From: Minisyncoccota bacterium
Lineage (GTDB): Bacteria; Patescibacteriota; Minisyncoccia; Phycocordibacterales; UBA9973
Reading direction: 5' to 3'
DNA length: 64,000 nucleotides
NCBI GenBank assembly: GCA_017991395.1
Contig: JAGOQQ010000001.1
Location: 33,864-97,863 of the forward strand
Part shown: positions 1 to 64,000 of the stretch, one piece after another
How positions within the stretch are numbered: the first letter of the stretch is position 1
Layout: each line of letters opens with the position of its first letter
Notes under the pieces: model-generated
The model's input: only the letters and a program-made list of their open reading frames with translations
What the model was told of the DNA's origin: nothing
Databases searched by the model: none
Translations under genes and position numbers: made by a program

Positions 1-410
1 TTGATGATGTAGTATATGATCAAAATTGTCGCAACTCCGATTCCAAACGTTGAAACAATAGTCACCACAAAATTTGTAGCACCAAACACTCCACTCAACA
101 CCAACAACACAGATGCGATAGCCACAAGAATAAATGGGAGTAATTTTACAAACAATTTCAGCAACGCTTTAATATAACGCTTCAAGACACTGTTTGTTGG
201 AAGAAAATCATTATAAGTTACATTTTCTTTCCTGAAATCCTTGAGTATAAATTGTGTCGCACCTGCAGTGATAATAAATTGAAATACTACCAACGCAATT
301 GACCCCAGCGTGTTTACCACAGTGGTATGCGAATCTGACATTTCCCCTAACACAATCACAATCAGACCTGCCACTAATGTTGCACCAAAGTAAAGTGCTT
401 TTCGCTCCAT
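1..410 (-). CDS. Partial CDS, multi-TM membrane protein; only the N-terminal part is in the window and it continues past the left edge
   Basis: Reverse-strand ATG at 410..408, then a hydrophobic open frame (MERKALYFGATLVAGLIVIVLG...) that runs to position 1 without a stop. It is missing from the ORF track because it is edge-truncated. Confidence 0.4.
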   Translation of the reverse strand, partial: MERKALYFGATLVAGLIVIVLGEMSDSHTTVVNTLGSIALVVFQFIITAGATQFILKDFRKENVTYNDFLPTNSVLKRYIKALLKLFVKLLPFILVAIASVLLVLSGVFGATNFVVTIVSTFGIGVATILIIYYII

Positions 411-489
411 GAGTGATTTGTATGCCTTTTTAAACGATTGCTTGATTGAAAATGTCTTCATATTTTTTATAGAACTCTATTATTATTTA

Positions 490-1869
490 TTAAGCTTGCG
501 GTGCAACTTCAACAATGTCTCCTGCAGGAACCTCCTGTACATTGACTTCAGCTTCTACTTCTTCTATAGCTTCCACTTCTTTGGCTTCGACTGATGGAGT
601 AGATTTTGCTTCGATAACCACATTCAATGCTTCAACGAGCTTTGCTCGGTATTCCATACTCATATCAACAGGATATGTTTCTGGAGTAACCTCAGACACA
701 AGTCCAAGAAGTACGAGTTCTGACTTGATAGTTTCTGCATCAAACTTTACTTTCTTTGAAGAAATACCTGTGTACCATGGATACTTCACTGATACATCCC
801 CAGCAGTATTTACGGACACTTTTGGAGAAAGCCACATTGGAAGAAATCCAAATAGTTTTCCTCGTGATGCAAGCTTGAGAGTGACTGTGCTATCTGTCAT
901 TGAAACTTCTTTAATAATATCACTGTCTTGTACCACCTTTCGAACATACAATGACAACTCTTCTTTTGTTGACACTACACCTGCGCTTTCTGGAACTTTT
1001 TCTTCTTCACCTATTGTGTCATTTTGTGTGACTTTGAGTGAGAATGCTTCTGGTGCTTCAACTGTTGCTTCAACACCAAATGAATTTTTACTTGCATCCC
1101 AGCCTGCAACAATCTCACCAAGATTTGACTTGACTGTAGCAAGTGCTTCACTGTTTGCGTCTCCTTCTGCTGCATATGCGTCTATACAAGAGATTGTTTG
1201 ATTTAAGAGTTTTGAAATATCTTCCGCTCGAGTCGCATCAAACTCTTTTGCTTTCAATACCATATTCATCTCAATCAAGAGAGATCGAGCGATTGCTTGA
1301 TATCGAGAAAGCATTACTGAATCAATCGCTTTATCACTTTTTGGCTTTAGGCTTTTAAGTGCAGCACTTGCTTCTTTGTATGCATTTTGAGTTGATTCAT
1401 GGAGTGATGCCTGTGCTGGATCCTTTCCTTGAAATTTCAAATTAATATTTTTTTCATAACTTGATGCATTCCATGCGAGACTTGCACGATTGTTGTCTGA
1501 CTGCTTCATGAGAGAGGCATCCAATGCTTTACAAAAATCTTCCCCTTCGTTTTTTGAACCTGCGATGAGTGCATTTACAACTTGAGTAAGTGCACTTCCT
1601 GTTCCAAAACCTTGAGAAATTTTCTCTGATGTTTCTAATTCTGTTTCTGTATTTTGTTGTGCGGGACCAGCTGCTTCTACTTCCAATGTATCATTTCGAA
1701 CCACACCTTCTGTTTCGGTTACAATTGAAACTGAAGTATCTACTAGTGACTCTGCATTTACACGCACTGAAGAAACGACTGCTAAAAGAACAATTGCTAT
1801 AATATACATGCTTTTCTGTGTGCTCATACTGTCTAGTTTACCAGAAAACAGTACAAAAATACCATACAA
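490..1869 (-). CDS. Secreted hypothetical protein, about 445-459 aa, Glu/Ala/Val-rich
   Basis: Long ORF whose N-terminus looks like a signal peptide (MYIIAIVLLAVVSSVRVNA). I recognise no motif. The true start may be the internal Met near 1827 or 1809. Confidence 0.5.
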   Translation of the reverse strand: MYGIFVLFSGKLDSMSTQKSMYIIAIVLLAVVSSVRVNAESLVDTSVSIVTETEGVVRNDTLEVEAAGPAQQNTETELETSEKISQGFGTGSALTQVVNALIAGSKNEGEDFCKALDASLMKQSDNNRASLAWNASSYEKNINLKFQGKDPAQASLHESTQNAYKEASAALKSLKPKSDKAIDSVMLSRYQAIARSLLIEMNMVLKAKEFDATRAEDISKLLNQTISCIDAYAAEGDANSEALATVKSNLGEIVAGWDASKNSFGVEATVEAPEAFSLKVTQNDTIGEEEKVPESAGVVSTKEELSLYVRKVVQDSDIIKEVSMTDSTVTLKLASRGKLFGFLPMWLSPKVSVNTAGDVSVKYPWYTGISSKKVKFDAETIKSELVLLGLVSEVTPETYPVDMSMEYRAKLVEALNVVIEAKSTPSVEAKEVEAIEEVEAEVNVQEVPAGDIVEVAPQA

Positions 1870-1904
1870 AAATGGGGTTGACCGAGGGTTTTTTTTGTAT
1901 TCTA

Positions 1905-2498
1905 TTAGCGTATGCCTGTATCGATGACGATCAACACTCCTGTGCCTTCGTCTGAGACAACTTCAACCCACTGCTTCTCGACGGGTCCCATACCGCCCGG
2001 GTACACATCTACATAATATTCACCAGGAGGAGGAGAAAATTCAAACGTGCCATCATCTTTTATATTTCTCCATTCAATCACGTGCGTGCCTGTACTGTCA
2101 TATAGTCGTGCAATTCGTGATGTATATGCCTCAGTTGGAGGATTGCACGGTACCCCCTCTCTTTCTACTGGACAGAAAGGGCCAATTTCGACTTTTCCAA
2201 ATATTGCACCGTCTGGCACAATCTCATTACCTGAATCATTATACAAAACACCTTCTGTAAATGTTTTTCCTCCGTCAGCACACTGCCGAGGAAATGATTC
2301 CATTATAGGATTTCCTGCACTGGCACATTCTTCAAAATTTGAAACTTGCTCGCCTGTTGGAATTGGTGTCTCGACCGGCATACTCAGTCGATACACAAAT
2401 GCATACACAGTAAGCGCAAGGAATAAAAAAAATACTAAGTATGATTGCCACATTTTTTGTTGATAGACCATATGTATAAGTATAATACTCAAACTCAA
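1905..2498 (-). CDS. Hypothetical N-terminally anchored protein
   Basis: ORF with one N-terminal TM segment (LVFFLFLALTVYAFVY) followed by a Cys-containing soluble domain. Start may be an internal Met (2471 or 2453). Confidence 0.45.
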   Translation of the reverse strand: MSLSIILIHMVYQQKMWQSYLVFFLFLALTVYAFVYRLSMPVETPIPTGEQVSNFEECASAGNPIMESFPRQCADGGKTFTEGVLYNDSGNEIVPDGAIFGKVEIGPFCPVEREGVPCNPPTEAYTSRIARLYDSTGTHVIEWRNIKDDGTFEFSPPPGEYYVDVYPGGMGPVEKQWVEVVSDEGTGVLIVIDTGIR

Positions 2499-2552
2499 AA
2501 AAAGACAGGGTTTTTGTTTTTTTAAAATTTAATTTAATAGCAAAGTTTTTTC

Positions 2553-2663
2553 AATCCTCCCTATTTGGAGCACGCATAAAATTCTGCTGAATTTTTGCTA
2601 TACTCGCGCCGTCGCGCTCCGTAATGTTCCAAATAAAGGAGGATTCTGGTTTTTGGAAACCAG
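2553..2663. ncRNA. Structured intergenic element, copy A: 16-bp outer stem enclosing a conserved ~57-nt core with two mini-hairpins, followed by a small hairpin
   Basis: Stem arms aatcctccctatttgga / tccaaataaaggaggatt. The core acgcataaaattctgCtgaatttttgctatactcgcgccGtcgcgctccgtaatgt matches 27564-27620 at all but 2 positions, and those 2 fall in mini-hairpin loops. Strand and function are unknown. Confidence 0.4.
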
Positions 2664-2742
2664 GCATAAAAACAGCAAGACAAATAGTCAAAACTAAGCG
2701 TCGATATTCTTCCGCGCTAAGTCTGCATAGGTCCGCGTCTAG

Positions 2743-3330
2743 TCAGCGTTTGACAGAAAGCCAGCAACTACTTGAGTGTTCAACCACCATCCCTATTCCC
2801 TGCATAAATGCATAACAAATTGTTGAACCGACAAATTTGAATCCGCGAGCTTTCATGTCTTTACTCATTGCATCAGATTCAAGAGATGTGGCGCGATAGT
2901 CTTTTATAGACTTCGGTTTTTTTATAATTGATTTTCCGCCTGTAAATTGCCAGATGTATTTTGCAAAGGTTTTATATTCCTTTTGTATTTCCAAAAACTT
3001 TTGCGCATTTGAGATTGTCGCTAAAATTTTTAGTTTATTGCGGATAATTCCAGCATCGGACATAAGTCGAGCAACGTCTTTCGAATTAAATTTAGCAATT
3101 TTTTTGGCATCAAAATTCGCATATGCCTTGGCAAAATTTTCCTCTTTGTGTAGTATGCATTTCCACGACAAACCCGCTTGATTTGTATCAAGCACTATGG
3201 CTTTAAATATTTCTTTATCGTCCTTAGTTGGCCTGCCCCACACAGTATCGTGATACACTTGCATCCGCTCATCATCGCCAACCCACGGACAACGAACACG
3301 ACTATTTTCTTTAGATTTTTTTGTTTTCAT
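2743..3330 (-). CDS. tag: DNA-3-methyladenine glycosylase I
   Basis: RCPWVGDDERMQVYHDTVWGRP...LDTNQAGLSW...DAGIIRNKLKI matches the Tag family signature (Zn-binding Cys/His N-terminus, QAGLSW, IIRNR/K). Confidence 0.8.
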   Translation of the reverse strand: MKTKKSKENSRVRCPWVGDDERMQVYHDTVWGRPTKDDKEIFKAIVLDTNQAGLSWKCILHKEENFAKAYANFDAKKIAKFNSKDVARLMSDAGIIRNKLKILATISNAQKFLEIQKEYKTFAKYIWQFTGGKSIIKKPKSIKDYRATSLESDAMSKDMKARGFKFVGSTICYAFMQGIGMVVEHSSSCWLSVKR

Positions 3331-3333
3331 TTA

Positions 3334-3765
3334 CTATCCAACTTGGGCAACAATACATCCGAGCAATACAAAAAGGATGAGTCCATATCCTGCATTGAGT
3401 AAAAATATTTCTCTCATCTCTTTATATGATTTTCCACTCCACAACACCGAGCCAATTTCAGACGGAATGACAAATCCAATCCACATAAGTAGCGATGTGC
3501 CGACTGTTTCTCCAATTGTAAAGTTATCAAAATTTAATACCACAATCGAAAGAGTAGCGACTGTCATCGCTGATGCAATCATTTGGATCACATACATTTT
3601 CCACATTTGTTTTTTCCCTTCCTCGATTTTTGCCGTATCATTTGGATTCATTCCCATGAGTGTCATCCATTTTTTTCCAAACAAAGGTCCAAACCAAATA
3701 GAACCAAGCACGATAGATACAAGCACTCCGAGCCCAACTGCTCCCCATGATATTAATGAAAACAT
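3334..3765 (-). CDS. Small 4-TM membrane protein, DUF1761-like
   Basis: 143 aa, hydrophobic, with WFGPLFGKKWM near the N-terminus, which resembles the DUF1761 family. Recalled from memory, not searched. Confidence 0.45.
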   Translation of the reverse strand: MFSLISWGAVGLGVLVSIVLGSIWFGPLFGKKWMTLMGMNPNDTAKIEEGKKQMWKMYVIQMIASAMTVATLSIVVLNFDNFTIGETVGTSLLMWIGFVIPSEIGSVLWSGKSYKEMREIFLLNAGYGLILFVLLGCIVAQVG

Positions 3766-3925
3766 ACACAGTTTATAGGTGATAGGTTATAGAAGATTAA
3801 AACACAAAATCAACCTCATTTCACTATTACCCAACTACTTGCTAATACTACAATTATATCTTCTTTTGGTTTATATGAAAATCAATAAAAAACCTCGCAC
3901 AAGTGCGAGGTTTTCGTTTGTAAGC

Positions 3926-4441
3926 TTATTTAGATTCGTGCCCAGTACATCCACCTTTGCAACCTTCACATCCATCACATTTTCCGTGACAACCACAGTT
4001 GCATCCTTTTTGACACGCACCATCTTTACAATCACAGCTTGCCCCTTTCCAAATTGTATATTTACCAGGGCCAGACAATACAATCCCAAGAGACATTGCA
4101 AGAAGAGCGATATCAAGCTCAAATCCGCCAGGTCCTGTGAGGCCACTATCTGCTTTGACTGTCATCATTGCTCCAAACATCACCACTGAGAGCAACACTC
4201 CAAACACTGCTGTTCCTATACCCAAGATCATTGAAACTCCTCCGAGGAACTCGATTAGTGACACAGCATATGCGACAAACTCTCCAAGTCCAATAGATTT
4301 AAAGAATCCGATAGTCCCCTCCATTCCCTTAAGTTTACTCCAGCCGTGTGCAATAAAGATAATACCGAGAACCACTCTAATTAGAAAAAGTCCTGTATTT
4401 GGTCGTGTTAATTTGTTTTTTAAATTTGAATATGCCTGCAT
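3926..4441 (-). CDS. DoxX-family membrane protein with a C-terminal metallothionein-like Cys-rich tail
   Basis: DoxX-like N-terminus (LIRVVLGIIFIAHGWSKL) and TM helices. The last ~36 aa are CDCKDGACQKGCNCGCHGKCDGCEGCKGGCTGHESK, with 13 Cys. Confidence 0.7.
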   Translation of the reverse strand: MQAYSNLKNKLTRPNTGLFLIRVVLGIIFIAHGWSKLKGMEGTIGFFKSIGLGEFVAYAVSLIEFLGGVSMILGIGTAVFGVLLSVVMFGAMMTVKADSGLTGPGGFELDIALLAMSLGIVLSGPGKYTIWKGASCDCKDGACQKGCNCGCHGKCDGCEGCKGGCTGHESK

Positions 4442-4544
4442 GATTATTTGTGCGCAATTACGCCTAACTTATAATTGTGTGTAGTATACCATTTCACATA
4501 TCTTCATGTGAATACTTCATTTTTATCAAAAGCACTCTGGTGAT

Positions 4545-4955
4545 TTATTTTGACTTGCTTTTCTTTGCCTTAGAAACTGAATTCTTGACTACCGCTTTCA
4601 CTTTTTTTCCTCCTTTAGTAATAGTCTTTTTTGATTTCGAAACTACGGCTTTCCATCCTTTTTTGAGTGATGCAATTTCAGCTGCAAGTTCTGCGCTATC
4701 AATATTTTTCAATGACTTATATTTCTTTCCTACTTCATCGACAATATTCTCATATGCTGAAGTGGTTACTTCTTTTGCATCTTCCATCTTCTCCATCACT
4801 TCACCTTTCATTTTGAGCATCCACCCTTTGAGCTTCTTTTGATTCTTCTTTCCTGCTGGACCAAAAAGTAAATACGACATTACACCAATCGCTGCTACAC
4901 CTGCACCTATTGCTATCACTTTCCCTGTGTTATCCCCTGCTTTTTTATTTTTCAT
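4545..4955 (-). CDS. Lys-rich N-anchored protein (YtxH/DUF948-like)
   Basis: N-terminal TM (VIAIGAGVAAIGVMSYLLF), then a charged, coiled-coil-like region and a K-rich tail. Family assignment is tentative. Confidence 0.4.
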   Translation of the reverse strand: MKNKKAGDNTGKVIAIGAGVAAIGVMSYLLFGPAGKKNQKKLKGWMLKMKGEVMEKMEDAKEVTTSAYENIVDEVGKKYKSLKNIDSAELAAEIASLKKGWKAVVSKSKKTITKGGKKVKAVVKNSVSKAKKSKSK

Positions 4956-4979
4956 AATTTTAATTAGTTAGTATTAAAT

Positions 4980-5237
4980 CTATTCACGAGAAGTCTTTCG
5001 TTTCTTTTTCTTTGCAAAAAGAAAATTGAAAATTGTACTGTCCACGATTCTATCTTTTACTTCACTTATTTCATCTTCTGCTTTTACCATTGCGTGATTT
5101 ATATTTCGGGTTGCATCTCTAAGATTTCTTAAGACAGAAATCAAATAATAAAGTGCAATACTTCCCAATACAAGAAAGACGACCACAGCAATAGTTGTTA
5201 CAAAAAAGAATATATCTGCTTTCATTAATGTATCCAT
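4980..5237 (-). CDS. Small membrane protein (DUF948-like)
   Basis: Likely start is MDTLMKADIFFFVTTIAVVVFLVLGSIALYYL: one TM segment, then a short charged tail. The ORF-track start at 5306 looks like an upstream over-extension. Confidence 0.35.
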   Translation of the reverse strand: MDTLMKADIFFFVTTIAVVVFLVLGSIALYYLISVLRNLRDATRNINHAMVKAEDEISEVKDRIVDSTIFNFLFAKKKKRKTSRE

Positions 5238-5411
5238 ATAAAAATCATTAGCTACTAATACTTTCGTACAACTTCCTCCTTTGGAAATTATATCACAAAA
5301 GACCATGTTGTATTATTTTCGTCAAATACTTATTTACATAGAATTGTATTTAATCTGAATAGGTATATCATATTAAGAGGACATTATAACTTATTAGCAA
5401 TTTCTATTTTT

Positions 5412-6629
5412 ATGTTTACCTATCTAATTTTTGAAATCATTTCCGCCATTATTGGCACAAGTGCTTTAATTATTCTTATTATTCATTTTTATCGCACACG
5501 AACCGCCCGAGACGAAATAAAAAAGAAAACGGTATTCATTCCAATATTGCTCTTCATAATTGCATTTTTAAGTGGACTCATTGCAAACAAAACGTACACA
5601 CCTGATTTTGCAATGCCGGCATTTATGCATTCTCATGCACCAGGTGGACTCGCGCCGTCAATACCATTCGCCAATATCTTAGATTTTTTAATTAACAGAA
5701 ATAAATTTATATCTATTGATGACATCTCAGCAAATCCAAATGATGTACCGACCTCTGCCAATATTCCCGGTCCAGATGGTTTAGTGCACATTGAACTTGT
5801 TGCAAGAGAGGTCATATCGGAAATAGCTCCAGGAATTTATTTCAATTACTGGACATATAACAATCAAGTACCAGGACCAATGCTGCGCGTGCGCGAGGGC
5901 GACACAATACAACTTTCACTAACCAATGACGAAACAAGTCTTCATCATCACAATATAGATCTTCACTCTGTTACTGGACCAGGAGGAGGTGCAAGTCTCA
6001 CACACGTTGCTCCAGGAGAAACAAAAACATTCCAATGGAAAGCACTCAATCCTGGACTTTATATTTACCACTGTGCAATGCCAAATGTGAGCACTCACAA
6101 TTCTCATGGTCAATACGGACTCATAATGGTAGACCCAAAAGACCAATCTGTTGCACTATCTCCTGTTGATAAAGAATTTTATGTAGTTCAAGGTGAGCTC
6201 TACACAGTTGGCCAAATTGGAAAACAAGGATTGGTTCCATTTGATTCGGATGCTCTGCTTGATGGAACGCCGAACTACATCACATTCAATGGAAAAATTG
6301 AAGGGACACCTCGAATGCACGCACAGGTTGGGGATACTATCAGAATGTATGTCGGAAATGGTGGTGTAAATCTTATATCCTCATTCCATGTTATCGGAGA
6401 AATATTTGACAAAGTTTACCCTGAAGCAAACATTGGTGGAACCATTGAAAAGAATGTACAGACCACAGCCGTACTACCAGGAGGAGCGAGTATTGTTGAA
6501 TTCACTGTTGATGTTCCCGGAAAATACCTTTTAGTTGATCATGCGCTGGCTCGAATGAATAAAGGTGCGTGGGCAGTTCTCGAAGTGACTGGTCCTGAAA
6601 ATCCTGAAGTATTCAAAAAAGTTGAATAA
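5412..6629 (+). CDS. nirK: Copper-containing nitrite reductase (NirK, multicopper oxidase family) with an N-terminal membrane anchor
   Basis: Type-1/type-2 Cu ligand motifs: HHHNIDLHSVTGPGGGA, LYIYHCAMPNVSTHNSHGQYGLIMVDP, and a C-terminal cupredoxin domain. N-terminal TM helices are present. Confidence 0.8.
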   Translation: MFTYLIFEIISAIIGTSALIILIIHFYRTRTARDEIKKKTVFIPILLFIIAFLSGLIANKTYTPDFAMPAFMHSHAPGGLAPSIPFANILDFLINRNKFISIDDISANPNDVPTSANIPGPDGLVHIELVAREVISEIAPGIYFNYWTYNNQVPGPMLRVREGDTIQLSLTNDETSLHHHNIDLHSVTGPGGGASLTHVAPGETKTFQWKALNPGLYIYHCAMPNVSTHNSHGQYGLIMVDPKDQSVALSPVDKEFYVVQGELYTVGQIGKQGLVPFDSDALLDGTPNYITFNGKIEGTPRMHAQVGDTIRMYVGNGGVNLISSFHVIGEIFDKVYPEANIGGTIEKNVQTTAVLPGGASIVEFTVDVPGKYLLVDHALARMNKGAWAVLEVTGPENPEVFKKVE

Positions 6630-6631
6630 TA

Positions 6632-6661
6632 AAAAGCGGTTCCATGTGGAACCGCTTTTTT
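6632..6661. terminator. Rho-independent terminator (bidirectional hairpin) after nirK
   Basis: aaaagcggttccatgtggaaccgctttttt: perfect 11-bp stem flanked by A and T runs. Confidence 0.7.
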
Positions 6662-6697
6662 AATTGAACATACCAAGTTTTAATTTTCAATTTTTAC

Positions 6698-7255
6698 TTA
6701 GTGATATCTGAATCTCCAATCAATCGATGGAAATTTGGAAAATCCATGTGACAAAAATGTATCGATGATGTGTGAGAGTAAGACAATTGGTATAAGAGAG
6801 AACAGTGATCTTGTGAGCGTCCATTCAATTTGCGGATAAAGTAATTGTCCTAGACTATAGCCGGAAATACACGGCACCAACACACCTGTGATCATATCGT
6901 ACAGACATATCACCAGAAATCCTTGAAAAAAATATTTACCGGTTGATTTCAGGTATTTGTCAGAATCTTTCACCTTCGTGATACATGAAGCGCCCACGGT
7001 GAGTATGGCCATGAGAGCACTTCTAAACAAATCATATTCGAAATTATACTCCCACTCTTTATGCATAAGTGAGTAAATAAATCCGTATATCATTATTGAA
7101 ATGAATACATACAGAAATCCGGCGATTTTGCTATGCCTGGATATCGGCAACCCCACACCTTGGAGCAAGGTCACATTTGAGATGGCAGTCAGTAATTTGA
7201 ATAGATACGTGAGACCTATGCCGACAATTGTCGTACTAATTAATCGATTTTTCAT
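6698..7255 (-). CDS. Hypothetical polytopic membrane protein
   Basis: 185-aa ORF with 5-6 predicted TM segments. No recognised motif. Confidence 0.45.
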   Translation of the reverse strand: MKNRLISTTIVGIGLTYLFKLLTAISNVTLLQGVGLPISRHSKIAGFLYVFISIMIYGFIYSLMHKEWEYNFEYDLFRSALMAILTVGASCITKVKDSDKYLKSTGKYFFQGFLVICLYDMITGVLVPCISGYSLGQLLYPQIEWTLTRSLFSLIPIVLLSHIIDTFLSHGFSKFPSIDWRFRYH

Positions 7256-7385
7256 GAGATATTGAGTTTTTATGAACGTTGGATTTTAGTGTACACGAGA
7301 GGGGGATGAGAATCAAGCAAACAAAAAAGTGAAATTTATAAATAAAAAAAATGCCCGGCTGGGCAATTTTTTGTTATATCAAATC

Positions 7386-7769
7386 CTATTGAGGCAACTT
7401 GGATTCAAGTTCTTTTATTTTTGTTTCTAAAAGCTCTATTGCTTCAGCATTCTTAGATTCTTGTGCATGTTCAAGTTCTTGAGAAAGTGAATCAATGATA
7501 TCGTTGAGCTCATCCTCGTCTGTATATCCAGCATCGATAAATACTGTACCGATATCAATTATGCTTTTGGCTTGTGCGAGCGGATCGTTAGAAGTATCGA
7601 TTGCCTGTTGCGACGCAAACCACTTATCATATAGTTTCTTAGCATTGACGCCTGTTGGATTATCTTCTGTTTCAAAATAATCCTTGCCTTCGTCATGAAG
7701 CGCCTTGTATGCCAAGACAACCTCCTCTCTACTAGGTACCCCTTCTTGATTATTTATTTCTTTTTCCAT
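7386..7769 (-). CDS. Hypothetical acidic protein
   Basis: 127-aa ORF, D/E-rich, with a coiled-coil-like C-terminus. Confidence 0.45.
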   Translation of the reverse strand: MEKEINNQEGVPSREEVVLAYKALHDEGKDYFETEDNPTGVNAKKLYDKWFASQQAIDTSNDPLAQAKSIIDIGTVFIDAGYTDEDELNDIIDSLSQELEHAQESKNAEAIELLETKIKELESKLPQ

Positions 7770-7824
7770 ATCAAAATTATAACAGACAATATCTGACTTG
7801 CAAATGTAATAAAAAATACTTATA

Positions 7825-7853
7825 AAAAACTCCCATTATTGGGAGTTTTTTTC
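7825..7853. terminator. Rho-independent terminator downstream of htpX and its 3' repeats
   Basis: aaaaaactcccattattgggagttttttt. Confidence 0.6.
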
Positions 7854-7865
7854 TTTGTTACCCAA

Positions 7866-8246
7866 GAGGGCATTGATTCGAGATTCCATTGGTGGGTGTG
7901 TCATCCCAAAATGAAATGTGTCATCGAATGCACGACAATTTCATCCGGGACGAGAAGTGGTATTTTTAAGACTTATCTTTTGTATTAAGCAACGCATGTA
8001 TTCGAGATTCCATTGGTGGGTGTGTCATCCCATATGAAAATTGTCCAAAAAAATAATACAGACAATTTCATACGGGACAAGAAGTGGTATTTTTAAGATT
8101 TATCTTTTATGTTAAGTAATGCGTTTATTCTTGATTGCATCGGGGGGTGTGTCATAAAAAGTTGTGCCATTTTTGATGTCTTCCCTTTTGGATCAGCGAG
8201 ATACAGATGTGCAATTGCGGTTGATTGTTTTTTCATTGGCGCGCTA
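7866..8246. repeat. Tandem repeat, ~125-bp unit x3. The proximal copy is the real 3' end of htpX; two degenerate copies lie downstream
   Basis: Copies start near 7870, 7994 and 8121 (attcgagattccattggtgggtgtgtcatccc ...). Each distal copy still encodes MTHPPMESRIHALLNTKDKS*, versus the genuine MTHPPMQSRINALLNIKDKS*. Confidence 0.8.
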
Positions 8247-9019
8247 TGGCCACCAATTTTTCGAAGTGCGTTTGCAAGTCCTTCTGGATAACGAGTCAGG
8301 AGTGCGCCGGATGCATCCGCGAGATATTCACGCCTTCGAGAAATTCCAAGCTGAAGCAACATACCAGCAATCGGCGCGAGTATTGCTGCTACGATTGCGA
8401 CGATCATCAAAATATTTCCACCTTTGTTGTCATTGTCTCGGCTTCCGCTTCCCCACATACCCATTCTCAAAAACACATCAGAAATAATACTAATAAATCC
8501 TACAAGCACGACTGCCACAGTAGATACAAGCATATCGCGATTGCCAATATGGGCGAGCTCATGTGCAATCACTCCTTCGAGTTCACTTCTATCCAATATA
8601 GACATAAGTCCAGTTGTCACTGCCACCACAGAGTGTTTTGGATCGCGTCCGGTTGCAAATGCGTTTGGAGCCGAATCTTGTACAATGTACACCTTAGGCA
8701 TTGGAAGCCCGGCAGTGATTGCAAGATTCTCCACGATTCGTATTAGCTCAATATCATTCTTTGGATCAGCCGGCTTTGCCCCAGCAAGAGAAACGACAAT
8801 TTTATCAGAAAACCAATACGAAGTAATATTCATTACAATTGCAAATATTACAAAAAAATAAAGGATTGTTGGGTCGCCATACACTTGCGAAAAAAGCAGT
8901 CCCAGTCCCACGACCACCATCAAAAACACGGTCATGAGTAGCCATGTTTTGCGAATATTTTGTGCTTGATGTGTGTAAAGTGTGGCCATATAAAAAGTGT
9001 TCTTATTCCAAATCAACAA
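8093..9019 (-). CDS. htpX: Zinc metalloprotease HtpX (peptidase M48)
   Basis: HELAHIGNRD (HEXXH), TM helices, M48 architecture. Start may be the Met at 8989. Confidence 0.85.
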   Translation of the reverse strand: MLIWNKNTFYMATLYTHQAQNIRKTWLLMTVFLMVVVGLGLLFSQVYGDPTILYFFVIFAIVMNITSYWFSDKIVVSLAGAKPADPKNDIELIRIVENLAITAGLPMPKVYIVQDSAPNAFATGRDPKHSVVAVTTGLMSILDRSELEGVIAHELAHIGNRDMLVSTVAVVLVGFISIISDVFLRMGMWGSGSRDNDNKGGNILMIVAIVAAILAPIAGMLLQLGISRRREYLADASGALLTRYPEGLANALRKIGGHSAPMKKQSTAIAHLYLADPKGKTSKMAQLFMTHPPMQSRINALLNIKDKS

Positions 9020-9289
9020 TTATTTCTTGAATGAATCAAGTCCGAGACCTGGTGCGTGACCGTCTATAATATTTCCGCGATCATCTGTCTTCACTACCAT
9101 AAAATCCTCATGCGTGTCAGCATTGTATACATTTGTTGTGACCGATACCAAATCCCCTTCCTTGTTGTATATTTCATAGCGAATTTGTTGACCATCTTGA
9201 TTCTTTACAGATACATGAAATTCACCTGATTGCGCTTCGGCAATGACCTCAATATTGTAATTTTTTTCTAACAGTTGTGTGTAGTTCAT
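9020..9289 (-). CDS. Small hypothetical protein (~89 aa)
   Basis: Likely start is MNYTQLLEKNYNIEV.... The ORF-track 5' extension overlaps the end of DUF2207 and is probably spurious. Confidence 0.4.
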   Translation of the reverse strand: MNYTQLLEKNYNIEVIAEAQSGEFHVSVKNQDGQQIRYEIYNKEGDLVSVTTNVYNADTHEDFMVVKTDDRGNIIDGHAPGLGLDSFKK

Positions 9290-9318
9290 TTGTGTAATCT
9301 TATACTTATAATACCATT

Positions 9319-11262
9319 TTACCAGCTCCCTCCTCCACCTCCTCCGCTTCCGCCCCCAGAAGAACCTCCACCGGATGAACCTGACGATCCACTCGATGAT
9401 GACGATCGTGGCGCAGTGGCACCAATTGACGCACTTGTACTCCGACTGAGTCCTGACAACCCTGTCGCAAACGAGTGCATTGTGAACGCTGAACCTGTAT
9501 CGGATACGAGCCATGCAGGTGGCTCTAGAACGATATTTTCAAATTCCGACACCCACTTTTTTTCGAGACCAAATGCCATCGCGTACGGCAACAATTTTTC
9601 AAAAAGTTCCGGAGTCTGTGCGGGTGCATTGGCAAAATTGATACGATCCTTTTCTGCAACTTTTATGTAGTATTTCAATCCTTCGACTTTTCGACGCAAC
9701 TGCATACCTTCATCAGTATAATCCAATATTTTTATGATCGACAACGACACAGACACCAATAACACAAATGCAGACACTATAAGCGCCCATTTCACACCAA
9801 AAAAACCCATTCCAAAGAAAAATACGAAACTCGCAAGAAATATATATTGAAATAATCCTTCAAGTCTACTATTTTTAAAACTTTTGTATTTAGAAAATAA
9901 TGTATGTTTTTTCGGATTAATAAACTGTTGATCAATCTCATTTTGATAATCACCGAGGGTTTGTGTCGCGAGCTCGTATGTCAAAACACCCATCTGTGAC
10001 TTCGTATTTAATTCCATTTTATTTTTGAGTTCCTCTAGTTCTTCTTGACCCATCGCAGATTTGATTACGTCTGGAATTTTATCAAAAATAGTATTCTCTT
10101 GAATATCAGCAACCTTTTCACCCGTAAGATGTAAAATAAGTCGTGTCTCATTTTGACTCAATTGAGATGTATCCTTTTCTTTGAGTGAAAATGAATACTT
10201 ACCATTTGCTTGATGAATTGTGATATATCCTCTCACTGCCAAATCTACCACCACAGACGAAACATCTTTCAGTCCTAAAAATCCGTTCATTAAATATTTT
10301 GCTTGTACGGGCGAGATGTCGGATGGAAGTGAGTATTCATGTATCAATGGGTGTGTACGATTGAACTTTTTTAGACGTACATATGCGCGAATTTTTTCTT
10401 TCAATAAAAACCATGCGAGAAAAATAGGAATTACTACTGGCCAATATGTGCGAAGCAAATACATATAGTAGTCTTCTCTATCAGGTCTCACCATCACACC
10501 GAGAGGAAACGAAAATGATGCAGTGATACCTTCGTACGGGTTCAACTCAGTCGTACTAAACATGAGTGTATTTGGATTGACCATGTTGAAAGCACCGCAC
10601 GAAGTATTCACGCCAAACGCTCCACAATAAAACGAAATTGACTCTTGATTGATTGGGGTGTTCTCTGGGAGGACGAAAGTAGCGGTGATATTTGAAATTG
10701 GAATATCCCAATCTACACCAATCATATTGAAATACACTTCATCAAAATTCTCAAAAAAACCAACAGAATTTTTTATTGAATAATCTAGAATATATGTATG
10801 CACGCCTTCAATAACAACATCCGGATCACCTATCTTTATGGTGAGATAGGCTGAATTGTCGGTGACATCAAACATGTACGACTGACCACTTGTATCAGTC
10901 ACGTCATGTATAGAAAACTCTACTTCTTTGTACTGCCCTCCTGCTTTGAATCCTGTCGGAATTGTACGAAAAATTCCATGTCTATCTGTACCCTCAAATT
11001 CATACTCAATTGTCTCTGTCACACGCACATCTCCAGACTCATCGAGTACAAACTGTACATCATATGACTGTATATGCTCAAATCCTTTCATTTCCTCACT
11101 AGAATTCAACACCCCTGTTTCATCTGCAGGATTTTGAGCATGTGCAAAATTTAGTGCCCCACAGAGAGCTATCAGCGCAAAAAATACTATCACTATTTTT
11201 ATGAAAAATAATCTGAATATATTTTGCTGATGGTTGGTAAAGTAACTGTGCATGCGTGTCAA
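9319..11262 (-). CDS. DUF2207-family membrane protein
   Basis: Signal/anchor, large extracytoplasmic domain, internal TM helices, and the C-terminal Gly/Ser-rich tail characteristic of the family (SSSSSGSSGSSGGGSSGGGSGGGGGGSW). Confidence 0.7.
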   Translation of the reverse strand: MTRMHSYFTNHQQNIFRLFFIKIVIVFFALIALCGALNFAHAQNPADETGVLNSSEEMKGFEHIQSYDVQFVLDESGDVRVTETIEYEFEGTDRHGIFRTIPTGFKAGGQYKEVEFSIHDVTDTSGQSYMFDVTDNSAYLTIKIGDPDVVIEGVHTYILDYSIKNSVGFFENFDEVYFNMIGVDWDIPISNITATFVLPENTPINQESISFYCGAFGVNTSCGAFNMVNPNTLMFSTTELNPYEGITASFSFPLGVMVRPDREDYYMYLLRTYWPVVIPIFLAWFLLKEKIRAYVRLKKFNRTHPLIHEYSLPSDISPVQAKYLMNGFLGLKDVSSVVVDLAVRGYITIHQANGKYSFSLKEKDTSQLSQNETRLILHLTGEKVADIQENTIFDKIPDVIKSAMGQEELEELKNKMELNTKSQMGVLTYELATQTLGDYQNEIDQQFINPKKHTLFSKYKSFKNSRLEGLFQYIFLASFVFFFGMGFFGVKWALIVSAFVLLVSVSLSIIKILDYTDEGMQLRRKVEGLKYYIKVAEKDRINFANAPAQTPELFEKLLPYAMAFGLEKKWVSEFENIVLEPPAWLVSDTGSAFTMHSFATGLSGLSRSTSASIGATAPRSSSSSGSSGSSGGGSSGGGSGGGGGGSW

Positions 11263-11265
11263 AAA

Positions 11266-11943
11266 TTAAAGTGAGAAATTCATTGTATTCCAATACCATT
11301 GACCATTTTTTAGTTCAAACGCCATCCAATTGTCAGATTGATTTGTTGTCTTGACGGTCATATCATCACCTGTTGGGAAATTCATCACATACAACGTGGG
11401 TGTATTTGAAACACTATCGAACTGTATATCCCATTGTACTTCTGGCTGACGAAGATTTAGTTCATTCACCTGCTTAAACACTATAAACATCTTACTAGCG
11501 TCTTCTTTCGTTATAAGTTCATTCTCTTTTTTTAGATTATCTAGACCTACTTCTTTTGCGTACGCCTCGAGTCCTTCCAGGTCCCCAGACTCAAGTAGTG
11601 TGCGAATCTTCATGAAATTTTTGATTGCATGATCAATAGTAGCTTGTGTAACCGGCTCTCCTACTTTTGTTGAGATTGTACTTGAATCAACTGATTGTAC
11701 TTGTTGTTGATTGTTTGAATTTTGTGTATCCATAGTGTTTGTGATGTTTCCCTCAATATTTTGCGCATCGTTTTGTGCGCTATTTTTTACAATAGTATAG
11801 CCAAAAAATATGACACCTGCTAAAACCATTATTATAATAATAAATTTACTATTTATTCCTCGCACCTTTTCCGGTTGTGCCGGTGGAATGCTTGATGATT
11901 GAGTAAGATTTTCTTCCATATGATTATATTTTTCCTGCATCAA
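11266..11943 (-). CDS. Hypothetical N-anchored protein
   Basis: ORF with a single N-terminal TM (FIIIIMVLAGVIFFGYTIV) and an N/Q/S-rich linker. Confidence 0.45.
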   Translation of the reverse strand: MMQEKYNHMEENLTQSSSIPPAQPEKVRGINSKFIIIIMVLAGVIFFGYTIVKNSAQNDAQNIEGNITNTMDTQNSNNQQQVQSVDSSTISTKVGEPVTQATIDHAIKNFMKIRTLLESGDLEGLEAYAKEVGLDNLKKENELITKEDASKMFIVFKQVNELNLRQPEVQWDIQFDSVSNTPTLYVMNFPTGDDMTVKTTNQSDNWMAFELKNGQWYWNTMNFSL

Positions 11944-12589
11944 GTGACTTTTGCATAGCTTCTTTCAAATTTATTGAATCAAGCTGTGTCAGATCCACAT
12001 ACCATACACCTTCAATTTTTGCATAAGAAATTTCAACGTTACCCTTTATTGGGCCAATGTAGCCATTCTCTTTTGCATTCTTGATTAGCTCGTCGATATT
12101 TTCCTGAAATAGTACGTATTTCAAACTACACTTTGCCACAGCATTTTCACCGCTATCTATTTGTTCAAATGTACATGACTCGCCTGCGTCGAGTGGTGCC
12201 GAATACTCACTATACTTCAAACGACTAAGTGGCCACTTCAAACCATCCCAAAGACTTCCATCTTCATGCATTGCGCGAAGTTGTTTCTCTTTATCAGTTT
12301 GAACTTCTTCTGACACACCCTTTTTCGTCGCAACTAGTTTATACACTAAGACATAATTTTCAATATCTTTATTTTCTAGTGCCATTGTCAGGCTTTCGGT
12401 CGCGGCCGCGATTCCCTTCAAATCCCATTCTTCAAGGGTGAAATCGGACTTACTCTCTTCTTCGAGTTTTATTAAGTTTAAATTTTGAGACATTGTTGTA
12501 GTGTTGTTCGAATTAGTAAAATAATAAAATACGCCCGCTATCGCAATGAGCCCTACAATAGTTAAAATAGTTTTGGTAATTGTATTCAT
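11924..12589 (-). CDS. Hypothetical N-anchored protein
   Basis: N-terminal TM (ILTIVGLIAIAGVFYYF). 20-nt overlap with the downstream ORF. Confidence 0.45.
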   Translation of the reverse strand: MNTITKTILTIVGLIAIAGVFYYFTNSNNTTTMSQNLNLIKLEEESKSDFTLEEWDLKGIAAATESLTMALENKDIENYVLVYKLVATKKGVSEEVQTDKEKQLRAMHEDGSLWDGLKWPLSRLKYSEYSAPLDAGESCTFEQIDSGENAVAKCSLKYVLFQENIDELIKNAKENGYIGPIKGNVEISYAKIEGVWYVDLTQLDSINLKEAMQKSLDAGKI

Positions 12590-12625
12590 TTAAATCTATT
12601 ATTGCACACTTATAAATGCGAAAAA

Positions 12626-13153
12626 TTAGTTTGCAAAATCTGCATCATCACATTCAATTCGCGCCACTGCATTTGTTGCTTCACTTGTATCAGTGTTTAC
12701 AAAGTCACCTTCAGAAACTGCGGTGAGTGCGACTTTGCATAAATTCTTCTTATCAAACGCATTTTTCTCTGGATGTGGGTTTATTTCAATTCGAAGAATA
12801 TTGGTTCCCTCCTTGAGATACGAAGAACTTATTGGTATTGATGCTGCAGACCCAAAAAGCGGATCACCATCATCAATCAGGTTTTCATTAACATATATTT
12901 TGTATGCGAGCGCCCCTCCGAAGGTATTTGGGAGTGCATAATTGAGTGCCATTGTTTCCTTGTCCAATTCAAACTCTTGCTGTTTTATTATTTTTGCAGA
13001 TGAGTCATAGGCAGATTGCGTGTTCTCACTTTCGTTGTTGTTGTTCATAAATAGTTCAGAATTATTTAATAAATAGCCACCTACTGCAATGAGTGCAATA
13101 ACCAGCAATATTTTTGGGATACTGTTACCTTTTTGGGAATACATAGTCGACAT
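12626..13153 (-). CDS. Hypothetical N-anchored protein
   Basis: N-terminal TM (ILLVIALIAVGGYLL). Confidence 0.45.
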   Translation of the reverse strand: MSTMYSQKGNSIPKILLVIALIAVGGYLLNNSELFMNNNNESENTQSAYDSSAKIIKQQEFELDKETMALNYALPNTFGGALAYKIYVNENLIDDGDPLFGSAASIPISSSYLKEGTNILRIEINPHPEKNAFDKKNLCKVALTAVSEGDFVNTDTSEATNAVARIECDDADFAN

Positions 13154-13218
13154 AAAAAATAAATAATTATTCTATTATATTTAATTTTGAATTATTGTTT
13201 TGCATATTAGTAAGTGTT

Positions 13219-13800
13219 TTAGAAAATCTTCACAGAATCAATCACGGATAGATTTAAGTTATTAATATCTCCATAAAATTCAAGTGTTTTATAACTTGAA
13301 CCGTTTAACTTAAACATTACATGAAATTTATTTGATTCGTATGCATCTTGTGTATATCGGTATGAAATTCCGTTACTATTAGTCTTATTGCTTATGAATG
13401 TTCCGAGTACAGGTTGAAATGAGTACTGACCACTTTCAGCATCTGACAATTCGTCTGTAGTGGGTGTTCCAAACACTAAACCTGAAGAAGAGAACGATCC
13501 GATAAATTGCTTACTACCGTCTTGGTTTGTCAAAAACTTTTCTTTAACTTCTCCATAAGCCGGTGGGTACATAAACGAAATACCAACCTGATCATTAGTG
13601 TATTGGACTAAATTATTTTGTGGTTGATAGTCTGATTCCGCAGTATTATTTGTAGTTTGTGCTTGTCCAGCTGGAGACTGGAGTTGCTGATCAATAACAA
13701 TCTGATCAGATTTTAGCTTAGAAAAAACCATATATATAAGGAATCCGATTACAATCACAAGAAGTACGATAACTATTGGGTTTGTTTTATTGTTTTGCAT
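13219..13800 (-). CDS. Hypothetical N-anchored protein, paralog of 14459..15022
   Basis: MQNNKTNPIVIVLLVIVIGFLIYMVF here versus MENNKPNPIVIVLLVIAVALLAYIAF in the neighbour. Confidence 0.5.
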   Translation of the reverse strand: MQNNKTNPIVIVLLVIVIGFLIYMVFSKLKSDQIVIDQQLQSPAGQAQTTNNTAESDYQPQNNLVQYTNDQVGISFMYPPAYGEVKEKFLTNQDGSKQFIGSFSSSGLVFGTPTTDELSDAESGQYSFQPVLGTFISNKTNSNGISYRYTQDAYESNKFHVMFKLNGSSYKTLEFYGDINNLNLSVIDSVKIF

Positions 13801-13833
13801 TTTTATAAATTACTTAAGTCTTGTTTTTAACTC

Positions 13834-14457
13834 TTATGCTGCCTGTATTAAATTACTTTTTCTATTTGAAATTCCAAAGAACAATAGCACAGCAAAAATA
13901 CCACCGAGTGTGTCTGAGAGCATATCTTTTTGCGCATCCCAAATATCACCTTGACTTCCAAGCACTGCGAGTCCTGCGGTTGGATCTGAATTCACTGCAT
14001 ACCACCATTCAAAAAGCTCATAGACCGCTGCAACTGAAATGATTATACAAAGTGCAAAAAATCCTGCTTGAATTTTTGTCTTCACGATACTTCGTGAGCG
14101 TAAATATTCCATAATTGGAAATGCATAAAATCCGACTGCAAAATGCCCTATTCTATCGTAATTATTTCTCGCGAATCCGAAAGCTTGTGATACTGCATCA
14201 AACGGTACTCGTTCAAAGGTATAGTGTCCGCCGATTGTGTGCATGAAAATCAACACACTCATCAAGACATAAGACAACGAAGAAAATCTAACACCTCGAA
14301 ACCAAAGTATTACGAGAAAAACTACAATAGGAATAATTGTCATATTTTCTGCAAACCATACAGAACGGTCAAATGGATTAATGGCTAAAATTGAAAAAAG
14401 AACAACGTAAATTGCAAGAAGTGTTGCTGAAACTTTTTTTGAATAATTGTTTTCCAT
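13834..14457 (-). CDS. DUF2238-family (YjdF-like) membrane protein
   Basis: MHTIGGHYTFERVPF...DRIGHF motif typical of DUF2238. Start is probably the Met at 14457. Confidence 0.55.
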   Translation of the reverse strand: MENNYSKKVSATLLAIYVVLFSILAINPFDRSVWFAENMTIIPIVVFLVILWFRGVRFSSLSYVLMSVLIFMHTIGGHYTFERVPFDAVSQAFGFARNNYDRIGHFAVGFYAFPIMEYLRSRSIVKTKIQAGFFALCIIISVAAVYELFEWWYAVNSDPTAGLAVLGSQGDIWDAQKDMLSDTLGGIFAVLLFFGISNRKSNLIQAA

Positions 14458-14458
14458 G

Positions 14459-15022
14459 CTATTTAACAAGGATTGAAGAATAATCAATCATTGATCCACC
14501 TTCTGAGTCATCAGTTATAGTTAGTCCGTAGTCACCAAAGTCAATCCATGCAATTATTTGTTTGGGCCCATTTTGGAATTGTTTAACCGTGTATGATCCA
14601 TAATTTTTTGCACCCAGATATGTTGCAGTTGATGAAGAAGTTCCATTTTCAAGTTCAGAAAATAGTGCACGATGTTGCGCGAGTGCATTAACTGGAATCT
14701 CAATTACATAAAACCTAATATTGTCGTTACTGTCGAGAAACATAACAAATGACGAATCTTCTTCTGGGCGTGCATTATACGGGGTCAGACTGTTTGAATA
14801 ATTGAAGCTGATAGTTTTTCCCGTTTTTGTACTTTTTTTCACAAATGAAGCAAGATTGTTTGCTTGATTATTTTGACCAGTTGAATTTCCCTGATTTTGA
14901 GAATTCACTTCTTGAATCTGTTTTTGTTCGTTGTTATCCTTTCCGAATGCGATATATGCAAGTAATGCAACAGCGATCACAAGGAGTACGATAACTATTG
15001 GGTTTGGTTTATTGTTTTCCAT
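14459..15022 (-). CDS. Hypothetical N-anchored protein, paralog of 13219..13800
   Basis: Shared N-terminal anchor (see 13219..13800) followed by an N/Q-rich linker. Confidence 0.5.
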   Translation of the reverse strand: MENNKPNPIVIVLLVIAVALLAYIAFGKDNNEQKQIQEVNSQNQGNSTGQNNQANNLASFVKKSTKTGKTISFNYSNSLTPYNARPEEDSSFVMFLDSNDNIRFYVIEIPVNALAQHRALFSELENGTSSSTATYLGAKNYGSYTVKQFQNGPKQIIAWIDFGDYGLTITDDSEGGSMIDYSSILVK

Positions 15023-15031
15023 AAAAAATAA

Positions 15032-15562
15032 CTATTCTATTATTATTGGTATTTGGATACTTTTAATTGGCTTGCCTGATTCTCCGCCTGATGGATCGTC
15101 TTGTTTGATTTCAAAATATGCATTTCCTTTTGGAAGTCCTGTGAAGTCGATGTTGCCTTCAAACGCAACACCTTCCACTGTCATCCAATCTGTCGTTGCC
15201 ACCCCATTACTTTGTTTCAACACTTTTTTATTTGAATCCAAAATATTTATCAATACATTTGCTTCAAAAAAATATCCTCCTTTGAGCTCGCCTCGATACG
15301 AGAGTATTCCTTTCACTTTGGACATTGGACGAATTGAAAAAGATACAAGATTGCCTTTGTCTCCCAAAATTCCCTCTTTGTCTGAAAGTGGTGGAAGTGT
15401 GGTGTCTATTGATTCAGTTTCGGTGGTGTTATTTTCTGTTGGAAAATAAACTTCTTTATTTTGAAACATAAATCGAAGTGCAATTACCATCAACACAATC
15501 AAAATGAGGAGTAAGACACTATTTAATTTTGAACCAAAAAACCAACATTTCTTTTCTTCCAT
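15032..15562 (-). CDS. Hypothetical N-anchored protein
   Basis: N-terminal TM (VLLLILIVLMVIALRFMF). Confidence 0.45.
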   Translation of the reverse strand: MEEKKCWFFGSKLNSVLLLILIVLMVIALRFMFQNKEVYFPTENNTTETESIDTTLPPLSDKEGILGDKGNLVSFSIRPMSKVKGILSYRGELKGGYFFEANVLINILDSNKKVLKQSNGVATTDWMTVEGVAFEGNIDFTGLPKGNAYFEIKQDDPSGGESGKPIKSIQIPIIIE

Positions 15563-15567
15563 ACAAT

Positions 15568-16119
15568 TTAGAACTTCACTTCCACATTATTCTTCGCTGC
15601 ATCCCCTTCATCAAGATCAAAGTATTCTTGTTTAGAAAATCCAAAGAACTTTGCGATGATATTTCCAGGAAATACTTCTACACGAGTATTCAAATCTCGC
15701 GCGTTTCCATTGTAAAAACGGCGTGATGCTTGAATTTTGTTTTCTGTATCAGAAAGTTCACGCTGAAGTTCGAGGAAGTTTGTGTTTGCTTTCAAATCTG
15801 GGTACGCCTCAGAGATAGCAAAGAGAGATTTCAAAGTTCCAGAAAGCATATTTTCTGCTTCACCTTTGTCGTGAGGATTGTTGCCTGCTTGCATAGCTCG
15901 TGATCGAGCTTCTGTCACTTTTTCAAATGCTGAAGATTCGTGAGTGGCATATCCTTTGACAGTGTTCACGAGATTTGGAATCAAGTCATAACGACGCTTG
16001 AGCTGAACATCAATATCTGCCCATGCCTCTTTTGTACGATTGATTGCACCAACAAAACCATTGTAAGAAACAATTGCCCACAAAATCACCGCACCAATAA
16101 TTATATAAAAGATAATCAT
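15568..16119 (-). CDS. lemA: LemA family protein
   Basis: N-terminal TM plus conserved LemA segments (RRYDLIPNLV, EAYPDLKAN, RRFYNGNARDLNTRVEVFPGNIIAKFFGF). Confidence 0.8.
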   Translation of the reverse strand: MIIFYIIIGAVILWAIVSYNGFVGAINRTKEAWADIDVQLKRRYDLIPNLVNTVKGYATHESSAFEKVTEARSRAMQAGNNPHDKGEAENMLSGTLKSLFAISEAYPDLKANTNFLELQRELSDTENKIQASRRFYNGNARDLNTRVEVFPGNIIAKFFGFSKQEYFDLDEGDAAKNNVEVKF

Positions 16120-16175
16120 ACTTTTTTAAGTTAATTAATACACTAAAATTATATCACATTTCTCAAAGTAAAGAG

Positions 16176-16204
16176 TTGACATATCTGTGAATATCTAGTA
16201 TTAT
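16176..16204 (+). promoter_or_regulatory. Sigma70-like promoter for the 16222 gene
   Basis: TTGACA - 17 nt - TATTAT, ~20 nt upstream of the ATG. Confidence 0.5.
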
Positions 16205-16221
16205 TTGACAAAACGATCAAC

Positions 16222-16515
16222 ATGAAAACAGGACACATGGTACTTGAGTATCTCAAGAGAGATATTGGGAACTTCAAAAATGAGCTTCTCGACGCAGATG
16301 CAATCACGGCACAAGTCGCCAAAGAGAGATTTGGCGCATTGTTTAAAAAGCATTATCAAATGCTCCCTGCCGGAGAATTGTGGTTAACACTTTTTGATAA
16401 AGAAGTCATACCACTGTTTTACTTTATAAAAGAAAACAGGGGTGACATCTTTGAATCTCGGGAAAGAACTGACACGATTATCTGGAATTCATATCGAGAC
16501 ACGGTAATTTCTTGA
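16222..16515 (+). CDS. Hypothetical protein (97 aa)
   Basis: ORF with a consensus promoter upstream. No recognised motif. Confidence 0.4.
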   Translation: MKTGHMVLEYLKRDIGNFKNELLDADAITAQVAKERFGALFKKHYQMLPAGELWLTLFDKEVIPLFYFIKENRGDIFESRERTDTIIWNSYRDTVIS

Positions 16516-16601
16516 TATCTAAATGCATCTCAAAACTCACACTTTTGAAACGAACACCCTGAACAGAAAAAATCTCACACACGAACCTTAAAAACCTACA
16601 G

Positions 16602-17264
16602 ATGAAACAACCAAACCGCGAATCAATACTACTTGTAGTTGAAATACTACTCGCACTAATACTGCTTGTGTATTTCAGGGATGATTACCAAACATCGATA
16701 ATTGTCTCTATCCTTACTTCTATGTTTCTCGGAATTCACATAGTCACAGAACCGGAAATATACAAACTCGTCACCAACAAGACTGCGTACTGGCTCACAA
16801 TCACACTCACAATCATGACTCTTGTGATTGTAGGTCAGCAATACTATATTTTTTTTGGCGAGAAAGAGATATTGTTTATAAAACTTTATAATCTCACTAC
16901 AACAATTGCGTTACTGTTAGCTATTCTTTCACTTGGCATACAATTTGGATTATATACTGTTGCGCATTTTGTGCACTATATCATAAAGAGAAAGTCTCGC
17001 ATCTCACGTGGTTGGTGCAACATACAAGAACCACTTCTGCGAGGACTACTCTTGATACGTGTTGGCAGAAAAATGGGAACAGTTCGTCCCAATTATGACG
17101 ATGATCTATTTGTTGCACCAAGAAAATTGCCAAACATATCTGAGTACAGAGTACTAGATGCAGGAAAACAATATCCAGCAGACAAACCCCAAAAATTCTT
17201 TTATTCAGTCTTTCATAAAATAAACGAGATGAAAAATGAACTCAAAAATTCGTTTTCATCATAG
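16602..17264 (+). CDS. Hypothetical polytopic membrane protein
   Basis: About 5 TM segments. No recognised motif. Confidence 0.45.
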   Translation: MKQPNRESILLVVEILLALILLVYFRDDYQTSIIVSILTSMFLGIHIVTEPEIYKLVTNKTAYWLTITLTIMTLVIVGQQYYIFFGEKEILFIKLYNLTTTIALLLAILSLGIQFGLYTVAHFVHYIIKRKSRISRGWCNIQEPLLRGLLLIRVGRKMGTVRPNYDDDLFVAPRKLPNISEYRVLDAGKQYPADKPQKFFYSVFHKINEMKNELKNSFSS

Positions 17265-17275
17265 TGAAAATAGCA

Positions 17276-17310
17276 AAAAGCCGTCATTATCCAATGACGG
17301 CTTTCTTTTT
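17276..17310. terminator. Bidirectional terminator between the 16602 gene and secF
   Basis: aaaaagccgtcattatccaatgacggctttctttttt. Confidence 0.6.
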
Positions 17311-18218
17311 TATTTGTTCTTATCTGATTTTTGCTCTATTGCTACGAGCAACGGCGACGCCAGGAATATACTTGAGTATGTTCCAAAAAACATTCCGACT
17401 GTGAGTATGAGGGCAAAATATCGAGTAGTTTCTGGTCCAAAAATAAGCAGTGCGAGAAGTACCAATATTACAGTAAGTGACGTATTGATAGACCGTGTAA
17501 ATGTTTGAGAAATACTTTTTCCAACTGTATTCTCAAATTTTTCTATAATTTTATTGTTGTTATTGAACGCGAGGTTTTCTCGAATTCTATCAAACACTAC
17601 AATGGTATCTGAGATTGAAAGTCCCAATACCGTAAGGAGTGCAACTACAAAGAGTGTATCCATTTCTGCACCAAAGACATGTGAGACAAGTGCAAACACT
17701 CCAGCTGAAATCACCACGTCATGCACAAGCGCAACCATTGCAATCACACCATACTTCCAAGACGAAACTGGCTCAGAAACTTTTCGAAATGCGTATGCAA
17801 TAAATGACACAATCACGAGTATCACCAGTACGATTGAGACAATTGATTTTCGTGCAAGTTCTTTTCCTACTGATGGTCCAATTGTTGTAAAATTCTTCTC
17901 TTCGACTTTTACAGTACCATTGAGTGAAAGTATGTTCATCAATTCTTTTCGCTCTGATTCGGTGAGAGAATGAGTCTTGACGATGAATCCATTTTCTCCT
18001 GCTGGCTGTACGAGCGCGGACTTGATTGAACTTTTTTCGATACCCTCTGTGATTTTTGACTGCTCAGGTCGAGCATCAGGATACACCACCTCTGCAAGTG
18101 CCCCGCCCTTGAATTCGATGCCGGGCTTAAGTCCAAATACAACAAGCATTGTTATTGATGCAAGTACAAACACTGCTGAAATTCCTAAAAATATTTTTCT
18201 GTTTCGAATGATAAACAT
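17310..18218 (-). CDS. secF: Protein translocase subunit SecF
   Basis: SecF topology and conserved segments (N-terminal TM, periplasmic loop, C-terminal 5-TM bundle). Lies immediately downstream of secD. Confidence 0.85.
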   Translation of the reverse strand: MFIIRNRKIFLGISAVFVLASITMLVVFGLKPGIEFKGGALAEVVYPDARPEQSKITEGIEKSSIKSALVQPAGENGFIVKTHSLTESERKELMNILSLNGTVKVEEKNFTTIGPSVGKELARKSIVSIVLVILVIVSFIAYAFRKVSEPVSSWKYGVIAMVALVHDVVISAGVFALVSHVFGAEMDTLFVVALLTVLGLSISDTIVVFDRIRENLAFNNNNKIIEKFENTVGKSISQTFTRSINTSLTVILVLLALLIFGPETTRYFALILTVGMFFGTYSSIFLASPLLVAIEQKSDKNK

Positions 18219-18275
18219 ATATGGTAGTTAGTAGATAGTAGTAAGTGCGTAAATAGTGTGCCTAGAAAATCAAAT

Positions 18276-19655
18276 TTATTTTGACAATCCAGAACTAAAG
18301 AGAAACTTTACGACCTTTGACGTATCAGACACATCGAGTGCAAACAAAAATATTCGCGTAACCATAATTGCTGAGAACAAAGATACGAGTACGCCCATGC
18401 CAAGCATCAGTGCAAAACCTTGAATCAATGTTGTTCCAAATGAAAACAAAATGGTCGCAGTAAGAAGACTTGAAATATTTGAATCTCGAATCGATGCCCA
18501 TGCTTTGTCGAAACCTTTTTGTATAGCGTCTCGTACAAGACTGCCCTTTTTCATTTCCTCTTTTATTCGTTCAAAGATAAGAATATTTGCATCAACTGCA
18601 ATACCAATAGAAATGATAAATCCTGCAATACCTGATGCGGTAAGAGTCACCGGGATAAGCTTAATGAGCGTAAGCATGATTGCAACATACATTCCCAATG
18701 CGAGAATTCCAACAAAACCTGGCAATCTGTACCAAAGGAGTAGGAACACCGCAATCACACCAAAACCAATCATTGAGGCAGTCACACCTGCATCCACTGC
18801 ACGACCACCAAGCGATGGACCAATTGTCTGTGTAGATACGAGTTCGACAGGCACAGGAAGTGCACCAGAATTGAGACGTCCAACGAGTGTCTTTGCCTCT
18901 TGTGGAGTAAACTGGCCAGTGATGACTGCGTTTCCTCCAGTAATTTCCTGTTGAACGTTTGGAGTTGAGATTGGATATCCATCAAGATAAATCGCGATTG
19001 TTTTGCCAATATTTTCTTTTGTTAGACGTGCAAACAATTCACTACCCTCTTCGTTGAATTGAATTGACACAATAGGACTTGATGTTTGTGGATCAAATTC
19101 GAGTCGTGCACGTTTCAAATATCGTCCAGTCAATGGAGAATCAACATAGTACGGATCATCAATCACATCAGTAACAACTTCACCTTTTTGTGATTTTTCT
19201 ACTGCGTCATTATATTTTTTTACAAGCTCTTCCTTTTCCTTTCCTTCAGGTCGTTCAGTTTTAAATTCCAAGAGTGGTGTTTGTCCAATCATCTCAATTG
19301 CTTTTGATACATCAGTCACACCAGGAAGATCCACTATAAGTCGGTGATCATCTGTTGCAAGGGCGCCACCTTTTTGAATCTGTACATTTGGCTCTGATAC
19401 TCCAAACAGATTGACACGTCGCTCAACAATATCTCGAAGTGCATTCATTGAATTTTCTATTTCACCCTTTTCAACCAAAGACACATCTGCACGATATACC
19501 AAATGGGTTCCACCAGAGAGGTCCAATCCTAGTCGAAACTTCTTTGACATCAACCATGAATCAGCATTTGTAGTAATTTCTGAGGCATACACAAAATAAC
19601 CGGCGAGTGCGCCGAGGATCAATATCAACAATGCGGTGATTCTTTTTTTTAACAT
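18276..19655 (-). CDS. secD: Protein translocase subunit SecD
   Basis: LGLDLSGGTHLVY, and the C-terminal TM bundle with the GIAGFIISIGIAVDANILIFERIKEE motif. Confidence 0.85.
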   Translation of the reverse strand: MLKKRITALLILILGALAGYFVYASEITTNADSWLMSKKFRLGLDLSGGTHLVYRADVSLVEKGEIENSMNALRDIVERRVNLFGVSEPNVQIQKGGALATDDHRLIVDLPGVTDVSKAIEMIGQTPLLEFKTERPEGKEKEELVKKYNDAVEKSQKGEVVTDVIDDPYYVDSPLTGRYLKRARLEFDPQTSSPIVSIQFNEEGSELFARLTKENIGKTIAIYLDGYPISTPNVQQEITGGNAVITGQFTPQEAKTLVGRLNSGALPVPVELVSTQTIGPSLGGRAVDAGVTASMIGFGVIAVFLLLWYRLPGFVGILALGMYVAIMLTLIKLIPVTLTASGIAGFIISIGIAVDANILIFERIKEEMKKGSLVRDAIQKGFDKAWASIRDSNISSLLTATILFSFGTTLIQGFALMLGMGVLVSLFSAIMVTRIFLFALDVSDTSKVVKFLFSSGLSK

Positions 19656-19719
19656 ACGTTACCGAAAATTACCCAATAATATGGCTATTGTATGCTTAAT
19701 TTACTATCAGAGCAAGGTG

Positions 19720-20271
19720 CTAGTTCTTGACAACATGTGCTATTTTGAGTGCATGATGAATCACGTATGTGGTGAGAATTCCCAGTGCAAACCCTCCTAC
19801 AATATCGATAGGAAAATGCACACCAGAAGCAACTCGTGCGAAACCAATCACTAATGCACACACAAAATACACCACTCCCATTCGTGGATGATAAAACCAA
19901 AGTGCTGTTGCAAGCGCAGAGAAAAATGTGGCGTGCCCCGAAGGAAACGAGTCGTATCCTCCATAATAAAACAAAGGGTTTATGGTATCAAAATATAAAA
20001 ATGGTCGAGGCGCACTCACAATCCATTTTAAGAGCACCACGATTGCCCACGACAACACTACTGATCCAAACACAGTCACCAGTTCAAACAATTTTGTCTT
20101 TGCCATCATTATTGGATTCTCTTTGTGAAGATATGTGTCATTGTGAAATAACACAAAAAAACCTGCGAGTATCACAATGAGTGTCCCAAATCCAGTTGCA
20201 AGCCATATTATCAATGATTGTGAGAACACAGAGTTAAACTCAATCATTGGGAAAAAAAGTAGCGCGTCCAT
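19720..20271 (-). CDS. PAP2-family phosphatase (undecaprenyl-diphosphatase/PgpB-like)
   Basis: PAP2 motifs KWIVSAPRP, PSGHA and ARVASGVHFPIDIVGG. Confidence 0.75.
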   Translation of the reverse strand: MDALLFFPMIEFNSVFSQSLIIWLATGFGTLIVILAGFFVLFHNDTYLHKENPIMMAKTKLFELVTVFGSVVLSWAIVVLLKWIVSAPRPFLYFDTINPLFYYGGYDSFPSGHATFFSALATALWFYHPRMGVVYFVCALVIGFARVASGVHFPIDIVGGFALGILTTYVIHHALKIAHVVKN

Positions 20272-20306
20272 ATATACAGTGTAGATTGAATACTTAAAAT
20301 AGCAAA

Positions 20307-21449
20307 CTATATTCCGAGAAATTCATTTTTCATACTATCTCTATGTGTTGAGAGGCCATATTGTCGCATACCCATTAGTATTCCAAGTGCGGTAAACGTG
20401 GTGAGTAAGTGTGATCCGCCATAACTTAGAAACGGCAACGTAATTCCCGTCACAGGCATCACTCCAATATTCATACCCACATTAATAATAAAGTGACTCA
20501 TCAAATATATAGCGACTCCCATACCAAAAAGCATTTCAAAATTTGTCACACCAAGTTTGGCGGTGACAAGTATCCTCCAAATCACAATTCCATAACAAAT
20601 AAATAATAGTGTTACACCAACAAAACCCCACTCCTCTGCAAAGGCTGCAAAAATAAAGTCGGTTTCGTATTCGGGCAAAAACTGTAATCGTGACTGTGTA
20701 CCATACCCTACACCCTTCCCGAGAAATTGCCCCGAACCTACAGCAATAGTGGACTGGTATGCATTGTATCCAGTACCTCGAATATCTGCGTATGGATTGA
20801 GGAAGTTTGATATACGAGCCTTTTGATATGGTTGAAATACAAAGAGCCAGAGCGTCACAAACGCCAATGCTCCAAGGCCAAATACTACTGCAAGATGTTT
20901 TTTTGAAATTCCTGATACAAGTGTCATTCCAAGCCACACAAAGAAAATAATCATCGCTGATCCAAAGTCTGGTTGTAAGAACACAAGAATAAACGGAATA
21001 AACGCATAGAGTGCGGATACAAAAAGATGCTTCACATGAGCAATCTCAACATGTCTACGTGAAAAATATTTTGCCAAAATAAGTATCACAATAAGCTTTG
21101 CAATATCGGAAGGTTGAAACGCAAATCCGCCAAATGAAAACCAACTCTGTGCCCCTTTGACTGTGTTACCGAGAACAAAAAGTATGAGGAGGACTCCGGT
21201 GATTGCCAAAAAGAATGTCACAAGCACATCTGTTCTTCTCAAAAAACGAAAATCCATTGTCGATAAAATAAAAAAAATCGTGAAAGAAATTCCAATCCAC
21301 AAAAGTTGTTTTTCAAAATATGCACCATCACCCACAAATGATTTCATGGTGATCAACCCCGAACCAACAAGGGGTATGATTGCACTGACAAGCAACCAAT
21401 CCATACCACGTGTTGTAGTACTTTTAATTTTTTTTAGAAATAACGGCAT
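20307..21449 (-). CDS. SEDS-family peptidoglycan polymerase (RodA/FtsW)
   Basis: 10-TM protein with SEDS conserved blocks (FQPSDIAKL, QPDFGSAMI, a large extracytoplasmic loop). Confidence 0.8.
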   Translation of the reverse strand: MPLFLKKIKSTTTRGMDWLLVSAIIPLVGSGLITMKSFVGDGAYFEKQLLWIGISFTIFFILSTMDFRFLRRTDVLVTFFLAITGVLLILFVLGNTVKGAQSWFSFGGFAFQPSDIAKLIVILILAKYFSRRHVEIAHVKHLFVSALYAFIPFILVFLQPDFGSAMIIFFVWLGMTLVSGISKKHLAVVFGLGALAFVTLWLFVFQPYQKARISNFLNPYADIRGTGYNAYQSTIAVGSGQFLGKGVGYGTQSRLQFLPEYETDFIFAAFAEEWGFVGVTLLFICYGIVIWRILVTAKLGVTNFEMLFGMGVAIYLMSHFIINVGMNIGVMPVTGITLPFLSYGGSHLLTTFTALGILMGMRQYGLSTHRDSMKNEFLGI

Positions 21450-21452
21450 GTG

Positions 21453-22241
21453 TTAGTAGAGTTTTTCTCCGAGCGTAAATGGATCAATGATTGGAAGTAT
21501 TTCAAGCGTCTGAGCATTTTTTCCAAATGGGTACAACCATGAAAAATTGACTTTGACTTCGGTCTGCTTTGGCAATCCGTCGACAATTGTTCTTGAAACT
21601 CCGATTGCATTGTCGAGCTGATCATACACTACAGCAATCACGGGGAATTTCCCTACATCAATAAATGATTCGTTGCGTAGTGTTGCGTATGCTTTTGGAA
21701 CTGTCTCGAGTGAGCCGAGTCCTTTGTCGGATTCTACAACACGCGCTTCTTTATAAATAGCTGATGTTTTCCAAAAGATCGGCTGTTTGGTAAATTCAAA
21801 ACGTGTGATTTTTGGTATTCTATTTCCGCCAGTTGAAAGTGCTTCTTCAAAAATGACTGTGTGTCCGTTTGGTAAAATTGATGCCATGCCTTCCCTTTGA
21901 GTAATCACGACATTTCTCTCATCATAAAGTTTAAATTGATATGGCACGGATTTGACCGCTGCATCCACATTTTGATTTTCAATATACGCCGCAACATGAT
22001 ACACACCTGGTGCTACTTCAAACGCACGCGCCCATACGACAATGAGCTCACGCGTGTCTGACATACACATGAGCGAACAGGTTCCGCCACAATCAACTCC
22101 TGTCTCAGCTCCATTTTTTTTGCCGTCTGTACATGTGGCTGGAACAGAAATTCGAGGGTAAATAAGAGCAAACAGCACACCTAGAATTACGAGGAGTACG
22201 AGTGAAAGATATACAAATTGTCGTTTGCCTGCCCAAGTCAT
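21453..22241 (-). CDS. Hypothetical N-anchored protein adjacent to the SEDS gene
   Basis: N-terminal TM, Cys cluster (CTDGKKNGAETGVDCGGTCSLMC). Its stop abuts the SEDS gene. Confidence 0.5.
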   Translation of the reverse strand: MTWAGKRQFVYLSLVLLVILGVLFALIYPRISVPATCTDGKKNGAETGVDCGGTCSLMCMSDTRELIVVWARAFEVAPGVYHVAAYIENQNVDAAVKSVPYQFKLYDERNVVITQREGMASILPNGHTVIFEEALSTGGNRIPKITRFEFTKQPIFWKTSAIYKEARVVESDKGLGSLETVPKAYATLRNESFIDVGKFPVIAVVYDQLDNAIGVSRTIVDGLPKQTEVKVNFSWLYPFGKNAQTLEILPIIDPFTLGEKLY

Positions 22242-22243
22242 AA

Positions 22244-22285
22244 GAGTAGTTAGTAGTTAGTAGTTAGTAGTTAGTAGTTAGTAGA
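22244..22285. repeat. Heptanucleotide microsatellite (AGTTAGT/CTACTAA)x~6 immediately upstream of the 21453..22241 start codon
   Basis: agtagttagtagttagtagttagtagttagtagttagtag. In mRNA sense, (ctactaa)n ctactcttATG. Confidence 0.8.
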
Positions 22286-22478
22286 AAATACAAAATGCAT
22301 TTCCTAAATACTAGAAACTAACAACTATAAACTAATGTAAATTATAACATTAAAAAACCCTAGCACTAATAGTACTAGGGTAATCTTAAAGAAATATTTT
22401 AAATTCTTAAATACACTTCTGCTGAGAATGTTCGCGTTAAGTCTGCGTTAGTTCGCGAATACAAAAATCGAACACTTG

Positions 22479-22587
22479 GTGTTGGCGACAACCTACTTTC
22501 GCCCGAAGACTATCATCGGCTCAGTAAGGCTTAACTTCTCTGTTCGGAATGGAAAGAGGTGTTTCCCTTACGATAGATCACCAACAC
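22479..22587 (-). rRNA. rrf: 5S rRNA
   Basis: Reverse complement reads GTGTTGGTGATCTATCGTAAGGGAAACACC...CCGAACAGAGAAGTTAAGCC...GAAAGTAGGTTGTCGCCAACAC. It has the conserved CCGAAC/GAAGT and AGTAGG blocks and the helix I pairing. Confidence 0.85.
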
Positions 22588-22692
22588 TAAATGTTCGATT
22601 TTATATGTGCACACAATTCAAAAATTTTTTCAAACTCGACGAAGCGATTTCTCGCCCCGTCTTAGTGAGTTCCCGCGAACTAAGTTCGGGGT

Positions 22693-22715
22693 CACCAACA
22701 CTAAATGTTCGATTT
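22693..22715. repeat. 23-nt direct duplicate of the 5S 5'-end junction
   Basis: caccaacactaaatgttcgattt occurs at 22579-22601 (spanning the 5S 5' end) and again at 22693-22715. Confidence 0.6.
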
Positions 22716-22805
22716 AGTGATTGTTTAGTTCATCATTTAAGCACTCAAGTATAAAGGGGACTCTAAAATCCGTTCCCCATTCCACACATTTCTCCTACAC
22801 ATTCG

Positions 22806-22895
22806 TGATCTCGACGGGATTCAAACCCGCGACCTCAGAACCAGCTCCTGGCAATCTACTGGTGCTACGCTCTAATCAGACTGAGCTACGAGACC
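22806..22895 (-). tRNA. tRNA-like gene between 23S and 5S with canonical acceptor, D and T arms but no canonical anticodon arm; about 14 nt extra. Possibly intron-containing or a pseudo-tRNA
   Basis: RC reads GGTCTCG TA GCTC AGTCTGATTA GAGC ... GCGGG TTTGAAT CCCGT CGAGATC A. No 5/7/5 stem-loop can be found between the D and T arms. The only local pairing there is ACCAG/CTGGT around a 14-nt loop. Confidence 0.45.
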
Positions 22896-23575
22896 GTACT
22901 CAGGAAACGGGCGATATGGACGGTGTCCTACGACCTGATATGTTGACCTGCTCAACTCGATCTAGTCTATACCCTTTTGTATTCCATCGTTAAATGGGCC
23001 TACTTAAGTCTGAGGGATACCCCCAATAATCCGTACTCGAACAGCTTCATACTGTTGCGCAACCAGCATTAGTGCTGATTCACGGCTATAAGACACGTCA
23101 AGTATGTTGCGTATGCTTGGAAACCAAGTATACATTAACAACACGACAACACTTTTGGTTTTACTTCCATGTTTGGGTTCATTCCATTAGTGACGCTTCC
23201 TGAATGTTTTTAATTTTTGCAAAATGTACTATTTATACTTGAATGCTTAAATAGTTGTTGTCATAATAGTGATTTTCAAAGTTCCTAATAGGAATCGAAA
23301 CATTAGTACGCCTCGGCTGAGTACATTACTGTACGTACACCTAGCGCCTATCGACGTGATCATCTCTCACGCTTCTTAAACGATTCCTAATCTTGAAGGT
23401 GGCTTCCCTCTTAGATGCTTTCAGAGGTTATCCATTCCCGACATAGCTACCCTGCATTGCTTTTGGCAAAACAGCAGGTACACCAGAGGTCAGTTCACCC
23501 CGGTCCTCTCGTACTAGGGGCAAGTCTTCTCAAGAATCAACGCCTGCAGTAGATAGGAGACCAACCTGTCTCACG

Positions 23576-24038
23576 CACCTACTTGCCCCACATAGCTTTT
23601 TGAAAAAAGCGACGTGGGGCCATACTCATATATCGACGAAGAGATATGAGTATGTTTTTCTCGTATTACTACGAGGATTGGACTGTAACTTCATCTCTTT
23701 CAAGATGTTTGACATTCAGTCTCTACGGGTCACAGTCATTATAAAATGACATAGTTCCCTCGGTATTGCCCCATCCGCGATTTTCCGCGTTTAATCCGCG
23801 AACTTCTGCGTTTGTCGGGTTCCACCGATATAAGTCAACTTCTCATACACTATTTCTAATGTATGCCGCCGTGAAATGTACTTACTGTACATTCATGGTC
23901 TTGTCTCTGTAAACATAAGTATTTTTACAAATACTTCCCTCAACGGATTCAAACTGCCCAATGCGTAGAACCTTATTCGTAGAGCGCAGAGCGTCGATCA
24001 AGATGCAATTGCATTTTGAATCAAACGTTTTACGTTCC
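23576..24038 (-). other. ~463-nt insertion in 23S domain V at the GAACGU|CGUGAGACAG junction (E. coli ~2593-2596 region); candidate ORF-less group I intron
   Basis: Exon-like TTAGAACGT (ends in U) lies upstream. The insert ends ...TAGGTG (terminal G) directly before CGTGAGACAGG. There is no ORF >=60 aa on the rRNA strand inside it. Confidence 0.5.
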
Positions 24039-24734
24039 ACGTTCTAAGATCTACGACCTGAACGGTTTGAACCCAGCTCGCGTACCTTTTTAAATGGCGA
24101 ACAGCCATACCCTTGGTAGCTTCTCCACCACCAGGATAAGGTGAGCCGACATCGAGGTGCCGAACTCCGCCGTCGATATGAACTCTTAGGCGGAACTAGC
24201 CTGTTATCCCTAGAGTAGCTTCTATCCGTTAATCTTCGACCGCATCTAATGCGAATCGTCGGTTCACTAGGTTCTGCTTTCGCACCTGCTTGGGATGTAC
24301 CCCTCACAGTCAAGCCAGCTTGTGCCCTTACACTATCGGCACGGTTTCCATTCGCGCCTAGCTGACCTTAATAAACCCCTCCGTTACTCTTTAGGAGGGT
24401 ACCGCCCCAGTAAAACTACCTTCCAGAAACTGTCTCTCTCCGTTTTTGCCGTAGAGATTAGAATATGCCCATTAAAAGAGTGGTATTTCACTGACGAGTA
24501 TTACATCACCGAGATGATGCACATAACCTCTCCCACCTATGCTACGCATTTAATAAACATACTCAATATCAAGATGTAGTAAAGCTTCTAGGGTCTTTTC
24601 GTCTAACTGCAGGTAACCGGCATCTTCACCGGTATTGTATTTTCACCGAGCAGGTCCCCGAGACAGTTTCCCAGTCATTACACCATTCGTGCGCGTCGGA
24701 ACTTACCCGACAAGGTACTTCGCTCTTCTGTACC

Positions 24735-24942
24735 TAAAAGAAGGACTCTATCTTCATCCATTTCATAAAGAAATTAGGATGTATGGCGCTGGTCTCTCGA
24801 TAGCCATATTTGGACTTGCTATGCATTACTGCACAACAAGGTAGCTTTTTGTTTGGTATAACTTCATCACACTTTTGATCAATTGTTTATCTTTTTCTAT
24901 GACGGTCCCAGTCCTTCACTACACTTCAATGAAATGTAGTGA
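24735..24942 (-). other. ~208-nt insertion in the 23S between CCUAAGGU and AGCGAAGUACCUUGUCGGGUAAGUUCCGAC (E. coli ~1931 site)
   Basis: The universally contiguous CCTAAGGT|AGCGAAATTCC is interrupted. The insert contains a hairpin tcactacatttcattgaagtgtagtga. No ORF. Confidence 0.5.
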
Positions 24943-24977
<35 letters not shown>

Positions 24978-25914
24978 CAGGGCTTATATCAGCCAGCTCA
25001 TGTCTTGCGACAATCACCACCGATATTTGACCTTCTGGCATTGGTCAGGTGTCACCCCCTATACATCCTCTTACGAGTTCGCAGGGAGCTGTGTTTTTGA
25101 TAAACAGTTGCCAGGAATACTTTCGCTGCGGCCACGCACATCACGCAGAGCACGATGTGCAAGCTAAAAGTTAAAAAGTTTAAAGCTAAAAGAAGAGAAA
25201 TGCATTTTGTATTTCCTTTCAGCTTTTGACTTTAAGCTTTCAGCTTATTGCCATCACATTCTATGTGATGTGCGCGGCAAGCCTTATCCCAAAGTTACGG
25301 CTGCTTTTTTGCCGAGTTCCTTGGGGACCTCTCACTCGTTCGCCTTGGTCTACTCGACCTGACTACCTGTGTCGGTTTACGGTACGGGTTCTCACATATT
25401 AGAGCTTAGAAGCTTTTCTTGGAAGCGTGCTTTATATCATCCCCATGGGCGTACCCACAGATTTATGCTCTGCTTGCATGTGTCTTGCGACTGCTTCCGG
25501 ATTTTCCTGGAAGCCACACTCACAGCACAAACTCAAATCCATTAATGAGCGATATATACTACACTCCGTCCCTCCATCGCATACGTGAGAAGTTAAGGAA
25601 TATTAACCTTATGTCCATCGGGTGCGGTTTTCACCATTCCCTTAGGCCCGACTAACCCTTGGCTGATTATCATAGCCAAGGAAACCTTAGTCTTTCGGCG
25701 GGAGGGGATCTCACCCTCCTTGCGGTTACTTGTGCCAACATTCTTACTTCTCATCACTCCAGAGTGGGTCACCCCTTCTCCTTCACTGCGGATGAGAACA
25801 CTTGCCTACCACTGCACTTGTCCGAAGACAAATACAATCCTCAAATTCGGTATCACGTTTAGCCCCGATTATTTTCGGCGCGAAATCTCTTGATGAGTGA
25901 GCTGTTACGCTTTC

Positions 25915-25946
<32 letters not shown>

Positions 25947-26530
25947 TCATTGTCAGAGAAATATCACATCCTTGATTTGCACTTAACGTGAATTTAGGGA
26001 CCTTATTTAGAGATCTGGGCTGTTTCCCTTTTGACATATGGAGCTTAGCCCCCATTGTCTAACTGCTAAGTTATGACTCTTGGTATTCGGAGTTTGATAG
26101 ATTTCGCGAGATTGCTCCCTGTCGAGATCTTCCAGTGCTCTACCCCCAAGAGGAACACTTAACGCTAGCCCTAAAGCTATTTCGGCAAGAACCAGCTATT
26201 ACCAGGTTCGATTAGCTTTTCACTCCGACCCACGCGTCATCCGAAAGTATTGAACGGCTTATCGGTTCGGTCCTCCATCTGTCTTTCGACAAACTTCAAC
26301 CTGCACATGGGTAGCTCACCTGGCTTCGGGTCTTATGCATACTACCAATTACGCGCTATTAACACTTGGTTTCCCTGGGGCTCCGTTGCGTAGCAACTTA
26401 GCCGAGCAGCATGCATAAACTCGTTGGCTCATTCTTCAATAGGCACGCCATGACGGAACACGATAAATCGCGTCCGCTCTGACTCCTTGTAAGCATATGG
26501 TTTCAGGTCTATTTCACTGTCCTTCCGGAC

Positions 26531-26571
<41 letters not shown>

Positions 26572-27545
26572 ATTCAAAAATATTTAGCCTTGCCAGTTAG
26601 TTCTGGCAGATTCCTCCAAGCTATTCGTGTCTTAGAGTACTCAAGAGCAGTAACGAAAGAGATATAATTATTTAAGTTACAGGACTATCACCTTCTTTGG
26701 TCGTGCTTTCCAGCACCTTCACATATAATTATATTTTTTGACTCTTCTCGTAAAACGAAGTTACTGTCTTACAACCCCTCACAGTAATATCCGAAGATAT
26801 TTCGTAAGGTTTGGGCTTCTCCGGTTTCGCTCGCCGCTACTCACGGAATTCATATTTGTTTCTTTTCCTCCAGGTACTGAGATGTTTCACTTCCCTGGGT
26901 ATGCATCTACACGTCAAGCGCATAGATTATCTCGAATAACCGAGATAGAGTTTCCTCATTCAGAAATTTCCGGATCAAAGGTTGTTAGGCACCTCCCCGA
27001 AACTTATCGCAGCCACACCACGTCTTTCATCGCTTTTTGAATCCTAGGCATCCACCATATGCTCTTAATTTCCTATTAGGAAATTTAAAAACCACTAAGT
27101 ATAGATATTTCTGCATATATCTATACGACAACATCACCGTACTTCAAACCGCTTCGAAGTACAGTGAACTCTGTTTTCAATACACAAAAAGAAAAGACCC
27201 TTAACTGTGTGTATCGAAACAGGATGAACTTTTCAAACAACCAGCCTTTCTGTCGTGAACTAAAAAACCGCCTGTTGGCGGTAAAAGAAAACCCCAAAGG
27301 ATTAACCTTTACGCCAACGAAGTGATTTTTTATTACTTACCATATCGTGAGAAAGAGTATATATGAAAGCAAAACCAAAGTCAAGTGATTTTTGCCTTGC
27401 AGAACAAGGCTTTTTCCCCTATTCCATACAAGCCTTATATTGCTTAATTTTAAAGGGAAAATGAGATTTTTTTGGGTTAAATTTTTTGATTATTTTTAGG
27501 TATTTTTATAGCTTTTTCCATCTTTAGAATTTTATTTTTCTTATC

Positions 27546-27655
27546 AATCCCCCGCATCTGAAACACGCATAAAATTCTGGTGAATTTTTGCTATACTCGC
27601 GCCTTCGCGCTCCGTAATGTTTCAGATGCGGGGGATTCTGTATTCAGGAATACAA
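27546..27655. ncRNA. Structured intergenic element, copy B (see 2553-2663): perfect 18-bp outer stem, conserved core, trailing small hairpin
   Basis: Outer stem atcccccgcatctgaaac / gtttcagatgcgggggat. The core differs from copy A at only 2 positions. It is followed by tgtattc-ag-gaataca. Confidence 0.4.
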
Positions 27656-27730
27656 AAATAACACAAAGACATCTAAGAAAAAAACTCCCTTGATCGTAAT
27701 CATATCAAGAGAGTTTTCAACGGAATACTA

Positions 27731-28537
27731 TTAATTCATCGGAAATGTTGGCCCAAAGCCAATCGCAGTACCTGAGGCACCAGGAGCTTGAAAGTTTATT
27801 CCAGCAAAGCCAACATTGAATAATCCATCGGTAACAAATGTTGAGTCTGGTATATCAGCTTTAATAGTAAAAGTAATATTACCATTTGCCTTTACGAAAA
27901 TAGGATTTGGAAACACCCAAGCATGATACGATGTACCACCGCCAGGCAATTGATAGAATGAAGATGCAGGAATTGTAGAAATCAAAGTTGTACCTTTGTA
28001 GATCTTAAAATTTGTAACTTTCTGCACTGGATTGACGGGAGTACCTAGCCAAAGCCCGTTAATACATACATCTTGATTACCTGTTGCAAAAAACCGAACC
28101 TTCGCCATTTCAAAATCAGCAATAGGAGGATGGCTAACGCTGAAATAACCAGGAATCGGAGTAGATAGTGAGGTCATAGAAAATGTCCCTGAACTTAAAC
28201 CTGGAGAACATACACTTGCACTGGTTCGTAATAACGTAGCACTGTCGGGAATATTAATATTAGAAGTATTGTCGCTTGTTTGATTAAAATTAAATGAAGT
28301 TAAAATTTCAGCATCAGTTTTTTCTATTAGACTCTCTTTATTTAGAGAATCGTTTTCAGAAAGAAGAAAATTATTATCCTTTTCCGTTATTAAAGCTGCG
28401 CCCTCCTGTCTTCCTATTGAAGTGAGAGGTATCATGTTGCCGATGATTATTCCTAACACAAGACTAACAAGAACGAACACAGCACTAAAAGTATTATTCT
28501 TTTGTGGATGAACCGCGGAATTCATTATTGGTTCCAT
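27731..28537 (-). CDS. Hypothetical secreted/anchored protein
   Basis: N-terminal TM (FSAVFVLVSLVLGIIIGNMIPL). S/T/N-rich, with a Gly-rich C-terminus. Confidence 0.45.
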   Translation of the reverse strand: MEPIMNSAVHPQKNNTFSAVFVLVSLVLGIIIGNMIPLTSIGRQEGAALITEKDNNFLLSENDSLNKESLIEKTDAEILTSFNFNQTSDNTSNINIPDSATLLRTSASVCSPGLSSGTFSMTSLSTPIPGYFSVSHPPIADFEMAKVRFFATGNQDVCINGLWLGTPVNPVQKVTNFKIYKGTTLISTIPASSFYQLPGGGTSYHAWVFPNPIFVKANGNITFTIKADIPDSTFVTDGLFNVGFAGINFQAPGASGTAIGFGPTFPMN

Positions 28538-28668
28538 TTTTATTTTATTTAGTTAATAATATTATCTCATTCAAATTATACCACACACCATTAAAGCAAT
28601 AAAATATTTTTGAGGATACACAAAACCCCTCTTTCGAGGGGTTTTTGTAGATGTCTGTCGTGAATGAA

Positions 28669-29358
28669 TTACATTCGTGAAGACATTTGATCTTTGACAC
28701 GATCGATAGCTTTTGACGCTGCTTCTTTTCCACCGAGTCCAAATGCGAGACCTCCTGCAATCGCAAGCATCGCAATGATACCTGTGAAGAGAATTTGCAT
28801 GAACTGAGGAGCGACACCAAGCTGTGAAAGTGCAATGATGAGTGCGAAAGTCCAGATTGCATAGTGAGCAATTGTACCAAGCATATTTGCTGAACGCACA
28901 TTTGCTGCCTTTGCACCTCCTGTGATAATTCGTCGCATTGCATCAGAGATAACTGTCGCAAGCACGAGAACAAGTGCTGCAATGATAACTTGTGGCAAGT
29001 AACGAAGCACTACTTCACGAAGAAATTCATTGACTTGTGTAAGTCCAATCACTTCGAGTGAAGTCATAAGGAAGACGATAACGATAAACCATTTTACGAT
29101 TCCACCGATAAATCCTCCAACAGAAAGCTTCATATCTGCTTTTGCAAGAATATCAGAAACTCCTGCACTTTGGAAAAGTTTGTCGAGCTTGAGTGCTCCG
29201 ATAACATTTGCAAGTGCTTTTTCGACAACAGAACCAACTACCCAACCGATTATAAAGACTATGATCGCAATGATCAGATTTGGAACGAAATTAACAAATC
29301 CGTACCAGAGACCTTGTAGAGATGTGCTAAATACGTCACCCCAATTTTGAATCAACAT
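28669..29358 (-). CDS. Conserved membrane protein (TM-helix-repeat type)
   Basis: Likely start is MLIQNWGDVF.... Several TM helices with amphipathic K/A-rich connectors. Family assignment is uncertain. Confidence 0.45.
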   Translation of the reverse strand: MLIQNWGDVFSTSLQGLWYGFVNFVPNLIIAIIVFIIGWVVGSVVEKALANVIGALKLDKLFQSAGVSDILAKADMKLSVGGFIGGIVKWFIVIVFLMTSLEVIGLTQVNEFLREVVLRYLPQVIIAALVLVLATVISDAMRRIITGGAKAANVRSANMLGTIAHYAIWTFALIIALSQLGVAPQFMQILFTGIIAMLAIAGGLAFGLGGKEAASKAIDRVKDQMSSRM

Positions 29359-29476
29359 ATTACTTTGGACCACGAAGACCGTGGTGATCGTACCCAAACG
29401 GGTACAACTAACAATTTTACTAATAACATCTTTAAGCTTCGACCTCTAAAGTGCTATGCACCAATTATACCAATAA

Positions 29477-30178
29477 TTAATTATTCGCTAAAGATTGTGT
29501 GGATAACTGAGCCGACTCTATAAGCCTCTCATGGGGATAATCAAGGATATCCCTAATCAGCTTATCGTACATGCTGAGTCTATAAAGAAAGTCCTGAGTC
29601 TCAAATACTGCATACGAAAGCTCCTTCCCTACCTCTGCTTCGAGTGCTTTTATGAGATTGTCGAGTGAACCTTTTTTGATAGTATCGCCCACAAGCAGAA
29701 AATCAACACGACTGTCATCATCCCCAATAAACACACCGGAGACAAGAAAGAGTTTAATTTTACCAACTTTTTTAAATCGCTGAACAAGATCGTCTGGTCG
29801 CAAAAATTCTGCATCAACAAGTAAATTTTTGAGATGATCAGAATACACAAAACCTGGCGTGAGGCACCAACCGTTTACTTTTTTTGTGCGTGCTTTTTTA
29901 CGTGGAGTTGCAGCAATTTCCTTTGAAAAAGATTTTGCTTTGATCATTCCCGCTGACTGTAGCGCATTGAGCTCACGACGAGCTGTGGGACGTGCTGTTC
30001 GACTTCGAGTTGCAATATCAACAGTATCAAAGCACTGCTCTGGGTTGAGTAAAAAAAGTCTCATAATCTTGACTCGCGGTAATGAACCAAAAAGTTTTCC
30101 TAGTGTTTCAAGTGCCATAATAGGGTTATTATAGACCTTTCGACGGATGGGTACAAGGGAGGAATATATTTTTGACAC
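29477..30178 (-). CDS. Winged-helix (ArsR-like) transcriptional regulator with a C-terminal domain of unknown function
   Basis: LPRVKIMRLFLLNPEQCFDTVDIATRSRTARPTARRELNALQSAGMI resembles an ArsR/MarR-type HTH. The C-terminal ~130 aa are unassigned. Confidence 0.5.
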   Translation of the reverse strand: MSKIYSSLVPIRRKVYNNPIMALETLGKLFGSLPRVKIMRLFLLNPEQCFDTVDIATRSRTARPTARRELNALQSAGMIKAKSFSKEIAATPRKKARTKKVNGWCLTPGFVYSDHLKNLLVDAEFLRPDDLVQRFKKVGKIKLFLVSGVFIGDDDSRVDFLLVGDTIKKGSLDNLIKALEAEVGKELSYAVFETQDFLYRLSMYDKLIRDILDYPHERLIESAQLSTQSLANN

Positions 30179-30190
30179 TGATATTCAGTC

Positions 30191-30652
30191 GTGTTATTGT
30201 CTTTAAAACAGCAAAAAATGAAACCGTACATACACACTGAAAGTCTCGTCTCTAAAAATGAAATCGAGTTGTTCAACCAAATTAAACGTGACATTGAATC
30301 CTTGCCTGATAATTTTGATCTAGGAAATGACCAAAACAATCAACCAATTATTCTCACGTGCCACATGCTCGCTCAAGCAATCAGTAAAAAGTATTCACTT
30401 ATGCGAGTGGATGGAAATTACCAACCAGTATTTATGAACCATTCATGGTGCATAAGTCCGGACGGCAATATCATTGATGTATATCCGTGTGGAATTATCG
30501 GCGGACCACTATTGGTATATGTCCCAGATGTACGAACTCTGCATCAACTCTTTGAGACATATGTAGCATGCCCTGTGAATATTTATGGCGTACTGAGCAA
30601 ATCCTACTTTGAACATAGTGTGTCAAAAATTTTAAATCAGATGAATTCTTGA
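30191..30652 (+). CDS. Hypothetical protein
   Basis: 153-aa ORF followed by a clean terminator. Confidence 0.4.
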   Translation: MLLSLKQQKMKPYIHTESLVSKNEIELFNQIKRDIESLPDNFDLGNDQNNQPIILTCHMLAQAISKKYSLMRVDGNYQPVFMNHSWCISPDGNIIDVYPCGIIGGPLLVYVPDVRTLHQLFETYVACPVNIYGVLSKSYFEHSVSKILNQMNS

Positions 30653-30671
30653 AATAATTCAGGAAAACAAA

Positions 30672-30696
30672 AAGTCCGCATTTGCGGACTTTTATT
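30672..30696. terminator. Rho-independent terminator
   Basis: aaagtccgcatttgcggacttttattt. Confidence 0.6.
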
Positions 30697-30809
30697 TCAC
30701 ACACTCTACTCACGTTTTAAGAAAATCCCTCATTTCTGAGGGATTAAAATGTGATTCTCACTAAGTTCTTGGTAAAACCGCCTTGATTGTTTGTACTTGG
30801 AATATTTCC

Positions 30810-31265
30810 CTACGCCGGTTTCAAACGGTTTTTTCCAATAGCCTTCTTAAGTCGCCCCGACGGTTCATTTGGCCACTCTCTTAAAATTTCTGCAAACTTC
30901 ATCAATTCTGCCCAACCTACATTAGTACCAAACCATTGAAACAAGGTGTGCACTACCCGGTCGACAATCTCATGATTTTCGCGAAACTTTTTTCCCCATT
31001 CTTTCTCTATTTCTGTACGTTCAGTTGGAAATGGATCTGGGAAAGGTTCATTCATGGCTAAAATACTATATATTGTCGTCATCAAATTATCGCTTCCTTT
31101 CCGTTTTAAAAGAAAATTGAGTGCTGCCCTTTCTCTTATTCCACCATCTAGTCTATGGGATTTAATGGATTTACTTTCACGGATTCTAAGATCCGTATAT
31201 CGAGAATATTTCTTGATATGCTTTTTTTGTTCTGGAGTCATTTCTTCGGTTTTTAGAGTTTTCAT
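30810..31265 (-). CDS. Hypothetical basic protein
   Basis: 151-aa ORF. No recognised motif. Confidence 0.4.
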   Translation of the reverse strand: MKTLKTEEMTPEQKKHIKKYSRYTDLRIRESKSIKSHRLDGGIRERAALNFLLKRKGSDNLMTTIYSILAMNEPFPDPFPTERTEIEKEWGKKFRENHEIVDRVVHTLFQWFGTNVGWAELMKFAEILREWPNEPSGRLKKAIGKNRLKPA

Positions 31266-31466
31266 TACTCTACTCCTACTTTTCTGTATTGTAAAGATTT
31301 TAGAATAGAATCATGCATACAAAAAATACCCTCAAACTGAGGGTATTTTTTGTATTTTTATTTAATGTGAGGTTGTTATTTCAATTCAACCTGTCACACA
31401 TAAATTCCTGCTGGAATTTTGCGCGACCCCGCCTCGACGCCGTCGCGTCTCCGGCTCAAATTTGAG

Positions 31467-31856
31467 CTATTTAAGCTCAACTTTGCCTCCTGCTTCTTCG
31501 ATCTTCTTCTTCAAATCTTCAGCCTCTGCTTTCTTCATTCCATCCTTAAGTGTTGCTGGTGCTGCGTCTACGAGGTCCTTTGCTTCCTTAAGTCCGAGTC
31601 CGAGAACTTCTTTAACAACTTTCATAACACCAATTTTCGCTTCACCTGCTGATGAGAGAACAACTGTAAATGAATCTTTTTCTTCTGCTGCTTCACCACC
31701 TGCTGCTGGTCCTGCAACTGCAACAGCTGCTGCTGATACACCAAATTTTTCTTCGAGAACCTTTACGAGCTCGTGGAGCTCAATTACTGACATAGTGTCA
31801 ATTTTCTCAACAAGGTCTTTAAACTTTGCTGGAACTTCAAATGTTTTTTCTTCCAT
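31467..31856 (-). CDS. rplL: 50S ribosomal protein L7/L12
   Basis: MEEKTFEV...[18 protein letters not shown], Ala/Gly/Glu hinge, and C-terminal domain [19 protein letters not shown]...[10 protein letters not shown]. Confidence 0.9.
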
Positions 31857-31932
31857 ATTGTTTTTGCTTCTAGCTACTAGCATCTTGCTACTAGCTTAAT
31901 AATAAATTAAATAATGTGATTCGATGCGAAAG

Positions 31933-32433
31933 CTAGTTGCTAGTCGCTGTCTTTTTTTCAGCAATTGCTTGTGTAACCACAGCAAGGCGCTGAATTGGTG
32001 AATTGATGAGATTCACAAATTGTGCAATGAGAGTCTCACGTGAAGGAATAGTTGCGATAGTCATCATTTCACTTGCGTTCATGTACTTTCCGTCAAATAC
32101 TCCACCAACGATACTCACTGTATCCTTGTGTGTTTTGTGGAATGCATACACGCCGCGAGCTGGAGCAATCAAATCTTCTCCAAATGCAATCGCGATTTCT
32201 CCCGGCAATTCTGGTAGTTCACCTGTGTACCCTTTTTCAGACAATACTCGCTTCAAAAGAGTTTTCTTTGTGACTTTATATCCTGACTTTTCTGCACGTA
32301 GTGCGCGTCTAAGCTCAGTTGTTTCAGACACTGGGAGCTTTTTGAATTGTACGAATACGATTGATTTTGCTCCATCGACAAGTCCTGCAAATTCTTTTAC
32401 GAGACTAGTCTTTTTTTGTTTTGTAAGTGCCAT
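31933..32433 (-). CDS. rplJ: 50S ribosomal protein L10
   Basis: MALTKQKKTSLVKEF...TTELRRALRAEKSGYKVTKKTLLKRV; located upstream of rplL. Confidence 0.9.
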   Translation of the reverse strand: MALTKQKKTSLVKEFAGLVDGAKSIVFVQFKKLPVSETTELRRALRAEKSGYKVTKKTLLKRVLSEKGYTGELPELPGEIAIAFGEDLIAPARGVYAFHKTHKDTVSIVGGVFDGKYMNASEMMTIATIPSRETLIAQFVNLINSPIQRLAVVTQAIAEKKTATSN

Positions 32434-32632
32434 ATGTATAAGTGATAAGGGATTAGTGATAAGCAAATAGGGATTCTTTTATACCCTAAACCCTTTTCAC
32501 TATTCCCTAAAATTAAAAATCGACCTGTGACGGCCGACATAGAATTACGCGTTGTATACCAAAAGGATACTCGCGTGCCTCGACGGGAAATTAAGTGATT
32601 TCACACCCGTGGTCTCTGGCCTCACGGGTTTG
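32434..32632 (-). promoter_or_regulatory. Long structured rplJ 5' leader (candidate L10(L12) autoregulatory leader). Its last ~85 nt belong to the 5'-UTR hairpin family also found before rplE and rplX
   Basis: ~200-nt untranslated leader with GC-rich hairpins (cccgtgaggccagagaccacggg). The start-proximal part is ...agggaatagtgaaaaggg...aatccctatttgcttatcactaatcccttatcacttatacatATG. Confidence 0.4.
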
Positions 32633-32662
32633 ATAGTACCACATTACAAAGCGAAGAGTCAA
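32633..32662 (-). promoter_or_regulatory. Candidate promoter for rplJ-rplL
   Basis: Minus-strand TTGACT - 18 nt - TACTAT. Confidence 0.4.
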
Positions 32663-32670
32663 GATTAGTC

Positions 32671-32829
32671 TTAATTATTCAAATCAATCGTTGTCTCACT
32701 TACCGCGGATCCTGTGGTCTCTTCTGTGCTCTTGCCTTCCATCAAAGAAATCGCAAAAATAACGACAATTCCAACCAAAAGCACACCAATAAACGTGATA
32801 ACCATTTTAAAAAAATGTTTTGTGATCAT
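32671..32829 (-). CDS. Possible small membrane peptide (~52 aa); below the ORF-track length cutoff
   Basis: MITKHFFKMVITFIGVLLVGIVVIFAISLMEGKSTEETTGSAVSETTIDLNN. Read by eye; coordinates approximate. Confidence 0.25.
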   Translation of the reverse strand: MITKHFFKMVITFIGVLLVGIVVIFAISLMEGKSTEETTGSAVSETTIDLNN

Positions 32830-32836
32830 ATATAGT

Positions 32837-34072
32837 TTAATTCAAAATAGTAAATTGCACACTCGCACCATCTTCTGAAGGCACCGCATACAGTGATGTT
32901 TCTGAGAAAAAAGTCACCACGCCATCTTCTGACACATCTTCCTTTACAAATTCACCTGTCAAAAAATTCCACTGACGAATCGTCGAGCGAAGTGGCTTAC
33001 CTGACACGTCCGAAAGCCACACATTTTTTTCATTCACATTAAAACCAAGTGGAGTCTCTTTGACCATATCAACATCCGGCGGATTCTGAAGTGTCAGTGG
33101 GGTCATTTTTTCTCCAAGATAATTGTAGGGAGTAACGGTGTTTTGAGAATACACGAATACATTTCGAGAAAACACATCAATCAACACTTCAGATACCGAT
33201 ACATTTTTATGAAGTGTCACCGCAGTGTCATTTTTTACATTGAGAATATAATCGCTTCGTCCATCATCAAAACCTCCTGAGACGAGTACTGATTCATCCC
33301 CAAGCGAAACGGCATCAAAAAATCTTCCGCGAGAAACAGATGTGTATTCTTTGATAGATTTAGTGACAGTGTCCACGCGTGCCACAAATTGCCTTTCGCC
33401 TGCTCCCTCACCCAAATCAGTTCCATCGCTTTTGAATATCAATAAATCTGTTGGTACCTTAAGCCACACTGCTGGAGTGTCGAATGTGTCATCAGTAAGA
33501 ATACTTGAGTTGCGACTTTCAACAGAATACACGAAGACACCTCCTTCGTTTGTATTTTTGTATGCAACAAAAAGACTATCTGGTGAAATAACTGGGTGTG
33601 ATCCAAAAGACGATACTACATTTAGTGCATCATCCTTAAGATTGTATATGTACACACCATCAGAAGAAAAAACGACAAAATTGTTTGACCATGAAGGCTT
33701 GCCGACCAGCGATCCATCGTATATTTTTTTCATCACACCTTTTGAAATATCAACAAGTACTACATACGAGCCTTTTTCGAGTTGTCCTTCAACAGGATTT
33801 GACTCACCTTGAAATAATGCAAAACGACTATCAGGCGAGAAGTACACAGAACCTGCCACTTTATCGACACCAATACCAAAAGTTGAAATATCGCCTGAGA
33901 GACGGCTTAGTGCGTCACTTGTGGGTACAAATACACCATTCTCCTCTTGGTGTTCTTCCGACAAAGGTCTTTCGGCTATGTCTGGTGAACTTTGAAGAAA
34001 TAGTGCAGAAATAATACCCGCAACCATAAGTATGATAACAAAAAACACTATTTTTCCTTTTTGAGTAAGCAT
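32837..34072 (-). CDS. Anchored beta-propeller protein with PD40/TolB-like repeats
   Basis: N-terminal TM, then repeated ...SPD(S/G)... blades (FSPDSRFALF, ISPDSLFVAY, VFSSDG). Confidence 0.5.
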   Translation of the reverse strand: MLTQKGKIVFFVIILMVAGIISALFLQSSPDIAERPLSEEHQEENGVFVPTSDALSRLSGDISTFGIGVDKVAGSVYFSPDSRFALFQGESNPVEGQLEKGSYVVLVDISKGVMKKIYDGSLVGKPSWSNNFVVFSSDGVYIYNLKDDALNVVSSFGSHPVISPDSLFVAYKNTNEGGVFVYSVESRNSSILTDDTFDTPAVWLKVPTDLLIFKSDGTDLGEGAGERQFVARVDTVTKSIKEYTSVSRGRFFDAVSLGDESVLVSGGFDDGRSDYILNVKNDTAVTLHKNVSVSEVLIDVFSRNVFVYSQNTVTPYNYLGEKMTPLTLQNPPDVDMVKETPLGFNVNEKNVWLSDVSGKPLRSTIRQWNFLTGEFVKEDVSEDGVVTFFSETSLYAVPSEDGASVQFTILN

Positions 34073-34106
34073 ATCGTAGAGTAATTATATCACACAGGCC
34101 GAGTCG

Positions 34107-35222
34107 TTATTTTGTAGGATTTTTGACCGCAATTTTGTCGATGCAATCAAATGTCTTATTTGTCATCGTTGCAAGTAAAAATCTTTCTTCTACTTTTTTA
34201 CGCGATTCTTTTCCTTGTTCAAATATAAGAAGTGGATTTGTGGCATACAGTGTAAATGTGTCTGCAAGTGATTGCTCTTCGTTCTCTTGTGAAAGCAGCA
34301 CGCCATTTTTTGCATCTACCATCTCACTGATTCCTCCAACATTACTTGAGATTATCGAAAGTCCCCGCGCCATGGATTCGAGAATTGCCATCGGAAACCC
34401 TTCCCAGTGTGAAGTGAACACCAAAATATCTTTTGAAAGAAGCGTGTTCTCTACCGCCTCCCTATCAATTCTCCCCACAAACTCTGTCTCAACAAATGGC
34501 ATGAGAAGTGTCGCCATTTGTTCTGCACGCATCTTGTACGATCCATCGCCAATAAACGTCATCTCAAATTTTTTCTGCAATTCTTCGCTCAGTCGTGAAA
34601 GTGCGCGAATGATAATAAATGGATTTTTGGGTGCGTCCATTTTTCCGACAAACACAAGTCTAATTTTTTCTGAAAGTTTTCTTTCCACAAGTGGCGGTAG
34701 TGCGACGCCGTTGTAAATTGTCACAACCTTGTGTGAAAAAAATGGAAGATAGCGAACAACTGTTTTTCTATCATTTTCTGACACGGCGATCATTTGCTTT
34801 GAAATCAAACCTGTCAGACCTTCAGCAATAATACTTACCACTTTTCTCCAAAATGGTGTACCGTCAGTAAAACTCACGCCATGAAATGTGTGAATTGAAG
34901 GTGCAAGCCCCACACTTCCCCATCTACCTACGATTCCGCCTGCAAAGCTATGAGTCGACACAACATCTGGTTGAAATTGCTTCACTATTTCTCTCACATC
35001 AAAAATCGCCTCAAGTTGTGTGATTGGGTTTAGTGTATTTGAAAAGAAAGGTGAGAAAACCACTTGCACGTATTGACCTTGAACATTTTTTGAAAGCCAG
35101 CCTTCCTTGTCGGTCATAAGGAGTACATGATCTCCTCTTCGTGCGTGTGCATGAATGAGGTCAGAGACAACACTCTGCGCTCCGCCCTCTTCACCCTTTG
35201 TGATTACATACAGAATTTTCAT
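34107..35222 (-). CDS. Glycosyltransferase family 1 (GT4)
   Basis: MKILYVITKGEEGGAQ N-terminal domain, and the C-terminal EGFPMAILESMARGLSIISSNVGGISEMV motif typical of GT4. Confidence 0.8.
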   Translation of the reverse strand: MKILYVITKGEEGGAQSVVSDLIHAHARRGDHVLLMTDKEGWLSKNVQGQYVQVVFSPFFSNTLNPITQLEAIFDVREIVKQFQPDVVSTHSFAGGIVGRWGSVGLAPSIHTFHGVSFTDGTPFWRKVVSIIAEGLTGLISKQMIAVSENDRKTVVRYLPFFSHKVVTIYNGVALPPLVERKLSEKIRLVFVGKMDAPKNPFIIIRALSRLSEELQKKFEMTFIGDGSYKMRAEQMATLLMPFVETEFVGRIDREAVENTLLSKDILVFTSHWEGFPMAILESMARGLSIISSNVGGISEMVDAKNGVLLSQENEEQSLADTFTLYATNPLLIFEQGKESRKKVEERFLLATMTNKTFDCIDKIAVKNPTK

Positions 35223-35308
35223 ATACCCATAATACCACGCAGAAGATTGGATGGGGAAAATAAAAAAACCCGCAGGTGCGGGCTGTCACTCTTTAACACT
35301 TTTCCATT

Positions 35309-36046
35309 TTATGCCTTTTCGAGAAATTCTAATCTTGCTTCCTTATTTGGTCCATTATTAAACATAGTAACCAAAAGTACTTTTACTTTCATGATTTTGT
35401 TTGCTTTATAGTAACCAATCCAACTGGCATCATGCTTTTCAGATGCAAATTCTGTAAAAATATCGCGCACGATATCTTGCACTATGCATGCATTACCAGT
35501 AGTATGACCGAGGTTTTGATACAAAAGCATATCATTAACACTCTGAAGCAATTTAAGTTTGTCTTCCTTGTGTTCCGTCACAAAATTGTTCTGAATAACA
35601 TTTTTAAATAGAGTATAAAATACTCCGTAAAGGCGATTTGATTTCTCTGTTAATTCAATTTTAATAGCTGGGTGTTCACTTTCAAAAGACTCAACAAGAG
35701 ACCAAACTGACCCAGGATTACTTACTACCTTTTCCATTCGATCTAGCAAATAACACGTGAGCATCGAGCAATAGATATTTTCTGATTCCTTTGCTAATAA
35801 TTTAGTTGTTCTGACTACATTAGAGTGGACGTAAAACACAGCAAGACTTGCAATAAAAAATACAATTGCAAAATTTTCAGAGTCAGACATGGCAAATAAC
35901 ATACTGGCCGAAATAAGTGTTACCATCGCAATAATAAAAACAATATTGATGATATTATGAAGAGATGCAAGAATCGAGGGTTTATTACTTTCTTTCATAT
36001 ACCCAGAGAATTCGTAACCTGTTGGTTGGTTTGTTCCAATATCCAT
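35309..36046 (-). CDS. Hypothetical membrane protein
   Basis: Two N-terminal TM helices followed by a soluble domain. No recognised motif. Confidence 0.45.
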   Translation of the reverse strand: MDIGTNQPTGYEFSGYMKESNKPSILASLHNIINIVFIIAMVTLISASMLFAMSDSENFAIVFFIASLAVFYVHSNVVRTTKLLAKESENIYCSMLTCYLLDRMEKVVSNPGSVWSLVESFESEHPAIKIELTEKSNRLYGVFYTLFKNVIQNNFVTEHKEDKLKLLQSVNDMLLYQNLGHTTGNACIVQDIVRDIFTEFASEKHDASWIGYYKANKIMKVKVLLVTMFNNGPNKEARLEFLEKA

Positions 36047-36070
36047 TTTTTCAGTTTTTTAGGAGTTTTC

Positions 36071-36102
36071 TTCAGACTATACTTTTGAGGCGAAATGTCA
36101 AC
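36071..36102 (-). promoter_or_regulatory. Repeated promoter-like motif, copy 1 (upstream of 35309..36046)
   Basis: Minus-strand gTTGACAtttcgcctcaaaagTATAGTctgaa. Nearly identical to 36405-36436. Confidence 0.35.
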
Positions 36103-36150
36103 TTATTATATTTTCAAATAAAAAAGCTGGTGCGAACCAGCTTTGGTGAC

Positions 36151-36390
36151 TTACCTTTCATCTTGAATTTCTTGAGCCAATAATTTTACATGATACAACA
36201 CATTCATTCCTGCAAGCACAAGAAATGCGGGGACACAAATCAGTACAAAAACCAGCATTTGATTTGTCCCACTATCATCAAGTAACATCATTAAAATGAC
36301 AAAAATTATTTGAATAAAAAAATGATAGATATTAAATCTAATTTGCTTGTAGTTGCTTCTGTCCTGAATCTTTGTTGTCTTGTTTTCCAT
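36151..36390 (-). CDS. Small 2-TM membrane protein
   Basis: 79-aa ORF preceded by the same promoter-like motif. Confidence 0.4.
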   Translation of the reverse strand: MENKTTKIQDRSNYKQIRFNIYHFFIQIIFVILMMLLDDSGTNQMLVFVLICVPAFLVLAGMNVLYHVKLLAQEIQDER

Positions 36391-36404
36391 TGTGCAGTTT
36401 TTTA

Positions 36405-36436
36405 TTCAGACTATACTTTTGAGGGAAAATGTCAAC
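36405..36436 (-). promoter_or_regulatory. Repeated promoter-like motif, copy 2 (upstream of 36151..36390)
   Basis: Minus-strand gTTGACAttttccctcaaaagTATAGTctgaa. Confidence 0.35.
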
Positions 36437-36477
36437 AAAGTTAAGCGTAAAGCGTGGAACGTAGAACGTTGACCATT

Positions 36478-36524
36478 CAAATTACAAAAGAGCGGCGCCG
36501 TAGGCGCCGCTCTTTTGTAATTTG
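36478..36524. terminator. Long palindromic terminator (22-bp stem) after rplE; near-identical to the one after fusA
   Basis: caaattacaaaagagcggcgcc gta ggcgccgctcttttgtaatttg, with a T-tract on the mRNA side. Confidence 0.65.
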
Positions 36525-36629
36525 AGATTCTGAAACAAGTTCAGAATGACACAATGCAAATTCAGAGTGAAAATTGCAGATTTGATTTCTTCTGCGCCTA
36601 GTCAGCGTTAAGTCCGCGACTGTCAGCGT

Positions 36630-37169
36630 CTACTTCTTGAACGGCACCCCCACGAGTTCAAAGAATTTTGTTGCTTCTGCTTTTGTTTTTGCAGTTGATA
36701 CAAGTGTGATCGCAAGACCAAACACATCCTTGATTTCTTCGTCTGCAGTTTCAGGGAAAATAGTGTGTTCCTTGATACCGATAGTTGCATTTCCGATATT
36801 GTCTACAATTTTTCGATCAATACCACGGAAGTCTTTTGTTCGAGGAAGAGAGATGTTCAAAAGCTTTTCAAGAAACGCGTACATTCGTGCTCCACGAAGT
36901 GTCACCATGACACCTACAGGATCACCTTGTCGAATCTTAAATGATGCCATTGATTGCTTTGCACCCTTGAGTGATGGCTTTTGACCTGTGATCTTGGTGA
37001 TACGATTAATGACGAGCTCGTTGCGCTTTATGTCACGCTTCATACCAGAACCTGTTCCGACTGACACCACGACTTTTACAAGCTTTGGTGAGGCCATTTT
37101 GTTCTTGTATCCAAACTCAGCTTTCATCACGTCGTATGCATTTTGTGATTTTTCTTTTACTGATTTCAT
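36630..37169 (-). CDS. rplE: 50S ribosomal protein L5
   Basis: Canonical L5 sequence (MKSVKEK...YDVMKAEFGYKN...NISLPRTKDFRGI...). Confidence 0.9.
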   Translation of the reverse strand: MKSVKEKSQNAYDVMKAEFGYKNKMASPKLVKVVVSVGTGSGMKRDIKRNELVINRITKITGQKPSLKGAKQSMASFKIRQGDPVGVMVTLRGARMYAFLEKLLNISLPRTKDFRGIDRKIVDNIGNATIGIKEHTIFPETADEEIKDVFGLAITLVSTAKTKAEATKFFELVGVPFKK

Positions 37170-37253
37170 AAATTTAGTGATAAGGGATTAGTGAGAAGCG
37201 AATAGGGATTTTTACTTCTATTCCCTGTTCCCTTTTCACTAGTCCCTGTCTAT
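37170..37253 (-). promoter_or_regulatory. 5'-UTR hairpin element preceding rplE (family shared with rplJ and rplX)
   Basis: mRNA sense: ...agggactagtgaaaagggaacagggaatagaagtaaaaatccctattcgcttctcactaatcccttatcactaaatttATG. The arms agtgaaaaggg / cccttatcact are complementary. Confidence 0.4.
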
Positions 37254-37559
37254 TTATATTTTCGCTCCACTCTTTCGAGCAATACGAATCTTTTTTCCGT
37301 CTTCGACCTTGTATCCTACTCGAGTTCGCTTTCCTCCTTTTGGATCAATCATCATCACATTTGAAACATGCATTGGCATTGCTACTTCAACTGTTTGACC
37401 TTTTTCACCACGTCGCTTTGGCTTTTGGTGTTTTTTGTGAAGATTGAGACCTTCGATAATCACCTTATCAAGATCGCGAAGTGTCTTGACGACAGTTCCT
37501 TTCTTGCCCTTGTCGCGTCCAGTAGTCACTATTACATTGTCTCCTTTTTTGATTTTCAT
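37254..37559 (-). CDS. rplX: 50S ribosomal protein L24
   Basis: MKIKKGDNVIVTTGRDKGKKGTVVKT... KOW motif. Confidence 0.9.
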   Translation of the reverse strand: MKIKKGDNVIVTTGRDKGKKGTVVKTLRDLDKVIIEGLNLHKKHQKPKRRGEKGQTVEVAMPMHVSNVMMIDPKGGKRTRVGYKVEDGKKIRIARKSGAKI

Positions 37560-37654
37560 AAATTTAGTAAGTAGTAAGTAATTAGTAGGAAATAGTTAGA
37601 TGCTTTCGGTTTTGAATCCCTACTAACTACTTACTACTAATTACTTACTTGATT
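37560..37654 (-). promoter_or_regulatory. Large imperfect hairpin between rplN and rplX built from TACTAA/TAGTAAG-type repeats
   Basis: Plus strand: agtaagtagtaagtaattagtagg ... cctactaactacttactactaattacttact. The 3' arm ends ...cttactaaatttATG(rplX). Confidence 0.4.
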
Positions 37655-38026
37655 TTAAAGTACCTCCGGTGCAAGCGAGACTATCTTTTGATAACCTTTT
37701 TCCTGAAGTTCTCGAGGAATTGGACCGAAAATACGACCTCCTTTTGGATCAAGCTTTCCTTTTTCAAGGATAACAACTGCGTTTTCATCAAAACGAATGT
37801 ATGATCCGTCTTTTCGACGAAATGCCTTCTTTTGACGAACAACAACTGCTTGGTGAACATCCTTCTTCTTCACCGCTTTTCGTGGTTGTGCAACTTTGAC
37901 AGAGATAATAACTTTATCTCCAAGCTGTGCGTATCGCTTTTTTGAGCCTCCAAGAATCTTGAAAACCTTTCCGACGGTACCACCACTGTTGTCTACTATT
38001 TTTACTACTGTTTCTGTTTGAATCAT
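37655..38026 (-). CDS. rplN: 50S ribosomal protein L14
   Basis: MIQTETVVKIVDNSGG... Confidence 0.9.
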   Translation of the reverse strand: MIQTETVVKIVDNSGGTVGKVFKILGGSKKRYAQLGDKVIISVKVAQPRKAVKKKDVHQAVVVRQKKAFRRKDGSYIRFDENAVVILEKGKLDPKGGRIFGPIPRELQEKGYQKIVSLAPEVL

Positions 38027-38030
38027 AAGC

Positions 38031-38273
38031 CTATTTTACGATAAATGTTTTATCCTTTGAGATAGGACGTGTTTCAACGATTTCGACAGTATCGCCAATT
38101 TTGTGTGTGTTGTTCTCATCATGCGCCTTGTACTTCTTTGAAATTTTTTGGTACTTCAAGTACTTTGAATTTTTGACATAGCGAGTTACCGACACAACAA
38201 CAGTTTTGTCCATCTTGTCTGACACTACGATACCCTTCAGTGTCTTATGTAATTTTGTCTTTTCGTTAGTCAT
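38031..38273 (-). CDS. rpsQ: 30S ribosomal protein S17
   Basis: [29 protein letters not shown].... The ORF-track 5' extension overlaps rpmC and is spurious. Confidence 0.85.
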
Positions 38274-38277
38274 ACTA

Positions 38278-38475
38278 TTATTTGTTGCGTGTGTGTAGCT
38301 CGGTGAGAAGTCGTGCGATTTCTCTTCGAGTTGTCCGCGCGAGGCGCACATTTTTGCTTTTTGAACCAGCGAGTCCAAAAGATAACTTTTGAATTTGTTC
38401 GCGATTTTCTTTGAGATTCTTTGTGAGATCTGGAATGTTCATTTCTCGAATCTTTTGCATAGTCTTCTTTGCCAT
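38278..38475 (-). CDS. rpmC: 50S ribosomal protein L29
   Basis: [33 protein letters not shown]... Confidence 0.85.
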
Positions 38476-38479
38476 AAAA

Positions 38480-38899
38480 TTAGTCTCTTTTTATTACTCG
38501 TGATTTCACTGGAAGCTTTGTTCCTGCCTTGCGAAGAGATTCGCGGGCGATTGCTTCAGTGACACCGTCTACTTCAAAAATGATTCGACCAGGGCGTACT
38601 TCAAAACAGTATCCTTCTGGATCTCCCTTACCTTTACCCATCGGCACTTCAGCAGCCTTTCGTGTAAATGGTCTGTCTGGGAAGATTCGAATCCAGATTC
38701 GTCCTGTTTTTCCAAGTGCTCGAGACATTGCTTTTCGAGCAGCTTCAATTTGATTTGAAGTCATTCGTGCAGAAGTCTCAGCCTTTAATCCATATGAACC
38801 GAATGAGAGTGTAATACCACGAGTGTCAGGTCGGAGGGCTTCCATATCCTTTCTCATAGTATGCCATTTTCGGAATTTTACTTTCTTTGGTAGCAACAT
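38480..38899 (-). CDS. rplP: 50S ribosomal protein L16
   Basis: MLLPKKVKFRKWHTMRKDMEA... Confidence 0.9.
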   Translation of the reverse strand: MLLPKKVKFRKWHTMRKDMEALRPDTRGITLSFGSYGLKAETSARMTSNQIEAARKAMSRALGKTGRIWIRIFPDRPFTRKAAEVPMGKGKGDPEGYCFEVRPGRIIFEVDGVTEAIARESLRKAGTKLPVKSRVIKRD

Positions 38900-38909
38900 A
38901 AGCCTTTAA

Positions 38910-39581
38910 TTATTTTTGTATTGGTTTATCATTGAAGATTTCTCCTCGATAAATCCAAACCTTAATACCAATATCTCCATACGGAAGGTGTGCCTTCTCG
39001 CGTGCGAAGTCGACGTCTGCGCGGAATGTCTGAAGTGGAATACTACCTTTCTTTGCTTGTTCTGTTCGGGCGATTTCTGCACCACCAAGTCGTCCACCGA
39101 GCACCACACGTACTCCTTCTACGCCTCGTACTGCCATAACCTTTTCGATTGTAGTTTTGAGAACACGTCGGAAAGGAAGACGCTTTTCGAGTCCTTCTGC
39201 AACAGAGTACGCAATAATGTGCGCATCTGAGTCTGGTGAAGTAACTTCAACAATATCAAGTTTCAAATCTTCTGGAACCTTGATTGCCTTTTTCTTGAAA
39301 AATTTTGTGATATCTTCTCGGAGCTTTTGTGCGCCTTCACCCTGACGTCCAATAAGCATTCCTGGTCGAGAAGTTCGGATGATGATTCGAGTAGTCTTTG
39401 GACTTCGTTCGATATCAAGTGATGAAATATAAAATCCTCGGAGTTTTTTTGCGAGGTATTCTCGAAGAAGCACATCTCCACGAAGAAGAGTTGCGTATTG
39501 TCTGCCTGTTGCAAACCATCGTGACTTCCAGTCGCGAAGGATAACAAGTCGATGTGAATATGGGTGAACTGTTTTTGACAT
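38910..39581 (-). CDS. rpsC: 30S ribosomal protein S3
   Basis: KH domain (RIIIRTSRPGMLIGRQGEG) and the S3 C-terminal domain. Confidence 0.9.
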   Translation of the reverse strand: MSKTVHPYSHRLVILRDWKSRWFATGRQYATLLRGDVLLREYLAKKLRGFYISSLDIERSPKTTRIIIRTSRPGMLIGRQGEGAQKLREDITKFFKKKAIKVPEDLKLDIVEVTSPDSDAHIIAYSVAEGLEKRLPFRRVLKTTIEKVMAVRGVEGVRVVLGGRLGGAEIARTEQAKKGSIPLQTFRADVDFAREKAHLPYGDIGIKVWIYRGEIFNDKPIQK

Positions 39582-39601
39582 AAAATTATTCAGTAATTAG
39601 C

Positions 39602-40018
39602 TTACGCTTTCTTTGTTGTTACTTTTTTCTTTGCGACCTTCTTTGGTGCTACTGCTACTTTCTTTGCTGACTTTGACGCTTTGACTGAAGTTTCTTTGAG
39701 TCCGAGTTCAATCGCAACATGACTTGTTCGCTTGTTGATTCGGTACGCAGAACCACGCGCTCGAGGCATCATTCGCTTCAAGACAATTCCCTTGTCGACT
39801 CGCACACTCTTTACAATAAGATCATTTTTGTCTGCTCCTGTTGTGTTGAGCGCGTTTACCAATGCAGACTCAAGAAGCTTGAGCACTGGGTTTGCTGCAC
39901 GCTTAGGCATAAAACGAAGCTGATCGATTGCATCAACTGCGCGCTTTCCTACAATAGCGTCTCCTACGAGACGTGTTTTGCGAGGTGATTGTCGATAATT
40001 TTTAAGAATTGCTTTCAT
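39602..40018 (-). CDS. rplV: 50S ribosomal protein L22 with a Lys-rich C-terminal extension
   Basis: MKAILKNYRQSPRKTRLVGDAIVGKRAVDA... Confidence 0.9.
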   Translation of the reverse strand: MKAILKNYRQSPRKTRLVGDAIVGKRAVDAIDQLRFMPKRAANPVLKLLESALVNALNTTGADKNDLIVKSVRVDKGIVLKRMMPRARGSAYRINKRTSHVAIELGLKETSVKASKSAKKVAVAPKKVAKKKVTTKKA

Positions 40019-40035
40019 TGTAATATATTAAAGGA

Positions 40036-40383
40036 TTATTTCTTCTTTTTGTCGTCTCCTGATGCACGAGCTGATTTTGCAGCTGAGATTTCAGCTTCTT
40101 TCTTCTTTGCTTCGAGTTCTTTTTGCATCTTACCTCCGTGTCGTACGAATTTTCGAGTAAGAGAGAATTCGCCGAGTTTGTGCCCTACCATATCTTCTGT
40201 GACAAGAACTTCGACATGAGTCTTTCCATTGTGAACACCAAAAGTAAATCCGACCATTTCTGGACTAATCGTACACGCACGCGCCCAAGTCTTAATAAGG
40301 CCAGTTTCAAGTGGCTTCTTTCCTTCTATCTTTTTAAGTAAACGTTCGTCCACGTATGGACCTTTTGAAAGTGATCGTGTCAT
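40036..40383 (-). CDS. rpsS: 30S ribosomal protein S19 with a C-terminal extension
   Basis: [19 protein letters not shown]...[32 protein letters not shown]. Confidence 0.9.
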
Positions 40384-40421
40384 ATAGCAAATAAAATAGC
40401 CCTTTAGGAGCTAGTCCACAT

Positions 40422-40450
40422 ATCTTAGCAAATGGAAATAATGCTGTCAA
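40422..40450 (-). promoter_or_regulatory. Internal sigma70-like promoter directly upstream of rpsS
   Basis: Minus strand TTGACA - 17 nt - TAAGAT. Confidence 0.5.
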
Positions 40451-40546
40451 ATACATATCGCGGACTTGACGCTGACTACCACGGAATGACTCGTGAGCTC
40501 TGGCCAGCAACACGAACACGCATCACAAGTACGGAGACTCGGGCAA

Positions 40547-40570
40547 CAAAAAACCTCCCTTTTGGGAGGT
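40547..40570. terminator. Terminator hairpin after the inserted small ORFs
   Basis: aaaaacctcccttttgggaggtt. Confidence 0.55.
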
Positions 40571-40579
40571 TGTAGACAG

Positions 40580-40819
40580 TCACAATTTGCCATAAACATA
40601 TTTCTTTACCTTTGACTCAATCAGGAAATCAACCAAAAAAAATGGGGCTCCTAAAACTGGAGACAAGAAACAGCACATAACGTAGAAACAAAAAAATGTA
40701 AACAGATTCTGACTTAACAGAAAAAGTGTCACGCAAAAAAGTAGTGCTAGCACAATTCTCGCAGTCATTTGAATAGTATTTTTCCTGTTTCGAACTGGAT
40801 ACCATTTTGAAACAAACAT
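40580..40819 (-). CDS. Small membrane protein inserted between rplB and rpsS
   Basis: 79-aa ORF with two TM segments. Confidence 0.35.
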   Translation of the reverse strand: MFVSKWYPVRNRKNTIQMTARIVLALLFCVTLFLLSQNLFTFFCFYVMCCFLSPVLGAPFFLVDFLIESKVKKYVYGKL

Positions 40820-40833
40820 TCTGTATAGACGAT

Positions 40834-41088
40834 CTACTTTGGCAAACTTATTTGAAAATTCCTTTTTTCTTCTGCACTCATTCTTTTCACTTCATGAAAA
40901 CTTCGAGGCGAAAATTCAATTCCATACTTATAGAAAAATCTTATTTTTGAATGTGTATTTGGCCCTTCAGGGCAATCACTTTCGAATTCAAGGATGAGAT
41001 TTTTTAATTTTTGACGTACTTCATCTCGTATCATGGTATATGATTTTTTGTTTATTTGAATCCTACACCAAATGGATTGTTTGAGCAA
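40834..41088 (-). CDS. Small hypothetical protein inserted between rplB and rpsS
   Basis: 84-aa basic ORF. Confidence 0.35.
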   Translation of the reverse strand: MLKQSIWCRIQINKKSYTMIRDEVRQKLKNLILEFESDCPEGPNTHSKIRFFYKYGIEFSPRSFHEVKRMSAEEKRNFQISLPK

Positions 41089-41090
41089 TC

Positions 41091-41120
41091 AAAAAGCGAC
41101 GGCCATGGCCGTCGCTTTTT
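41091..41120. terminator. Terminator-like hairpin immediately after rplB
   Basis: aaaaagcgacggccatggccgtcgcttttt. Confidence 0.55.
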
Positions 41121-41151
41121 GATTGCATATTTTGAAATAGTACAAATTGTA

Positions 41152-41994
41152 TTACCCTTTCTTTCCAGTTTTTCGTCGAGTGACGATAAGTGGATTTGAG
41201 TATTTCTTTGGAGTTCGAGTTTTGACACCAAATGCTTGTTTTCCGTGTCGAGTTTTTGGACCTCGTCGTAGACCAATACCTTGTCGTCCTTCTCCTCCTC
41301 CGTGTGGGTGATCCACTGGGTTCATCACAGATCCTCGTACAGTTGGTCGGATACCCTTCCAGCGTGAACGTCCTGCCTTTCCCCAGTTCATAAGTTTGTA
41401 TTCTTCGTTTGATACTTCACCAATAGTTGCCCAGCAATTTTCAGAAACTTTTCGGACTTCTGTTGATGGCATCTTGATTTGAGTCTGTCCATCGGCATTT
41501 GCCACAACTTGAGCAAAAATACCTGCTGAACGAGCGACTTTCGCCCCTCCTTCTGGTTTAAGTTCAATGTTGTACACAAATGTACCTACTGGAATCACTC
41601 GAAGTGGAAGTCGGTTTCCCGGCTTCAAAGGAGCTTTTTCAGATACGATAAATGTATCGCCTACCTTGAGTGACTTTGGAAGAAGCACATAGCGCTTTTC
41701 TCCGTCGTTGTATGCAACAAGTGCAATGAGTCCTGATCGGTTTGGATCGTACTCAATTGTTTGAACTTTTGCTGGAATATCAATCTTGTCGTACTTGAAG
41801 TCAACAAATCGAAACGATCGCTTGTGTCCACCTCCTTTGTGAGCAGTTGTGATACGTCCCATGTTGTTTCGTCCTACTCCACGCTTGAATCCCTTTGTAA
41901 GAGATTTTTCTGGCTTTCCGCGTGTGAGCAACTTTCGGTATTCAACTACTGAAGTATGTCGACGTGATGGTGTTGTTGGTTTAAATTTTTTCAT
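41152..41994 (-). CDS. rplB: 50S ribosomal protein L2
   Basis: MKKFKPTTPSRRH...VMNPVDHPHGGGEG. Confidence 0.9.
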   Translation of the reverse strand: MKKFKPTTPSRRHTSVVEYRKLLTRGKPEKSLTKGFKRGVGRNNMGRITTAHKGGGHKRSFRFVDFKYDKIDIPAKVQTIEYDPNRSGLIALVAYNDGEKRYVLLPKSLKVGDTFIVSEKAPLKPGNRLPLRVIPVGTFVYNIELKPEGGAKVARSAGIFAQVVANADGQTQIKMPSTEVRKVSENCWATIGEVSNEEYKLMNWGKAGRSRWKGIRPTVRGSVMNPVDHPHGGGEGRQGIGLRRGPKTRHGKQAFGVKTRTPKKYSNPLIVTRRKTGKKG

Positions 41995-42024
41995 AACTTG
42001 TATTTAGACGTGAGTCTTCGATTA

Positions 42025-42333
42025 TTATGCGAATTCAATCGTATCTCCCTTTTTGAGATATACCATAGCCTTCTTACCTCCTCCTTTAACACCTGATCGA
42101 CCTCGTACAGTGACTTTTTTTCGCTTCAACACAACCACATTTACTTTGATTGGAGAGATATTGTAAAGCACTTCAATCGCTTTTTTCACTTCAACTTTTG
42201 TTGTTCGTGGATCAATATCAAATGTGTAGACATTGTTCTCAAGTGATCGTGATGACTTTTCAGTAACACGTGGCTTCTTCAAAATTTTTGTTACATCAAG
42301 ATTGATGTTTTTGTTGTCTGTTTTCTTTGCCAT
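42025..42333 (-). CDS. rplW: 50S ribosomal protein L23
   Basis: Typical L23 size, sequence and position. Confidence 0.85.
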   Translation of the reverse strand: MAKKTDNKNINLDVTKILKKPRVTEKSSRSLENNVYTFDIDPRTTKVEVKKAIEVLYNISPIKVNVVVLKRKKVTVRGRSGVKGGGKKAMVYLKKGDTIEFA

Positions 42334-42337
42334 ACAA

Positions 42338-43006
42338 TTATTTTGAAGTTATCTTCTTTCCAATAATGCCGACTGACTCTTCTGGTTTTGCAACTACAAG
42401 AAAACGGTAGTTCAACACATCGAGTGGAGAAAGTTCTCCTACTCGTCCGAGAGTAACATTTCCGAGATTTCGGAAACTCTTTTCCACCGCATCATCTTTT
42501 TCTGGAAGTGCAATAAAGATTGTGTTTTCTTTTCGGTATGCGAGCTTTTCGTATCCTGGAATTGTTGCGAGTGTCTTCACTACTTCTCCTGCAAATTTTG
42601 TCTTTGCATCAGCAAGTGAAATCGCATCAACAAAAAGAATTTCACCATGACGATTCTTCTCTGAAAGTACAGTGAAGAGTGCCTTGATTTTCATTTTTTT
42701 GTTAATTTTCTTTGTGTAGTTCTTTTCTGAAAGAGGACCGTGAGTCACACCTCCACCAATCCAAATCGGTGAACGTGATGAACCGTGACGAGCTCGTCCT
42801 GTTCCCTTTTGTCTCCATGGTTTCTTTCCTCCTCCTCGTACTTCACCGCGAGTTTTTGCATTCGCAGTACCTGCACGTTTGTTTGCCTGCATTCCTGTGA
42901 CCACTTGGTGCACAAGGTCTGCATTCCATGAGAGTCCAAAGACTGCCTCGGGGAGTGCAATCTTCCCTGACTCTTTTCCTTTTTGATTGTATACTTTTGC
43001 TTCCAT
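42338..43006 (-). CDS. rplD: 50S ribosomal protein L4
   Basis: ...RGGGKKPWRQKGTGRARHGS... Confidence 0.9.
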   Translation of the reverse strand: MEAKVYNQKGKESGKIALPEAVFGLSWNADLVHQVVTGMQANKRAGTANAKTRGEVRGGGKKPWRQKGTGRARHGSSRSPIWIGGGVTHGPLSEKNYTKKINKKMKIKALFTVLSEKNRHGEILFVDAISLADAKTKFAGEVVKTLATIPGYEKLAYRKENTIFIALPEKDDAVEKSFRNLGNVTLGRVGELSPLDVLNYRFLVVAKPEESVGIIGKKITSK

Positions 43007-43016
43007 GGTGAGATTG

Positions 43017-43628
43017 TTATTTAGTCATGAGAAGAGCCACTGTTCCTCGACGTCCTGGAATAGCTCCTTTTACTAATATTTGATTTGCTGATGCATCAAT
43101 ATCAAGAATCGTAAGATTTGGTACTGTGATCACGTCAGAACCCATTCGTCCTGCCATTCGCATTCCTTTTGGAACACGTGTTCGAAGACCTCCTCCGATT
43201 GATCCTGGTTCTCGTTCTGAGTGCTTTTGTCCGTGAGTTCGTGGTCCTCCTGCAAATCCGTGTCGCTTGACCACACCTTGGAAACCTTTACCTTTTGAGA
43301 TTGAAGTCACACGAATCACATCCCCTTTCGAAAATGTATCAAGTGTAATTGTATCTCCGCGTCCAAGGTTTGGTGCTTCTTCAAATCGAATTTCTTGCAT
43401 GTGGCGGAAATTTCCGAGATCTTTCAAATGACCTTTTTGAGGTTTTTTCATTCGAGATTCTTTTTGCTCGTCAAATGCAACTTGGACTGCGTTGTATCCA
43501 TCAGTCTCTTGTGTCTTTATCTGAGTGATCACGTTTGGGGTAACTTCAATAAGCGTGGCTGCATGTGCAACACCGTTTTCACTGAAGTACTGGATCATAT
43601 TCTGTTTTTTTCCAAGTATGAATTTCAT
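43017..43628 (-). CDS. rplC: 50S ribosomal protein L3
   Basis: MKFILGKKQNMIQYFSENG... plus the C-terminal FKGDVIRVTSISKGKGFQGVVKRHGF. Start is the Met at 43628. Confidence 0.9.
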   Translation of the reverse strand: MKFILGKKQNMIQYFSENGVAHAATLIEVTPNVITQIKTQETDGYNAVQVAFDEQKESRMKKPQKGHLKDLGNFRHMQEIRFEEAPNLGRGDTITLDTFSKGDVIRVTSISKGKGFQGVVKRHGFAGGPRTHGQKHSEREPGSIGGGLRTRVPKGMRMAGRMGSDVITVPNLTILDIDASANQILVKGAIPGRRGTVALLMTK

Positions 43629-43726
43629 AATAGTAATAACTAAAGCAATAAGGCTTAAGGCCAAAGCTTGATTAAATTTCTTTTTATTAAAGCTTCGGCC
43701 TTTGGCCTTACAACTTCAATGTGTGA

Positions 43727-44092
43727 TTAAAGCATTTTAACGTCAATATCAACTCCTGATGGAAGTGAGAGGTTCGTGAGAGCCTCGATAGTCTTCGCAC
43801 CTGGATTCAAGATATCAATCACTCGCTTGTGAGTTCTCATCTCAAACTGTTCTCGCGCATTCTTGTAGATGAAAGGCGAACGATTCACAGTATATTTCTT
43901 GATTTCAGTTGGGAGTGGGATTGGGCCCATGATCTTCGCATCGTGTCGTGTTGCAGTATCAATGATCTGCTTCACTGATGCATCGAGAATTTTGTTCTCA
44001 TATGCACGCACACGAATGCGGAGCTTCACAACACCCTCCTCTTTCGAGACTGACTTCTTTTTTGCTTTTGTTGTTTTTTTCTCTGTCGTCAT
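43727..44092 (-). CDS. rpsJ: 30S ribosomal protein S10 with a short Lys-rich N-terminal extension
   Basis: [21 protein letters not shown]... Confidence 0.9.
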
Positions 44093-44132
44093 TTTCGAAT
44101 GTACTAAAGGAATAAGGCGCACGCGACTTTGG

Positions 44133-45332
44133 TTACTTTGTGATTTTTGTTACAACTCCAGCTCCTACTGTCTTTCCTCCTTCTCGGATAGCAAAACGAG
44201 TATTATCTTCGAGTGCAACTGGTGCTACGAGCTTCACATTGAGCTTCACTGTATCTCCAGGCATAACCATTTCTTTTCCAGCTTCGAGAGTTACATCTCC
44301 TGTGACGTCTGTTGTTCGGATGTAGAATTGTGGCTTGTATCCATTGAAGAATGGAGTGTGTCGTCCTCCTTCTTCTTTCTTGAGAATGTACACTTCACAT
44401 TCAAATTCTGAGTGAGGAGTTACTGATCCTGTCTTCGCAAGAACTTGTCCTCGAGTAAGGTCTTCTTTTTTCACACCTCGTAGAAGAATACCTGCGTTGT
44501 CTCCAGCCATACCTTCTTTCAAAGATTTGTTGAACATTTCAACACCTGTAACTGTTGTCTTAACAGTATCTTTGAGACCAACGATTTCGATTTCTTCTCC
44601 AACCTTTACGATTCCTCGTTCGATTTTACCTGTTACCACTGTTCCTCGTCCTTCGATAGAAAAGATGTCTTCGATAGGCATTAGGAATGGTTTGTCGATT
44701 TCACGTTCTGGAACTGGGATGTATGTATCGAGAGCTTCAACGAGTTCAAGAACTTTCTTTGCCCATTCATCGTCGTTTGATCCTGATTCAAGTGCTTTGA
44801 GTCCTGATCCACGGATAACTGGAGCGTTTGCACCATCAAATCCATTTTTTGTAAGAACTTCTCGAACTTCTTCTTCCACAAGATCAAGCATGTCTTTGTC
44901 TTCAACCATGTCGCACTTGTTCAAGAATACAACAATTCGTGGAACACCCACTTGCTTTGCAAGGAGAACGTGTTCACGAGTTTGTGGCATCGCTCCGTCT
45001 GTCGCTGCAACCACGAGCACTGCACCGTCTGTTTGAGCAGCACCAGTAATCATGTTCTTAATGTAGTCAGCGTGACCTGGCATATCGATGTGCGCGTAGT
45101 GTCGTGCTGGTGTCCAGTACTCTGAGTGAGAAAGTGAAATAGTGATTCCACGAGCCTTTTCTTCAGGAGCTTTGTCGATTTGATCAACACCTTTGATAAC
45201 TGAGCCGTATTCTCCACCTTGTCGTGAAAGAACAGTCAAAATAGCCGCAGTAAGAGTAGTCTTACCATGGTCAACGTGGCCCATTGTTCCCACGTTTACG
45301 TGAGGTTTGTTACGATTGAATTCACCTGCCAT
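44133..45332 (-). CDS. tuf: Elongation factor Tu
   Basis: [31 protein letters not shown]... G domain and domains II/III. Start coordinate is +/-1-3 nt (approximate). Confidence 0.95.
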
Positions 45333-45487
45333 ATATATTATGTAGCGGCGGATTGTATATACACCTTTATCCACGAGAACCAGGGACAAAAGTGAATACA
45401 CAATCCGCACAATTAAAAACCTAATAATAAAACAACCAACCCACTTTTTGCACAAATAAAAATAGCGCAAAAGTGCGATTACTTCTC

Positions 45488-45516
45488 ATAGTAGCAAAGC
45501 GCAATACATGTGTCAA
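45488..45516 (-). promoter_or_regulatory. Strong sigma70-like promoter upstream of tuf
   Basis: Minus strand TTGACA - 17 nt - TACTAT. Confidence 0.5.
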
Positions 45517-45580
45517 CTTTTCGGAAAAATAATACCTTGGTTTTTTCTAAAGTATTGACATATGCAAAATATATTGCAAT

Positions 45581-45610
45581 AAAAAAGCCCCGAATCACTG
45601 ATCCGGGGCC
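45581..45610. terminator. Terminator after the 45642 gene
   Basis: aaaaaagccccgaatcactgatccggggcc. Confidence 0.6.
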
Positions 45611-45641
45611 AACCTTAAACTATACTTAACTCATCAAAATA

Positions 45642-46436
45642 TTAATTTTTTACAAACCTCACTGCCCCGCCTTGGGACCTGATGAGATACATTCCAGGTG
45701 AAAAATCTCTTACTGGTACACCATTCTCTGGCATACCTCCTCTGTACACAAGTTTGCCATCCATTGAGACTATCTGAACTTCTCTGCCGACAAGCGCTGG
45801 TGCATACAGCACATCACTTGAAGGATTTGGAAACACGACAATATTCTCAGGTGTTGGAGCCGGATTAAACACTGAAGCACAGGTTGTGATTTGAACTATC
45901 TCCAGTGGAGACTTTGCAGTGTCTCCTGGTAGATACAAATCAACTCCGTATGCGTATCTAACGCACGGACTCCATACTCCGAAGTCAGTCAGCAAAGAGT
46001 CGTCTGTGTTGTAAATCGGCATACCGGTCGTATAGTACAACCAGTTTCCTGAATTAGTGTCCAATGCATCGCAAATTTTTATGGATGCAAATGCGACGGG
46101 ATTGTTCCCAGTGTTTAATGCAAAATACCGCTTGAATCTCCAATTTGGATATGGTACTGGAGAATTGTCATTGATGACATCGAACGTGTCTCCAATGGCA
46201 AAAGTGCTCATTGTTCCCAAAGTTTTTGGAATAAATTTTGAATTCACCATGGCTTTGTCTTTTAACTCAACCATGATTTCAAGAGGCATCACGTGCCGAC
46301 TTTCTATCGAACGATCATTTCTGGTTCGTTCAATTACACATACCTTTTCTTTCATATCAACTGTGATTTTTACCACAGTGGCATTTGCAAAGAGTACCAA
46401 TAGTACTCCCAGCACACTAAGTAAGATTTTTTTCAT
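45642..46436 (-). CDS. Secreted protein with a C-terminal domain resembling the T9SS (Por) sorting tail
   Basis: Signal peptide MKKILLSVLGVLLVLFANA. C-terminus IVVFPNPSSDVLYAPALVGREVQIVSMDGKLVYRGGMPENGVPVRDFSPGMYLIRSQGGAVRFVKN is similar to the Por_Secre_tail pattern (from memory). Confidence 0.5.
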   Translation of the reverse strand: MKKILLSVLGVLLVLFANATVVKITVDMKEKVCVIERTRNDRSIESRHVMPLEIMVELKDKAMVNSKFIPKTLGTMSTFAIGDTFDVINDNSPVPYPNWRFKRYFALNTGNNPVAFASIKICDALDTNSGNWLYYTTGMPIYNTDDSLLTDFGVWSPCVRYAYGVDLYLPGDTAKSPLEIVQITTCASVFNPAPTPENIVVFPNPSSDVLYAPALVGREVQIVSMDGKLVYRGGMPENGVPVRDFSPGMYLIRSQGGAVRFVKN

Positions 46437-46551
46437 GATGTAAATGTCCTTTTTTTGTTTAAGCCCATCATACCACAGTAATGATAATTTGTAAAGGAGC
46501 CTGCTGTGTATAAGTGTCCACTTAGCATTTTATGAAAAAAGACCCGAAAAA

Positions 46552-46938
46552 TCAGGTCTTTTGCCCTTCCAAGGCATACATTTCAATTATCCTCTTTACA
46601 CAGTGGACAACGAAAAACGCAATTGAGCTCACTGCATATAATGACAAGAATATTACTCTATGGGTTATCTCAAATGCACTCATTGCACACAAACCAAGAC
46701 ATAAAAGAACAAGTGTAACGACCGAGAAAAGTGTGTACACTTTCTCAATTCGTGCAAATTGCCCACACACATTCCAAACCCCAAGTACGAGTGCATCCGC
46801 CAGCAAAATAGTAGTATGTGTTTTTTGGTGAAATTCTCCACCCAAGACAACATATGTCATATATACAATCAATATCAGTACAGGTGCATGAGTCATTAGA
46901 ATCATGCACCACGGAATACTCATTTTGATGTATCTCAT
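46552..46938 (-). CDS. Small polytopic membrane protein
   Basis: 128-aa ORF with 4 TM segments. Confidence 0.4.
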   Translation of the reverse strand: MRYIKMSIPWCMILMTHAPVLILIVYMTYVVLGGEFHQKTHTTILLADALVLGVWNVCGQFARIEKVYTLFSVVTLVLLCLGLCAMSAFEITHRVIFLSLYAVSSIAFFVVHCVKRIIEMYALEGQKT

Positions 46939-46943
46939 ACTAC

Positions 46944-47429
46944 TTATTGCTCTGGGAATCGGTGAGGTAATCGTGCGAGCGTAGATACATAGCCTTCATC
47001 GAGGGTCGTAATCTTGAACTGTACAAAATACTTCTCGGAACTAAATTTTGGATCCTTGAAGAAGAGATGAAACTGTACAGCATTTTCAAACTGATTAACC
47101 TCAACGGTCTTCTGTGCTACAACATTCATATCCTTGTCTAGAATTTCAAGTAGTGTCATAGCCGACACCAAGCATCTTTTCTTTTTTGAAGACAATTCAA
47201 AATGATAGCTTAACTTAATTGAATCTTTGACAAACTCGAATGTGGGACCCATCGGATATTCTACGATTTTCATCGATGAATCAATGCACGTCTCTTTTGT
47301 ATAGAGCTTATACGGTACATTTTCTCCTCTGGTCAAATAATCGATCTTGATTACTTTGTCTTTTGGCGGGACTTGTCCAAGACAAATACTGACCACAAGA
47401 CACATGCATACTGCAAGGATTTTTTTCAT
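46944..47429 (-). CDS. Secreted/lipoprotein-like hypothetical
   Basis: Signal peptide with lipobox-like MKKILAVCMCLVVSICLG. Confidence 0.45.
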   Translation of the reverse strand: MKKILAVCMCLVVSICLGQVPPKDKVIKIDYLTRGENVPYKLYTKETCIDSSMKIVEYPMGPTFEFVKDSIKLSYHFELSSKKKRCLVSAMTLLEILDKDMNVVAQKTVEVNQFENAVQFHLFFKDPKFSSEKYFVQFKITTLDEGYVSTLARLPHRFPEQ

Positions 47430-47512
47430 GTTTTCAAGTTTTAAACTGTTTAGACTTACACTACAAGAAATAAACTATTTGTCAATAGATGCAGAGCTCT
47501 GGGGATGTTTTC

Positions 47513-47556
47513 AAATTCAAAAGAGCGGCGCCCTTGGGCGCCGCTCTTTTGAATTT
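47513..47556. terminator. Long palindromic terminator (20-bp stem) abutting the fusA stop; paralog of 36478-36524
   Basis: aaattcaaaagagcggcgcc cttg ggcgccgctcttttgaattt. Confidence 0.65.
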
Positions 47557-49706
47557 TATTTTCGTGTTTTCACGATTTCGTCTGTCACATTTTGTGGCAC
47601 AACATCATATCGTACGAATTCCATAGTGAATCCTGCACGCCCTTCTGTCATAGATCGTAGGTTTGTCATGTATCCGAACATTTCAGAAAGTGGCACAACT
47701 GCACGCACCACCTTGTTCATTCCTCGGTCTTCCATACCATCGATAAGTCCACGCTTTGATGAAAGTGACCCAGTCACGTCTCCCATAAATTTTTCTGGAG
47801 TAATCACTTCTACCTTCATCATAGGTTCGAGAATCACAGGCCGAGCAAGTTTTGCTGCGTCTTGAACAGCCATTGATGATGCGATTTTGAACGCCATTTC
47901 GTTTGAGTCCACATCGTGGTAACTTCCGTCATAAAGTTCAACTTGTACATCCACCATCTTAAATCCTGCCACCACACCTCGATCAAGTCCTTCTTTAAAT
48001 CCTTTTTCACATGCAGGAATGTATTCGTTTGGAATCACACCTCCCTTAATGTTGTTAACGAATTCAAAGTGATCATCACGCTTCACATTTTTTGGAAGAT
48101 CATCAATATCTTCTTTAGACATAGTCATATCCATTGGCTTCACACGAATACGTACGTGTCCGTAGTTTCCACGTCCTCCAGACTGCTTGATGTACTTTCC
48201 TTCTACTTCTGCATTTCCTGTAATAGTTTCTCGGTATGCTACTTGTGGCTTACCAACGTTTGTTTCCACAGAAAATTCTCGCTTCATTCGGTCCACGATA
48301 ATTTCAAGGTGAAGTTCTCCCATACCTGCGATGATTGTCTCACCTGTTTCTTGGTCAGTAGACACACGGAATGTTGGGTCTTCTTGTGCGAGACGATTGA
48401 GCGCCATACCCATTTTTTCTTGGTCTGCTTTTGTCTTTGGTTCAACACGAAGCGAGATAACTGGTTCTGGGAACACGATTCGGTTGAGCTCTACAGGATT
48501 TGCTTCATCACAAAGTGTGTCTGAAGTAATAGTATCTTTGAGTCCCACCGCAGCGGCGATTTCTCCCGCAAATACTTTCTTCACTTCTTCACGATCGTTT
48601 GCGTGCATTCGCAAGATTCGTCCGATTCGTTCTTTGTTTCGAGTTCGTGGATTGTATACATAACTTCCTGCTTCAAGTGAACCTGAGTACACACGGAAGA
48701 AAATAATTTGTCCTACGAATGGATCTGTCGCAACCTTAAACGCGAGCGCAGAAAAAGGTTCATTGTCAGATGCTTTTCGTTCAACATGTTCATCGTTGTC
48801 TGGATTGATACCTTGAATTGGAGGAATGTCTGTTGGTGCTGGAAGATAGTCTACCACTGCATCAAGTACGAGCTGAACACCTTTGTTTTTGAGCGCACTT
48901 CCTGCAAACACTGGGAAAATTTCGTTTGCAATAACTCCCTTTCGAAGAAGTTTTTTGAGAGTATCAATATCTGGAATTTTTCCTTCGAAGTATTCGTTCA
49001 AGATTTTGTCATCTTGCTCAACGATTTTTTCGATAAGTTCACCGTGGAACTTTTCTGCATCAGCTTTGTACGCTTCAGGGATTTCTTTTTCAACAACCTT
49101 ATTTCCCATTTCACCTTCAAAGTAGTATGCCTTCATCCGAAGAAGGTCAATCACTCCTTCGTGATTTTCTTCAAGACCAATTGGAATTTGTACACGAATC
49201 GCTTTTTTTGAGAGACGATCTAAAATAGTGGCATATGAACGTTCAAATGACGCACCAGTTCGATCGAGTTTGTTGATAAAACAAATACGTGGCACATTTG
49301 CTTCGTCAGCATAACGCCAGTTTGTTTCTGATTGTGGTTCTACTCCAGCCACACCATCAAACACCACCACTGCTCCGTCGAGTACTCGAAGTGAACGCTT
49401 CACTTCTACAGTAAAGTCGATGTGCCCTGGTGTGTCGATAATGTTGAATCGGTGTTTTTTGTTTTTGTCCGCAAGGTCATATGTCGGTGTCCAAAAACAA
49501 GTTACCGCAGCCGATGTGATAGTAATACCACGTTCGCGCTCTTGCTCCATCCAGTCTGTTGTTGTCTCACCATCGTGCACTTCACCGATTTTGTGTGACA
49601 CGCCCGTATAATAAAGCACGCGTTCTGTGGTCGTAGTCTTACCCGCATCAATGTGGGCAATGATTCCGAAATTTCTTACTTTCTCCAATGGATAATCTCT
49701 TTGCAT
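47556..49706 (-). CDS. fusA: Elongation factor G
   Basis: [35 protein letters not shown]..., 716 aa, all EF-G domains. The ORF-track start at 49778 is an upstream over-extension. Confidence 0.95.
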
Positions 49707-49904
49707 GTGTGTGTAATACTTGAATACTAACTCGAGAATGAGTACCGCATTCAAAATGATAATTGTGTGCCTAGACAAATGCCTAAAACATCACTCTAAT
49801 AATTAAAAAAAGCGTTCGATTTGAACGCTCCTAGTATACGACATTTGAAAGATTTTATCAAATAAAAAAACCCACACAATGTGCGGGTTCAAGAAGCATA
49901 AGAA

Positions 49905-50456
49905 TTAAGATTTCACAGGTTTTAATTTGCAAAGTTTTTTATAAGTTGAGACAAGTTGAAGTTTTACTCCTTTTTCTGTTTCAATTAAATCTCCACACAA
50001 TAAACGATGTTTTAATTTTTCAAAAGCTCTCTCTGGTTCTTTGCCCTCTGATACCAGATGAACGACATCGAATGGTTCACCAAAAAAATACAGAGAAGCT
50101 TCGAAAGTCCATTTATTCTGAGAGTAAGATGGACTATTTCGCTTACATATTACTTCGAGTTTGAAATTGTTTTGCAAAAAAAATTTCTCATAATCTTCAA
50201 AATCCAATCCATCACTACGATTAACGTCAGAGTATCCATCAACATAGAATTGAAGCAAGTATTTCTTTTCGTATGCGTGAACTAATTTCGGACAAGATTC
50301 TGCGTGTGAATAATCATAGCCACCACCAGAATGCATAATTTTATAATTACCAATAATGCCTTTCGGTCCAGGGTTTGCACGAAATTTTCTTTCATAAGGA
50401 ATTAGTTTGATTGCATTCTTTTTCCCACACAATGGGCAATCTTTAGATTTTTCCAT
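49905..50456 (-). CDS. Hypothetical protein (CxxC-containing), first gene of a cassette inserted between fusA and rpsG
   Basis: MEKSKDCPLCGKKNAIKL.... No recognised family. Confidence 0.4.
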   Translation of the reverse strand: MEKSKDCPLCGKKNAIKLIPYERKFRANPGPKGIIGNYKIMHSGGGYDYSHAESCPKLVHAYEKKYLLQFYVDGYSDVNRSDGLDFEDYEKFFLQNNFKLEVICKRNSPSYSQNKWTFEASLYFFGEPFDVVHLVSEGKEPERAFEKLKHRLLCGDLIETEKGVKLQLVSTYKKLCKLKPVKS

Positions 50457-50779
50457 TATCTTTTGTTTTTAGTTTTGCTTACACTTGCAGTTTTTTTAGA
50501 TTTCGGCGCATTTTTGGTAATTTCAGTTTCCAAAATAGGCTTAAGTTCAAAAGTATATTCAGTACTTTTTACTTTGTTCTTTTGTCGGATTTTTTTGGTT
50601 ATGGTATACGCAGACAATGGTACAGCAAAAGTTACCCAGTAGAATGTGTAGATATCTCCTGTCAAAAGCCTCTGTCGACTCGAAGAACCCAAAAAAATTG
50701 ATCCCTCAGGGATCAGTATTCCCGTTTCATCGTTAAATCTATGGATACGATATCCTTTTAATTCTTTCTTTCTAATCAT
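50456..50779 (-). CDS. Hypothetical small protein, translationally coupled to the 49905 gene (start/stop overlap)
   Basis: 107 aa with one TM (YTFYWVTFAVPLSAY). Stop overlaps the next gene's start. Confidence 0.4.
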   Translation of the reverse strand: MIRKKELKGYRIHRFNDETGILIPEGSIFLGSSSRQRLLTGDIYTFYWVTFAVPLSAYTITKKIRQKNKVKSTEYTFELKPILETEITKNAPKSKKTASVSKTKNKR

Positions 50780-50796
50780 GATATTTATTTTTTAGT

Positions 50797-50846
50797 GTTA
50801 TTTACCCTAAAACTACTCTTTTTGGAAAATTTGTCAAACAAAAAAA
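50797..50846 (-). promoter_or_regulatory. Repeated ~45-nt upstream element, copy 1 (promoter-like TTGACA...), in front of the 50456..50779 gene
   Basis: Minus-sense tttttgtttgacaaattttccaaaaagagtagttttagggtaaa(taac); 45-nt match to 51681-51725. Confidence 0.4.
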
Positions 50847-50852
50847 CCTGAC

Positions 50853-51660
50853 TCACGTCAGGTTTTTATAAATTGAGAGCATTTCCGATTTAAGGTTTTT
50901 TCGATTTACCTTCTTGTTATCAATCTTGTAATGGTCTTCTAGCAAAAACCATGCCTTCCATCTTCTTAAAAAAATTTTTTGATCTTCTGGAAGAAAACTA
51001 TCATTGAATACTAAAAGTTGCTTTATGAAATAATCCATCGCAGATCGGCGAGCATCCCACACTTTTGTTTTACTACCAGAGAAGGATTTTGCATATACTT
51101 CATCAAGCGAATCCATAATCACATTACGTAGTTTTTTTCTGAAATCTTCCGTGACAAGTTCAAAGCCCAAAGTTATGACAATTAAAGTCTTGGCATTTGT
51201 GGATACAATGAATGCATCGTCACCATCATGTCTTGAAAAATTTCCTGAGAATATCTCTACAAAAATATTTGAAAAAATTCCAAGAAAAACTTCATCCATA
51301 AATTCTTTCTTGTCTATATTGTGACCAGGAATTACAGCTACACTATAATCATGATATTCTCTCTTTATCAGAATATTCTCCAAATCTGAAAGAATTCTTT
51401 TGATATACCGCTGTGGAAAATGGAAATCATCTCTTGGTACAAGACTCCTAAAATCTGGATCTTTCTTGCTCAAAAGTTTTAAAATACCTGTGATGACTAA
51501 AAAGGAAACTTGATCATCCTCCACACTTTCTTCTAAGATCTTATTGAGGCTTTTGATGTCTTCGTTTAAGGTTGCTCCAACAACTCGAACAGCTATTTCA
51601 GCCTTTTTTTGAACATCAAGAAGTCCTCCTCCTGATTTCTGAATTACTTTCTTTCCCATT
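50853..51660 (-). CDS. Hypothetical protein (~269 aa)
   Basis: Likely start is MGKKVIQKSGGGLLDVQKK... at 51660. The ORF-track N-terminal extension covers the repeated upstream element. Confidence 0.45.
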
Positions 51661-51680
51661 ATGTTTTTGTTTTTAGTTTT

Positions 51681-51725
51681 GTTTACCCTAAAACTACTCT
51701 TTTCTGAAATTTTGTCAAACAAAAA
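51681..51725 (-). promoter_or_regulatory. Repeated ~45-nt upstream element, copy 2, in front of the 50853..51660 gene
   Basis: gtttaccctaaaactactcttttctgaaattttgtcaaacaaaaa (plus strand). Confidence 0.4.
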
Positions 51726-51964
51726 TACCCTACCATTATATGGCAGGGTATTGTAATACTTATTACTAAACAATACTATTATTTTCCAAAGGAGGAGGTG
51801 GAAGATCTTTATTTCTCTCTTCTTCTTCCTTTTTTTCTTCCACTGAAAGTTCTCTTGTTGGTGTATTTACGTCAAGATACACTTCTTGTGGTGGTGCTGG
51901 AAGTTTGTTTTCTTCTGATTGTGATGGGAATTGTTCCATAGTCTTATTTTTGTATTATTATAAT

Positions 51965-52265
51965 ACAAAATATTATATCATACAAAAAACACCTTTCGGT
52001 GTTTTTTCTAATAGATTTATTACCAAGCAAAATGTGGGACACATTTCTGGGATAGATTTTGAATTGGGAGATCCAAAATCATATCAAGAAATGCATGCTC
52101 CATTTTGCACTGGTAAAAAGAAAACCGCTTTCGCGGTTGTTCTTTGTTACCAAGCAAAATGGTTGTGTTTTAACAGTTTTTATATATAAAAACTAAAAAA
52201 CACATGCTCCATTTTGCACTGATATAAAAAAATCCCTTTCGGGATTTTTTTCTACCAAGCAAAAT
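51965..52265. repeat. Three tandem ~110-nt modules downstream of rpsG. Each has a copy of the rpsG 3' end (cattttgcttggta, minus sense) plus a distinct rho-independent terminator hairpin
   Basis: ccaagcaaaatg recurs at ~52022, ~52148 and ~52254. catgctccattttgcactg occurs twice. Hairpins: aaaaaacacctttcggtgtttttt, aaaaccgctttcgcggtt, aaaaaaatccctttcgggattttttt. Confidence 0.7.
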
Positions 52266-52722
52266 GGGCAAATGCTTTGTTTGATTCTGCCATTTTGTGG
52301 GTGTCGTCTCGTTTTTTTACAGAAGCTCCTTCACCTTTTGATGCTGCGATGAGTTCATCTGCAAGCTTTACTGCCATTGGCTTTCCTTTTCCACTTCGAG
52401 CTGCTCCGACAATCCATCGTGTCGCGAGTGCGAGTCGTCGTTCTGGTCGAACTTCTCGAGGAACCTGATAGTTTGCACCACCGATTCGTCGTGAACGTAC
52501 TTCCATCACTGGAGATGCGTTTTTGATAGCGAGGTCAAAGATTTCAAGCGGGTTTGGATTTGCTGTCTTTTCTTTGATGATATCAAACGCGCCATAGACC
52601 ACCTTTGAGGCAGCAGTCTTTTTTCCGTCCCACATAACATTGTTAATAAACTTCTGAAGTCTTTCAGAGTTATACAATGGGTCTGGGCCCGGCATATTTC
52701 GATTTTTTACTTTTCTTCGCAT
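52252..52722 (-). CDS. rpsG: 30S ribosomal protein S7
   Basis: MRRKVKNRNMPGPDPLYNSERLQKFINNVMWDGKKTAAS...KAFAHFAW. Confidence 0.9.
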   Translation of the reverse strand: MRRKVKNRNMPGPDPLYNSERLQKFINNVMWDGKKTAASKVVYGAFDIIKEKTANPNPLEIFDLAIKNASPVMEVRSRRIGGANYQVPREVRPERRLALATRWIVGAARSGKGKPMAVKLADELIAASKGEGASVKKRDDTHKMAESNKAFAHFAW

Positions 52723-52785
52723 TCTTTTTGAATGAGTACCCCGCGCTAACCGGATAACTCTTATGTAAATAAATTACGTGTTGGC

Positions 52786-52821
52786 TCCCGAAAGCGGAAC
52801 AACTCAGGAAATCTTTCGGGA
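52786..52821 (-). promoter_or_regulatory. Hairpin in the 127-nt rpsL-rpsG intercistronic region (candidate S7 translational-feedback site)
   Basis: tcccgaaagcggaacaactcaggaaatctttcggga. Confidence 0.3.
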
Positions 52822-52849
52822 TACTTTTTAATGATTGAGAATTTTATTT

Positions 52850-53269
52850 CTACGCCTTCGCTTTTGGTCGCTTGTTACCGTAGAGTGATCGAGACTTTCG
52901 TCGTTTTTCAACTCCAGATGCATCAAGTCGTCCTCGTACAATATGGTATCGTACTCCGATCAAGTCCTTTACACGTCCTCCTCGTAGCATTACTACTGAG
53001 TGTTCTTGGAGATTGTGTCCTTCACCTGGAATATAGGCTGTTACTTCCATTCCGTTTGTAAGTCGTACACGAGCAATCTTTCGGAGCGCTGAGTTTGGCT
53101 TTTTTGGTGTAGTTGTTGAAACTTTTGTACACACACCACGCTTAAATGGAGATGGGTAATATACTGGTCGGTTGTGGATTGTGTTCATTCCACGTGCGAG
53201 AGCCACCGCCTTTGATCGGCGAGTAGTTTTCTTTCGGTTTTTTCGTACGAGTTGATTGATTGTAGGCAT
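52850..53269 (-). CDS. rpsL: 30S ribosomal protein S12 with a short insertion and C-terminal extension
   Basis: [24 protein letters not shown]...[10 protein letters not shown]... Confidence 0.9.
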
Positions 53270-53356
53270 AATATAAATAAAATAGCCATGAAATGACTAG
53301 TCCACACACTGTACTATACTGGCCCAAAAAACGCAAGGGTCCGAATGACACAAAGG

Positions 53357-56300
53357 TTACCGGAGGGTAACCTTTTCTCGAATAAGCCCATTTTTCACTT
53401 CAATAGATGGAGTTGTGTGTACTTTTGTATATGTCTCATCAGCGTTTTTCTTCTCAATGGTCACATAGTAATTGCCATTTTGAATAAGACAGAAGTATTT
53501 TCCGAGTTCATTTGTCACCTTGTGCGCGACTTCAGTATCAGATCCAGACGTAAATATTCTCAATATCGCAAATGGCACCGGTACACCATCGAGTGTTTTG
53601 ACACTTCCAAATGCCTTGCGTGATACTCCTGTTTCGCGAACAACCATGAAAAATACGTAAGTTCCAAAAATGAAAATATTATAAAACGTTGGTCCAGTCA
53701 AAAGTGCAATGACTGAGAAGAAAAATCCAAGTCCAAAAAAAGCATCTGATATCCGCGCAATGACCAAATCTTTCTTTGAGAAAAATTTCATGAGCTTCTG
53801 ATCTCGTTTTGCAAATTCATTCCAATCAAATCCAATTGGATCCATCGGAATATTTCGAATCAACACATCACCCTGTGACTTCACTTCAATCTCTGTTCCA
53901 TAATACAAATCAAGATACAATTCATCCCGAGTCTTCCCTGCAAGTTTAATCGAAGGAAATTGATAGTGCGTTTTTTTAGCAACCATTCTATATGAACCTG
54001 GTGGCACGAGGAATCCATATCGCCCATCCATGTCGGTAATAGAAGTAGCGACTTCCTTCCCTTGCACATCATAAAGAGCCACAATCACCGGATCAAGTGG
54101 TTGCTTTGTCACAGAATCATACACAGTTCCCCAAGGACGATTTCGTTTCTTCAGTCCAAATGCATTCAATATCAATGTCCAAATTCGATATGGAATAAAC
54201 ACCACTTCAGTAAATGAAAATGGATTCAAAAAGAGTACTGGTGCCACACTAAACACTGCTCCCATCACAAGACCGACCACGGCAATAATCTGCGCGAGAG
54301 GATTTAAGTTTGGAGCATTCAAAATACGATCAACTTGATCATATGTGTCTTCAGTTATATCTTGAACTATACAAAAAGTATGAATGACTTCATTTTGTAT
54401 TACTTGAAAGACTGTAGCATTTGCGGGTAAATCTACATCACATCTATCCACTTCACCGAGCACATTTGGTCCATCATTTGGATTTTCATCTCCCGGCAAT
54501 TCTGGCTCATCTGGGACTACAGGATTATCTGGATTGTTGGGATCATCCGTAATTGGACCACCATTATAATTTGGATCAGGAAGTACCTCCTCTGTTGGCG
54601 TATCATCATCTGGCAAAACTGGCGTAAGTGTATTTACCTCACTTTGATCAAATGGAGAAATACATCCACTGTCACCACCAGAACCAGGTGCAAAATCAAT
54701 GTTTCCGTCGCCATCATTGTCGACACCATCACTACACACAGGCAACACAGTCTCGACATTATACTCATTATTATCAAATGGAGTTTGGCATCCCGGATCA
54801 GACATATCTACCAATCCATCACCGTCATCGTCTCCAGCATTATTACATTGAAAGGGTGAGTTGTTTTGCCCATTTGATTCATCATTGTCTCCATACGACT
54901 CACAGCCCGTATCACTTGGATAATCAGTAAATCCATCACCATCATTGTCCGCATTGTCTGCACACTGGTGTGGTGTTGAACCACTTCCTCCCCCGCTACT
55001 TCCTTGGCTTATTACGATTGAGAAAGATTTTGTATCAGAATAAAATTCTCCCGGACTTACCGCATCCACGGCACGCATTTCAAATGTATATGTCCCTGCG
55101 GTCGTCGGAGTACCTGTAAGATCAGTCCCTGAAAATGAAAGTCCTGTCGGCAAACTTCCCGAAACAAGTTCAAGTGACACAGTTCCCTGAGAATTTGAAA
55201 TAGTAAAAGACTGCGAATATGAATCACCCACTGTGTGAGCAGAATCAATAGAAGACGTGGTGAATGTCGGCATTTCATACACAGATACTCGAGAATTTCC
55301 GGCATCTGCGACGTAGAGTCTGCGTGTGCCTGATTCAAAAAATATTCCTTCTGGTTGGTGAAATCCGTCTTCTTCAGTGGTGTCAGTCGATGCCACAAAT
55401 GTAGTTTGACCGATCACACCAATGGCATCTTCTCCATCTGTAATTTCCGCGACATCAAACACCATGACACGATCGGCAATTTCATCTGTTACAAAAAGTG
55501 AATGAGAATCTTGATCGTATGCAAGAGCGCGCGATGTAGCAAAATCACTCTGACTCGTAGCATTGTCATCAGTAGTAAAATCAGTTGCACCAAGTACATG
55601 GATTGCATTTTCACCACTTACGATTGTTGCTATATCAAACACTAAAATTCGACTATCATTGTCTGTCACAAAAAGTCTATCGCCTTCTCTGTCGAGCGCA
55701 ATCCCTGTCGGACTCATAAGTGATGCTTGATCCACTTCCAAATCAGCAGAGTCAAAATCAGTTTGTCCGAGCTCGTATACTGCAGGCTCACCATCTATTA
55801 TTGTCGCTACATCAAACACCATCACGCGATGGTCCGCTGAATCTGCAACATATAAAAGTTGTGTATCTTCATCTATGGCAAGGCCTACTTCTGGTGTGGT
55901 GAGTGCGTCTTGAGCTGGCCCAAAACCTGGCGTTACAAAATCCGGAGCACCGAGTACGTATATCGCATTCTCACCTGTTGTCACAGTAGCCACGTCGTAG
56001 ACAACGACGCGAGAATTCGATGAATCCGTGACAAATAGGCGATTTGTTGTCGCATCAAATGCCACTGAGTGAGGTATTGCAAGTCCTGATTGAGTGGTCG
56101 CAGCGGAAATGGTAAGAAAATCTGCTTGCCCGAGCACATAATCAGGCATTTCATCAACAAGCTCATTCGAAGAATTCAAATCAAACACCAACACACGATT
56201 GTGCTCTGGATCTGCTGCAAAAAGACGGTGATTTACAGTATCGATTGCAATATCATGAGCTTCGTCAAAAGTATAGATAGCAAAATTTGATGCACTTCCA

Positions 56301-57514
56301 AGTGTAAAATCCATTTCTCCATCACCATCCAAATGTCCGAGCCCGTCTACGGCATTTTCACCGTCTGTGATTGCAGTAACATCAAAAATCATCACGCGAT
56401 TATTGGTCGAGTCAGCAACGTACAATGTATCGTCATCATAGACATACAATCCACGTGGCGCGCTGAGTCCAGTTTGAGAGGTCGTTGCTGTTGCAGTAAC
56501 AAAATCGGACTGTCCGAGAACTGCCACCGCGTTTTCGCCGTCCGTGATTGCAGTTACATCAAATTTCAACACACGATTGTTTGACGTGTCGGTTGTATAC
56601 AAATATGCACCTGCACTACTATCACCCCACACAGCGTTTGGCTGGTTACAGCCTGATTGAGTTGTGGCAGTGAGAGCGCTATTTGCATCTACCTGGCACA
56701 ATACATTTGCCGAAGCTTCACCATCAGTAAGTACAGTGAGGTCATATGAAAGTATACGGTGATTTTTGGTGTCTGCGACAAACAATCGCGGTGATACTTT
56801 GTTCTCAAAAAACACACCCCGAGGAAATTTAAGGGTGGTAGATGAAGTTCCAGATGTTCCTGGATTTCCGAGATGATTTACATACAATTCTCCATTTGTA
56901 ATTGCAGAAACATCAAACACACTGATTCGGTGATTCGCAGAATCGGCAACAAACAGCCGATCACCGGTGTCATCAAAAAATAATTGATATGGTGCGTTCA
57001 TGCTTGCTGAGTTCCCCCCAGCACCTGCAGTGTTAAAATCACCCTGTCCGAGGACATTTGAAGCAATTTCAAAGTCTGTCACAGTACTTACATCAAACAC
57101 CATCACGCGATTGTTGCCGGTATCAGAGACAAAAAGTCGTAATCCTGTCTGGTCAAGCGCAAGGTGTGTGGGTGAAGAAAAAGTCCGGTGCGAAGTACTA
57201 CTTGTGATCTCATCAAAGTCTGTCTGACCAAGTACATTGTCTGCAATTCTATCGATGAGCTCATTGTTTACATCCAGATTAAATACAAGGACACGATGAT
57301 GTGCATTGTCTGAGACAAAAAGTCGGTGATTGACGGTATCCATCACCATGTCATACGCATTTACTACTTCATCATTAGTGTTGTACAAATGATCTACAAA
57401 TGTATTTTCTGGCTGAAAATTTCCCCCCGCACTAAAAACCGCACTAGGTGGAAGCACCATGAGCAACAACATGAACACAATAGTAGGTTTTTTAAAAAAA
57501 CGAAAAAACTGCAT
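53357..57514 (-). CDS. Giant (1385 aa) cell-surface protein. Signal peptide, multiple NHL-repeat beta-propellers, Asp/Cys-rich Ca-binding-like repeats, and a C-terminal membrane region with two CarboxypepD_reg-like domains
   Basis: NHL motifs (NHRVLVFDL, NNRVMVFDV, YVADSTNNRVMIFDV, many more). CADNADNDGDGFTDYPSDTGC / CNNAGDDDGDGLVDMSDPGC / CSDGVDNDGDGNIDF repeats. PWGTVYDSVTKQPLDPVIVALYDVQGKEVATSITDMDGRYGF, flanked by TM helices. Confidence 0.75.
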   Translation of the reverse strand: MQFFRFFKKPTIVFMLLLMVLPPSAVFSAGGNFQPENTFVDHLYNTNDEVVNAYDMVMDTVNHRLFVSDNAHHRVLVFNLDVNNELIDRIADNVLGQTDFDEITSSTSHRTFSSPTHLALDQTGLRLFVSDTGNNRVMVFDVSTVTDFEIASNVLGQGDFNTAGAGGNSASMNAPYQLFFDDTGDRLFVADSANHRISVFDVSAITNGELYVNHLGNPGTSGTSSTTLKFPRGVFFENKVSPRLFVADTKNHRILSYDLTVLTDGEASANVLCQVDANSALTATTQSGCNQPNAVWGDSSAGAYLYTTDTSNNRVLKFDVTAITDGENAVAVLGQSDFVTATATTSQTGLSAPRGLYVYDDDTLYVADSTNNRVMIFDVTAITDGENAVDGLGHLDGDGEMDFTLGSASNFAIYTFDEAHDIAIDTVNHRLFAADPEHNRVLVFDLNSSNELVDEMPDYVLGQADFLTISAATTQSGLAIPHSVAFDATTNRLFVTDSSNSRVVVYDVATVTTGENAIYVLGAPDFVTPGFGPAQDALTTPEVGLAIDEDTQLLYVADSADHRVMVFDVATIIDGEPAVYELGQTDFDSADLEVDQASLMSPTGIALDREGDRLFVTDNDSRILVFDIATIVSGENAIHVLGATDFTTDDNATSQSDFATSRALAYDQDSHSLFVTDEIADRVMVFDVAEITDGEDAIGVIGQTTFVASTDTTEEDGFHQPEGIFFESGTRRLYVADAGNSRVSVYEMPTFTTSSIDSAHTVGDSYSQSFTISNSQGTVSLELVSGSLPTGLSFSGTDLTGTPTTAGTYTFEMRAVDAVSPGEFYSDTKSFSIVISQGSSGGGSGSTPHQCADNADNDGDGFTDYPSDTGCESYGDNDESNGQNNSPFQCNNAGDDDGDGLVDMSDPGCQTPFDNNEYNVETVLPVCSDGVDNDGDGNIDFAPGSGGDSGCISPFDQSEVNTLTPVLPDDDTPTEEVLPDPNYNGGPITDDPNNPDNPVVPDEPELPGDENPNDGPNVLGEVDRCDVDLPANATVFQVIQNEVIHTFCIVQDITEDTYDQVDRILNAPNLNPLAQIIAVVGLVMGAVFSVAPVLFLNPFSFTEVVFIPYRIWTLILNAFGLKKRNRPWGTVYDSVTKQPLDPVIVALYDVQGKEVATSITDMDGRYGFLVPPGSYRMVAKKTHYQFPSIKLAGKTRDELYLDLYYGTEIEVKSQGDVLIRNIPMDPIGFDWNEFAKRDQKLMKFFSKKDLVIARISDAFFGLGFFFSVIALLTGPTFYNIFIFGTYVFFMVVRETGVSRKAFGSVKTLDGVPVPFAILRIFTSGSDTEVAHKVTNELGKYFCLIQNGNYYVTIEKKNADETYTKVHTTPSIEVKNGLIREKVTLR

Positions 57515-57547
57515 ATATTTAAATTATATCACAGTACTTGAAGTGGA

Positions 57548-58177
57548 CTAAAAAGTCTGCCCTGTGATAAGCGTGTACAAGAAAAACAAAACCGGTGCAA
57601 TAAATCGCGACAAGAAAAACACCACAAAAAGTAACAACATGAGTGAGTACCGCTCAAGCATATATTCATACTTCTGAAATTTGTCGCCAAGAAGCGAGAA
57701 TAAAATTCGTGAACCATCAAGTGGTGGAACTGGTATTAAGTTGAAGATTGCAAGCACCAAATTGAGACCGACTATTATCTGGAGAATTTCGTATGTACTT
57801 GAATCCGTAATAATGATTCCTTGCGCAATAAGCACACGAGCGAGAATTCCAAATACAAGCGCAATACACATATTTACAATCACACCAGCCGATGCCACAG
57901 CGAGTGTACCCCATCTTTTGTTCCGAAGATTTGCAGGATTGTACGGCACGGGCTTTGCCCAGCCAAACACAAACCCGGCACCAGAGAGAATAAGTATTCC
58001 TGGCAAAATGACTGATCCAAACCATTCAATATGCGAGAGCGGATTGAGAGTCAGGCGCCCTTGATTCTTGGCAGTATTGTCTCCCCAGAGAAACGCGACA
58101 TATCCATGGGCAATTTCATGTATCACAATTGAGAAAATAAGGATAATTATGTAAAAGATTGAAAAAATGAGTGTCAT
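57548..58177 (-). CDS. Site-2-protease-like zinc metallopeptidase (M50 family)
   Basis: HEIAHGYVA (HExxH), NPLSHIE, GWAKPVP, and 4-6 TM helices. Start is probably the Met at 58177. Confidence 0.6.
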   Translation of the reverse strand: MTLIFSIFYIIILIFSIVIHEIAHGYVAFLWGDNTAKNQGRLTLNPLSHIEWFGSVILPGILILSGAGFVFGWAKPVPYNPANLRNKRWGTLAVASAGVIVNMCIALVFGILARVLIAQGIIITDSSTYEILQIIVGLNLVLAIFNLIPVPPLDGSRILFSLLGDKFQKYEYMLERYSLMLLLFVVFFLSRFIAPVLFFLYTLITGQTF

Positions 58178-58245
58178 ATGGATATTTCTTGCGTTGTTAT
58201 AAAATATATGATACCATAACCATACATTTTTAATACACATATTAT

Positions 58246-58491
58246 ATGGCAAAAGTCTGCGAAATTACAGGAAAAAAATCAGTTGTTGCTGGAGCATACT
58301 CCAATCGTGTTCGTGCTACCAAGTTCAACCCTTGTGACACACGACGAAAGTATCCAAATCTTCAATCAAAACGCATCTACGTACCAGAACTCAAAAAGAC
58401 ATTCAATCTCACAATCTCAACTCGTGCAATAAAGACAATCAGTAAAAACGGTGCCTACGCAACTCTCAAAAAAGCTGGAATAATCAAATAA
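58246..58491 (+). CDS. rpmB: 50S ribosomal protein L28
   Basis: MAKVCEITGKKSVVAGAYSNRVRATKFNP... Confidence 0.8.
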   Translation: MAKVCEITGKKSVVAGAYSNRVRATKFNPCDTRRKYPNLQSKRIYVPELKKTFNLTISTRAIKTISKNGAYATLKKAGIIK

Positions 58492-58516
58492 AAAACCGCC
58501 GTACGGCGGTTTTTTA
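58490..58516. terminator. Rho-independent terminator after rpmB
   Basis: aaaaaaccgccgtacggcggtttttt. Confidence 0.6.
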
Positions 58517-58528
58517 ATGCAAATATTA

Positions 58529-59083
58529 CTACCAAATACTTGAAATATAACAATCAGTTATCCCACTAATTCCGTTTGGATTCGTACTAGGATTACTCCA
58601 CCAATTATATGCATAGACCGAAAAACCACCTTCGTAAAAAGCAAAAGGTCCAAAGCCAAACTGGAAACAAGAAAAATTCACGAGATCTGGATTATTTGAT
58701 TGGCCAGTATTTGTCCCCTGCAAAGATGCAACATCATCAACAATTTTCTTAATATTTTCATCCGGTTTTGAACTTACATATTTATCTACATCGATACCAA
58801 ATGCGGTCATCAACTCTTGCTTAGTTCCAGTGACAAAACGAGTCATCTTAATATTTTTCATTGCCGCAACTTGCTCATCAGTAGGAATATTTCTATCATT
58901 AGTACTATCAACATATTGCTGTTGTGACTCAATCGCCTGACCTTGCAAATTTGTATCGTCAACATTGCTCATCATGCCACCCCCAAACACTCCACCAATT
59001 ACAATACCAATTAGCAAAATCAACGCACCGACTATTAGATTGTTTTTTTCTACCCTTGTTCCCACTGTAGAATTTTGTTCCAT
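58529..59083 (-). CDS. Hypothetical N-anchored protein
   Basis: N-terminal TM (LIVGALILLIGIVIGGVFGGG), then a soluble domain. Confidence 0.45.
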   Translation of the reverse strand: MEQNSTVGTRVEKNNLIVGALILLIGIVIGGVFGGGMMSNVDDTNLQGQAIESQQQYVDSTNDRNIPTDEQVAAMKNIKMTRFVTGTKQELMTAFGIDVDKYVSSKPDENIKKIVDDVASLQGTNTGQSNNPDLVNFSCFQFGFGPFAFYEGGFSVYAYNWWSNPSTNPNGISGITDCYISSIW

Positions 59084-59160
59084 ATTTTAATTAATTAAGA
59101 ATAATATACATATAAGTATGAAGTATTTGATTAAAATGTCAAAGGACTAACTGTGAGAAA

Positions 59161-60015
59161 TTATCTTCTCAGTCCAATCGTCTCTCCATTTGTCTCTAGC
59201 GTAATTGATCCCATATCGATGGTGCTAAAATATGGTATTTCAAGTTTCTTTAATCTGTCCATTACTTCCGTGTGTGGATGACCGTACGAATTATTTTTTC
59301 CGGCTGAGATAATCGCGAGTCCTGGATTGGTCGTGGTCAAAAAAGTCTCACTTGAAGATGTGCGTGATCCGTGATGTCCTAGTTTTAATACATCAGTTTT
59401 CAATTGTGATTTATATTTTTTTGATAAATACATTTCTGTCGCAATCGGTGCGTCACCAGTGAGAAGAAATGAAGTGTTTTTGTAAATATACATTCCAACA
59501 ACAGAAGAATTGTTCGTCTCCCAATCTGATACATCCATACCTGGAAAAAGCACTACAAAATACGCTCCATCACCAAAATCCACGACCATATTTTCACGAG
59601 CATACATATGTGGGATTTTTTTCTGTGAAATAGACTGCTCAAGGGATTGATAGACTTTCGACGTCGAGGTGCTTCCTGGTTCGACAAATCCACCAATTTC
59701 AAATATATCTAATACGTCCGACATTCCCCCGATGTGGTCCGCGTCGGGATGTGTGCCTATCACCAAATCAATCGACGTATCAAAAAGTGGCATAATTTCC
59801 GAAAGTATTTCTGACGCATCAGAGCCCCGACCTGCGTCTACAAGAAGTTGTTTACCCGACGGAGATTCAATAAATATCGAGTCGCCCTGCCCTACATCCA
59901 AAAAAGTGACCGTCGATACCTCATTTCTCGCAGTAGAATTTTCGTACCCCACAAGATACAACGTGATGAAAATACTTAGGAAAATTATGACGGCGCGCCG
60001 AAAAAAAGTGTTCAT
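59161..60015 (-). CDS. ComEC-type metallo-beta-lactamase-fold domain protein (free-standing ComEC C-terminal domain)
   Basis: Signal/anchor plus MBL motifs DVGQGDSIFIE, IGTHPDADHIGG and LKLGHHGSRTSSS. Confidence 0.7.
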   Translation of the reverse strand: MNTFFRRAVIIFLSIFITLYLVGYENSTARNEVSTVTFLDVGQGDSIFIESPSGKQLLVDAGRGSDASEILSEIMPLFDTSIDLVIGTHPDADHIGGMSDVLDIFEIGGFVEPGSTSTSKVYQSLEQSISQKKIPHMYARENMVVDFGDGAYFVVLFPGMDVSDWETNNSSVVGMYIYKNTSFLLTGDAPIATEMYLSKKYKSQLKTDVLKLGHHGSRTSSSETFLTTTNPGLAIISAGKNNSYGHPHTEVMDRLKKLEIPYFSTIDMGSITLETNGETIGLRR

Positions 60016-60056
60016 GATATACTTAAAATTGTATCATTATAAGCTCAACATCACAT

Positions 60057-60644
60057 ATGTTTAAAGAAAAATCATTCACATTCAAAGAACTCAGCGGAAT
60101 TTCAGCAAAGAATATCGAGGAACACCTCAAGCTTTATTCGGGATATGTCAAAAACGCAAATACAATCCTCGCTCACATGGACGAACTCGCAAAGGACGGC
60201 GAGAAATATGCGTATGAAATATCTGAACTTCAACGTCGCTTTTCATTCGAATTTGATGGCATGAGAAATCACGAGTATTTCTTTGCCTCACTTGTAGATG
60301 GGCATCACCCTCTAAGTGGAGAATCTGCACTCAAATCAAAAATCGAAGAACAATGGGGATCGTTTGACTCATGGCTAAACCGGTTCAAAACTTTGGCAAT
60401 GACACGAGGTGTGGGATGGGCAGTGCTGTACTTTGATACTCATACCGGCAACCTAGTTCATGCATGGGTTGAAGAACAACACTTGGGACACCTCACAGGA
60501 CTCACTCCTATACTAATGCTTGATATGTGGGAACATGCATACGTGTATGATTTTCCAACATCAGAAAAGAAAAAGTACATTGAAGCTTTTTTTGAAAACC
60601 TCAACTGGGAAGAGATCGAAAAGAATTTTGCGAGTGTAAAGTAA
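60057..60644 (+). CDS. Fe/Mn superoxide dismutase
   Basis: HLKLYSGYVKNAN, GMRNHEYFFASL, and LDMWEHAYVYDF (the DxWEHAYY metal-ligand motif). Confidence 0.8.
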   Translation: MFKEKSFTFKELSGISAKNIEEHLKLYSGYVKNANTILAHMDELAKDGEKYAYEISELQRRFSFEFDGMRNHEYFFASLVDGHHPLSGESALKSKIEEQWGSFDSWLNRFKTLAMTRGVGWAVLYFDTHTGNLVHAWVEEQHLGHLTGLTPILMLDMWEHAYVYDFPTSEKKKYIEAFFENLNWEEIEKNFASVK

Positions 60645-60717
60645 TACTCTACACACTGACGTGCGCGAATACAAAAAAACACACTTTGAGAAATCGAAGT
60701 GTGTTTTTGTATGTATA

Positions 60718-62217
60718 CTATTTTAAATCATGCGGTTCGGCACTCTCTTTCTTTTTGTACCACCATACACACATCGCGACATACCAAAGGAGCACGACTA
60801 CGATTGAAAAGTACGGGATCACGACGTGCGAAAGTGGCGCACCACTCCCCCGTACGGAAATTGAGAGTATGCACGAAAGTATAAAAGATGAGAGTGCGAC
60901 CAATGGAAGCGCGAGTACTGGAAAAATCATAAATATAAATGTCGAGAGCGCACCAAAAAGCATTGAAAGTGGCACGAGTGGTGCAATGAGAACATTTGCA
61001 GGAATCGACACCAATGACACGATGCCCATTTTATATGCAACAAATGGAAGTACAGTGAGATTTGTCGCAATCGTCGCAGAAACAATTTCTTTTAGTCCTT
61101 TGTTTTTTATCCATTTAAACCAAAGTGCCACGAGTGGTGTGACATAGACCAGTCCCACTGTCGCGATAAATGAAAGCTGAAACGACACATCAAATACAAG
61201 TATCCATGGATTTGAAAGTATCATAATCGAACCCGCAATCAAAAGCGCCCGTCCAATATCAAATTCCTTTCCTGTCATTCGTGAAAGGTATGCGAGAAGT
61301 CCCATGATTGTGGCGCGAACAATTGTGGCACCGAGTCCGGTCATTATTGCAAAAAGCACCACCGCAATCGCTCCACCAACAATTCCAAATGTCACTCCAA
61401 GTAGCGGTATCAGTACATACGCAATCGCTTCTGAAATTATTGTGACGTTGTATCCAGAAAGCGCCACAATGTGTATCGTCCCGGTTTTTATAAATGAATC
61501 CTGAAGTTCTTTTGATATTCCACCTCTCTCTCCAATCAAAATACCAAGGAGCAAACCTTGTTCGTCTTTTGCGTGTGAATCTATAATTGTACTTCGAATA
61601 TATTCTTTGATTTTATACAGTGTTTTGAGTACTGGTGAAGCTTTACCTTCACTTAAAAACGTATACTTTGGATATCGTATTTCAAAAAACACCCTTTCCT
61701 TTGCTAAATATCCTGAATAATCAAATATTCTTCCGGTGTCTGTTTCAAACGGTTGCGGGATTATAAAATCGCCTGCAACCTGAAGAATATCGCCGTACTT
61801 CACCTGTACACCCTTGGGTAATGTCACAAGTATTCGAGCCTCATTATATTTTACAATCACCTTTGTATTTGTCTCTCTGTAGTCAGGTGGGGAGATTATT
61901 TGCATCGGAGCATCGACGCGTGGCACTGCACTCAATGATTCAATCACATTTTTTCGATACTCCTTTTCGGAGTGAAATCTAAAAACTGAAAATGAAAGTA
62001 CACACAAACACAGTGCACCCAACAACAAAAATGTTTTCGTTTTTCTAAAAAATGTTCTCACCAGCACGAGTGCGAGTGCCAAGAATATGAGTGGTGTATA
62101 TTTTGGCGTCGAGTAAAACGACTCAGTAAGCACAGCTACAAAAATAGATCCTGCCGAAATCGGCACGATCCATTTCTTCAACGTCACTATTAACCTAGCA
62201 AATTCTTGAGTGTCCAT
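60718..62217 (-). CDS. comEC: ComEC/Rec2 competence channel (membrane domain only: DUF4131 + competence domain)
   Basis: Polytopic membrane protein with the ComEC core (GTIHIVALSGYNVTII). Lacks the C-terminal MBL domain, which is encoded separately at 59161..60015. Confidence 0.7.
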   Translation of the reverse strand: MDTQEFARLIVTLKKWIVPISAGSIFVAVLTESFYSTPKYTPLIFLALALVLVRTFFRKTKTFLLLGALCLCVLSFSVFRFHSEKEYRKNVIESLSAVPRVDAPMQIISPPDYRETNTKVIVKYNEARILVTLPKGVQVKYGDILQVAGDFIIPQPFETDTGRIFDYSGYLAKERVFFEIRYPKYTFLSEGKASPVLKTLYKIKEYIRSTIIDSHAKDEQGLLLGILIGERGGISKELQDSFIKTGTIHIVALSGYNVTIISEAIAYVLIPLLGVTFGIVGGAIAVVLFAIMTGLGATIVRATIMGLLAYLSRMTGKEFDIGRALLIAGSIMILSNPWILVFDVSFQLSFIATVGLVYVTPLVALWFKWIKNKGLKEIVSATIATNLTVLPFVAYKMGIVSLVSIPANVLIAPLVPLSMLFGALSTFIFMIFPVLALPLVALSSFILSCILSISVRGSGAPLSHVVIPYFSIVVVLLWYVAMCVWWYKKKESAEPHDLK

Positions 62218-62927
62218 TCTTGGATAAGATTTTGTTCTTCCTCTTTTGAAAACACTTTCTTGAAGCGTGCTCCTTTTTTTCCCTTCACTCTTTTTTCACA
62301 CTCCGCCCATGACTTGTCCGTATTCACTGTGCTTCCCACCATCGACACATATGAATACGCAGGCTTCGTGCTTGAGCTTGATTTCTTTTTCGTGCTCGTT
62401 TTTTCTGGTGAAAATGACAAGATATTTTTACCAAGCATTTGCTCATACATCGTAAGTGCTCCGGTAAACAGTGCGACTTTTTTCCCATCTGCATACAGTG
62501 TGGCAATCTCATCCGCGCGCTCATTGCCAGTGATTCCCGCGTGCCCTTTTATTTTCTTCCAGACTAGCTTGCTTTTTATGGCTCTCACATCTTGTGCGAG
62601 TAGTTTCCACAAATCTTTGTTTTCAACATCAGTTTTTGTACTCGTTTTCCATCCATTCTTTTCCCATCCATAAACCCATTTTGTAATTCCGTTTATTAAA
62701 TATGAAGAATCTGTATGAATTTCAATTGGGTTATTTTCATTTTTTAAATACATGAGGACATCATGTGCAGACGTCATTTCCATTCTGTTGTTGGTGGTAT
62801 GATCTTCCCTTCCTCCACGTTCAACCACCTTGCCAATATCTGGCATCACAATCACTGCGCCGTATCCCCCTTTCCCTGGATTACCGCGAGAACTTCCATC
62901 AGTAAAGACAACAATTGTAGTATTCAT
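62190..62927 (-). CDS. rnhA: Ribonuclease HI with a C-terminal hybrid-binding-like (Cauli_VI-type) extension
   Basis: MNTTIVVFTDGSSRGNPGKGGYGAV...TNNRMEM...HTDSSYLI...KGHAGITGNERADEIA. The C-terminal YSYVSMVGSTVNTDKSWAECEKRVKGKKGARFKKVFSKEEEQNLIQEW resembles the RNase H1 HBD. Its 3' end overlaps the comEC start. Confidence 0.75.
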   Translation of the reverse strand: MNTTIVVFTDGSSRGNPGKGGYGAVIVMPDIGKVVERGGREDHTTNNRMEMTSAHDVLMYLKNENNPIEIHTDSSYLINGITKWVYGWEKNGWKTSTKTDVENKDLWKLLAQDVRAIKSKLVWKKIKGHAGITGNERADEIATLYADGKKVALFTGALTMYEQMLGKNILSFSPEKTSTKKKSSSSTKPAYSYVSMVGSTVNTDKSWAECEKRVKGKKGARFKKVFSKEEEQNLIQEWTLKNLLG

Positions 62928-62985
62928 TTTTATAGTATAACAAAAAACCACCCGTAGGTGGTTTTTTGTTAATAATTTATCATTT

Positions 62986-64000
62986 TTATTTTGAACGTAT
63001 CCATGTCCACTCTGAAAATCCAACATTTCCCGCATTATCATATGCCTTTGCACGGAATGAGTATGAGGTATTCAAGAGTGTTTGAGGTACTACCCAATCA
63101 CACGTATACGGTGCTGTGGTGTCTGTACATATCAATGCACCAACTCCAGGTGAGATTGCATTTGCTTGTCTAAATTCAACCTTGGTCACACCCACATTGT
63201 CTGATGCATTTGCAGTAAACGTCACAGTAGTTCCTTTGTTGAACTTTGTACCTTTTACCGGTGAGACAATTGCGACTACTGGCAGTGATGTATCAGTAAG
63301 CGTTGTGGTTACATTCACTGTAGCAGGTGGTTGAGATGTGTTGTTTGAAGTGTCTCGAGCCTGTACTCCAAACAGATATGAAGTATTTGGCGAAAGTCCA
63401 CTAATTGTATATGACGTTCCTGGAGCACCTGTTACGTATCGATTTGCACCTGTATTTGAATCTTTCCACACATCATATCCCATCAAGGCAACATTGTCGG
63501 TAGAAGGATTCCAAGAAAGCGTTACAGTCGTGTTTGAAATATTTGTTACCACAAGTCCAGTCACCGCAGTTGGCCACGTTGTATCAACATTGTTCACCGT
63601 GACACTTCGAGGTGATGTTTGAGTAAAGTTTCCCGCTGCATCATATGCTTTTGCATAAAATGTGAATGTTCCATTTGGTGATGATGTTGAATTCCACACA
63701 AATGTATAGTTGTTTGATCCTGCTGATGCACCAGTTCCAAGTACTGTATCATCGCTCTTGTAAAATGTGACTGTTGTCACTCCCACGTTGTCAGTTGCGT
63801 TTGCTGTGAGATTTACTGTTGCTCCTGTCACCGTAGCATTTGACGAAGGCGCACTGATTGAAACTACGGGTGCAGTTGAGTCAACAACAACATTGTTCAC
63901 TACAATAGACACAGGAGCAGACGTTGTAGTATTTCCTGCTGCATCAAATGCTTTTGCAGTAATACTATATGTTCCATTGGTAAGAGTTGTTGTATTAAGT
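62986..64000 (-). CDS. Partial CDS: large surface protein made of bacterial Ig-like (Big) and fibronectin-III-like repeats; continues beyond the right edge
   Basis: Repeated blocks APVVSISAPSSNATVTGATVNLTANATDNVGVTTVTFY... and LPVVAIVSPVKGTKF...ASDNVGVTKVEF. The frame is open through to position 64000. Confidence 0.6.
   Translation of the reverse strand, partial: LNTTTLTNGTYSITAKAFDAAGNTTTSAPVSIVVNNVVVDSTAPVVSISAPSSNATVTGATVNLTANATDNVGVTTVTFYKSDDTVLGTGASAGSNNYTFVWNSTSSPNGTFTFYAKAYDAAGNFTQTSPRSVTVNNVDTTWPTAVTGLVVTNISNTTVTLSWNPSTDNVALMGYDVWKDSNTGANRYVTGAPGTSYTISGLSPNTSYLFGVQARDTSNNTSQPPATVNVTTTLTDTSLPVVAIVSPVKGTKFNKGTTVTFTANASDNVGVTKVEFRQANAISPGVGALICTDTTAPYTCDWVVPQTLLNTSYSFRAKAYDNAGNVGFSEWTWIRSK

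Follow-up and report, generated by a model that had tools for sequence, protein, structure and literature searches.

A family of interspersed palindromic elements with a covarying fold and an extended -10-like motif in the intergenic regions of Paceibacteria

The two copies of a structured element present in the window, i.e. the whole 64-kb stretch of DNA analyzed here, are members of an undescribed family of ~100-nt interspersed, intergenic palindromic elements of Paceibacteria (Parcubacteria, CPR). Tentatively, with a probability of about 0.4, we read them as palindromic DNA elements that relocate, are present in few copies, carry a portable extended -10 promoter, and are selected for the fold of their single strand. 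CPR/Paceibacteria have small genomes (~0.6-1 Mb) in which spacers are very short and hardly any non-coding repertoire has been described. The element would represent either an uncharacterized small RNA or a miniature mobile element of a new kind, in the latter case one recognized by its structure and carrying a ready-made promoter, and both outcomes would help to approach gene regulation or genome dynamics in these uncultivated symbionts.

The element spans positions 2553-2663 (copy A) and 27546-27655 (copy B) and has a common core of 56-57 nt (Table 1). A 56-nt core pattern with two N positions returns exactly two matches in the window and none in 100 shuffled versions of it (chance expectation of 0). 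Both copies adopt an identical fold (z = -5.9 and -9.1 relative to shuffled sequences), and the sole two differences between their cores are located in the P2 and P3 loops, as the original prediction had described. The flank GGATTCTG is common to both copies and is followed, as also predicted, by the small hairpin P4, which differs between them in a compensatory manner; hairpins of the P4 type with different stem sequences occur in copy B, in the relative L007, and in the second copy of L018. The outer stems, in contrast, are not "entirely different" or unrelated as had been claimed, since the P1 5' arms of copy A (AATCCTCCCTATTTGGAGC) and copy B (AATCCCCCGCATCTGAAAC) are identical at 13 of 19 positions, with four fully compensated pairs, one G.T wobble, and one mismatch or bulge in copy A. 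BLAST comparison of the 1.3-kb surroundings of the two copies limits their similarity to ~135 nt at 79% identity, in keeping with the earlier view that they do not stem from a recent segmental duplication. Copy B may also possess a putative outer helix P0, pairing residues 27532-27538 with 27655-27661, that would enclose P1 and P4.

Table 1. Positions of the two element copies, their parts, and nearby signals in the window
Feature	Position	Strand	Comment
Copy A P1 5' arm aatcctccctatttggagc	2553-2571	+	pairs with 2626-2645: 16 Watson-Crick, 1 G.T, 1 A.C, 1 bulge
Copy A conserved core	2572-2627	+	exact core-pattern match; helices backed by family covariation
Copy A junction J (AC), P2a, and bulged T	P2a 2574-2576/2596-2598; T 2577	+	core part
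Copy A P2b	2578-2584/2589-2595	+	loop TGCT
Copy A extended -10-like TGCTATACT	2596-2604	+	embedded in P2a, junction, and P3a; bases pair and covary in relatives
Copy A A-T pair, P3a, and internal loop TC/TCC	A2600-T2625; P3a 2601-2603/2621-2623	+	core part
Copy A P3b	2606-2609/2614-2617	+	loop CGTC
Copy A P1 3' arm gttccaaataaaggaggatt	2626-2645	+	from fold and pair count
Copy A P4 hairpin ctggttt-ttgg-aaaccag	2646-2663	+	folded; specific to the "window-type" subfamily
Probable 23S rRNA promoter TTGACT-17-TATACT	27356-27384	-	~160 nt from copy B, directed away
Copy B P1 5' arm aatcccccgcatctgaaac	27546-27564	+	perfect pairing with 27619-27637
Copy B conserved core	27565-27620	+	core pattern, fold, family covariation
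Copy B P2a and bulged T	P2a 27567-27569/27589-27591; T 27570	+	core part
Copy B P2b	27571-27577/27582-27588	+	loop TGGT
Copy B extended -10-like TGCTATACT	27589-27597	+	motif enriched in window
Copy B A-T pair and P3a	A27593-T27618; P3a 27594-27596/27614-27616	+	core part
Copy B P3b	27599-27602/27607-27610	+	loop CTTC
Copy B P1 3' arm gtttcagatgcgggggatt	27619-27637	+	from fold and pair count
Copy B P4 hairpin tgtatt-cagg-aataca	27639-27654	+	folded
Bidirectional terminator	27681-27722	.	A-run, 11-bp imperfect hairpin, T-run (sequence reading and folding); between the stop of minus-strand gene 27731-28537 and copy B

At least 20 further members were recovered from genomes and metagenomes of Paceibacteria/Parcubacteria by pattern scans and by covariance model R1; a lack of further copies, named in the original prediction as counting against it, does not apply. 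No Rfam 15 family matches the element at the gathering threshold over the whole window, a search of both loci and of divergent relatives at E<=10 returns only noise, and literature searches on structured RNAs of CPR/Parcubacteria yielded nothing relevant. In viral contigs, a relaxed pattern gives four chance matches, none of them confirmed by the covariance model. Pattern matches upstream of yceD-like genes in Bryobacterales, and those in other phyla, are devoid of P1 and P2 and were set aside as chance hits or unrelated promoters, and covariance-model matches in the window that cover P1 only are ordinary GC-rich terminators.

Across the family, P1 is a near-perfect closing helix of 17-21 bp around an almost invariant 57-nt core that forms, as a single strand, a compact three-way junction with the arms P2 and P3. 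P2 is a hairpin of 10 bp in which one T/U is bulged and the loop reads YTGNTR, while P3 is a 4+4-bp hairpin with a small internal loop. None of the unpaired core positions, whether in loops, bulge, or junction, varies between distant lineages, and the overall pattern is one of variable arms and an invariant center. One copy harboring nested insertions keeps a perfect P1. Flank conservation beyond P1 was not found between loci, small ORFs starting at a conserved ATG or read on the reverse strand are conserved neither in length nor in sequence, and no "empty" P1 palindrome, expected if the core had entered pre-existing hairpins, occurs in the ~0.6 Mb examined. The copy number is low, with two copies in the 64-kb window, three seen in the 680-kb LiPW_30 scaffold, and 2-3 per genome.

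Base pairing in these elements is selected or maintained. Over the whole element 91.5% of the cells are paired, a value that rises to 98.3% in the refined core, where 18 of 24 pairs are altered on both sides; none of 500 shuffles attains the observed value, and slid controls give 36-50%. RNAalifold, run unguided, recovers the same fold with double changes in 29 of 36 pairs. Such changes are found in every helix among the 19-21 members compared, well over shuffled and slid controls, and extend to the "-10" itself, where TATACT becomes TATGCT together with GTAA to GCAA, and where L051 replaces A by C together with T by G. In P2a, GCA/TGC is exchanged for GCC/GGC or GTA/TAC, and L050/L051 have one pair deleted on both sides. 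The original prediction spoke of textbook covariation on the strength of the two window copies; pairing does hold across the family, although two copies alone are weak evidence and the strength comes from relatives elsewhere.

The step from covariation to RNA, which the original prediction had taken, does not follow, as compensatory changes by themselves do not prove RNA function. P1 counts 361 Watson-Crick pairs, 5 G.U, and 8 A.C, the G.U to A.C ratio in the core is 1:3, and the two strands fold equally well, with the same RNAalifold structure on each (-41.8 and -46.5 kcal/mol); the strand-specific signature of an RNA, with G.U tolerated and A.C avoided, is thus absent. The opposite strand displays purine-rich loops and a purine-rich internal loop (GGA/GA, GNNG) and a slightly better RNAalifold score. 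Nor does a perfect P1 prove a role at the DNA level, since perfect, wobble-free 20-bp hairpins also occur in ordinary terminators of this genome.

The extended -10-like TGcTATACT noticed earlier in the core belongs to a genuine promoter type of this genome. The segment TGCTATACT of both copies fits the sigma-70 extended -10 type of the host (TGn + TAnnnT), TGNTATAMT occurs 15 times in the window against 4.8 expected, mostly upstream of genes, and the flanking genes in relatives use the same type with near-leaderless starts. Within the fold, pairing involves four of the six "-10" bases as well as the TG. The motif is retained in most canonical members, while its bases undergo compensated changes or are lost in others: TG is lost in L050, L051, and L059c, A-11 in L051, and the "-10" is absent in L060 and in the "type 4" relatives, with the fold kept in both L060 and L051. 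Given that these bases are paired, compensated, or lost, the promoter is not the only constraint on the motif, and perhaps not the primary one. An extended -10 upstream of P1 is absent in 16 of 17 copies, the single match lying inside a coding region; no external promoter upstream of P1 was consistently found on either strand, and neither a promoter nor a terminator is conserved at a fixed distance on either strand.

Copy A has a Tag glycosylase gene (PF03352; 2743-3330, minus strand) on one side and the next gene, likewise on the minus strand, on the other. Copy B lies upstream of the 23S (minus strand), 468 nt from its 5' end at 27078, close to the ~480 nt first estimated. The terminator listed in Table 1 would, from its sequence, shield copy B from read-through of the upstream gene. 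A search for orthologues of the gene adjoining copy B returned that gene alone. Elsewhere in the family, the orientation relative to neighboring genes is mixed, the downstream gene being on the opposite strand in 7 of 12 unique contexts, and the neighbors are functionally varied (rpoD, topA, gyrA/B, recA, aldolase, 23S). Some copies begin 6-16 nt past a stop codon, with the following start codon 46-75 nt beyond their end. For copy B, L013, L007, and L022, a bidirectional terminator lies between the element and a convergent gene, 30-70 nt downstream on the TGCTATACT strand. Tight spacers and terminators, together with the absence of an independent promoter, leave an independent gene neither room nor signals. 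Of 16 copies, 8 have a positive GC skew on the element strand and the other 8 a negative one, two of the values lying within ±0.015; no replication-strand bias was found with this local skew, which reflects the direction of replication only crudely. The distant member L060 lies in sense orientation inside the atp operon, where it must be transcribed.

Presence/absence and relocation of the element had not been anticipated by the original prediction. In the window and in L036 the tag|X spacer contains the element, but in L038-L042 it is empty. The PfkB|aldolase spacer contains one in the LiPW_30 lineage and is empty in L051 and L059. Upstream of rpmE, three different element types occur among genomes that are 86-94% identical. 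L059 harbors a type 2 element at this rpmE site, and L052, to which it is 76-78% identical, has type 2 at the PfkB site. The rpmE allele differences could reflect recombination instead of transposition. A P1-less relative is inserted into the last codons of prfA, antisense to the coding region, in one lineage only. Direct repeats of 13-15 nt flank two copies; a systematic search of 16 copies found one flanking repeat above shuffles (L018b, 15 nt), and the 13-nt repeat around the L016 type-4 relative lies outside that search. Neither conserved terminal repeats nor a regular target-site duplication were found, no clean filled/empty junction was obtained, the spacers being too diverged, and no transposase or recombinase linked to the element was seen in the neighborhoods inspected. 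A RAYT-like Y1_Tnp gene, the sole one of its kind noted nearby, was considered as a partner and rejected, as the L050 and L051 genes are flanked by the unrelated palindrome ACTTGGAGGTTCAACCTCCAAGT, which the gene even contains.

Of the readings considered, the most likely is one at the DNA level, in which the element would behave like a low-copy, relocating MITE- or REP-like element. What must be preserved would be the folded single strand or an extruded cruciform: the enzyme that moves or copies the element presumably recognizes the fold, and mobility through a single-stranded DNA intermediate would explain why the structure is conserved. As a duplex, the core may serve as a portable, outward-firing extended -10 promoter of the host type. 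Site turnover and relocation, i.e. presence/absence at orthologous sites combined with more than one copy per genome, argue for a mobile element, and the lack of an RNA-strand signature (wobbles, folding of both strands, mixed orientation) argues for DNA. Several features count against mobility, namely the low copy number for a mobile repeat, the lack of a linked transposase or recombinase, of terminal repeats or of a regular duplication, the missing clean filled/empty junctions, and a pattern of variable arms and invariant center that is the reverse of classical MITEs. The invariant unpaired core and the double-sided pair deletion are classic features of functional RNAs and, like the transcription of L060 within the atp operon, speak against a DNA element.

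Known mobile palindromes resemble the element in part. The Correia repeat-enclosed elements/NEMIS of Neisseria are likewise ~100-150-bp intergenic palindromes that form long hairpins in transcripts, contain functional promoters, and are present or absent according to the strain. However, the terminal inverted repeats of Correia elements are conserved and 26 bp long, and these elements duplicate a TA target, contain an IHF site at their center, and number in the hundreds, whereas the present element has variable arms, an invariant center, no regular duplication, and 2-3 copies per genome. It also differs from classical cut-and-paste MITEs, since its arms are not the same in all copies of a genome and no fixed-length target-site duplication accompanies them. 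REP/REPIN sequences and PATE (IS200/IS605 derivatives) are hairpin intergenic repeats without terminal repeats or target duplications, recognized as folded single-stranded DNA through bulged bases and loops. REPs, usually abundant, are simple palindromes of 20-40 nt that contain a conserved GTAG and are mobilized by RAYT (Y1 HUH) transposases. Although a RAYT-like Y1_Tnp gene exists in related genomes, its palindrome is not that of the present element, for which no orientation bias was found with local GC skew as a crude proxy and the P2 and P3 of which are dissimilar, unlike the end hairpins of IS608. Integron attC sites are also conserved through their single-strand fold rather than their sequence, but have conserved ends (R''/L'', L'/R') and a variable center, the opposite of the situation here, and no integrase context was seen around the element. 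Lastly, the single-strand promoters and ssi signals (F plasmid Frpo, M13 minus-strand origin) carry promoter-like sequences on a folded single strand. They are found on plasmids and phages and have a -35/-10 duplex within the stem, whereas the present element is chromosomal and intergenic, with its -10 at the junction and partly paired to non-promoter sequence.

The main rival reading, somewhat less probable, is that the copies are sibling small non-coding RNAs, with 2-3 paralogues per genome, and that the whole element is transcribed. P1 would then serve as closing helix or as a stem processed by RNase III, and the invariant three-way junction would be the binding site of a conserved protein or machine. 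The likeness to a promoter would be coincidental, or would follow from what the RNA binds. The covariation of every helix, including pairs inside the "-10" and P2a and the double-sided deletion, is consistent with such RNAs, as are the invariant loops, bulge, and junction over distant lineages, the few intergenic copies, the terminators downstream on the TGCTATACT strand, and the fold kept by L051 without the essential -10 A and by L060 without any -10, the latter in sense orientation in its operon. The purine-rich loops and the slightly better RNAalifold score of the opposite strand also speak for this reading. In this respect the family recalls sibling sRNAs or 6S RNA (RF00013), which measure ~100-200 nt, are closed by a long helix around a core that is conserved, and occur as 2-5 intergenic paralogues. 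In contrast with these, the element has no Rfam match even at relaxed threshold, no conserved promoter or terminator, no assignable strand (G.U to A.C of 5:8 in P1), and no 6S-sized central bubble and upstream stem. Furthermore, several copies lie directly behind stop codons or past terminators, copies are dispensable or relocated among close relatives, and one relative is antisense within a coding region.

It is rather improbable that the element is a host cis-acting DNA module, i.e. a strong extended -10 promoter framed by inverted repeats, in which supercoiling-sensitive extrusion of a hairpin or cruciform switches or insulates transcription between neighboring units. The motif is of the genome's own type and enriched at gene starts, the element covers ~-58 to +36 of that promoter, roughly the RNA polymerase footprint, it and the promoter of a divergent gene often stand back-to-back (46-75 nt from the start of that gene), and gyrA, gyrB, and topA are among the neighbors. 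However, in most contexts the promoter is directed into a convergent gene, every flanking gene examined has its own promoter beside the start codon, the fold is kept in members lacking the -10, the element is not fixed at orthologous sites, and a 57-nt spacer between inverted arms is unfavorable to cruciform extrusion.

A relocating DNA element and an interaction with RNA polymerase might coincide if the folded element, as RNA or transient single-stranded DNA, mimicked an open extended -10 promoter and bound a sigma-70-type holoenzyme, making it a ~100-nt 6S analogue that also spreads, but we consider this very unlikely. Slightly less credible still is a pure RNA polymerase decoy, a mini-6S in which the folded strand, with a single-stranded TATACT beside a TG-bearing duplex, would imitate an open extended -10 fork junction and titrate the holoenzyme. 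The geometry is suggestive, as the paired TGC at the end of P2 leads into TATACT, after which come a GC-rich "discriminator" hairpin and the long "downstream" duplex P1; the hosts use extended -10 promoters independent of the -35, and the 2-3 paralogues per genome parallel 6S-1/6S-2. Against it, four of six -10 bases are paired in the supported fold, the template-side "bubble" is merely 2 nt long, and the structure persists in L051 (A-11 lost), L050 (TG lost), and L060 (no -10). While 6S RNA is 150-200 nt long, with a closing stem, a large central bubble, and a long terminal stem, the element is far shorter than any known 6S, at ~100 nt, and exhibits a three-way junction, a 2-nt 5'-side junction, and no RF00013 match.

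The promoter flanked by 17-21-bp inverted repeats and the mixed orientation relative to neighboring genes also recall invertons, in which P1 would provide the repeats for a site-specific invertase that flips the 57-bp segment. This is scarcely plausible, since no flipped allele was seen, the core orientation being the same in every orthologous comparison (tag|X in the window, L002/3/5, and L036; PfkB|aldolase in L052-54, L028, and L029; rpmE in L049-L059 and L031), 57 bp is too short for recombinase-mediated inversion, the covarying internal hairpins P2 and P3 are left unexplained, and the arms differ between copies of one genome. Finally, a cis-regulatory RNA (riboswitch or leader), as the original prediction had suggested and as the aptamer-like combination of a three-way junction and a variable closing stem might evoke, is contradicted by the mixed orientation, with the downstream gene on the other strand for both window copies and most relatives, and by functionally incoherent neighbors, while recent duplication or chance, which two copies in one window might suggest, face the absence of flanking homology and relatives in many genomes, so that these three together deserve next to no credence.

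Whichever of the small-RNA or relocating DNA element readings applies, the element has a practical consequence: short-read contigs break exactly at its core, and it thereby accounts for recurrent contig breaks in short-read assemblies of these bacteria.

The core pattern of the element, with two free positions, matches the window exactly twice, at 2572-2627 and 27565-27620, both on the plus strand, and none of 100 shuffled windows contains a match. As the original prediction proposed, copies A (2553-2663) and B (27546-27655) share a near-identical core and the same fold (z = -5.9 and -9.1), in which a long closing helix, P1, surrounds hairpins P2 and P3. Its description of the outer stems as unrelated does not hold: the 5' arms are identical at 13 of 19 positions, and the copies differ in P1, as read from the sequence, at four compensated pairs, a G.T and a mismatch. 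The surroundings of the two copies, both of which sit between co-directional minus-strand units, resemble each other over ~135 nt only (79% identity); a segmental duplication, the outcome that the same prediction had set against itself as recent and with extended flanking homology, is therefore rejected. Rfam reports no family matching the element. A covariance model run with filters off finds only copies A and B in the window, its weaker matches being ordinary long GC-rich terminator palindromes.

Parts of the element and features around it, in window positions
Feature	Position (strand)	Description	Basis
P1	copies A, B	long closing helix	folding
P2	copies A, B	AAAATTC-TGNT-GAATTTT, lengthened by GCA/TGC, bulged T	folding
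P3	copies A, B	GC hairpin GCGC-CNTC-GCGC	folding
P4	copies A, B	small extra hairpin immediately 3' of P1	folding
Copy A neighbours	2743 (-)	stop of the Tag glycosylase gene; next ORF on the other side	
Copy B neighbours	27731-28537; 27078 (-)	ORF, stop facing the copy; 23S rRNA 5' end	
Bidirectional terminator	27681-27722	near copy B	
rRNA promoter	27384-27356	TTGACT-17-TATACT, near copy B	
Terminator-like hairpin with T-run	27394-27410 (+)	immediately next to the -35 of the 23S promoter, which is on the minus strand; not preceded by any plus-strand gene	
Group I intron	23659-23922 (-)	within the 23S rRNA gene	Rfam RF00028, 50.5 bits
tRNA match, 90 nt	22806-22895 (-)	between the 23S and 5S genes; uncalled by ARAGORN	Rfam, 42.7 bits

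Junction-based pattern scans covered one genome per species and, secondly, metagenomes. The former returns, apart from five matches judged to be chance, true relatives from 'Paceibacterota', from 'Parcubacteria LiPW_30' and from two MAGs with a Saccharibacteria label; the latter adds ~8 distinct members. The covariance model R1 recovers all of these together with divergent copies that the pattern missed: second copies in L018, L021 and L059 (L-numbers denote comparison loci from other genomes or metagenomes, with b or c for a further copy), a distant GC-rich member, L060, between atpD and atpC, and 'type 4' relatives devoid of P1. LiPW_30 carries two copies in one 680-kb scaffold by pattern scan and a third by covariance model. 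The further copies in relatives that such a search was expected to reveal are thus present in Paceibacteria-type genomes and metagenomes, while viral contigs yielded no member. In L018, L052 and L059, what lies between two inward-facing copies is a gene, an operon or a short spacer; the two inverted copies of L018 enclose an orphan gene of 112 aa, an insertion between greA and lysS.

Covariation strongly supports the structure, as does RNAalifold, which predicts the same three-way junction unguided. In the 15 full-length members 91.5% of cells are paired and 23 of 33 pairs have changed on both sides; for 20 cores and the refined structure the values are 98.3% and 18 of 24, the observed core covariation being reached by none of 500 shuffles and slid controls giving 36-50%. 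The refined order is P1 (17-21 bp), NC, P2a (3 bp), a bulged T/U, P2b (7 bp, loop TGNT), T, an A-T pair, a bulged A, TAC/GTA, an internal loop TC/TCC, P3b (4 bp) and P1'. The fold is clearly maintained. P2a, GCA/TGC, becomes GCC/GGC in L052b and L049b and GTA/TAC in L059c, and L050/L051 have lost both bases of its middle pair and with them the 'TG'.

The element shows no clear signature of RNA as against DNA, or of either strand. P1 comprises, over 21 copies, 361 Watson-Crick pairs, 5 G.U, 8 A.C, 4 transversion mismatches and 4 bulges; ordinary terminators of this genome also have perfect 20-bp stems without wobbles, and a perfect P1 alone is therefore no proof of a DNA-level role. The core shows one wobble on the TGCTATACT strand versus three positions counting as wobbles on the opposite one, RNAalifold gives -41.8 versus -46.5 kcal/mol for the same two strands, and the strand favoured by single-sequence folding energies differs from copy to copy. 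An extended -10 upstream of P1 is missing in 16 of 17 copies. Orientation is mixed with respect to local GC skew and to the neighbours (upstream gene divergent in 9 of 13 contexts, downstream gene convergent in 7 of 12), which are unrelated housekeeping genes (rpoD, topA, gyrA, gyrB, recA, efp, frr, lysS, thrS, rpmE, holB, aldolase, 23S). Mixed orientation and unrelated neighbours rule out a cis-regulatory RNA for a single gene class, one of the roles first proposed.

Regarding turnover, short-read contigs bearing the genes that adjoin copies A and B end exactly at the core, and one orthologous contig begins inside it, as expected where a repeat exceeds the assembly k-mer in length. The element occupies the tag|X spacer in the window and in L036, whose neighbour protein is 69% identical, and is absent from it in L038-L040 (77%) and L041-L043 (81%; spacer only 54 nt). 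The LiPW_30-like genomes L049-L059 were compared over a syntenic 20-kb region, in which L049-L052 are 86-94% identical and L059 is 76-78% identical to L052. Their PfkB|aldolase spacer contains a 'type 2' copy (a variant of the element) in L052-54 and nothing in L051 and L059. In L049 (~5815-6080) and L050 (~6235-6500) it holds an unrelated GC-richer insert of ~270 nt, which has a perfect hairpin of 13 bp (CTCCCGCGAACAA/TTGTTCGCGGGAG) at its start, carries its own CTATACT and finds no match in Rfam. Three different element types occupy the same position upstream of rpmE, where flank and element alleles show signs of having recombined. In one lineage (L050 11266-11360, also L055, L057, L058), an ~85-nt insert, an antisense P1-less relative absent from L049, L051, L052 and L059, truncates prfA in its last codons. 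L018b (8045-8195) lies between 15-nt direct repeats TTTTTTTCGAGATAC, the first forming the outer 7 bp of P1, and L021b has received two nested insertions with P1 still perfect. In L016 (~7625-7810), a ~165-nt block with a P1-less type-4 relative is bordered by 13-nt direct repeats TATGGGCGGATAT. A tRNA gene on the opposite strand has its 5' end covered by one of these repeats, an arrangement resembling an att-type duplication.

Copies are wedged tightly between genes or behind terminators. Such wedging, together with gain, loss and relocation and the lack of a strand signature and of transcription signals of their own, is more in keeping with a DNA element that is passive and relocates than with an RNA gene expressed on its own. 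We therefore lean, with a probability of about 40%, towards such a DNA element, broadly of the REP/MITE/Correia type, which would carry a portable promoter. Against it, copy number is very low, conserved termini and target duplications are missing, and there is no linked transposase, the sole Y1/RAYT-like gene seen having a different palindrome. Moreover, the deeply invariant junction and the pair deleted on both sides are typical of functional RNAs and speak for a family of sibling sRNAs, a tentative second candidate that the wedging, the turnover and the missing strand and transcription signals count against.

The promoter-like motif is probably not accidental. The window has 15 TGNTATAMT matches versus 4.8 expected, a number reached by no shuffle; 12 of them precede genes on the minus strand, which is gene-rich. 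Flanking genes in relatives have TGTTAAAAT, TGTTATAAT or TGGTATAAT located 7-11 nt before their start codons. Judging from this enrichment and from the same boxes at flanking genes, the element as duplex DNA should resemble a good promoter. Genes in the window and in related loci typically start 7-11 nt past an extended -10 (e.g. L010 5568-5600, L018 8556-8580, L021 4343-4370), implying leaderless or near-leaderless mRNAs. The motif is not the whole story: a transcript initiated 6-9 nt past the -10 would start in the P3 loop and lack P2 as well as the 5' arms of both P1 and P3, and therefore cannot explain their covariation. Several informative compensatory changes fall within the motif itself, those of P2a given above among them. 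TATACT becomes TATGCT together with GTAA to GCAA in L018b and L059c, and TCTACT together with AATGT to AAGGT in L051, revealing an extra pair and destroying the essential A of the -10. Members without the motif still keep the fold, and L060, where no TATACT occurs, retains a perfect P1 of at least 18 bp, an 11-bp P2 with loop TGCT and an unchanged P3b. In most contexts the promoter points into a convergent gene. That the element is a promoter or cruciform module of the host is unlikely, and that it is an RNA-polymerase decoy very improbable.

Among known systems, Correia/REP-type palindromic repeats come closest to the way the element works, with sibling sRNAs as the alternative. It does not pass the defining tests of a classical MITE, REP-RAYT, attC, inverton, 6S, riboswitch or any Rfam family, the named families considered, and represents a new family whose general kind is familiar. 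An inverton is a very slim prospect, and cis-regulatory RNA, duplication or chance are scarcely credible; the rest of the probability is assigned to no reading. The element combines, unusually, variable complementary arms with a centre that does not vary and is at once a three-way junction and a consensus promoter. It is a solid, reproducible and unexplained conserved element in a poorly understood phylum, for which the mundane selfish-repeat reading stays plausible.

The Y1_Tnp (IS200/RAYT-like) gene of L050 (360-1025) and L051 (592-1278) encodes 221-228 aa, is flanked by a 21-nt palindrome, ACTTGG(A/C)GGT..ACC..CCAAGT, and contains two in-frame internal copies of it coding KLGG.T.KL. L052 and L049 lack the gene at this site, and a hairpin remnant is kept in L052. 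In the window, the 23S match spans 3795 nt versus a 2925-position model, which may represent more than one insertion, and the tRNA match may represent a tRNA that contains an intron or is otherwise unusual. Lastly, a near-identical, perfect 20-23-bp GC-rich palindrome with A/T-run flanks, AAAAGAGCGGCGCC-NNNN-GGCGCCGCTCTTTT, recurs at 36477-36526 and 47513-47556 of the window and at ~1070-1110 of L007, from a related genome, and looks like a repeated bidirectional-terminator family.

Follow-up and report, generated by a model that had tools for sequence, protein, structure and literature searches.

The tail-like repeats that follow htpX in this Minisyncoccota genome are probably a stack of allelic htpX 3' ends, built by recombination between related Paceibacteria populations and not by local duplication. 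The window, that is, the whole stretch of 64,000 nucleotides that was analysed, encodes on its minus strand (8093-8989) an HtpX protein of 298 amino acids, an M48 metalloprotease (Pfam Peptidase_M48, PF01435, E = 1.7e-35), and an identical HtpX protein is also present in other assemblies. Its C-terminus reads ...LFMTHPPMQSRINALLNIKDKS followed by the stop codon and includes the first of three tails (8155 to 8093). Each tail of the array is the genuine end of htpX in some other population, and genomes carrying one or two of them were found beside the three-tail state of the window.

All features of the array lie on the minus strand. The working tail, U1 (8093-8155; MTHPPMQSRINALLNIKDKS and stop), is in frame and forms the coding part of module 1; tails of the same type are the working C-terminus in the alleles P0006 and P0007. 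It is followed by the 64-nt spacer sp1 (8029-8092), made of a 16-nt linker and an imperfect hairpin with its core from 8076 to 8029 and a stem reaching 8080 and 8025, where it pairs with the AUGA of the next tail. This second tail, U2 (7966-8028; MTHPPMESRIHALLNTKDKS and stop), is also in frame, is displaced from the gene and represents the coding part of module 2; it is the working C-terminus of P0002. The 61-nt spacer sp2 (7905-7965) belongs to a second module subtype, again with a linker and a hairpin, the stem of which (7953 to 7901) includes the AUGA of U3. The last tail, U3 (7836-7904; MTHPPMESRINALLGNKEKNSQ and stop), is the displaced ancestral tail and matches the single tail of the sister genome L001 at 69 of 69 nt. 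Its last codons and stop fall inside the intrinsic terminator of the ancestral gene end (7824-7851; inverted repeat I1, a 12-bp stem followed by a T-run, -15.1 kcal/mol), with the stop codon in the loop. The sequence-only reading had placed the array between the htpX stop and its terminator, which agrees with this hairpin being the sole canonical terminator-like site of the array. Beyond it lies ORF127 (7386-7769; no family), with a promoter-like site at 7776-7804, which serves here as context.

The tandem repeat is real, since Tandem Repeats Finder (TRF) reports a period of 127 nt at 7876-8155, with 2.2 copies and 82% matches. The full units are U1+sp1 (127 nt, 8029-8155) and U2+sp2 (124 nt, 7905-8028), in each of which 20 codons and a stop lead into a 16-nt linker and a strong hairpin, and they are 85% alike over the first 95 nt. 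The three units of about 125 bp proposed from the sequence alone are thus two full units and a third copy that consists of a tail only, all three tails being in frame. U3 is identical to U2 over its first 29 nt (33 nt with the preceding TGGG), whereas its last eight residues and everything downstream, including the terminator, are unlike those of U2; the earlier statement that the distal copies have some 80 nt of downstream sequence in common does not hold for U3, which shares none of it. Likewise, the count of two or three substitutions per distal copy fails for U3. The exact stretch common to U1 and U2 is only 11 nt long (ATGACACACCC). All tails begin at the conserved (F)MTHPP codons, diverge after about codon 13 and vary only in the last 6-8 residues or so, past the conserved M48 C-terminal motif.

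L001 is the closest genome of the species-representative collection, with an HtpX protein 85% identical to that of the window and a single tail that equals U3 in protein as well as in DNA. Nucleotide identity between the window and L001 is about 77% in the gene body. It rises to 96-99% at the first base of U3, stays there over some 500 nt that take in the terminator and ORF127, as far as about 7400, and is 67-90% beyond. Closer HtpX alleles were obtained by a search of a large protein collection. The U2 tail was recognised as the end of P0002, an allele that shares 98% identity with the HtpX of the window and differs from it only from residue 262 on; with U2 as its working end, it occurs in at least seven assemblies (L165-167, L185, L186, L189 and L192). 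U3-type tails are the working C-terminus in P0005, P0009, P0016 and L001. P0007 and P0009 have almost the same gene body and different tails.

The related loci fall into distinct array states. A single U3-type tail with its terminator is found in L001, L174, L175, L176 and L182, the last with the variant GNKEKSSQ. The order U2-sp2-U3-terminator-ORF127, which is the array of the window minus its first 127 nt, occurs in L165, L166, L167, L185, L186, L189 and L192, and L168-L173 carry a U1-type tail, the sp1 hairpin, a U3-type tail and a terminator, followed by a tRNA-Ser gene. Other two-tail variants, with lineage-specific displaced tails (GNKEKNSH, GNNAKDIK), are those of L177, L178 and L181; three tails were seen in the window only. 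A comparison with sister genomes had been proposed in which a single copy would speak against the array: some sisters do have one copy, but others are just one unit shorter, so the polymorphism is real. Within this sample a strict rule applies, as alleles ending in N[IT]KDKS are followed by a spacer hairpin and a displaced GN...-type tail with a real terminator, and alleles ending in a GN... tail are all single-tail. Among the alleles found, none had an N[IT]KDKS tail and hairpin with no displaced tail behind.

Pairwise comparisons place the breakpoints. The window differs from L165 by a clean 127-nt indel (8029-8155, U1+sp1), and next to it lies a patch in the 3' part of the gene body (8163-8252, minus strand; codons about 246-275, ...KKQ...SKMAQLF) with 14 mismatches in about 90 nt (16%) against L165, compared with a divergence of 1.5% in the rest of the body and less than 1% downstream. 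U1+sp1 together with this upstream patch is therefore an imported tract and not the product of a local event. The nearest match of the patch is a P0006-type allele, at 88.9%, the exact donor being absent from the data. A second clean indel, of 125 nt and covering tail, stop, spacer and hairpin, separates L168 from L175, with 93-97% identity on both sides.

The modules themselves form two families, one with sp1 (window U1, L168, L178 and L181) and one with sp2 (window U2, L165-167, L177, L185, L186, L189 and L192). U1+sp1 and U2+sp2 each have near-identical counterparts that occur alone in other populations, and they are not each other's closest relatives. Diversity at third codon positions is 0.44 over the first 13 codons of the module, which are common to the resident tails and open to conversion. 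Diversity is low, at 0.07-0.10, in the module-specific part (codons 14-21, linker and 5' arm of the hairpin). The module-specific 56 nt (codons 14-21, stop, linker and 5' arm) do not differ between the window, L168 and L178, whose gene bodies are only about 80% identical.

These states can be ordered into a series of exchanges. The ancestral order would have been gene body, U3-type tail and terminator, the loop of which held the stop codon. A module of about 125 nt, consisting of a tail ending in ...ALLN[IT]KDKS, a stop, a 16-nt linker and an RNA hairpin, would then have entered at the codon before the THPP motif and become the working gene end, shifting the old tail and its terminator downstream and giving the two-tail state. 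In the lineage of the window, a second import may have brought a donor tract of about 90 nt of 3' gene body plus U1-sp1 into a U2-sp2-U3 genome. The left crossover of this import would lie in the gene body, near 8252, and the right one between the displaced tail of the donor and the U2 of the recipient, which have their first 29 nt in common; such an out-of-register exchange would add one unit. Units may also be lost by recombination between the direct repeats, and this would account for the patchy distribution of one, two and three tails.

The vehicle would be DNA uptake followed by homologous recombination. Natural transformation is suggested as the route by the ComEC competence channel encoded in the window (60718-62217). 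The first module may have originated by homology-facilitated illegitimate recombination (HFIR), possibly via an ATGA(C) microhomology at the next start codon of the donor. HFIR is known from natural transformation (de Vries and Wackernagel, 2002; Prudhomme et al., 2002; both as cited in PMC5361080; PMC3240628) and resembles the present case in that a homologous anchor in the gene body and a non-homologous or microhomologous join would make the first tail-hairpin-tail arrangement, in an organism that encodes ComEC. HFIR joins usually fall at arbitrary microhomologies, whereas the htpX join lies at the same codon in two lineages and always right after the hairpin. The junction in every case lies directly behind a hairpin, which base-pairs with the opening codon of the displaced tail, a placement that the recombination account does not explain.

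The second of these lineages, L089/L090, has an HtpX protein 70% identical to that of the window and shows the same anatomy, with a displaced tail that starts from the same codon. Its working tail, ...WMTHPPIQDRIKALLSN and stop, is followed by 15 nt and a perfect GC-rich hairpin (-27.7 kcal/mol, z -6.5), and the displaced tail after the hairpin reads (A)THPPIADRIRALIGQ and stop and lacks a start codon. The working tail is foreign in composition (GC3 of 0.12 against 0.52 in the gene body, P = 0.0013), while the displaced tail (GC3 of 0.31) shows no clear difference from the body. A hairpin foot CCCGTA...TAYGGG is common to the L089 lineage and the clade of the window. No close relatives of L089 suitable for breakpoint mapping were present among the fetched loci. 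Homologous recombination does not easily explain this lineage, given about 66% DNA identity to the window clade, the same junction codon and a similar hairpin foot. A wider hairpin family, defined by the foot CCCGTA...TAYGGG or GTCCC...GGGATGA, was considered and rejected, its matches outside htpX being mostly coding and at chance level. An intergenic hairpin between gatC and gatA in L019 is the sole suggestive case with both feet away from htpX; its 3' foot holds the gatA start codon.

The L089 lineage is among the observations that would suit an alternative in which the unit of about 125 nt is a non-autonomous mobile element, a MITE-like or miniature integrative module, specific for the THPP-coding site and with a hairpin read by a recombinase encoded elsewhere. 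The clean 125-127-nt indels, a module-specific part that stays identical across gene bodies of about 80% identity, and modules of similar size at rpsG are also compatible with such an element, as is the identical 29-33-nt core of U2 and U3, which recalls attL and attR. U1 and U2 share only 11 nt, and the direct repeats flanking the module in L168 are 77% alike; across L168 and L178 these repeats range from 77 to 90% and are thus non-identical within a genome, which speaks against such an element. No integrase, transposase or reverse transcriptase was found in the Pfam matches of the 68 largest ORFs of the window, nor among the called neighbours in related loci, within 4 kb where Pfam was precomputed; many ORFs of the window have no Pfam match. 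The module was found nowhere besides htpX in the 64-kb window or in 193 related loci (about 1 Mb). Spacer and junction gave no match in viral contigs, the whole array gave none in phage and plasmid collections, and the neighbouring ORFs had no PHROG matches, which also led to the rejection of a phage or plasmid attP site. A literature search on htpX as an integration site found nothing relevant. Spread inside the clade needs nothing more than homologous recombination with flanking homology, and a mobile element is considered unlikely.

A comparable array follows rpsG, as had been claimed from the sequence alone, and the number of units varies between assemblies there too. In a scan for displaced tails among the 121 ORFs of at least 90 amino acids in the window, htpX gave the only case at the protein level (score 90, the rest at most 39); rpsG shows a 15-nt exact repeat. 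Assemblies with an identical S7 protein carry one, two or three units of tail plus terminator, with gaps to the next gene of 84, 205 and 313 nt, and the three-unit state was seen identically in the independent metagenome L202. The three rpsG terminators have a common A-tract, GAAA loop and T-tract, and stems of ATCCC/GGGAT, ACCGC/GCGGT and ACACC/GGTGT; as the stems differ by compensatory pairs, the terminators also appear to be allelic versions. The rpsG array differs from that of htpX in its displaced tails of only five codons, in a true terminator per unit and in the presence of inverted tail copies. The two arrays nevertheless represent the same class of event.

A more speculative proposal, to which little probability is given, is that the units at htpX, rpsG and perhaps tRNA-Ser belong to an undescribed class of miniature gene-end replacement modules in Patescibacteria, which move from genome to genome and enter housekeeping genes at their conserved last codons by a site-directed mechanism. 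Each such module may supply replacement codons and a stop along with a hairpin or terminator of its own. The mechanism may be a hairpin-guided recombinase encoded elsewhere, or a regular transformation step that depends on microhomology or on the hairpin.

The array was also examined as a possible assembly artefact, a condition under which the sequence-only reading would have been withdrawn. The junctions proved reproducible: three independent Logan assemblies contain htpX-U1-sp1 base for base, ending at the in-branch of the 33-nt stretch that U2 has in common with U3, and the U2-sp2-U3 junctions are present in seven other assemblies. Contigs with ORF127 from four runs of the SRR11088xxx series start exactly at the out-branch of the same stretch, and two of these four runs are the same runs as those of the htpX contigs. 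The array is not an artefact; the complete three-tail path is given by one MAG contig and by the logic of these graph breaks.

A narrower form of the same doubt is that two co-occurring two-tail strains were joined through the 33-nt stretch, over which U2 and U3 are identical including the preceding TGGG. Two-tail strains of both types do exist, and the full path is seen in the MAG contig only. The htpX contigs of the SRR11088xxx series, with the exact HtpX of the window, nonetheless run for kilobases without strain bubbles, and because they cross the gene body without interruption, the breaks are better accounted for by an internal repeat in a single genome than by a mixture of two strains; a repeat of this kind predicts htpX contigs that break at the in-branch and ORF127 contigs that begin at the out-branch, as observed. 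Contigs of the P0002 type were not recovered from those runs, and the analogous three-unit rpsG array is identical in L202. A chimera is therefore quite improbable, and the two-tail displacement would stay real even if the window were one.

The sequence-only reading had offered, as one of two possibilities, a very recent slippage or duplication event. Such an in-place tandem duplication of the htpX 3' end together with its downstream sequence would come about by replication slippage or by unequal crossing-over, with later divergence. The head-to-tail arrangement with a period of 124-127 nt is what such an event leaves, and U2 resembles a chimera of U3 at its 5' side and U1 at its 3' side, as unequal crossing-over would give. 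The substitutions tell against it. U1 and U2 differ at 12 nt, with 8 synonymous and 3 non-synonymous codons (pS 0.72, pN 0.063), and when 12 substitutions were placed at random only 0.016% of the placements gave as few amino-acid changes without a stop (P = 1.6e-4), which bears out the remark that the changes are non-random and coding-like. Over the 14 alignable codons, U1 and U3 show 9 synonymous differences and 1 non-synonymous difference, while in the adjoining non-coding 35 nt of the spacer the U1 and U2 units differ at only 2 positions. Synonymous sites near saturation together with a coding bias imply that the tails diverged while each was a working gene end, and not as fresh, decaying duplicates; a non-functional new copy could not have acquired this signature of purifying selection. 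Coding-like conservation is explained in the same way, as each tail evolved at the end of a working gene in some lineage.

Further evidence points away from a local origin. U1+sp1 and U2+sp2 are closer to units of other genomes, where each stands alone, than to each other, U3 has no downstream sequence in common with the other units and is the genuine gene end in L001, L174, L175 and L182, and the 16%-diverged patch beside the indel indicates that foreign DNA arrived with U1-sp1. A slippage-type repeat was rejected on the same grounds, with U1+sp1 nearest to L168, L178 and L181, and U2+sp2 near-identical to L165-167 and grouping with L177. In-place duplication could have made the very first module of the clade; for the array of the window it is largely refuted and is given only a very small probability. 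Two other repeat-generating systems were considered and set aside. A diversity-generating retroelement (DGR) does not fit, as 6 of the 12 differences between U1 and U2 fall at A in U1 and 6 at other bases, and the window has no reverse transcriptase. A CRISPR-like array does not fit either, the supposed spacers being homologous to each other and the repeats imperfect.

The spacers were also examined as RNA. Both sp1 and sp2 (61-64 nt) fold into a 22-23-bp hairpin (UUGUCCC.../...GGGAUGA) that abuts the next ATG and pairs with it. The folding energy of sp1 is -23.5 kcal/mol on the sense strand (z -6.3) against -15.6 on the antisense strand, and that of sp2 is -23.7 against -13.6 kcal/mol; G.U pairs account for this much greater stability on the sense strand of htpX. 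Between sp1 and sp2 there is one U-A to G.U double change. The stems are A+U-rich and lead directly into AUGACACA with no U-tract, so the spacer hairpins do not qualify as intrinsic terminators. No Rfam 15 family reached its gathering score at the locus in the window, L168, L174 or L089. A promoter search of the spacers turned up a single weak match (9/12) in sp1, which is no better than chance and is not conserved in sp2. Relatives have no shared terminator hairpin after htpX, and their downstream neighbours vary (gatC, a tRNA gene and others). Within the htpX transcript the hairpins probably have a role as RNA, such as stabilising the 3' end or holding the AUG behind them in a closed state.

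As remnants within the 3' UTR, the displaced tails go untranslated. No Shine-Dalgarno sequence precedes their ATGs, which are paired in the hairpin stem. Selection on the repeated copies, which had been offered as a second explanation of their conservation, disagrees with their fate, since U3 is frameshifted by a 4-nt deletion in L189 and L192, and L185 and L186 have a CAA to TAA change in it; the displaced tails are not being preserved. That selection keeps the array, with the tails either translated as peptides of 20-22 amino acids or held as a silent, cassette-type reservoir for switching the HtpX C-terminus, is accordingly the least credible explanation: the displaced tails of the window clade do all start with ATG, with a frame that is open in most populations, and recombination between the repeats would swap the C-terminus as with orphan rhs ends (PMC3967940), but besides the closed AUG, the missing Shine-Dalgarno sequence and the inactivating variants there is the L089 displaced tail without a start codon, and variation confined to the last 6-8 residues or so, beyond the M48 motif, makes a functional switch unlikely.

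The htpX array works like C-terminal displacement, and the recent slippage proposed at first is the wrong mechanism. C-terminal displacement leaves behind orphan 3' fragments, which other strains have as the main end of the gene; it has been described for the loci of rhs, cdiA and T6SS effectors (Koskiniemi et al., 2014; PMC3967940) and is also attributed to Jackson et al. (2009), as cited in PMC5361080; HFIR has been proposed as its mechanism (PMC5361080). In the rhs and cdiA systems, as in htpX, a constant gene body is joined to a variable 3' end at a conserved coding motif (FMTHPP in htpX), incoming ends displace older ones, which pile up downstream without initiation signals, and recombination between main gene and orphan can swap the ends. 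The htpX orphans are likewise the main gene end in other strains, U2 in P0002 and U3 in L001, P0005, P0009 and P0016. There are also clear differences, as htpX encodes a housekeeping membrane protease in which the variable part is about 8 residues of a 20-codon tail. It has no toxin domain or immunity gene and its 61-64-nt spacers contain no ORF, so it does not belong among the polymorphic toxin systems. Its units measure about 125 nt and not kilobases, and what they carry is a 64-nt spacer that contains an RNA hairpin.

Some integrative elements carry replacement gene ends, such as e14 and phage 21 in the icd gene of E. coli and the islands at the 3' ends of tRNA and tmRNA genes. The htpX array resembles this type in that the working and displaced ends differ mostly at synonymous sites, the displaced original lies downstream, and successive events give several displaced ends. 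It differs in that the htpX copies are only 61-64 nt apart, with no element or integrase between them and no similarity to phages or plasmids. The small repeats of the REP/BIME, ERIC, Correia, RPE and MITE kinds resemble the module in their similar size (about 125 nt) and strong hairpin, in lying inside the transcript immediately behind a stop codon, and in being present in some genomes and absent from others. Such repeats, however, occur at many scattered places in a genome and lack a copy of the last codons of the neighbouring gene, whereas the module was found only at htpX in the window and in the 193 related loci.

The array provides a base-level record of how uncultivated populations of Patescibacteria swap short stretches of housekeeping genes and pile them up. 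One-, two- and three-unit variants are found side by side in nature, and the exchanged tracts can be traced, as with the 90-nt patch and its 127-nt unit. This offers an easy natural marker by which recombination and DNA uptake can be followed in organisms that do not grow in culture. The C-terminal displacement of toxin loci is thereby extended to ordinary genes without an obvious selective cargo. For annotation, the array is a warning that repeated gene tails after a stop codon are neither assembly errors nor small genes. If the modules were actively targeted, they would represent a new kind of miniature mobile element.

The rpsG gene of the window (52252-52722, minus strand) is followed by a downstream array at 51982-52267, where its last five codons (CATTTTGCTTGGTA[AG]) are present three times. 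Each copy of this tail is followed by its own terminator, and these terminators differ from one another yet are homologous, their stems differing by compensatory pairs. Two diverged tail copies in inverted orientation were also found in the array. Among assemblies encoding an identical S7 protein the number of units is one, two or three, and the three-unit state was found again in an independent metagenome assembly (L202).

In the related locus L174, a tRNA-Ser(GGA) region occurs 3' of htpX, the M48 protease gene (L174 3429-3700 and 3571-3819). A second copy of the 3' end of this tRNA (TCCCGCTCTCTCCGC) lies 174 nt downstream. The region also contains a 65-nt repeat with 86% identity between its copies. 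Judged from the repeats, the tRNA gene looks like a further case of stacked 3' ends of the same kind as those of htpX. In another related locus, L019, an intergenic hairpin between gatC and gatA (4220-4300) has both feet matching those of the RNA hairpin in the htpX spacers, with CTTGTCCCGTA as the 5' foot and TGGGATGA as the 3' foot, the ATG of the latter being the gatA start. The 5' motif is found also after gatC in L007 and at one site in L050.

The 23S rRNA gene of the window (23284-27078, minus strand) contains a group I intron (23659-23922), matched at the gathering score. Because the gene measures 3795 nt compared with 2925 nt for the model, insertions additional to this intron are likely. 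The same region carries a tRNA (22806-22895) and a 5S rRNA gene (22480-22585), whose 5' end is overlapped by a perfect 24-nt direct repeat (22578-22601 and 22692-22715, spaced 114 nt apart); AGTAGTT heptamer arrays occur nearby, at 22245-22284.

Close relatives differ in gene order 5' of htpX (window 9020-14487 compared with L168, L174, and L175). A LemA-Gmad2-DUF2238 block lies immediately 5' of htpX in L168, and LemA-Gmad2 together with other ORFs directly 5' in L175, whereas in the window the block is located about 5 kb from htpX, separated from it by DUF2207 and several ORFs without a Pfam match. On the 3' side, about 500 nt of the window (7400-7904), containing the displaced htpX tail U3, its terminator, a promoter-like site, and the neighbouring ORF127, are 96-99% identical to related locus L001 (3835-4340). 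Since the flanks are only 67-90% identical, this patch indicates a recent recombination event. The exact ORF127 protein is encoded by 13 contigs from many samples.

A competence protein of the ComEC type (PF03772 and DUF4131), the DNA-uptake channel, is also encoded on the minus strand of the window, at 60718-62217, and its presence bears on the reading that the htpX array was built by DNA exchange between related populations.

Follow-up and report, generated by a model that had tools for sequence, protein, structure and literature searches.

The window, a stretch of 64,000 nt from a Minisyncoccota bacterium, carries on its minus strand a 23S rRNA gene of 3795 nt (23284..27078), which the Rfam model RF02541 (2925 positions) matches over its full length with 2322 bits. 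A 5S gene lies downstream of it. No 16S rRNA gene was detected by Rfam search in the window (1..64000), and within this scope the 23S–5S unit is preceded by at least 37 kb without a linked 16S gene. In domain V, the 23S rRNA gene is interrupted in helix 93, directly after the position equivalent to E. coli U2593. Read on the minus strand, the region runs ...GGUACGCGAGCUGGGUUCAAACCGU UCAGGUCGUAGAUCUUAGAACGU GGAACG ... GUAGGUG CGUGAGACAGGUUGGUC..., and the elements distinguished in it, named after the interpretation developed below, are the following:

24062..24074, minus strand: 3' end of the 5' exon, GGGUUCAAACCGU, E. coli 2581-2593 (cmscan LSU alignment, MAFFT against E. coli, 119 genomes)
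23576..24061, minus strand: insert of 486 nt, very probably a group I intron, after E. coli U2593 (L2593); first base U24061, last base G23576 (omega-G)
23958..24061, minus strand: long irregular hairpin (the rod), first part of the P1-loop insertion; intron nt 1-104 (RNAfold)
24039..24047, minus strand: E. coli-like UUAGAACGU, intron nt 15-23; six of its nine nt are paired in the rod; exon end in the preliminary description
23945..23957, minus strand: exon-clamp strand GCAGUUUGAAUCC, intron nt 105-117; pairs with exon nt -13..-4
23876..23936, minus strand: three small peripheral hairpins between the clamp strand and the guide sequence; intron nt 126-145, 147-160 and 170-186 (RNAfold)
23866..23873, minus strand: proposed internal guide sequence CACGGCGG, intron nt 189-196, directly 5' of P2
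23844..23865, minus strand: P2 hairpin with a GAAA (GNRA) loop, intron nt 197-218; nine pairs, all with compensatory changes in the family
23834..23839, minus strand: 5' strand of P3, GUUGAC, covarying with 23707-23713; four of six pairs with compensatory changes
23760..23828, minus strand: P4 (UCGGUG/ACCGA) and P5 (CCC/GGG) with a 45-nt insertion in L5; P5 pair CG in 13 and UA in 11 sequences
23727..23759, minus strand: P6 (GGG/CCC) and P6a hairpin; six of eight pairs with compensatory changes
23717..23723, minus strand: 5' strand of P7, the guanosine-binding helix, GAGACUG; pairs with 23680-23685
23707..23713, minus strand: 3' strand of P3, GUCAAAC (family covariation)
23692..23707, minus strand: P8 hairpin, CAUCUU-GAAA-GAGAUG (RNAalifold, family covariation)
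23680..23685, minus strand: 3' strand of P7, CAGUCC, preceded by J8/7, AAGUUA (Rfam alignment, family covariation)
23660..23675, minus strand: P9 hairpin with a GUAA loop; five of six pairs with compensatory changes
23586..23654, minus strand: extra 3' hairpins P9.1 and P9.2 (23621-23654 and 23586-23619; inverted repeats I4 and I2; RNAfold)
23561..23575, minus strand: start of the 3' exon, CGUGAGACAGGUUGG, E. coli 2594-2608

The boundaries of the insert follow from two alignments. The Rfam LSU covariance model treats about 490 nt as an insert after GGGUUCAAACCGU, and MAFFT alignment with the E. coli 23S rRNA places a 486-nt insert (24061..23576) after E. coli 2593. Both agree with the preliminary description in locating a large insertion in domain V directly 5' of CGUGAGACAG, here assigned to the minus strand, and the 3' boundary between G23576 and C23575 had been drawn correctly. 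The 5' end, in contrast, had been set 23 nt too far downstream, after UUAGAACGU (T24039), which gave an extent of 463 nt; the exon ends at T24062. This mistaken extent, and the 'duplicated junction' reported with it, arose because the alignment was made to the E. coli exon GGGUUUAGAACGU instead of the lineage's own exon GGGUUCAAACCGU. The 22-nt 'degenerate duplicate' CAAACCGTTCAGGTCGTAGATC spans the true exon-intron border, being made up of the last 8 exon nt and the first 14 intron nt. Once the exon end is corrected, the mature rRNA retains no additional 22-23 nt, and the suggested insertion/excision scar or second micro-insertion falls away. The U at the end of the upstream exon and the G at the end of the insert, both noted in the preliminary description, are also found at the corrected boundaries (U24062 and G23576), and the last intron base is G in all 44 related L2593 introns.

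The corrected exon is consistent with the local rRNA structure and with related genomes. In E. coli, helix 93 is formed by GAAC:GUUC, whereas here AACC of GGGUUCAAACCGU provides the 5' strand and pairs with GGUU at 23562-23565. The exon string ACGYGAGCTGGGTTCAAACCGT was found in at least 119 species-representative genomes, mostly Patescibacteria/CPR together with some Chloroflexota and others. The exon is directly followed by CGTGAGACAG in 65 of these 119 genomes and by CGTAAG or CGCAAG in another 7, so that 72 show an intronless continuation into CGUGAGACAG or a close variant of it (CGUAAG/CGCAAG). At exactly the same junction, 46 genomes carry an insert of 247-840 nt, one contig ends, and an insert of a few tens of nt occurs in none. 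Given the direct joining in 72 genomes, the large insert in 46 and the short insert in none, GGGUUCAAACCGU^CGUGAGACAGGUUGG is the natural intronless sequence of the host lineage, and GGGUUCAAACCGU its normal variant of helix 93.

The preliminary description had interpreted the insert as a group I intron in the region of domain V that is a classic target of introns and homing endonucleases. This assignment is borne out by the site itself (L2593), by an Rfam match and by a covarying core. The group I model RF00028 aligns with 23922..23659 over model positions 1-253 (E = 7e-10); the score of 50.5 bits is marginal with respect to the gathering score of 50. In addition, a single-locus run with the intron of locus L067 yielded no group I match at the Rfam gathering score; both results count against our explanation. 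Structurally, group I introns are defined by a conserved P3-P9 core with a P4-P6 scaffold and a P3/P7 pseudoknot (PMC3984707). In line with this definition, P2, P3, P4, P5, P6/6a, P7, P8 and P9, and with them the P3-P7 elements that had been singled out for checking, are all present in the insert.

Further support comes from an alignment of the window's intron with 23 related L2593 introns (24 sequences), which extends from the clamp strand to the 3' exon. It contains 63 invariant columns, none of which is altered in the window's intron. From this alignment, RNAalifold predicts P2, P3, P4, P5, P6/6a, P8 and P9. With the P7 pseudoknot added to these helices, 94.6% of all cells form standard pairs, compared with 34-43% in controls slid by 1-3 columns; the single variable pair of P7, the closing one, is G-C in 9 sequences and A-U in 15. 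Compensatory changes on both sides were found for 30 of 51 pairs, and none of 500 shuffles reached any of the observed measures. The insertion is far beyond chance, as seen from the Rfam E value and the family-wide covariation. As all family-invariant core positions are retained and the helices are maintained by compensatory changes, the data point to selection on ribozyme function. An 11-nt complementarity between P5/J5/4 and the P9.1-P9.2 junction (I8) was treated as chance.

The segment CACGGCGG is complementary to both exons. Its GCGG pairs with exon CCGU (P1), with a U(-1)•G wobble, and its CACG pairs with CGUG of the 3' exon (P10); the P10 pairs are predicted by RNAalifold. With at most one mismatch, CACGGCGG is present in 41 of 44 L2593 introns, at a distance of 5-264 nt from the 5' splice site. 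The exons at L2593 are invariant, and covariation of P1 and P10 can therefore be seen between sites only. Introns with the same core (GUAGAGACU ... UAYAGUCC) are found at E. coli 2500 (loci L049, L079, L108 and L111) and 2504 (L050 and L087). At L2500, the homologous segment AUCG-GGGUGC matches the exons GCACCU^CGAU, and at L2504 the segment GUCGAGG matches the exon CCUCGAU, in both cases with U•G at the splice site. This covariation with the exons between sites identifies the segment 5' of P2 as the internal guide sequence. The P1 helix formed in this way is only 4 bp long, which counts against our explanation. A 713-nt L2593 intron (locus L106) has the 3' exon CGUAAG and a guide that keeps CACG, resulting in a mismatch at the fourth P10 pair; judging by this intron, P10 may effectively comprise 3 bp.

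Based on this model, we propose a splicing route in which (i) GCGG of CACGGCGG would bind the exon end CCGU as P1 and place the U(-1)•G wobble at the 5' splice site; (ii) CACG of the same segment would bind the first four 3'-exon bases, CGUG, as P10; (iii) an exogenous guanosine bound in P7 (GAGACUG / CAGUCC) would attack after U24062; and (iv) the terminal G23576 would next fill the G site, and the exons would be ligated to GGGUUCAAACCGU^CGUGAGACAGGUUGG. Ligation would restore a perfectly paired helix 93, and the junction expected in RNA would read ...GCUGGGUUCAAACCGU^CGUGAGACAGGUUGGUC..., i.e. AAACCGU^CGUGAGACAG. That the intron is actually spliced, and autocatalytically so, we infer from this structural model.

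The guide sequence is separated from the 5' splice site by a 188-nt insertion, made up of a 104-nt hairpin, the clamp strand and three small hairpins. Folding of the exon together with intron nt 1-118 by RNAfold gave -54.7 kcal/mol (z = -6.15), and none of 200 shuffles was as stable. The base of the hairpin covaries in the family, intron positions +1..+4 changing with the nucleotides upstream of the clamp strand. In an alternative conformer of the rod, the clamp strand, of which GUUUGAAUCC forms intron nt 108-117, also pairs with exon positions -2 and -1. The clamp motif GUUUGAAYCC is kept in about three quarters of the L2593 introns, and those without it mostly have a short GAACC that is able to pair with exon GGUUC. 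Across the family, the hairpin between splice site and clamp ranges from about 20 to about 160 nt, and five relatives have one as long as that of the window's intron. This range indicates that the 5' architecture is typical of the family and only the hairpin sequence is particular to this genome. In two scans of metagenomes, 22-mers of the clamp and of P7/P3' found no match, and a lookup of two flanking proteins led only to JAGORK010000002.1 (GCA_018062865.1), which is identical to the window, and to short contigs ending before the rRNA; the samples underlying SRR11088447, SRR11088410 and SRR11088448 contain the organism. As no close relative of this copy was found, its long hairpin has no comparative support of its own. 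Among the compared loci, the nearest 23S rRNA genes belong to Candidatus Nomurabacteria genomes (89-92% identity); the closest intron core, that of L067 (69% over 281 nt), comes from a host other than the closest one.

Three other explanations of the insert were weighed against this one. If the intron comprised only 463 nt (24038..23576) and were spliced after UUAGAACGU (T24039), the junction would read ...GAUCUUAGAACGU^CGUGAG and the mature 23S rRNA would keep an extra 22-23 nt in the peptidyl-transferase loop/helix 93. UUAGAACGU is identical to E. coli 2585-2593, ends in CGU and could form three of the four P1 pairs with GCGG; GAACGU, as read from the sequence, would be able to pair with ACGUUU 10 nt downstream. 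UUAGAACGU has a single occurrence in the window, where 0.62 would be expected per 64 kb on both strands and roughly 0.002 inside the intron in sense orientation; this match is mildly surprising but post hoc and amounts to weak evidence. However, an insert of about 23 nt at the L2593 junction is found in none of the 119 related 23S rRNA genes, in which the shortest insert measures 247 nt and 72 of which join AAACCGU straight to CGUGAG or a close variant. Moreover, GGUU on the 3' strand of helix 93 is complementary to AACC but does not fit GAAC of UUAGAACGU, which lies within the intron; the first copy is chosen by the covariance model as well as by MAFFT; and six of the nine nt of UUAGAACGU are paired inside the rod in the minimum-free-energy fold. 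A leftover of 23 nt adjoining U2585/A2602 would also disrupt the catalytic centre of the ribosome. We consider the shorter intron extremely improbable. UUAGAACGU further holds one of three AACGU copies at 7-nt spacing. We also considered whether UUAGAACGU and the nearby AACGUUUGAUUC are remnants of an older junction or guide, or whether the 5' region arose by tandem duplication, but found no support for this: self-BLAST revealed no duplicated segment beyond 7-8-nt words, and Tandem Repeats Finder reported nothing.

With the junctions unchanged, the catalytic P1 could instead be the long exon-intron helix, in which exon -13..-1 and intron +1..+4 face intron nt 101-117 and U(-1) pairs with G105, leaving another role for CACGGCGG. 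This was our first model, and it was dropped after the pairing of CACGGCGG with both exons and the covariation at L2500 and L2504 had been recognised. The helix is the minimum-free-energy structure (RNAfold), its intron part covaries (position +1 is T:A in 16, A:T in 5, G:C in 4 and T:G in 4 cases, and +2 to +4 behave likewise), and U(-1) stands opposite G in the window's copy. In 26 of 34 relatives, however, A instead of G stands opposite U(-1), and no more than 12 of the 34 have C(-3) paired; P10 cannot form beside the helix; about a quarter of the L2593 introns have no such helix yet keep CACGGCGG; and at L2500 and L2504, the introns with this core have their guide immediately 5' of P2/P3, with U•G. 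A catalytic role of the long helix as P1 is thus unlikely. Still less probable, in our view, is an insert that is cut out by an RNase III-type process without ligation, resulting in a fragmented 23S rRNA, or a decayed intron that depends wholly on host factors. RNase III could plausibly cleave the long double-stranded rod, intervening sequences of this type are known in bacterial 23S rRNA and suspected in CPR (PMC11270868), and the intron has no maturase or endonuclease ORF. Like the insert in the proposed model, RNase III-excised intervening sequences are additional 23S gene sequence that the mature ribosome lacks; they are, however, simple hairpins at other 23S sites, are not ligated and have no ribozyme core, whereas the insert lies in helix 93 (E. 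coli 2593) and combines a complete group I core with a guide sequence. The sites of known intervening sequences coincide with 23IS2 and 23IS4 of the CPR catalogue and not with 2593. Both possibilities are difficult to reconcile with the retention of all family-invariant core positions, with core helices under compensatory change and with a guide that matches both exons, and a break in helix 93 beside A2602 would probably not be tolerated.

We conclude that the insert is very probably an ORF-less group I intron at L2593 of a CPR/Patescibacteria 23S rRNA gene, with the boundaries, core and guide sequence proposed here. Its position, boundaries, core structure, guide-sequence complementarity and lack of an ORF are computational observations. 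As had been stated in the preliminary description, the insert is free of overlapping ORFs of 60 aa or more; the longest has 52 aa. Four small ORFs (33-52 aa) gave no Pfam match at E <= 1, and neither a LAGLIDADG, GIY-YIG or HNH endonuclease gene nor an endonuclease remnant was found inside the intron. Since a homing endonuclease gene is missing, this copy presumably cannot move by itself and is passed on vertically.

L2593 is also the site of the chloroplast Cr.LSU / I-CreI intron, and we take the order of guide sequence, P2(GNRA) and P3 to be similar to that of the Azoarcus/Anabaena pre-tRNA IC3 introns. Unlike the latter, the window's intron resides in an rRNA gene and has large additions in L1, in L5 and after P9. 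Features shared with RF00028 and compact bacterial group I introns are the position of the guide 5' of a GNRA-looped P2, a short P5, a GNRA L9 and the strands GUAGAGACU and AGUCC. The cyanobacterial L2593 introns of Synechococcus C9, S. lividus C1 and Thermosynechococcus are inserted at the same site and in the same target family, ...ACGU^CGUGAGACAG, but are about 745 nt long and possess a LAGLIDADG endonuclease gene and a P7.1/P7.2 extension of about 65 nt (PMC1995217). In contrast, the window's intron has no endonuclease ORF, and between the 5' strand of P7 and P3' it has only GAAU (4 nt), a spacing shared by all 23 relatives. Without the ORF and the P7.1/P7.2 extension, it belongs to a structural subgroup other than the IA-type L2593 introns of cyanobacteria and chloroplasts.

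Within CPR bacteria, 82% of the 23S rRNA genes carry insertions (Tsurumaki et al. 2024, PMC11270868). By the Rfam model, 45% of the insertions are group I, 222 group I introns are ORF-less, and the hotspots are 1917, 1931, 1952, 2593, 2604 and 2657 (PMC11270868). According to the introduction of that paper, which cites Brown et al., CPR rRNA insertions are reported to be removed from transcripts (PMC11270868). The introns catalogued at 2593 (23IS12, PMC11270868) come from the same clade, gene and site, are recognised by Rfam as group I and are commonly ORF-less. The window's copy, which is not necessarily part of that data set, has a comparatively large distance of 188 nt from the 5' splice site to the guide, the range being 5-264 nt in the 44 introns examined here. 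CPR introns at 2593 being already catalogued, it is one more ORF-less copy among documented rRNA introns.

The same 23S rRNA gene contains further inserts. One of 218 nt (24942..24725, minus strand) is located exactly after E. coli U1931, with the exon ending in U and the insert in G. It gives a weak Rfam group I match (24.7 bits, E = 4e-4), in which 93 P4-P6 model positions are replaced by 12 nt, and similar inserts of 199-299 nt occur in five relatives (loci L023, L049, L055, L063 and L064). The 1931 inserts share an exon clamp, CGGUCCUA:UAGGACCG, a GNRA hairpin, P3, P7, P8 and P9, as well as a guide-like AGCUACCU (GCU:AGC, ACCU(U):(A)AGGU), in whose pairing U(-1) faces A and not G; only 14 nt lie between their two P3 strands. 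They may represent minimal group I-like introns without a P4-P6 scaffold. At 25199..25112 (minus strand; about 88-122 nt), a long hairpin extends the helix near E. coli 1730-1767 and has only spurious, miRNA-like Rfam matches, and a 49-nt insertion follows E. coli 304 (26762..26714, minus strand); both are probably expansion segments or intervening sequences. Downstream of the 5S gene, Rfam detects a tRNA of 90 nt (22806..22895, minus strand, 42.7 bits), whereas ARAGORN finds no tRNA in the whole window. The acceptor, D and T arms of this tRNA fold normally, but the region of its anticodon arm exceeds the usual length by about 19 nt. Either a short insertion or intron within a tRNA or the degeneration of a copy could account for this.

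In annotations of this organism, both the 486-nt intron and the 218-nt insert at 1931 should be left out of the modelled mature 23S rRNA. Otherwise, a false 23-nt insertion in the catalytic centre would enter rRNA phylogeny, probe design and ribosome modelling. The wider interest of the locus is limited to the conserved second exon-binding strand of the L2593 introns and to the short 1931 inserts that seemingly have no P4-P6 domain. With regard to the former, the clamp may help to hold or present the 5' exon, or it may compete with P1 as an alternative conformer. It is conceivable, although we put this forward only tentatively and hold it to be rather doubtful, that most CPR introns at L2593 grip the 5' exon twice, by the 4-bp P1 and by a non-contiguous clamp of 5-10 bp (exon -13..-4). 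In such a two-place arrangement, the clamp strand would lie 5' of the guide sequence and, in the larger family, can be modelled to stack on the variable hairpin, giving a rod that would compete with P1. To our knowledge, a bipartite exon grip of this kind has not been described for natural group I introns. If it exists, such a grip, or a switch between the conformers, could link splicing with the way in which the peptidyl-transferase centre folds.

Follow-up and report, generated by a model that had tools for sequence, protein, structure and literature searches.

Heptad-repeat hairpins in ribosomal-protein spacers of a putative candidate-phyla-radiation bacterium behave as repeat cassettes and not as gene-specific operators

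Several ribosomal protein (r-protein) genes in the 64-kb stretch of DNA analysed here (the window) are preceded by long stem-loops whose arms are inverted arrays of 7-nt units, and we propose that these hairpins belong to a lineage-specific class of transcribed heptad-repeat stem-loops whose effects on mRNA, if any, are generic and not gene-specific. We give this reading a probability of about 0.5. The elements behave as repeat cassettes, constant across relatives at some sites and swapped outright at others, and our results show that they are not gene-specific operators. The initial annotation of this DNA had offered three readings, namely translational operators for r-protein autoregulation, a lineage-specific structure for translation initiation, and an intergenic repeat family that prefers r-protein spacers. 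The last of these is the best supported, as four of the five significant mRNA hairpins precede r-protein genes (4/19 vs 1/55, Fisher p = 0.014).

The best L24 homologues of the window carry the labels Paceibacterota, Parcubacteria or Patescibacteria, and its 23S rRNA is long (3795 nt compared with a 2925-nt model) and contains a group I intron; as both features fit a bacterium of the candidate phyla radiation (CPR, Patescibacteria), the host is probably a member of that group. Nearly all genes of the window lie on the - strand, including every gene with one of the three hairpins noted in the initial annotation. The rplN-rplX-rplE operon is closed by a terminator after rplE and rpsH is absent from it. 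With a further 15 kb of the contig that holds the window, about 79 kb of the genome was covered, and the hairpin sequences are the same in the NCBI, ENA and Logan assemblies. Loci are designated below by L numbers, L001 being the locus that corresponds to the window; the features of the window are collected in Table 1.

Table 1. Heptad-repeat elements of the window, the neighbouring L10 leader and the flanking r-protein genes.
Feature	Coordinates	Strand	Context and values
L10 (rplJ) leader, RF00557	32503..32637	-	full-length match 1-138, 42.8 bits, E 1.2e-5; near-threshold (gathering score 44 bits), found with permissive thresholds
rplJ heptad-repeat hairpin	32448..32508	-	between L10 leader and rplJ; -24.8 kcal/mol, z -4.4
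rplE heptad-repeat hairpin	37179..37250	-	fills rplX-rplE spacer; -28.8 kcal/mol, z -5.1
rplX heptad-repeat hairpin	37573..37649	-	fills rplN-rplX spacer; -33.2 kcal/mol, z -8.9
rpsJ-rplC hairpin	43639..43720	-	fills spacer 43629-43726; -38.2 kcal/mol, z -6.9
hypothetical-gene hairpin	22254..22334	-	nearly the entire predicted 5' UTR (22242-22340); -26.4 kcal/mol, z -5.1
secF half-element	18219..18246	-	CTTACTA CTATCTA CTAACTA array adjoining the secF ATG (18218)
23S rRNA heptad-repeat hairpin	25161..25246	-	within a 122-nt insertion at a helix tip, model positions ~1751-1774
rplJ	31933-32433	-	Pfam
rplL	31467-31883	-	Pfam
rplE	36630-37169	-	Pfam
rplX	37254-37559	-	Pfam
rplN	37655-38026	-	Pfam

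The hairpins reported upstream of rplJ, rplE and rplX are real (z -4.4 to -8.9): each of the three stretches is one long hairpin, and none of 200 dinucleotide shuffles folds as well. The stems are predicted to contain 20-32 pairs and are almost free of mismatches. The stretch at rplJ (32434-32520) comprises the 87 nt directly 5' of the ATG at 32433, of which the last 14 nt (32434-32447) form a G-free tail that reaches the ATG. In the 84-nt rplX-rplE spacer (37170-37253) the hairpin starts 3 nt past the rplX stop and leaves a 9-nt tail to the rplE ATG (37169), and in the 95-nt rplN-rplX spacer (37560-37654) it starts 5 nt past the rplN stop and leaves a 13-nt tail to the rplX ATG (37559). The description of a 3' arm that runs right up to the ATG was therefore imprecise, since pairing ends 9-14 nt before the start codon and it is a G-free A/U/C tail that reaches it.

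A search for extra copies, as called for in the initial annotation, recovered the same architecture at three places that this annotation had missed: the rpsJ-rplC junction, 22242-22340 and the 23S rRNA. At rpsJ-rplC, where the rplC start was taken from the L001 gene call and the Pfam L3 assignment, the hairpin begins 6 nt past the stop and is separated by a 10-nt tail from the rplC ATG (43628), and its heptad signal is weaker. The copy at 22254..22334 stands, with a 12-nt tail, before the start of a hypothetical gene (21453-22241) that belongs to no Pfam family; its 3' arm is (CTAACTA)5, and a TATAAT just upstream (22341-22346) may be the promoter of this gene. A lookalike at 3766-3862 was dropped as not significant (z 0.18), and the 15 kb further along the same contig contained no more copies. 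The mRNA copies have a common layout in which the stop codon of the previous gene or the end of a leader is followed, after 0-6 nt, by a hairpin of ~61-82 nt, then by a G-free A/U-rich tail of 9-14 nt and the AUG. No promoters or terminators are predicted on the gene strand inside the hairpins, which lie within operons.

The defining regularity of the arms is a 7-nt periodicity, which had escaped the initial annotation. In the five mRNA hairpins the arm identity is 0.44-0.71 at lags 7 and 14 and ~0.27-0.30 at other lags; the lag-7 value is significant by shuffling in each of the five (p<0.0005), and 23 control spacers give a mean of 0.29 and a maximum of 0.37. For single sites the lag-7 identity is 0.57 at rplJ, 0.44 at rpsJ-rplC and 0.62 in the 23S hairpin (p<0.0005 each). 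Tandem Repeats Finder returned nine period-7 rows in the window, seven of them within heptad hairpins; it detects arrays on both arms at rplE (periods 7 and 14), at rplX (period 7) and in the 23S hairpin (period 7), and in the hairpin at 22254..22334 a period-7 array of 5.7 copies with 100% matches. A strict lag-7 scan found 4 segments compared with 0.2 in shuffles, and lags of 5, 6, 8, 9 and 10 gave 0-1.

Typical units are TAGTAAG/CTTACTA, TAGTGAA/(T)ATCACTA and CTAACTA, along with GCCTAAA and others; most contain stop triplets, the units being rich in TAG, TAA and TGA, and the two arms are inverted arrays of each other, as in the rplX hairpin with its (TAGTAAG)n and (CTTACTA)n arms. In this clade the 5' arm consists of G/A/U with almost no C and the 3' arm of C/A/U with almost no G, and all copies share one orientation, in which the G-free arm adjoins the AUG. 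The element that adjoins secF (identified as SecF by Pfam) is a direct array without an inverted partner; it has no structure (-0.5 kcal/mol), and its identity is 0.49 at lag 7 and 0.52 at lag 14.

The sequence blocks said to be shared by the three start-proximal copies are indeed common to rplJ and rplE, but not to rplX, which apart from ACTAAATTTATGAAA, the last 12 nt that it has in common with the rplE copy, shares the architecture only. A 35-nt pattern with two free positions has exactly two matches in the window, at rplJ and rplE (0.00 expected), and CCCTTTTCACTA is another block that recurs. A covariance model based on eight sequences of the rplE, rplJ and rplX types scores rplE at 99.9 bits and rplJ at 75.5 bits, both of which are among its input sequences, and matches rplX (32.3 bits), rpsJ-rplC (24.8 bits) and 22246-22332 (23.1 bits) more weakly. 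The rplJ and rplE copies are thus two sequence-related copies in 64 kb, and 15 kb more added none. The 23S hairpin and the one at 22242 have an 18-nt apical stretch in common, in inverted orientation. Under the gathering and E-value thresholds of Rfam the hairpins gave only sub-threshold matches of the miRNA-precursor type, i.e. they look like generic hairpins. In viral contigs the rplE-type core was not found, and the (CTAACTA)4 arrays present in 14 of these contigs are uninformative.

The rRNA copy extends the class beyond mRNA. In the LSU alignment the insertion replaces what in the bacterial consensus is a 2-nt loop, and another heptad hairpin is found at 23944-24075. As a heptad hairpin resides in 23S rRNA, the class is not tied to start codons as such. 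Bacterial 23S rRNAs are known to carry intervening sequences (IVS), sporadic and strain-hypervariable stem-loops of ~100 nt at helix tips that are excised by RNase III. The window resembles them in having a heptad hairpin as a stem-loop insertion at such a tip, and the rRNA copy is the only one that is an extended stem-loop replacing a 23S helix tip. IVS, however, are defined in rRNA, whereas the class described here also occupies mRNA spacers, and excision of the window copy is hypothetical.

The element found at a given junction can differ completely between close relatives. Contigs encoding L24 homologues of 84-91% identity retain long spacers at the same junctions, and in the genes on either side the identity at third codon positions is 64-82% between these relatives. 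The rplX-rplE hairpin is 85-98% identical in four relatives and 77% identical in L171, where it is 9 nt shorter, and the rpsJ-rplC hairpin is 95% identical in L171 and L175. Both exceed synonymous-site conservation, with differences mostly in the loop, which points to selection on the sequence or to recent spread by recombination. The rplN-rplX spacer, in contrast, is only 22-49% identical between relatives and holds at least six unrelated alleles, including that of the window, among relatives with L24 identity of at least 84%, two of them weakly structured. L001 and L002 have identical L24 proteins and 50-nt flanking windows that are ~100% identical, and yet their rplN-rplX hairpins are 40-52% identical, the divergent tract reaching from ~10 nt before the rplN stop to ~4 nt before the rplX ATG. 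Likewise, the rplJ hairpins of L175 and L177 are 34% identical between flanks that are ~98% identical.

The alleles also reassort. Allele b is 98% identical in L002 and L183, two loci with an 11% difference between their L24 proteins; sequences of the rplE-type family occupy the rplN-rplX spacer in L171, L011 and L012, and the b-type family is found at rplN-rplX in L002 and L183 and at rplX-rplE in L181. Some alleles lack heptads, and those of L175 are weak (-9.2 and -6.5 kcal/mol). Among relatives with at least 84% L24 identity we found no empty sites, the elements being replaced and not lost. In a relative with an L24 identity of 70% the spacers measure 5 and 16 nt and contain no hairpins, and the short hairpin-free spacers at 63-70% L24 identity show no recognisable footprint. 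No target-site duplication is evident at the element borders, no donor copies of the swapped alleles were found in the ~1.5 Mb of DNA examined, and the metagenome scan yielded no relative above 62% L24 identity.

Covariation, proposed earlier as a check, was detected in the family alignment: 90.6% of its cells are paired and at five pairs both partners vary, in line with elements that are transcribed and fold as RNA. Controls with shuffles and slid partners score lower, and one-sided changes are mostly from G-C to G-U. Comparing sense with antisense folding as a test for selection on the RNA gave no uniform picture, with antisense favoured at the rplE copy and sense at the rplJ copy of L011 (-18.8 vs -8.7 in antisense).

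The rplJ copy had been placed where L10(L12) feedback usually acts, an idea that did not hold, as the canonical L10 leader is a distinct element further upstream. The RF00557 match ends where the hairpin begins, and the hairpin meets only the unstructured 3' tail of the model. The L10 leader and the rplJ hairpin are thus adjacent but distinct elements, and the latter, although located in the rplJ 5' UTR like the Rfam L10_leader, lies downstream of the match and outside the model. The leader includes a terminator-like stem (32538-32519) with a U-run, and a promoter-like site is present at 32662-32633. It is ~95% conserved in L011, a relative with 85% L24 identity, and in L175 it stays conserved while the rplJ hairpin is replaced. 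Comparison with the Rfam r-protein leader families gave no match to the hairpins.

The lack of Shine-Dalgarno (SD) sequences upstream of these genes is confirmed and turns out to be general. GGAG, GAGG or AGGA occurs at -20..-4 in two of 52 ATG-started genes, against a background of 10% of random 17-mers of the gene strand, and G is depleted upstream of starts, with a frequency of 2-15% at -16..-1. An SD-like motif is likewise missing upstream of rpsL, fusA, nirK and the tuf start as called, as had been stated. We computed start-site accessibility by partition-function folding of -120..+60 and obtained a mean unpaired probability over -13..+13 of 0.57 for the hairpin genes compared with 0.54 +/- 0.13 for 47 others. 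A role in occluding or enhancing the start site was rejected, since the predicted accessibility equals that of other genes; by this prediction, the hairpins would neither hide nor obviously expose the AUG. When folded, a hairpin leaves the previous stop ~12-19 nt from the next AUG, and at hairpin-free junctions of the cluster this distance is 4-30 nt.

How the hairpins relate to known repeats can be considered at several levels. REP/BIME, ERIC, Correia, RUP/BOX and SMAG elements are usually located 3' of genes or between convergent genes, in many near-identical copies, and REP palindromes have an associated RAYT transposase. Our elements are likewise dispersed, intergenic, imperfect palindromes that are co-transcribed in operons and form RNA hairpins, and, in place of gene-specific control, they would share the effects on mRNA stability or processing known for those repeats. 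They differ in their small number of copies, in their many unrelated sequences, in their heptads and in their mRNA sites just 5' of starts. The STRR repeats of cyanobacteria are tandem heptanucleotides in non-coding DNA, and long simple-sequence repeats with 7-nt units have also been described (Mrazek 2007, summarised in PMC4679880). Both resemble our arrays in being non-coding heptanucleotide tandem repeats thought to have grown by polymerase slippage, and differ in that their arrays are direct, hold no set position relative to start codons and are not arranged as inverted pairs that form hairpins. Our literature search found no paper describing such hairpins in CPR.

The closest parallel is provided by the TAACTGA heptamers, which form direct repeats in marine Beggiatoaceae and in some Cyanobacteria and Bacteroidetes (MacGregor 2015, PMC4679880). 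These lie immediately upstream of starts, mostly without an SD, also inside r-protein operons and before L3, and a translational role was proposed for them; they are predicted to be unstructured, with one inverted case reported (PMC4679880). Both types consist of tandem 7-nt units with stop codons, read forward, a few nt from starts and mostly in place of an SD, and both are found within r-protein operons including the position before L3. The 3' arrays of the window end 0-6 nt before the ATG (their paired part 9-14 nt before it), and the secF half-element has exactly the TAACTGA layout. However, the units in the window are CTAACTA, CTTACTA, ATCACTA, GCCTAAA and the like and not TAACTGA, and unlike the unstructured TAACTGA repeats the arrays, the secF half-element excepted, each have an inverted counterpart with which they form hairpins of -25 to -38 kcal/mol. 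Moreover, the elements described here occur in CPR, are present in rRNA as well and are swapped as cassettes between strains.

Among the alternatives, autogenous operators at which L10/L12, L5, L24 or S8 would repress rplJ, rplE and rplX are largely refuted, and we regard them as very improbable. The sites do lie at the starts of r-protein cistrons and are enriched there, the rplE copy is well conserved, and in E. coli an S8 operator is situated at the start of rplE. Yet in this genome rpsH is outside the operon, which ends at the terminator after rplE, the genuine L10 leader lies further upstream as an element of its own, and no Rfam r-protein leader matches the hairpins. Conservation together with the r-protein gene is seen for the rplE and rpsJ-rplC copies and fails at rplN-rplX and rplJ, which are swapped between near-identical strains (22-52% identity, with flanks at 98-100%), and the class is not confined to r-protein mRNAs, as copies at 22254-22334, before a hypothetical gene, and at 25161-25246, in rRNA, and the secF half-element demonstrate. 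Finally, the start region is not predicted to be occluded. The operator reading thus fails on the independence of the L10 leader, on the turnover of the sites, on the copies outside r-protein genes and on the predicted openness of the start sites. A leader for SD-independent initiation or re-initiation is a possibility that we consider unlikely, though better placed than the other alternatives; here the ribosome or an S1-/Csp-like factor would land on the G-free array, and with the stop placed near the AUG by the hairpin, ribosomes that terminate there would open the stem and re-initiate. It would suit a genome without SD, the fixed geometry (a foot 3-6 nt past the stop and a G-free tail of 9-14 nt), the consistent orientation in the clade, the partnerless direct array before secF, the conservation of the rplE and rpsJ-rplC copies above the synonymous rate and the translational role proposed for TAACTGA repeats upstream of starts (PMC4679880). 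Against it, only 5 of the ~74 genes of the window have a hairpin, the same element is found in 23S rRNA, some alleles are weak or without heptads (L175), at rplJ and 22242 there is no ORF upstream of the hairpin with which to couple, the predicted accessibility of the start is unchanged, and in other CPR lineages it is the G-rich arm that can adjoin the start. A combined view, to which we assign little weight, is that of exchangeable cis-acting cassettes: in some CPR they would act as a structure-defined substitute for the SD, with a G-free landing pad and a stop held near the AUG for termination-reinitiation, and they would be swapped by hairpin-limited recombination that also seeds the tips of rRNA helices.

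Processing by an RNase III-type enzyme appears comparably improbable. The 22-32-bp stems would be cut, or would cap mRNA ends, thereby separating or protecting cistrons in parallel to the 23S IVS, and it is in keeping with this that the stems are long and close to perfect (20-32 predicted pairs), that the sites are inside operons and lack promoter or terminator signals, that the 22242 copy begins at a predicted transcript 5' end and that a like hairpin forms a helix-tip insertion in 23S rRNA, a classic IVS position; the weak alleles at the same sites and the overall similarity of sense and antisense folding energies argue against it. Still less probable are non-autonomous mobile elements of the MITE/REP type that target the gap before starts by means of a transposase encoded elsewhere. 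Sequence-related copies do occur at different sites (rplJ/rplE, and the rplE-type and b-type families), replacement is confined to the hairpin, and multi-copy hairpin families exist in other CPR loci such as L137, but we recognised neither a target-site duplication nor an empty site, no transposase was found in about half of the window ORFs (by Pfam) or among the Pfam-marked genes of L001, L185 and L187, donor copies were not found, and slippage explains the heptad arrays more easily. The reading that we prefer, a class of repeat stem-loops with generic effects, is not without difficulties of its own: the absence of an empty site among relatives with at least 84% L24 identity, the conservation of the rplE and rpsJ-rplC copies above that of third codon positions, the failure to find donors of the swapped alleles in the DNA examined, and a uniform orientation which, with the enrichment at r-protein genes (p = 0.014), would fit a cis-acting role in translation. 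Such a role is kept alive by the conservation of the rplE and rpsJ-rplC copies, the uniform polarity in the clade and the lack of empty sites.

We suggest that repeat stem-loops of this kind arise and turn over by slippage of heptamers combined with inverted duplication or short-tract recombination, and that they may persist where an extruded hairpin is harmless. Folding would bring the previous stop to within ~12-19 nt of the next AUG, with the initiation region at -13..+13 presumably no less open than elsewhere in this genome, which lacks SD sites. As the initiation region is predicted to stay open, any effect on expression would be generic, be it to insulate the start region, to protect the ends of the mRNA or to provide a double-stranded processing site. 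The heptad hairpins may function in translation, mRNA processing or mRNA stability.

Our survey of 160 loci from genome and metagenome scans indicates that spacer hairpins are not restricted to the window and its relatives. In several unrelated Patescibacteria, hairpins of unrelated sequence fill r-protein spacers and end 0-15 nt before the ATG, and in L137 nearly every junction is filled, by multi-copy hairpin families. Elsewhere heptad periodicity is present in L092, L089, one L137 copy, L166, L181 and L012, and not in L109 and L165. No junction is preferred across CPR, the expansions occurring at many different junctions that vary by lineage. A universal rule that the G-free arm lies next to the start was discarded, as it holds in this clade and the polarity is reversed in other CPR lineages. 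Firmicute loci of the same scans have few spacer hairpins, mostly weak.

The hairpins caution against annotating such spacers as r-protein leaders, and the analysis shows that this lineage does possess the true L10 leader. They link heptamer repeats before starts, intergenic palindromes and insertions at rRNA helix tips, which had been described separately, and they provide usable handles in their fixed geometry at the start codon, in the 7-nt periodicity as a diagnostic and in natural allele swaps as ready-made experiments. For bacteria of the candidate phyla radiation, with their small genomes and reduced ribosomes, they are a concrete and countable class with which to approach how start codons are chosen and r-proteins are balanced without Shine-Dalgarno sequences.

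The arrangement of the r-protein operons in the window is unusual (36477-36525, 40384-41151 and 32837-36390): a perfect 23-bp terminator after rplE ends the spc cluster, terminators, a promoter and small ORFs lie between rplB and rpsS, and rplE and rplJ are separated by glycosyltransferase and uncharacterised genes. The usual order rplE-rpsN-rpsH is found in L179, a relative with 70% L24 identity. In L137, a distant CPR contig (Ga0209541_10027816, 838-6900), hairpins of 70-125 nt occupy nearly all junctions between the r-protein genes of the cluster; several of these are near-identical copies and they reach up to the ATG. Immediately beyond the window on the same contig, a 274-nt intergenic region (L187, 17109-17382) is also strongly structured (-81.8 kcal/mol).

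The 23S rRNA gene (23284-27078, minus strand) measures 3795 nt versus 2925 nt for the model, and the elements located within it are listed in the table together with a dispersed element described below. Adjoining the 5S rRNA is a 90-nt Rfam match to tRNA (22806-22895, minus strand; 42.7 bits), at which ARAGORN made no call; this match may represent a tRNA with an insertion.

Elements within the 23S rRNA gene and copies of the ~60-nt element
Feature	Position in window	Strand	Remark
Group I intron in 23S rRNA	23659-23922	-	
122-nt helix-tip insertion in 23S rRNA		-	contains hairpin 25161-25246
Second heptad-periodic hairpin in 23S rRNA	23944-24075	-	immediately 5' of group I intron
~60-nt element, copy	2548-2634	-	
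~60-nt element, copy	27541-27627	-	
~60-nt element, copy	about 31400-31460	-	

The dispersed element, ACGGAGCGCGAnGGCGCGAGTATAGCAAAAATTCAGCAGAATTTTATGCGTG, holds two small hairpins and its three copies, two of which are 87% identical, lie immediately 3' of genes, rplL among them; this makes it a candidate sRNA or 3'-end element. The interval 7876-8155, flanked by an M48 peptidase gene and a small ORF, holds 2.2 copies of a 127-nt unit with 82% matches, each unit folding as a long hairpin (ccacttcttgtcccgtatgaaattgtc...). Further short-period arrays occupy the non-coding DNA 3' of rplE (36440-36472 and 36590-36629), with AACGTTC TACGTTC CACGCTT TACGCTT and ACGCTGA..ACGCTGA modules, and are resembled by CGCnGAC modules at 22420-22460 and 2700-2742.

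Two 92% identical copies of a 37-nt block that includes TTGACA-17-TATAGT (36066-36102 and 36400-36436) are located 3' of the rplE terminator, one ahead of each of two small or uncharacterised genes. On the minus strand, the leaders of rpsS (40384-40425) and rpsL (53270-53310) are short, have the common layout GTGGACTAG-small hairpin-GCTATTTTATTT..AT-ATG and lie immediately 3' of promoter-like sites. As TATAAT-like boxes stand just 6-9 nt 5' of the ATG at 57515-57547, 34073-34106 and 35223-35308, the sequence suggests that leaderless or near-leaderless mRNAs would be produced in this SD-less genome.
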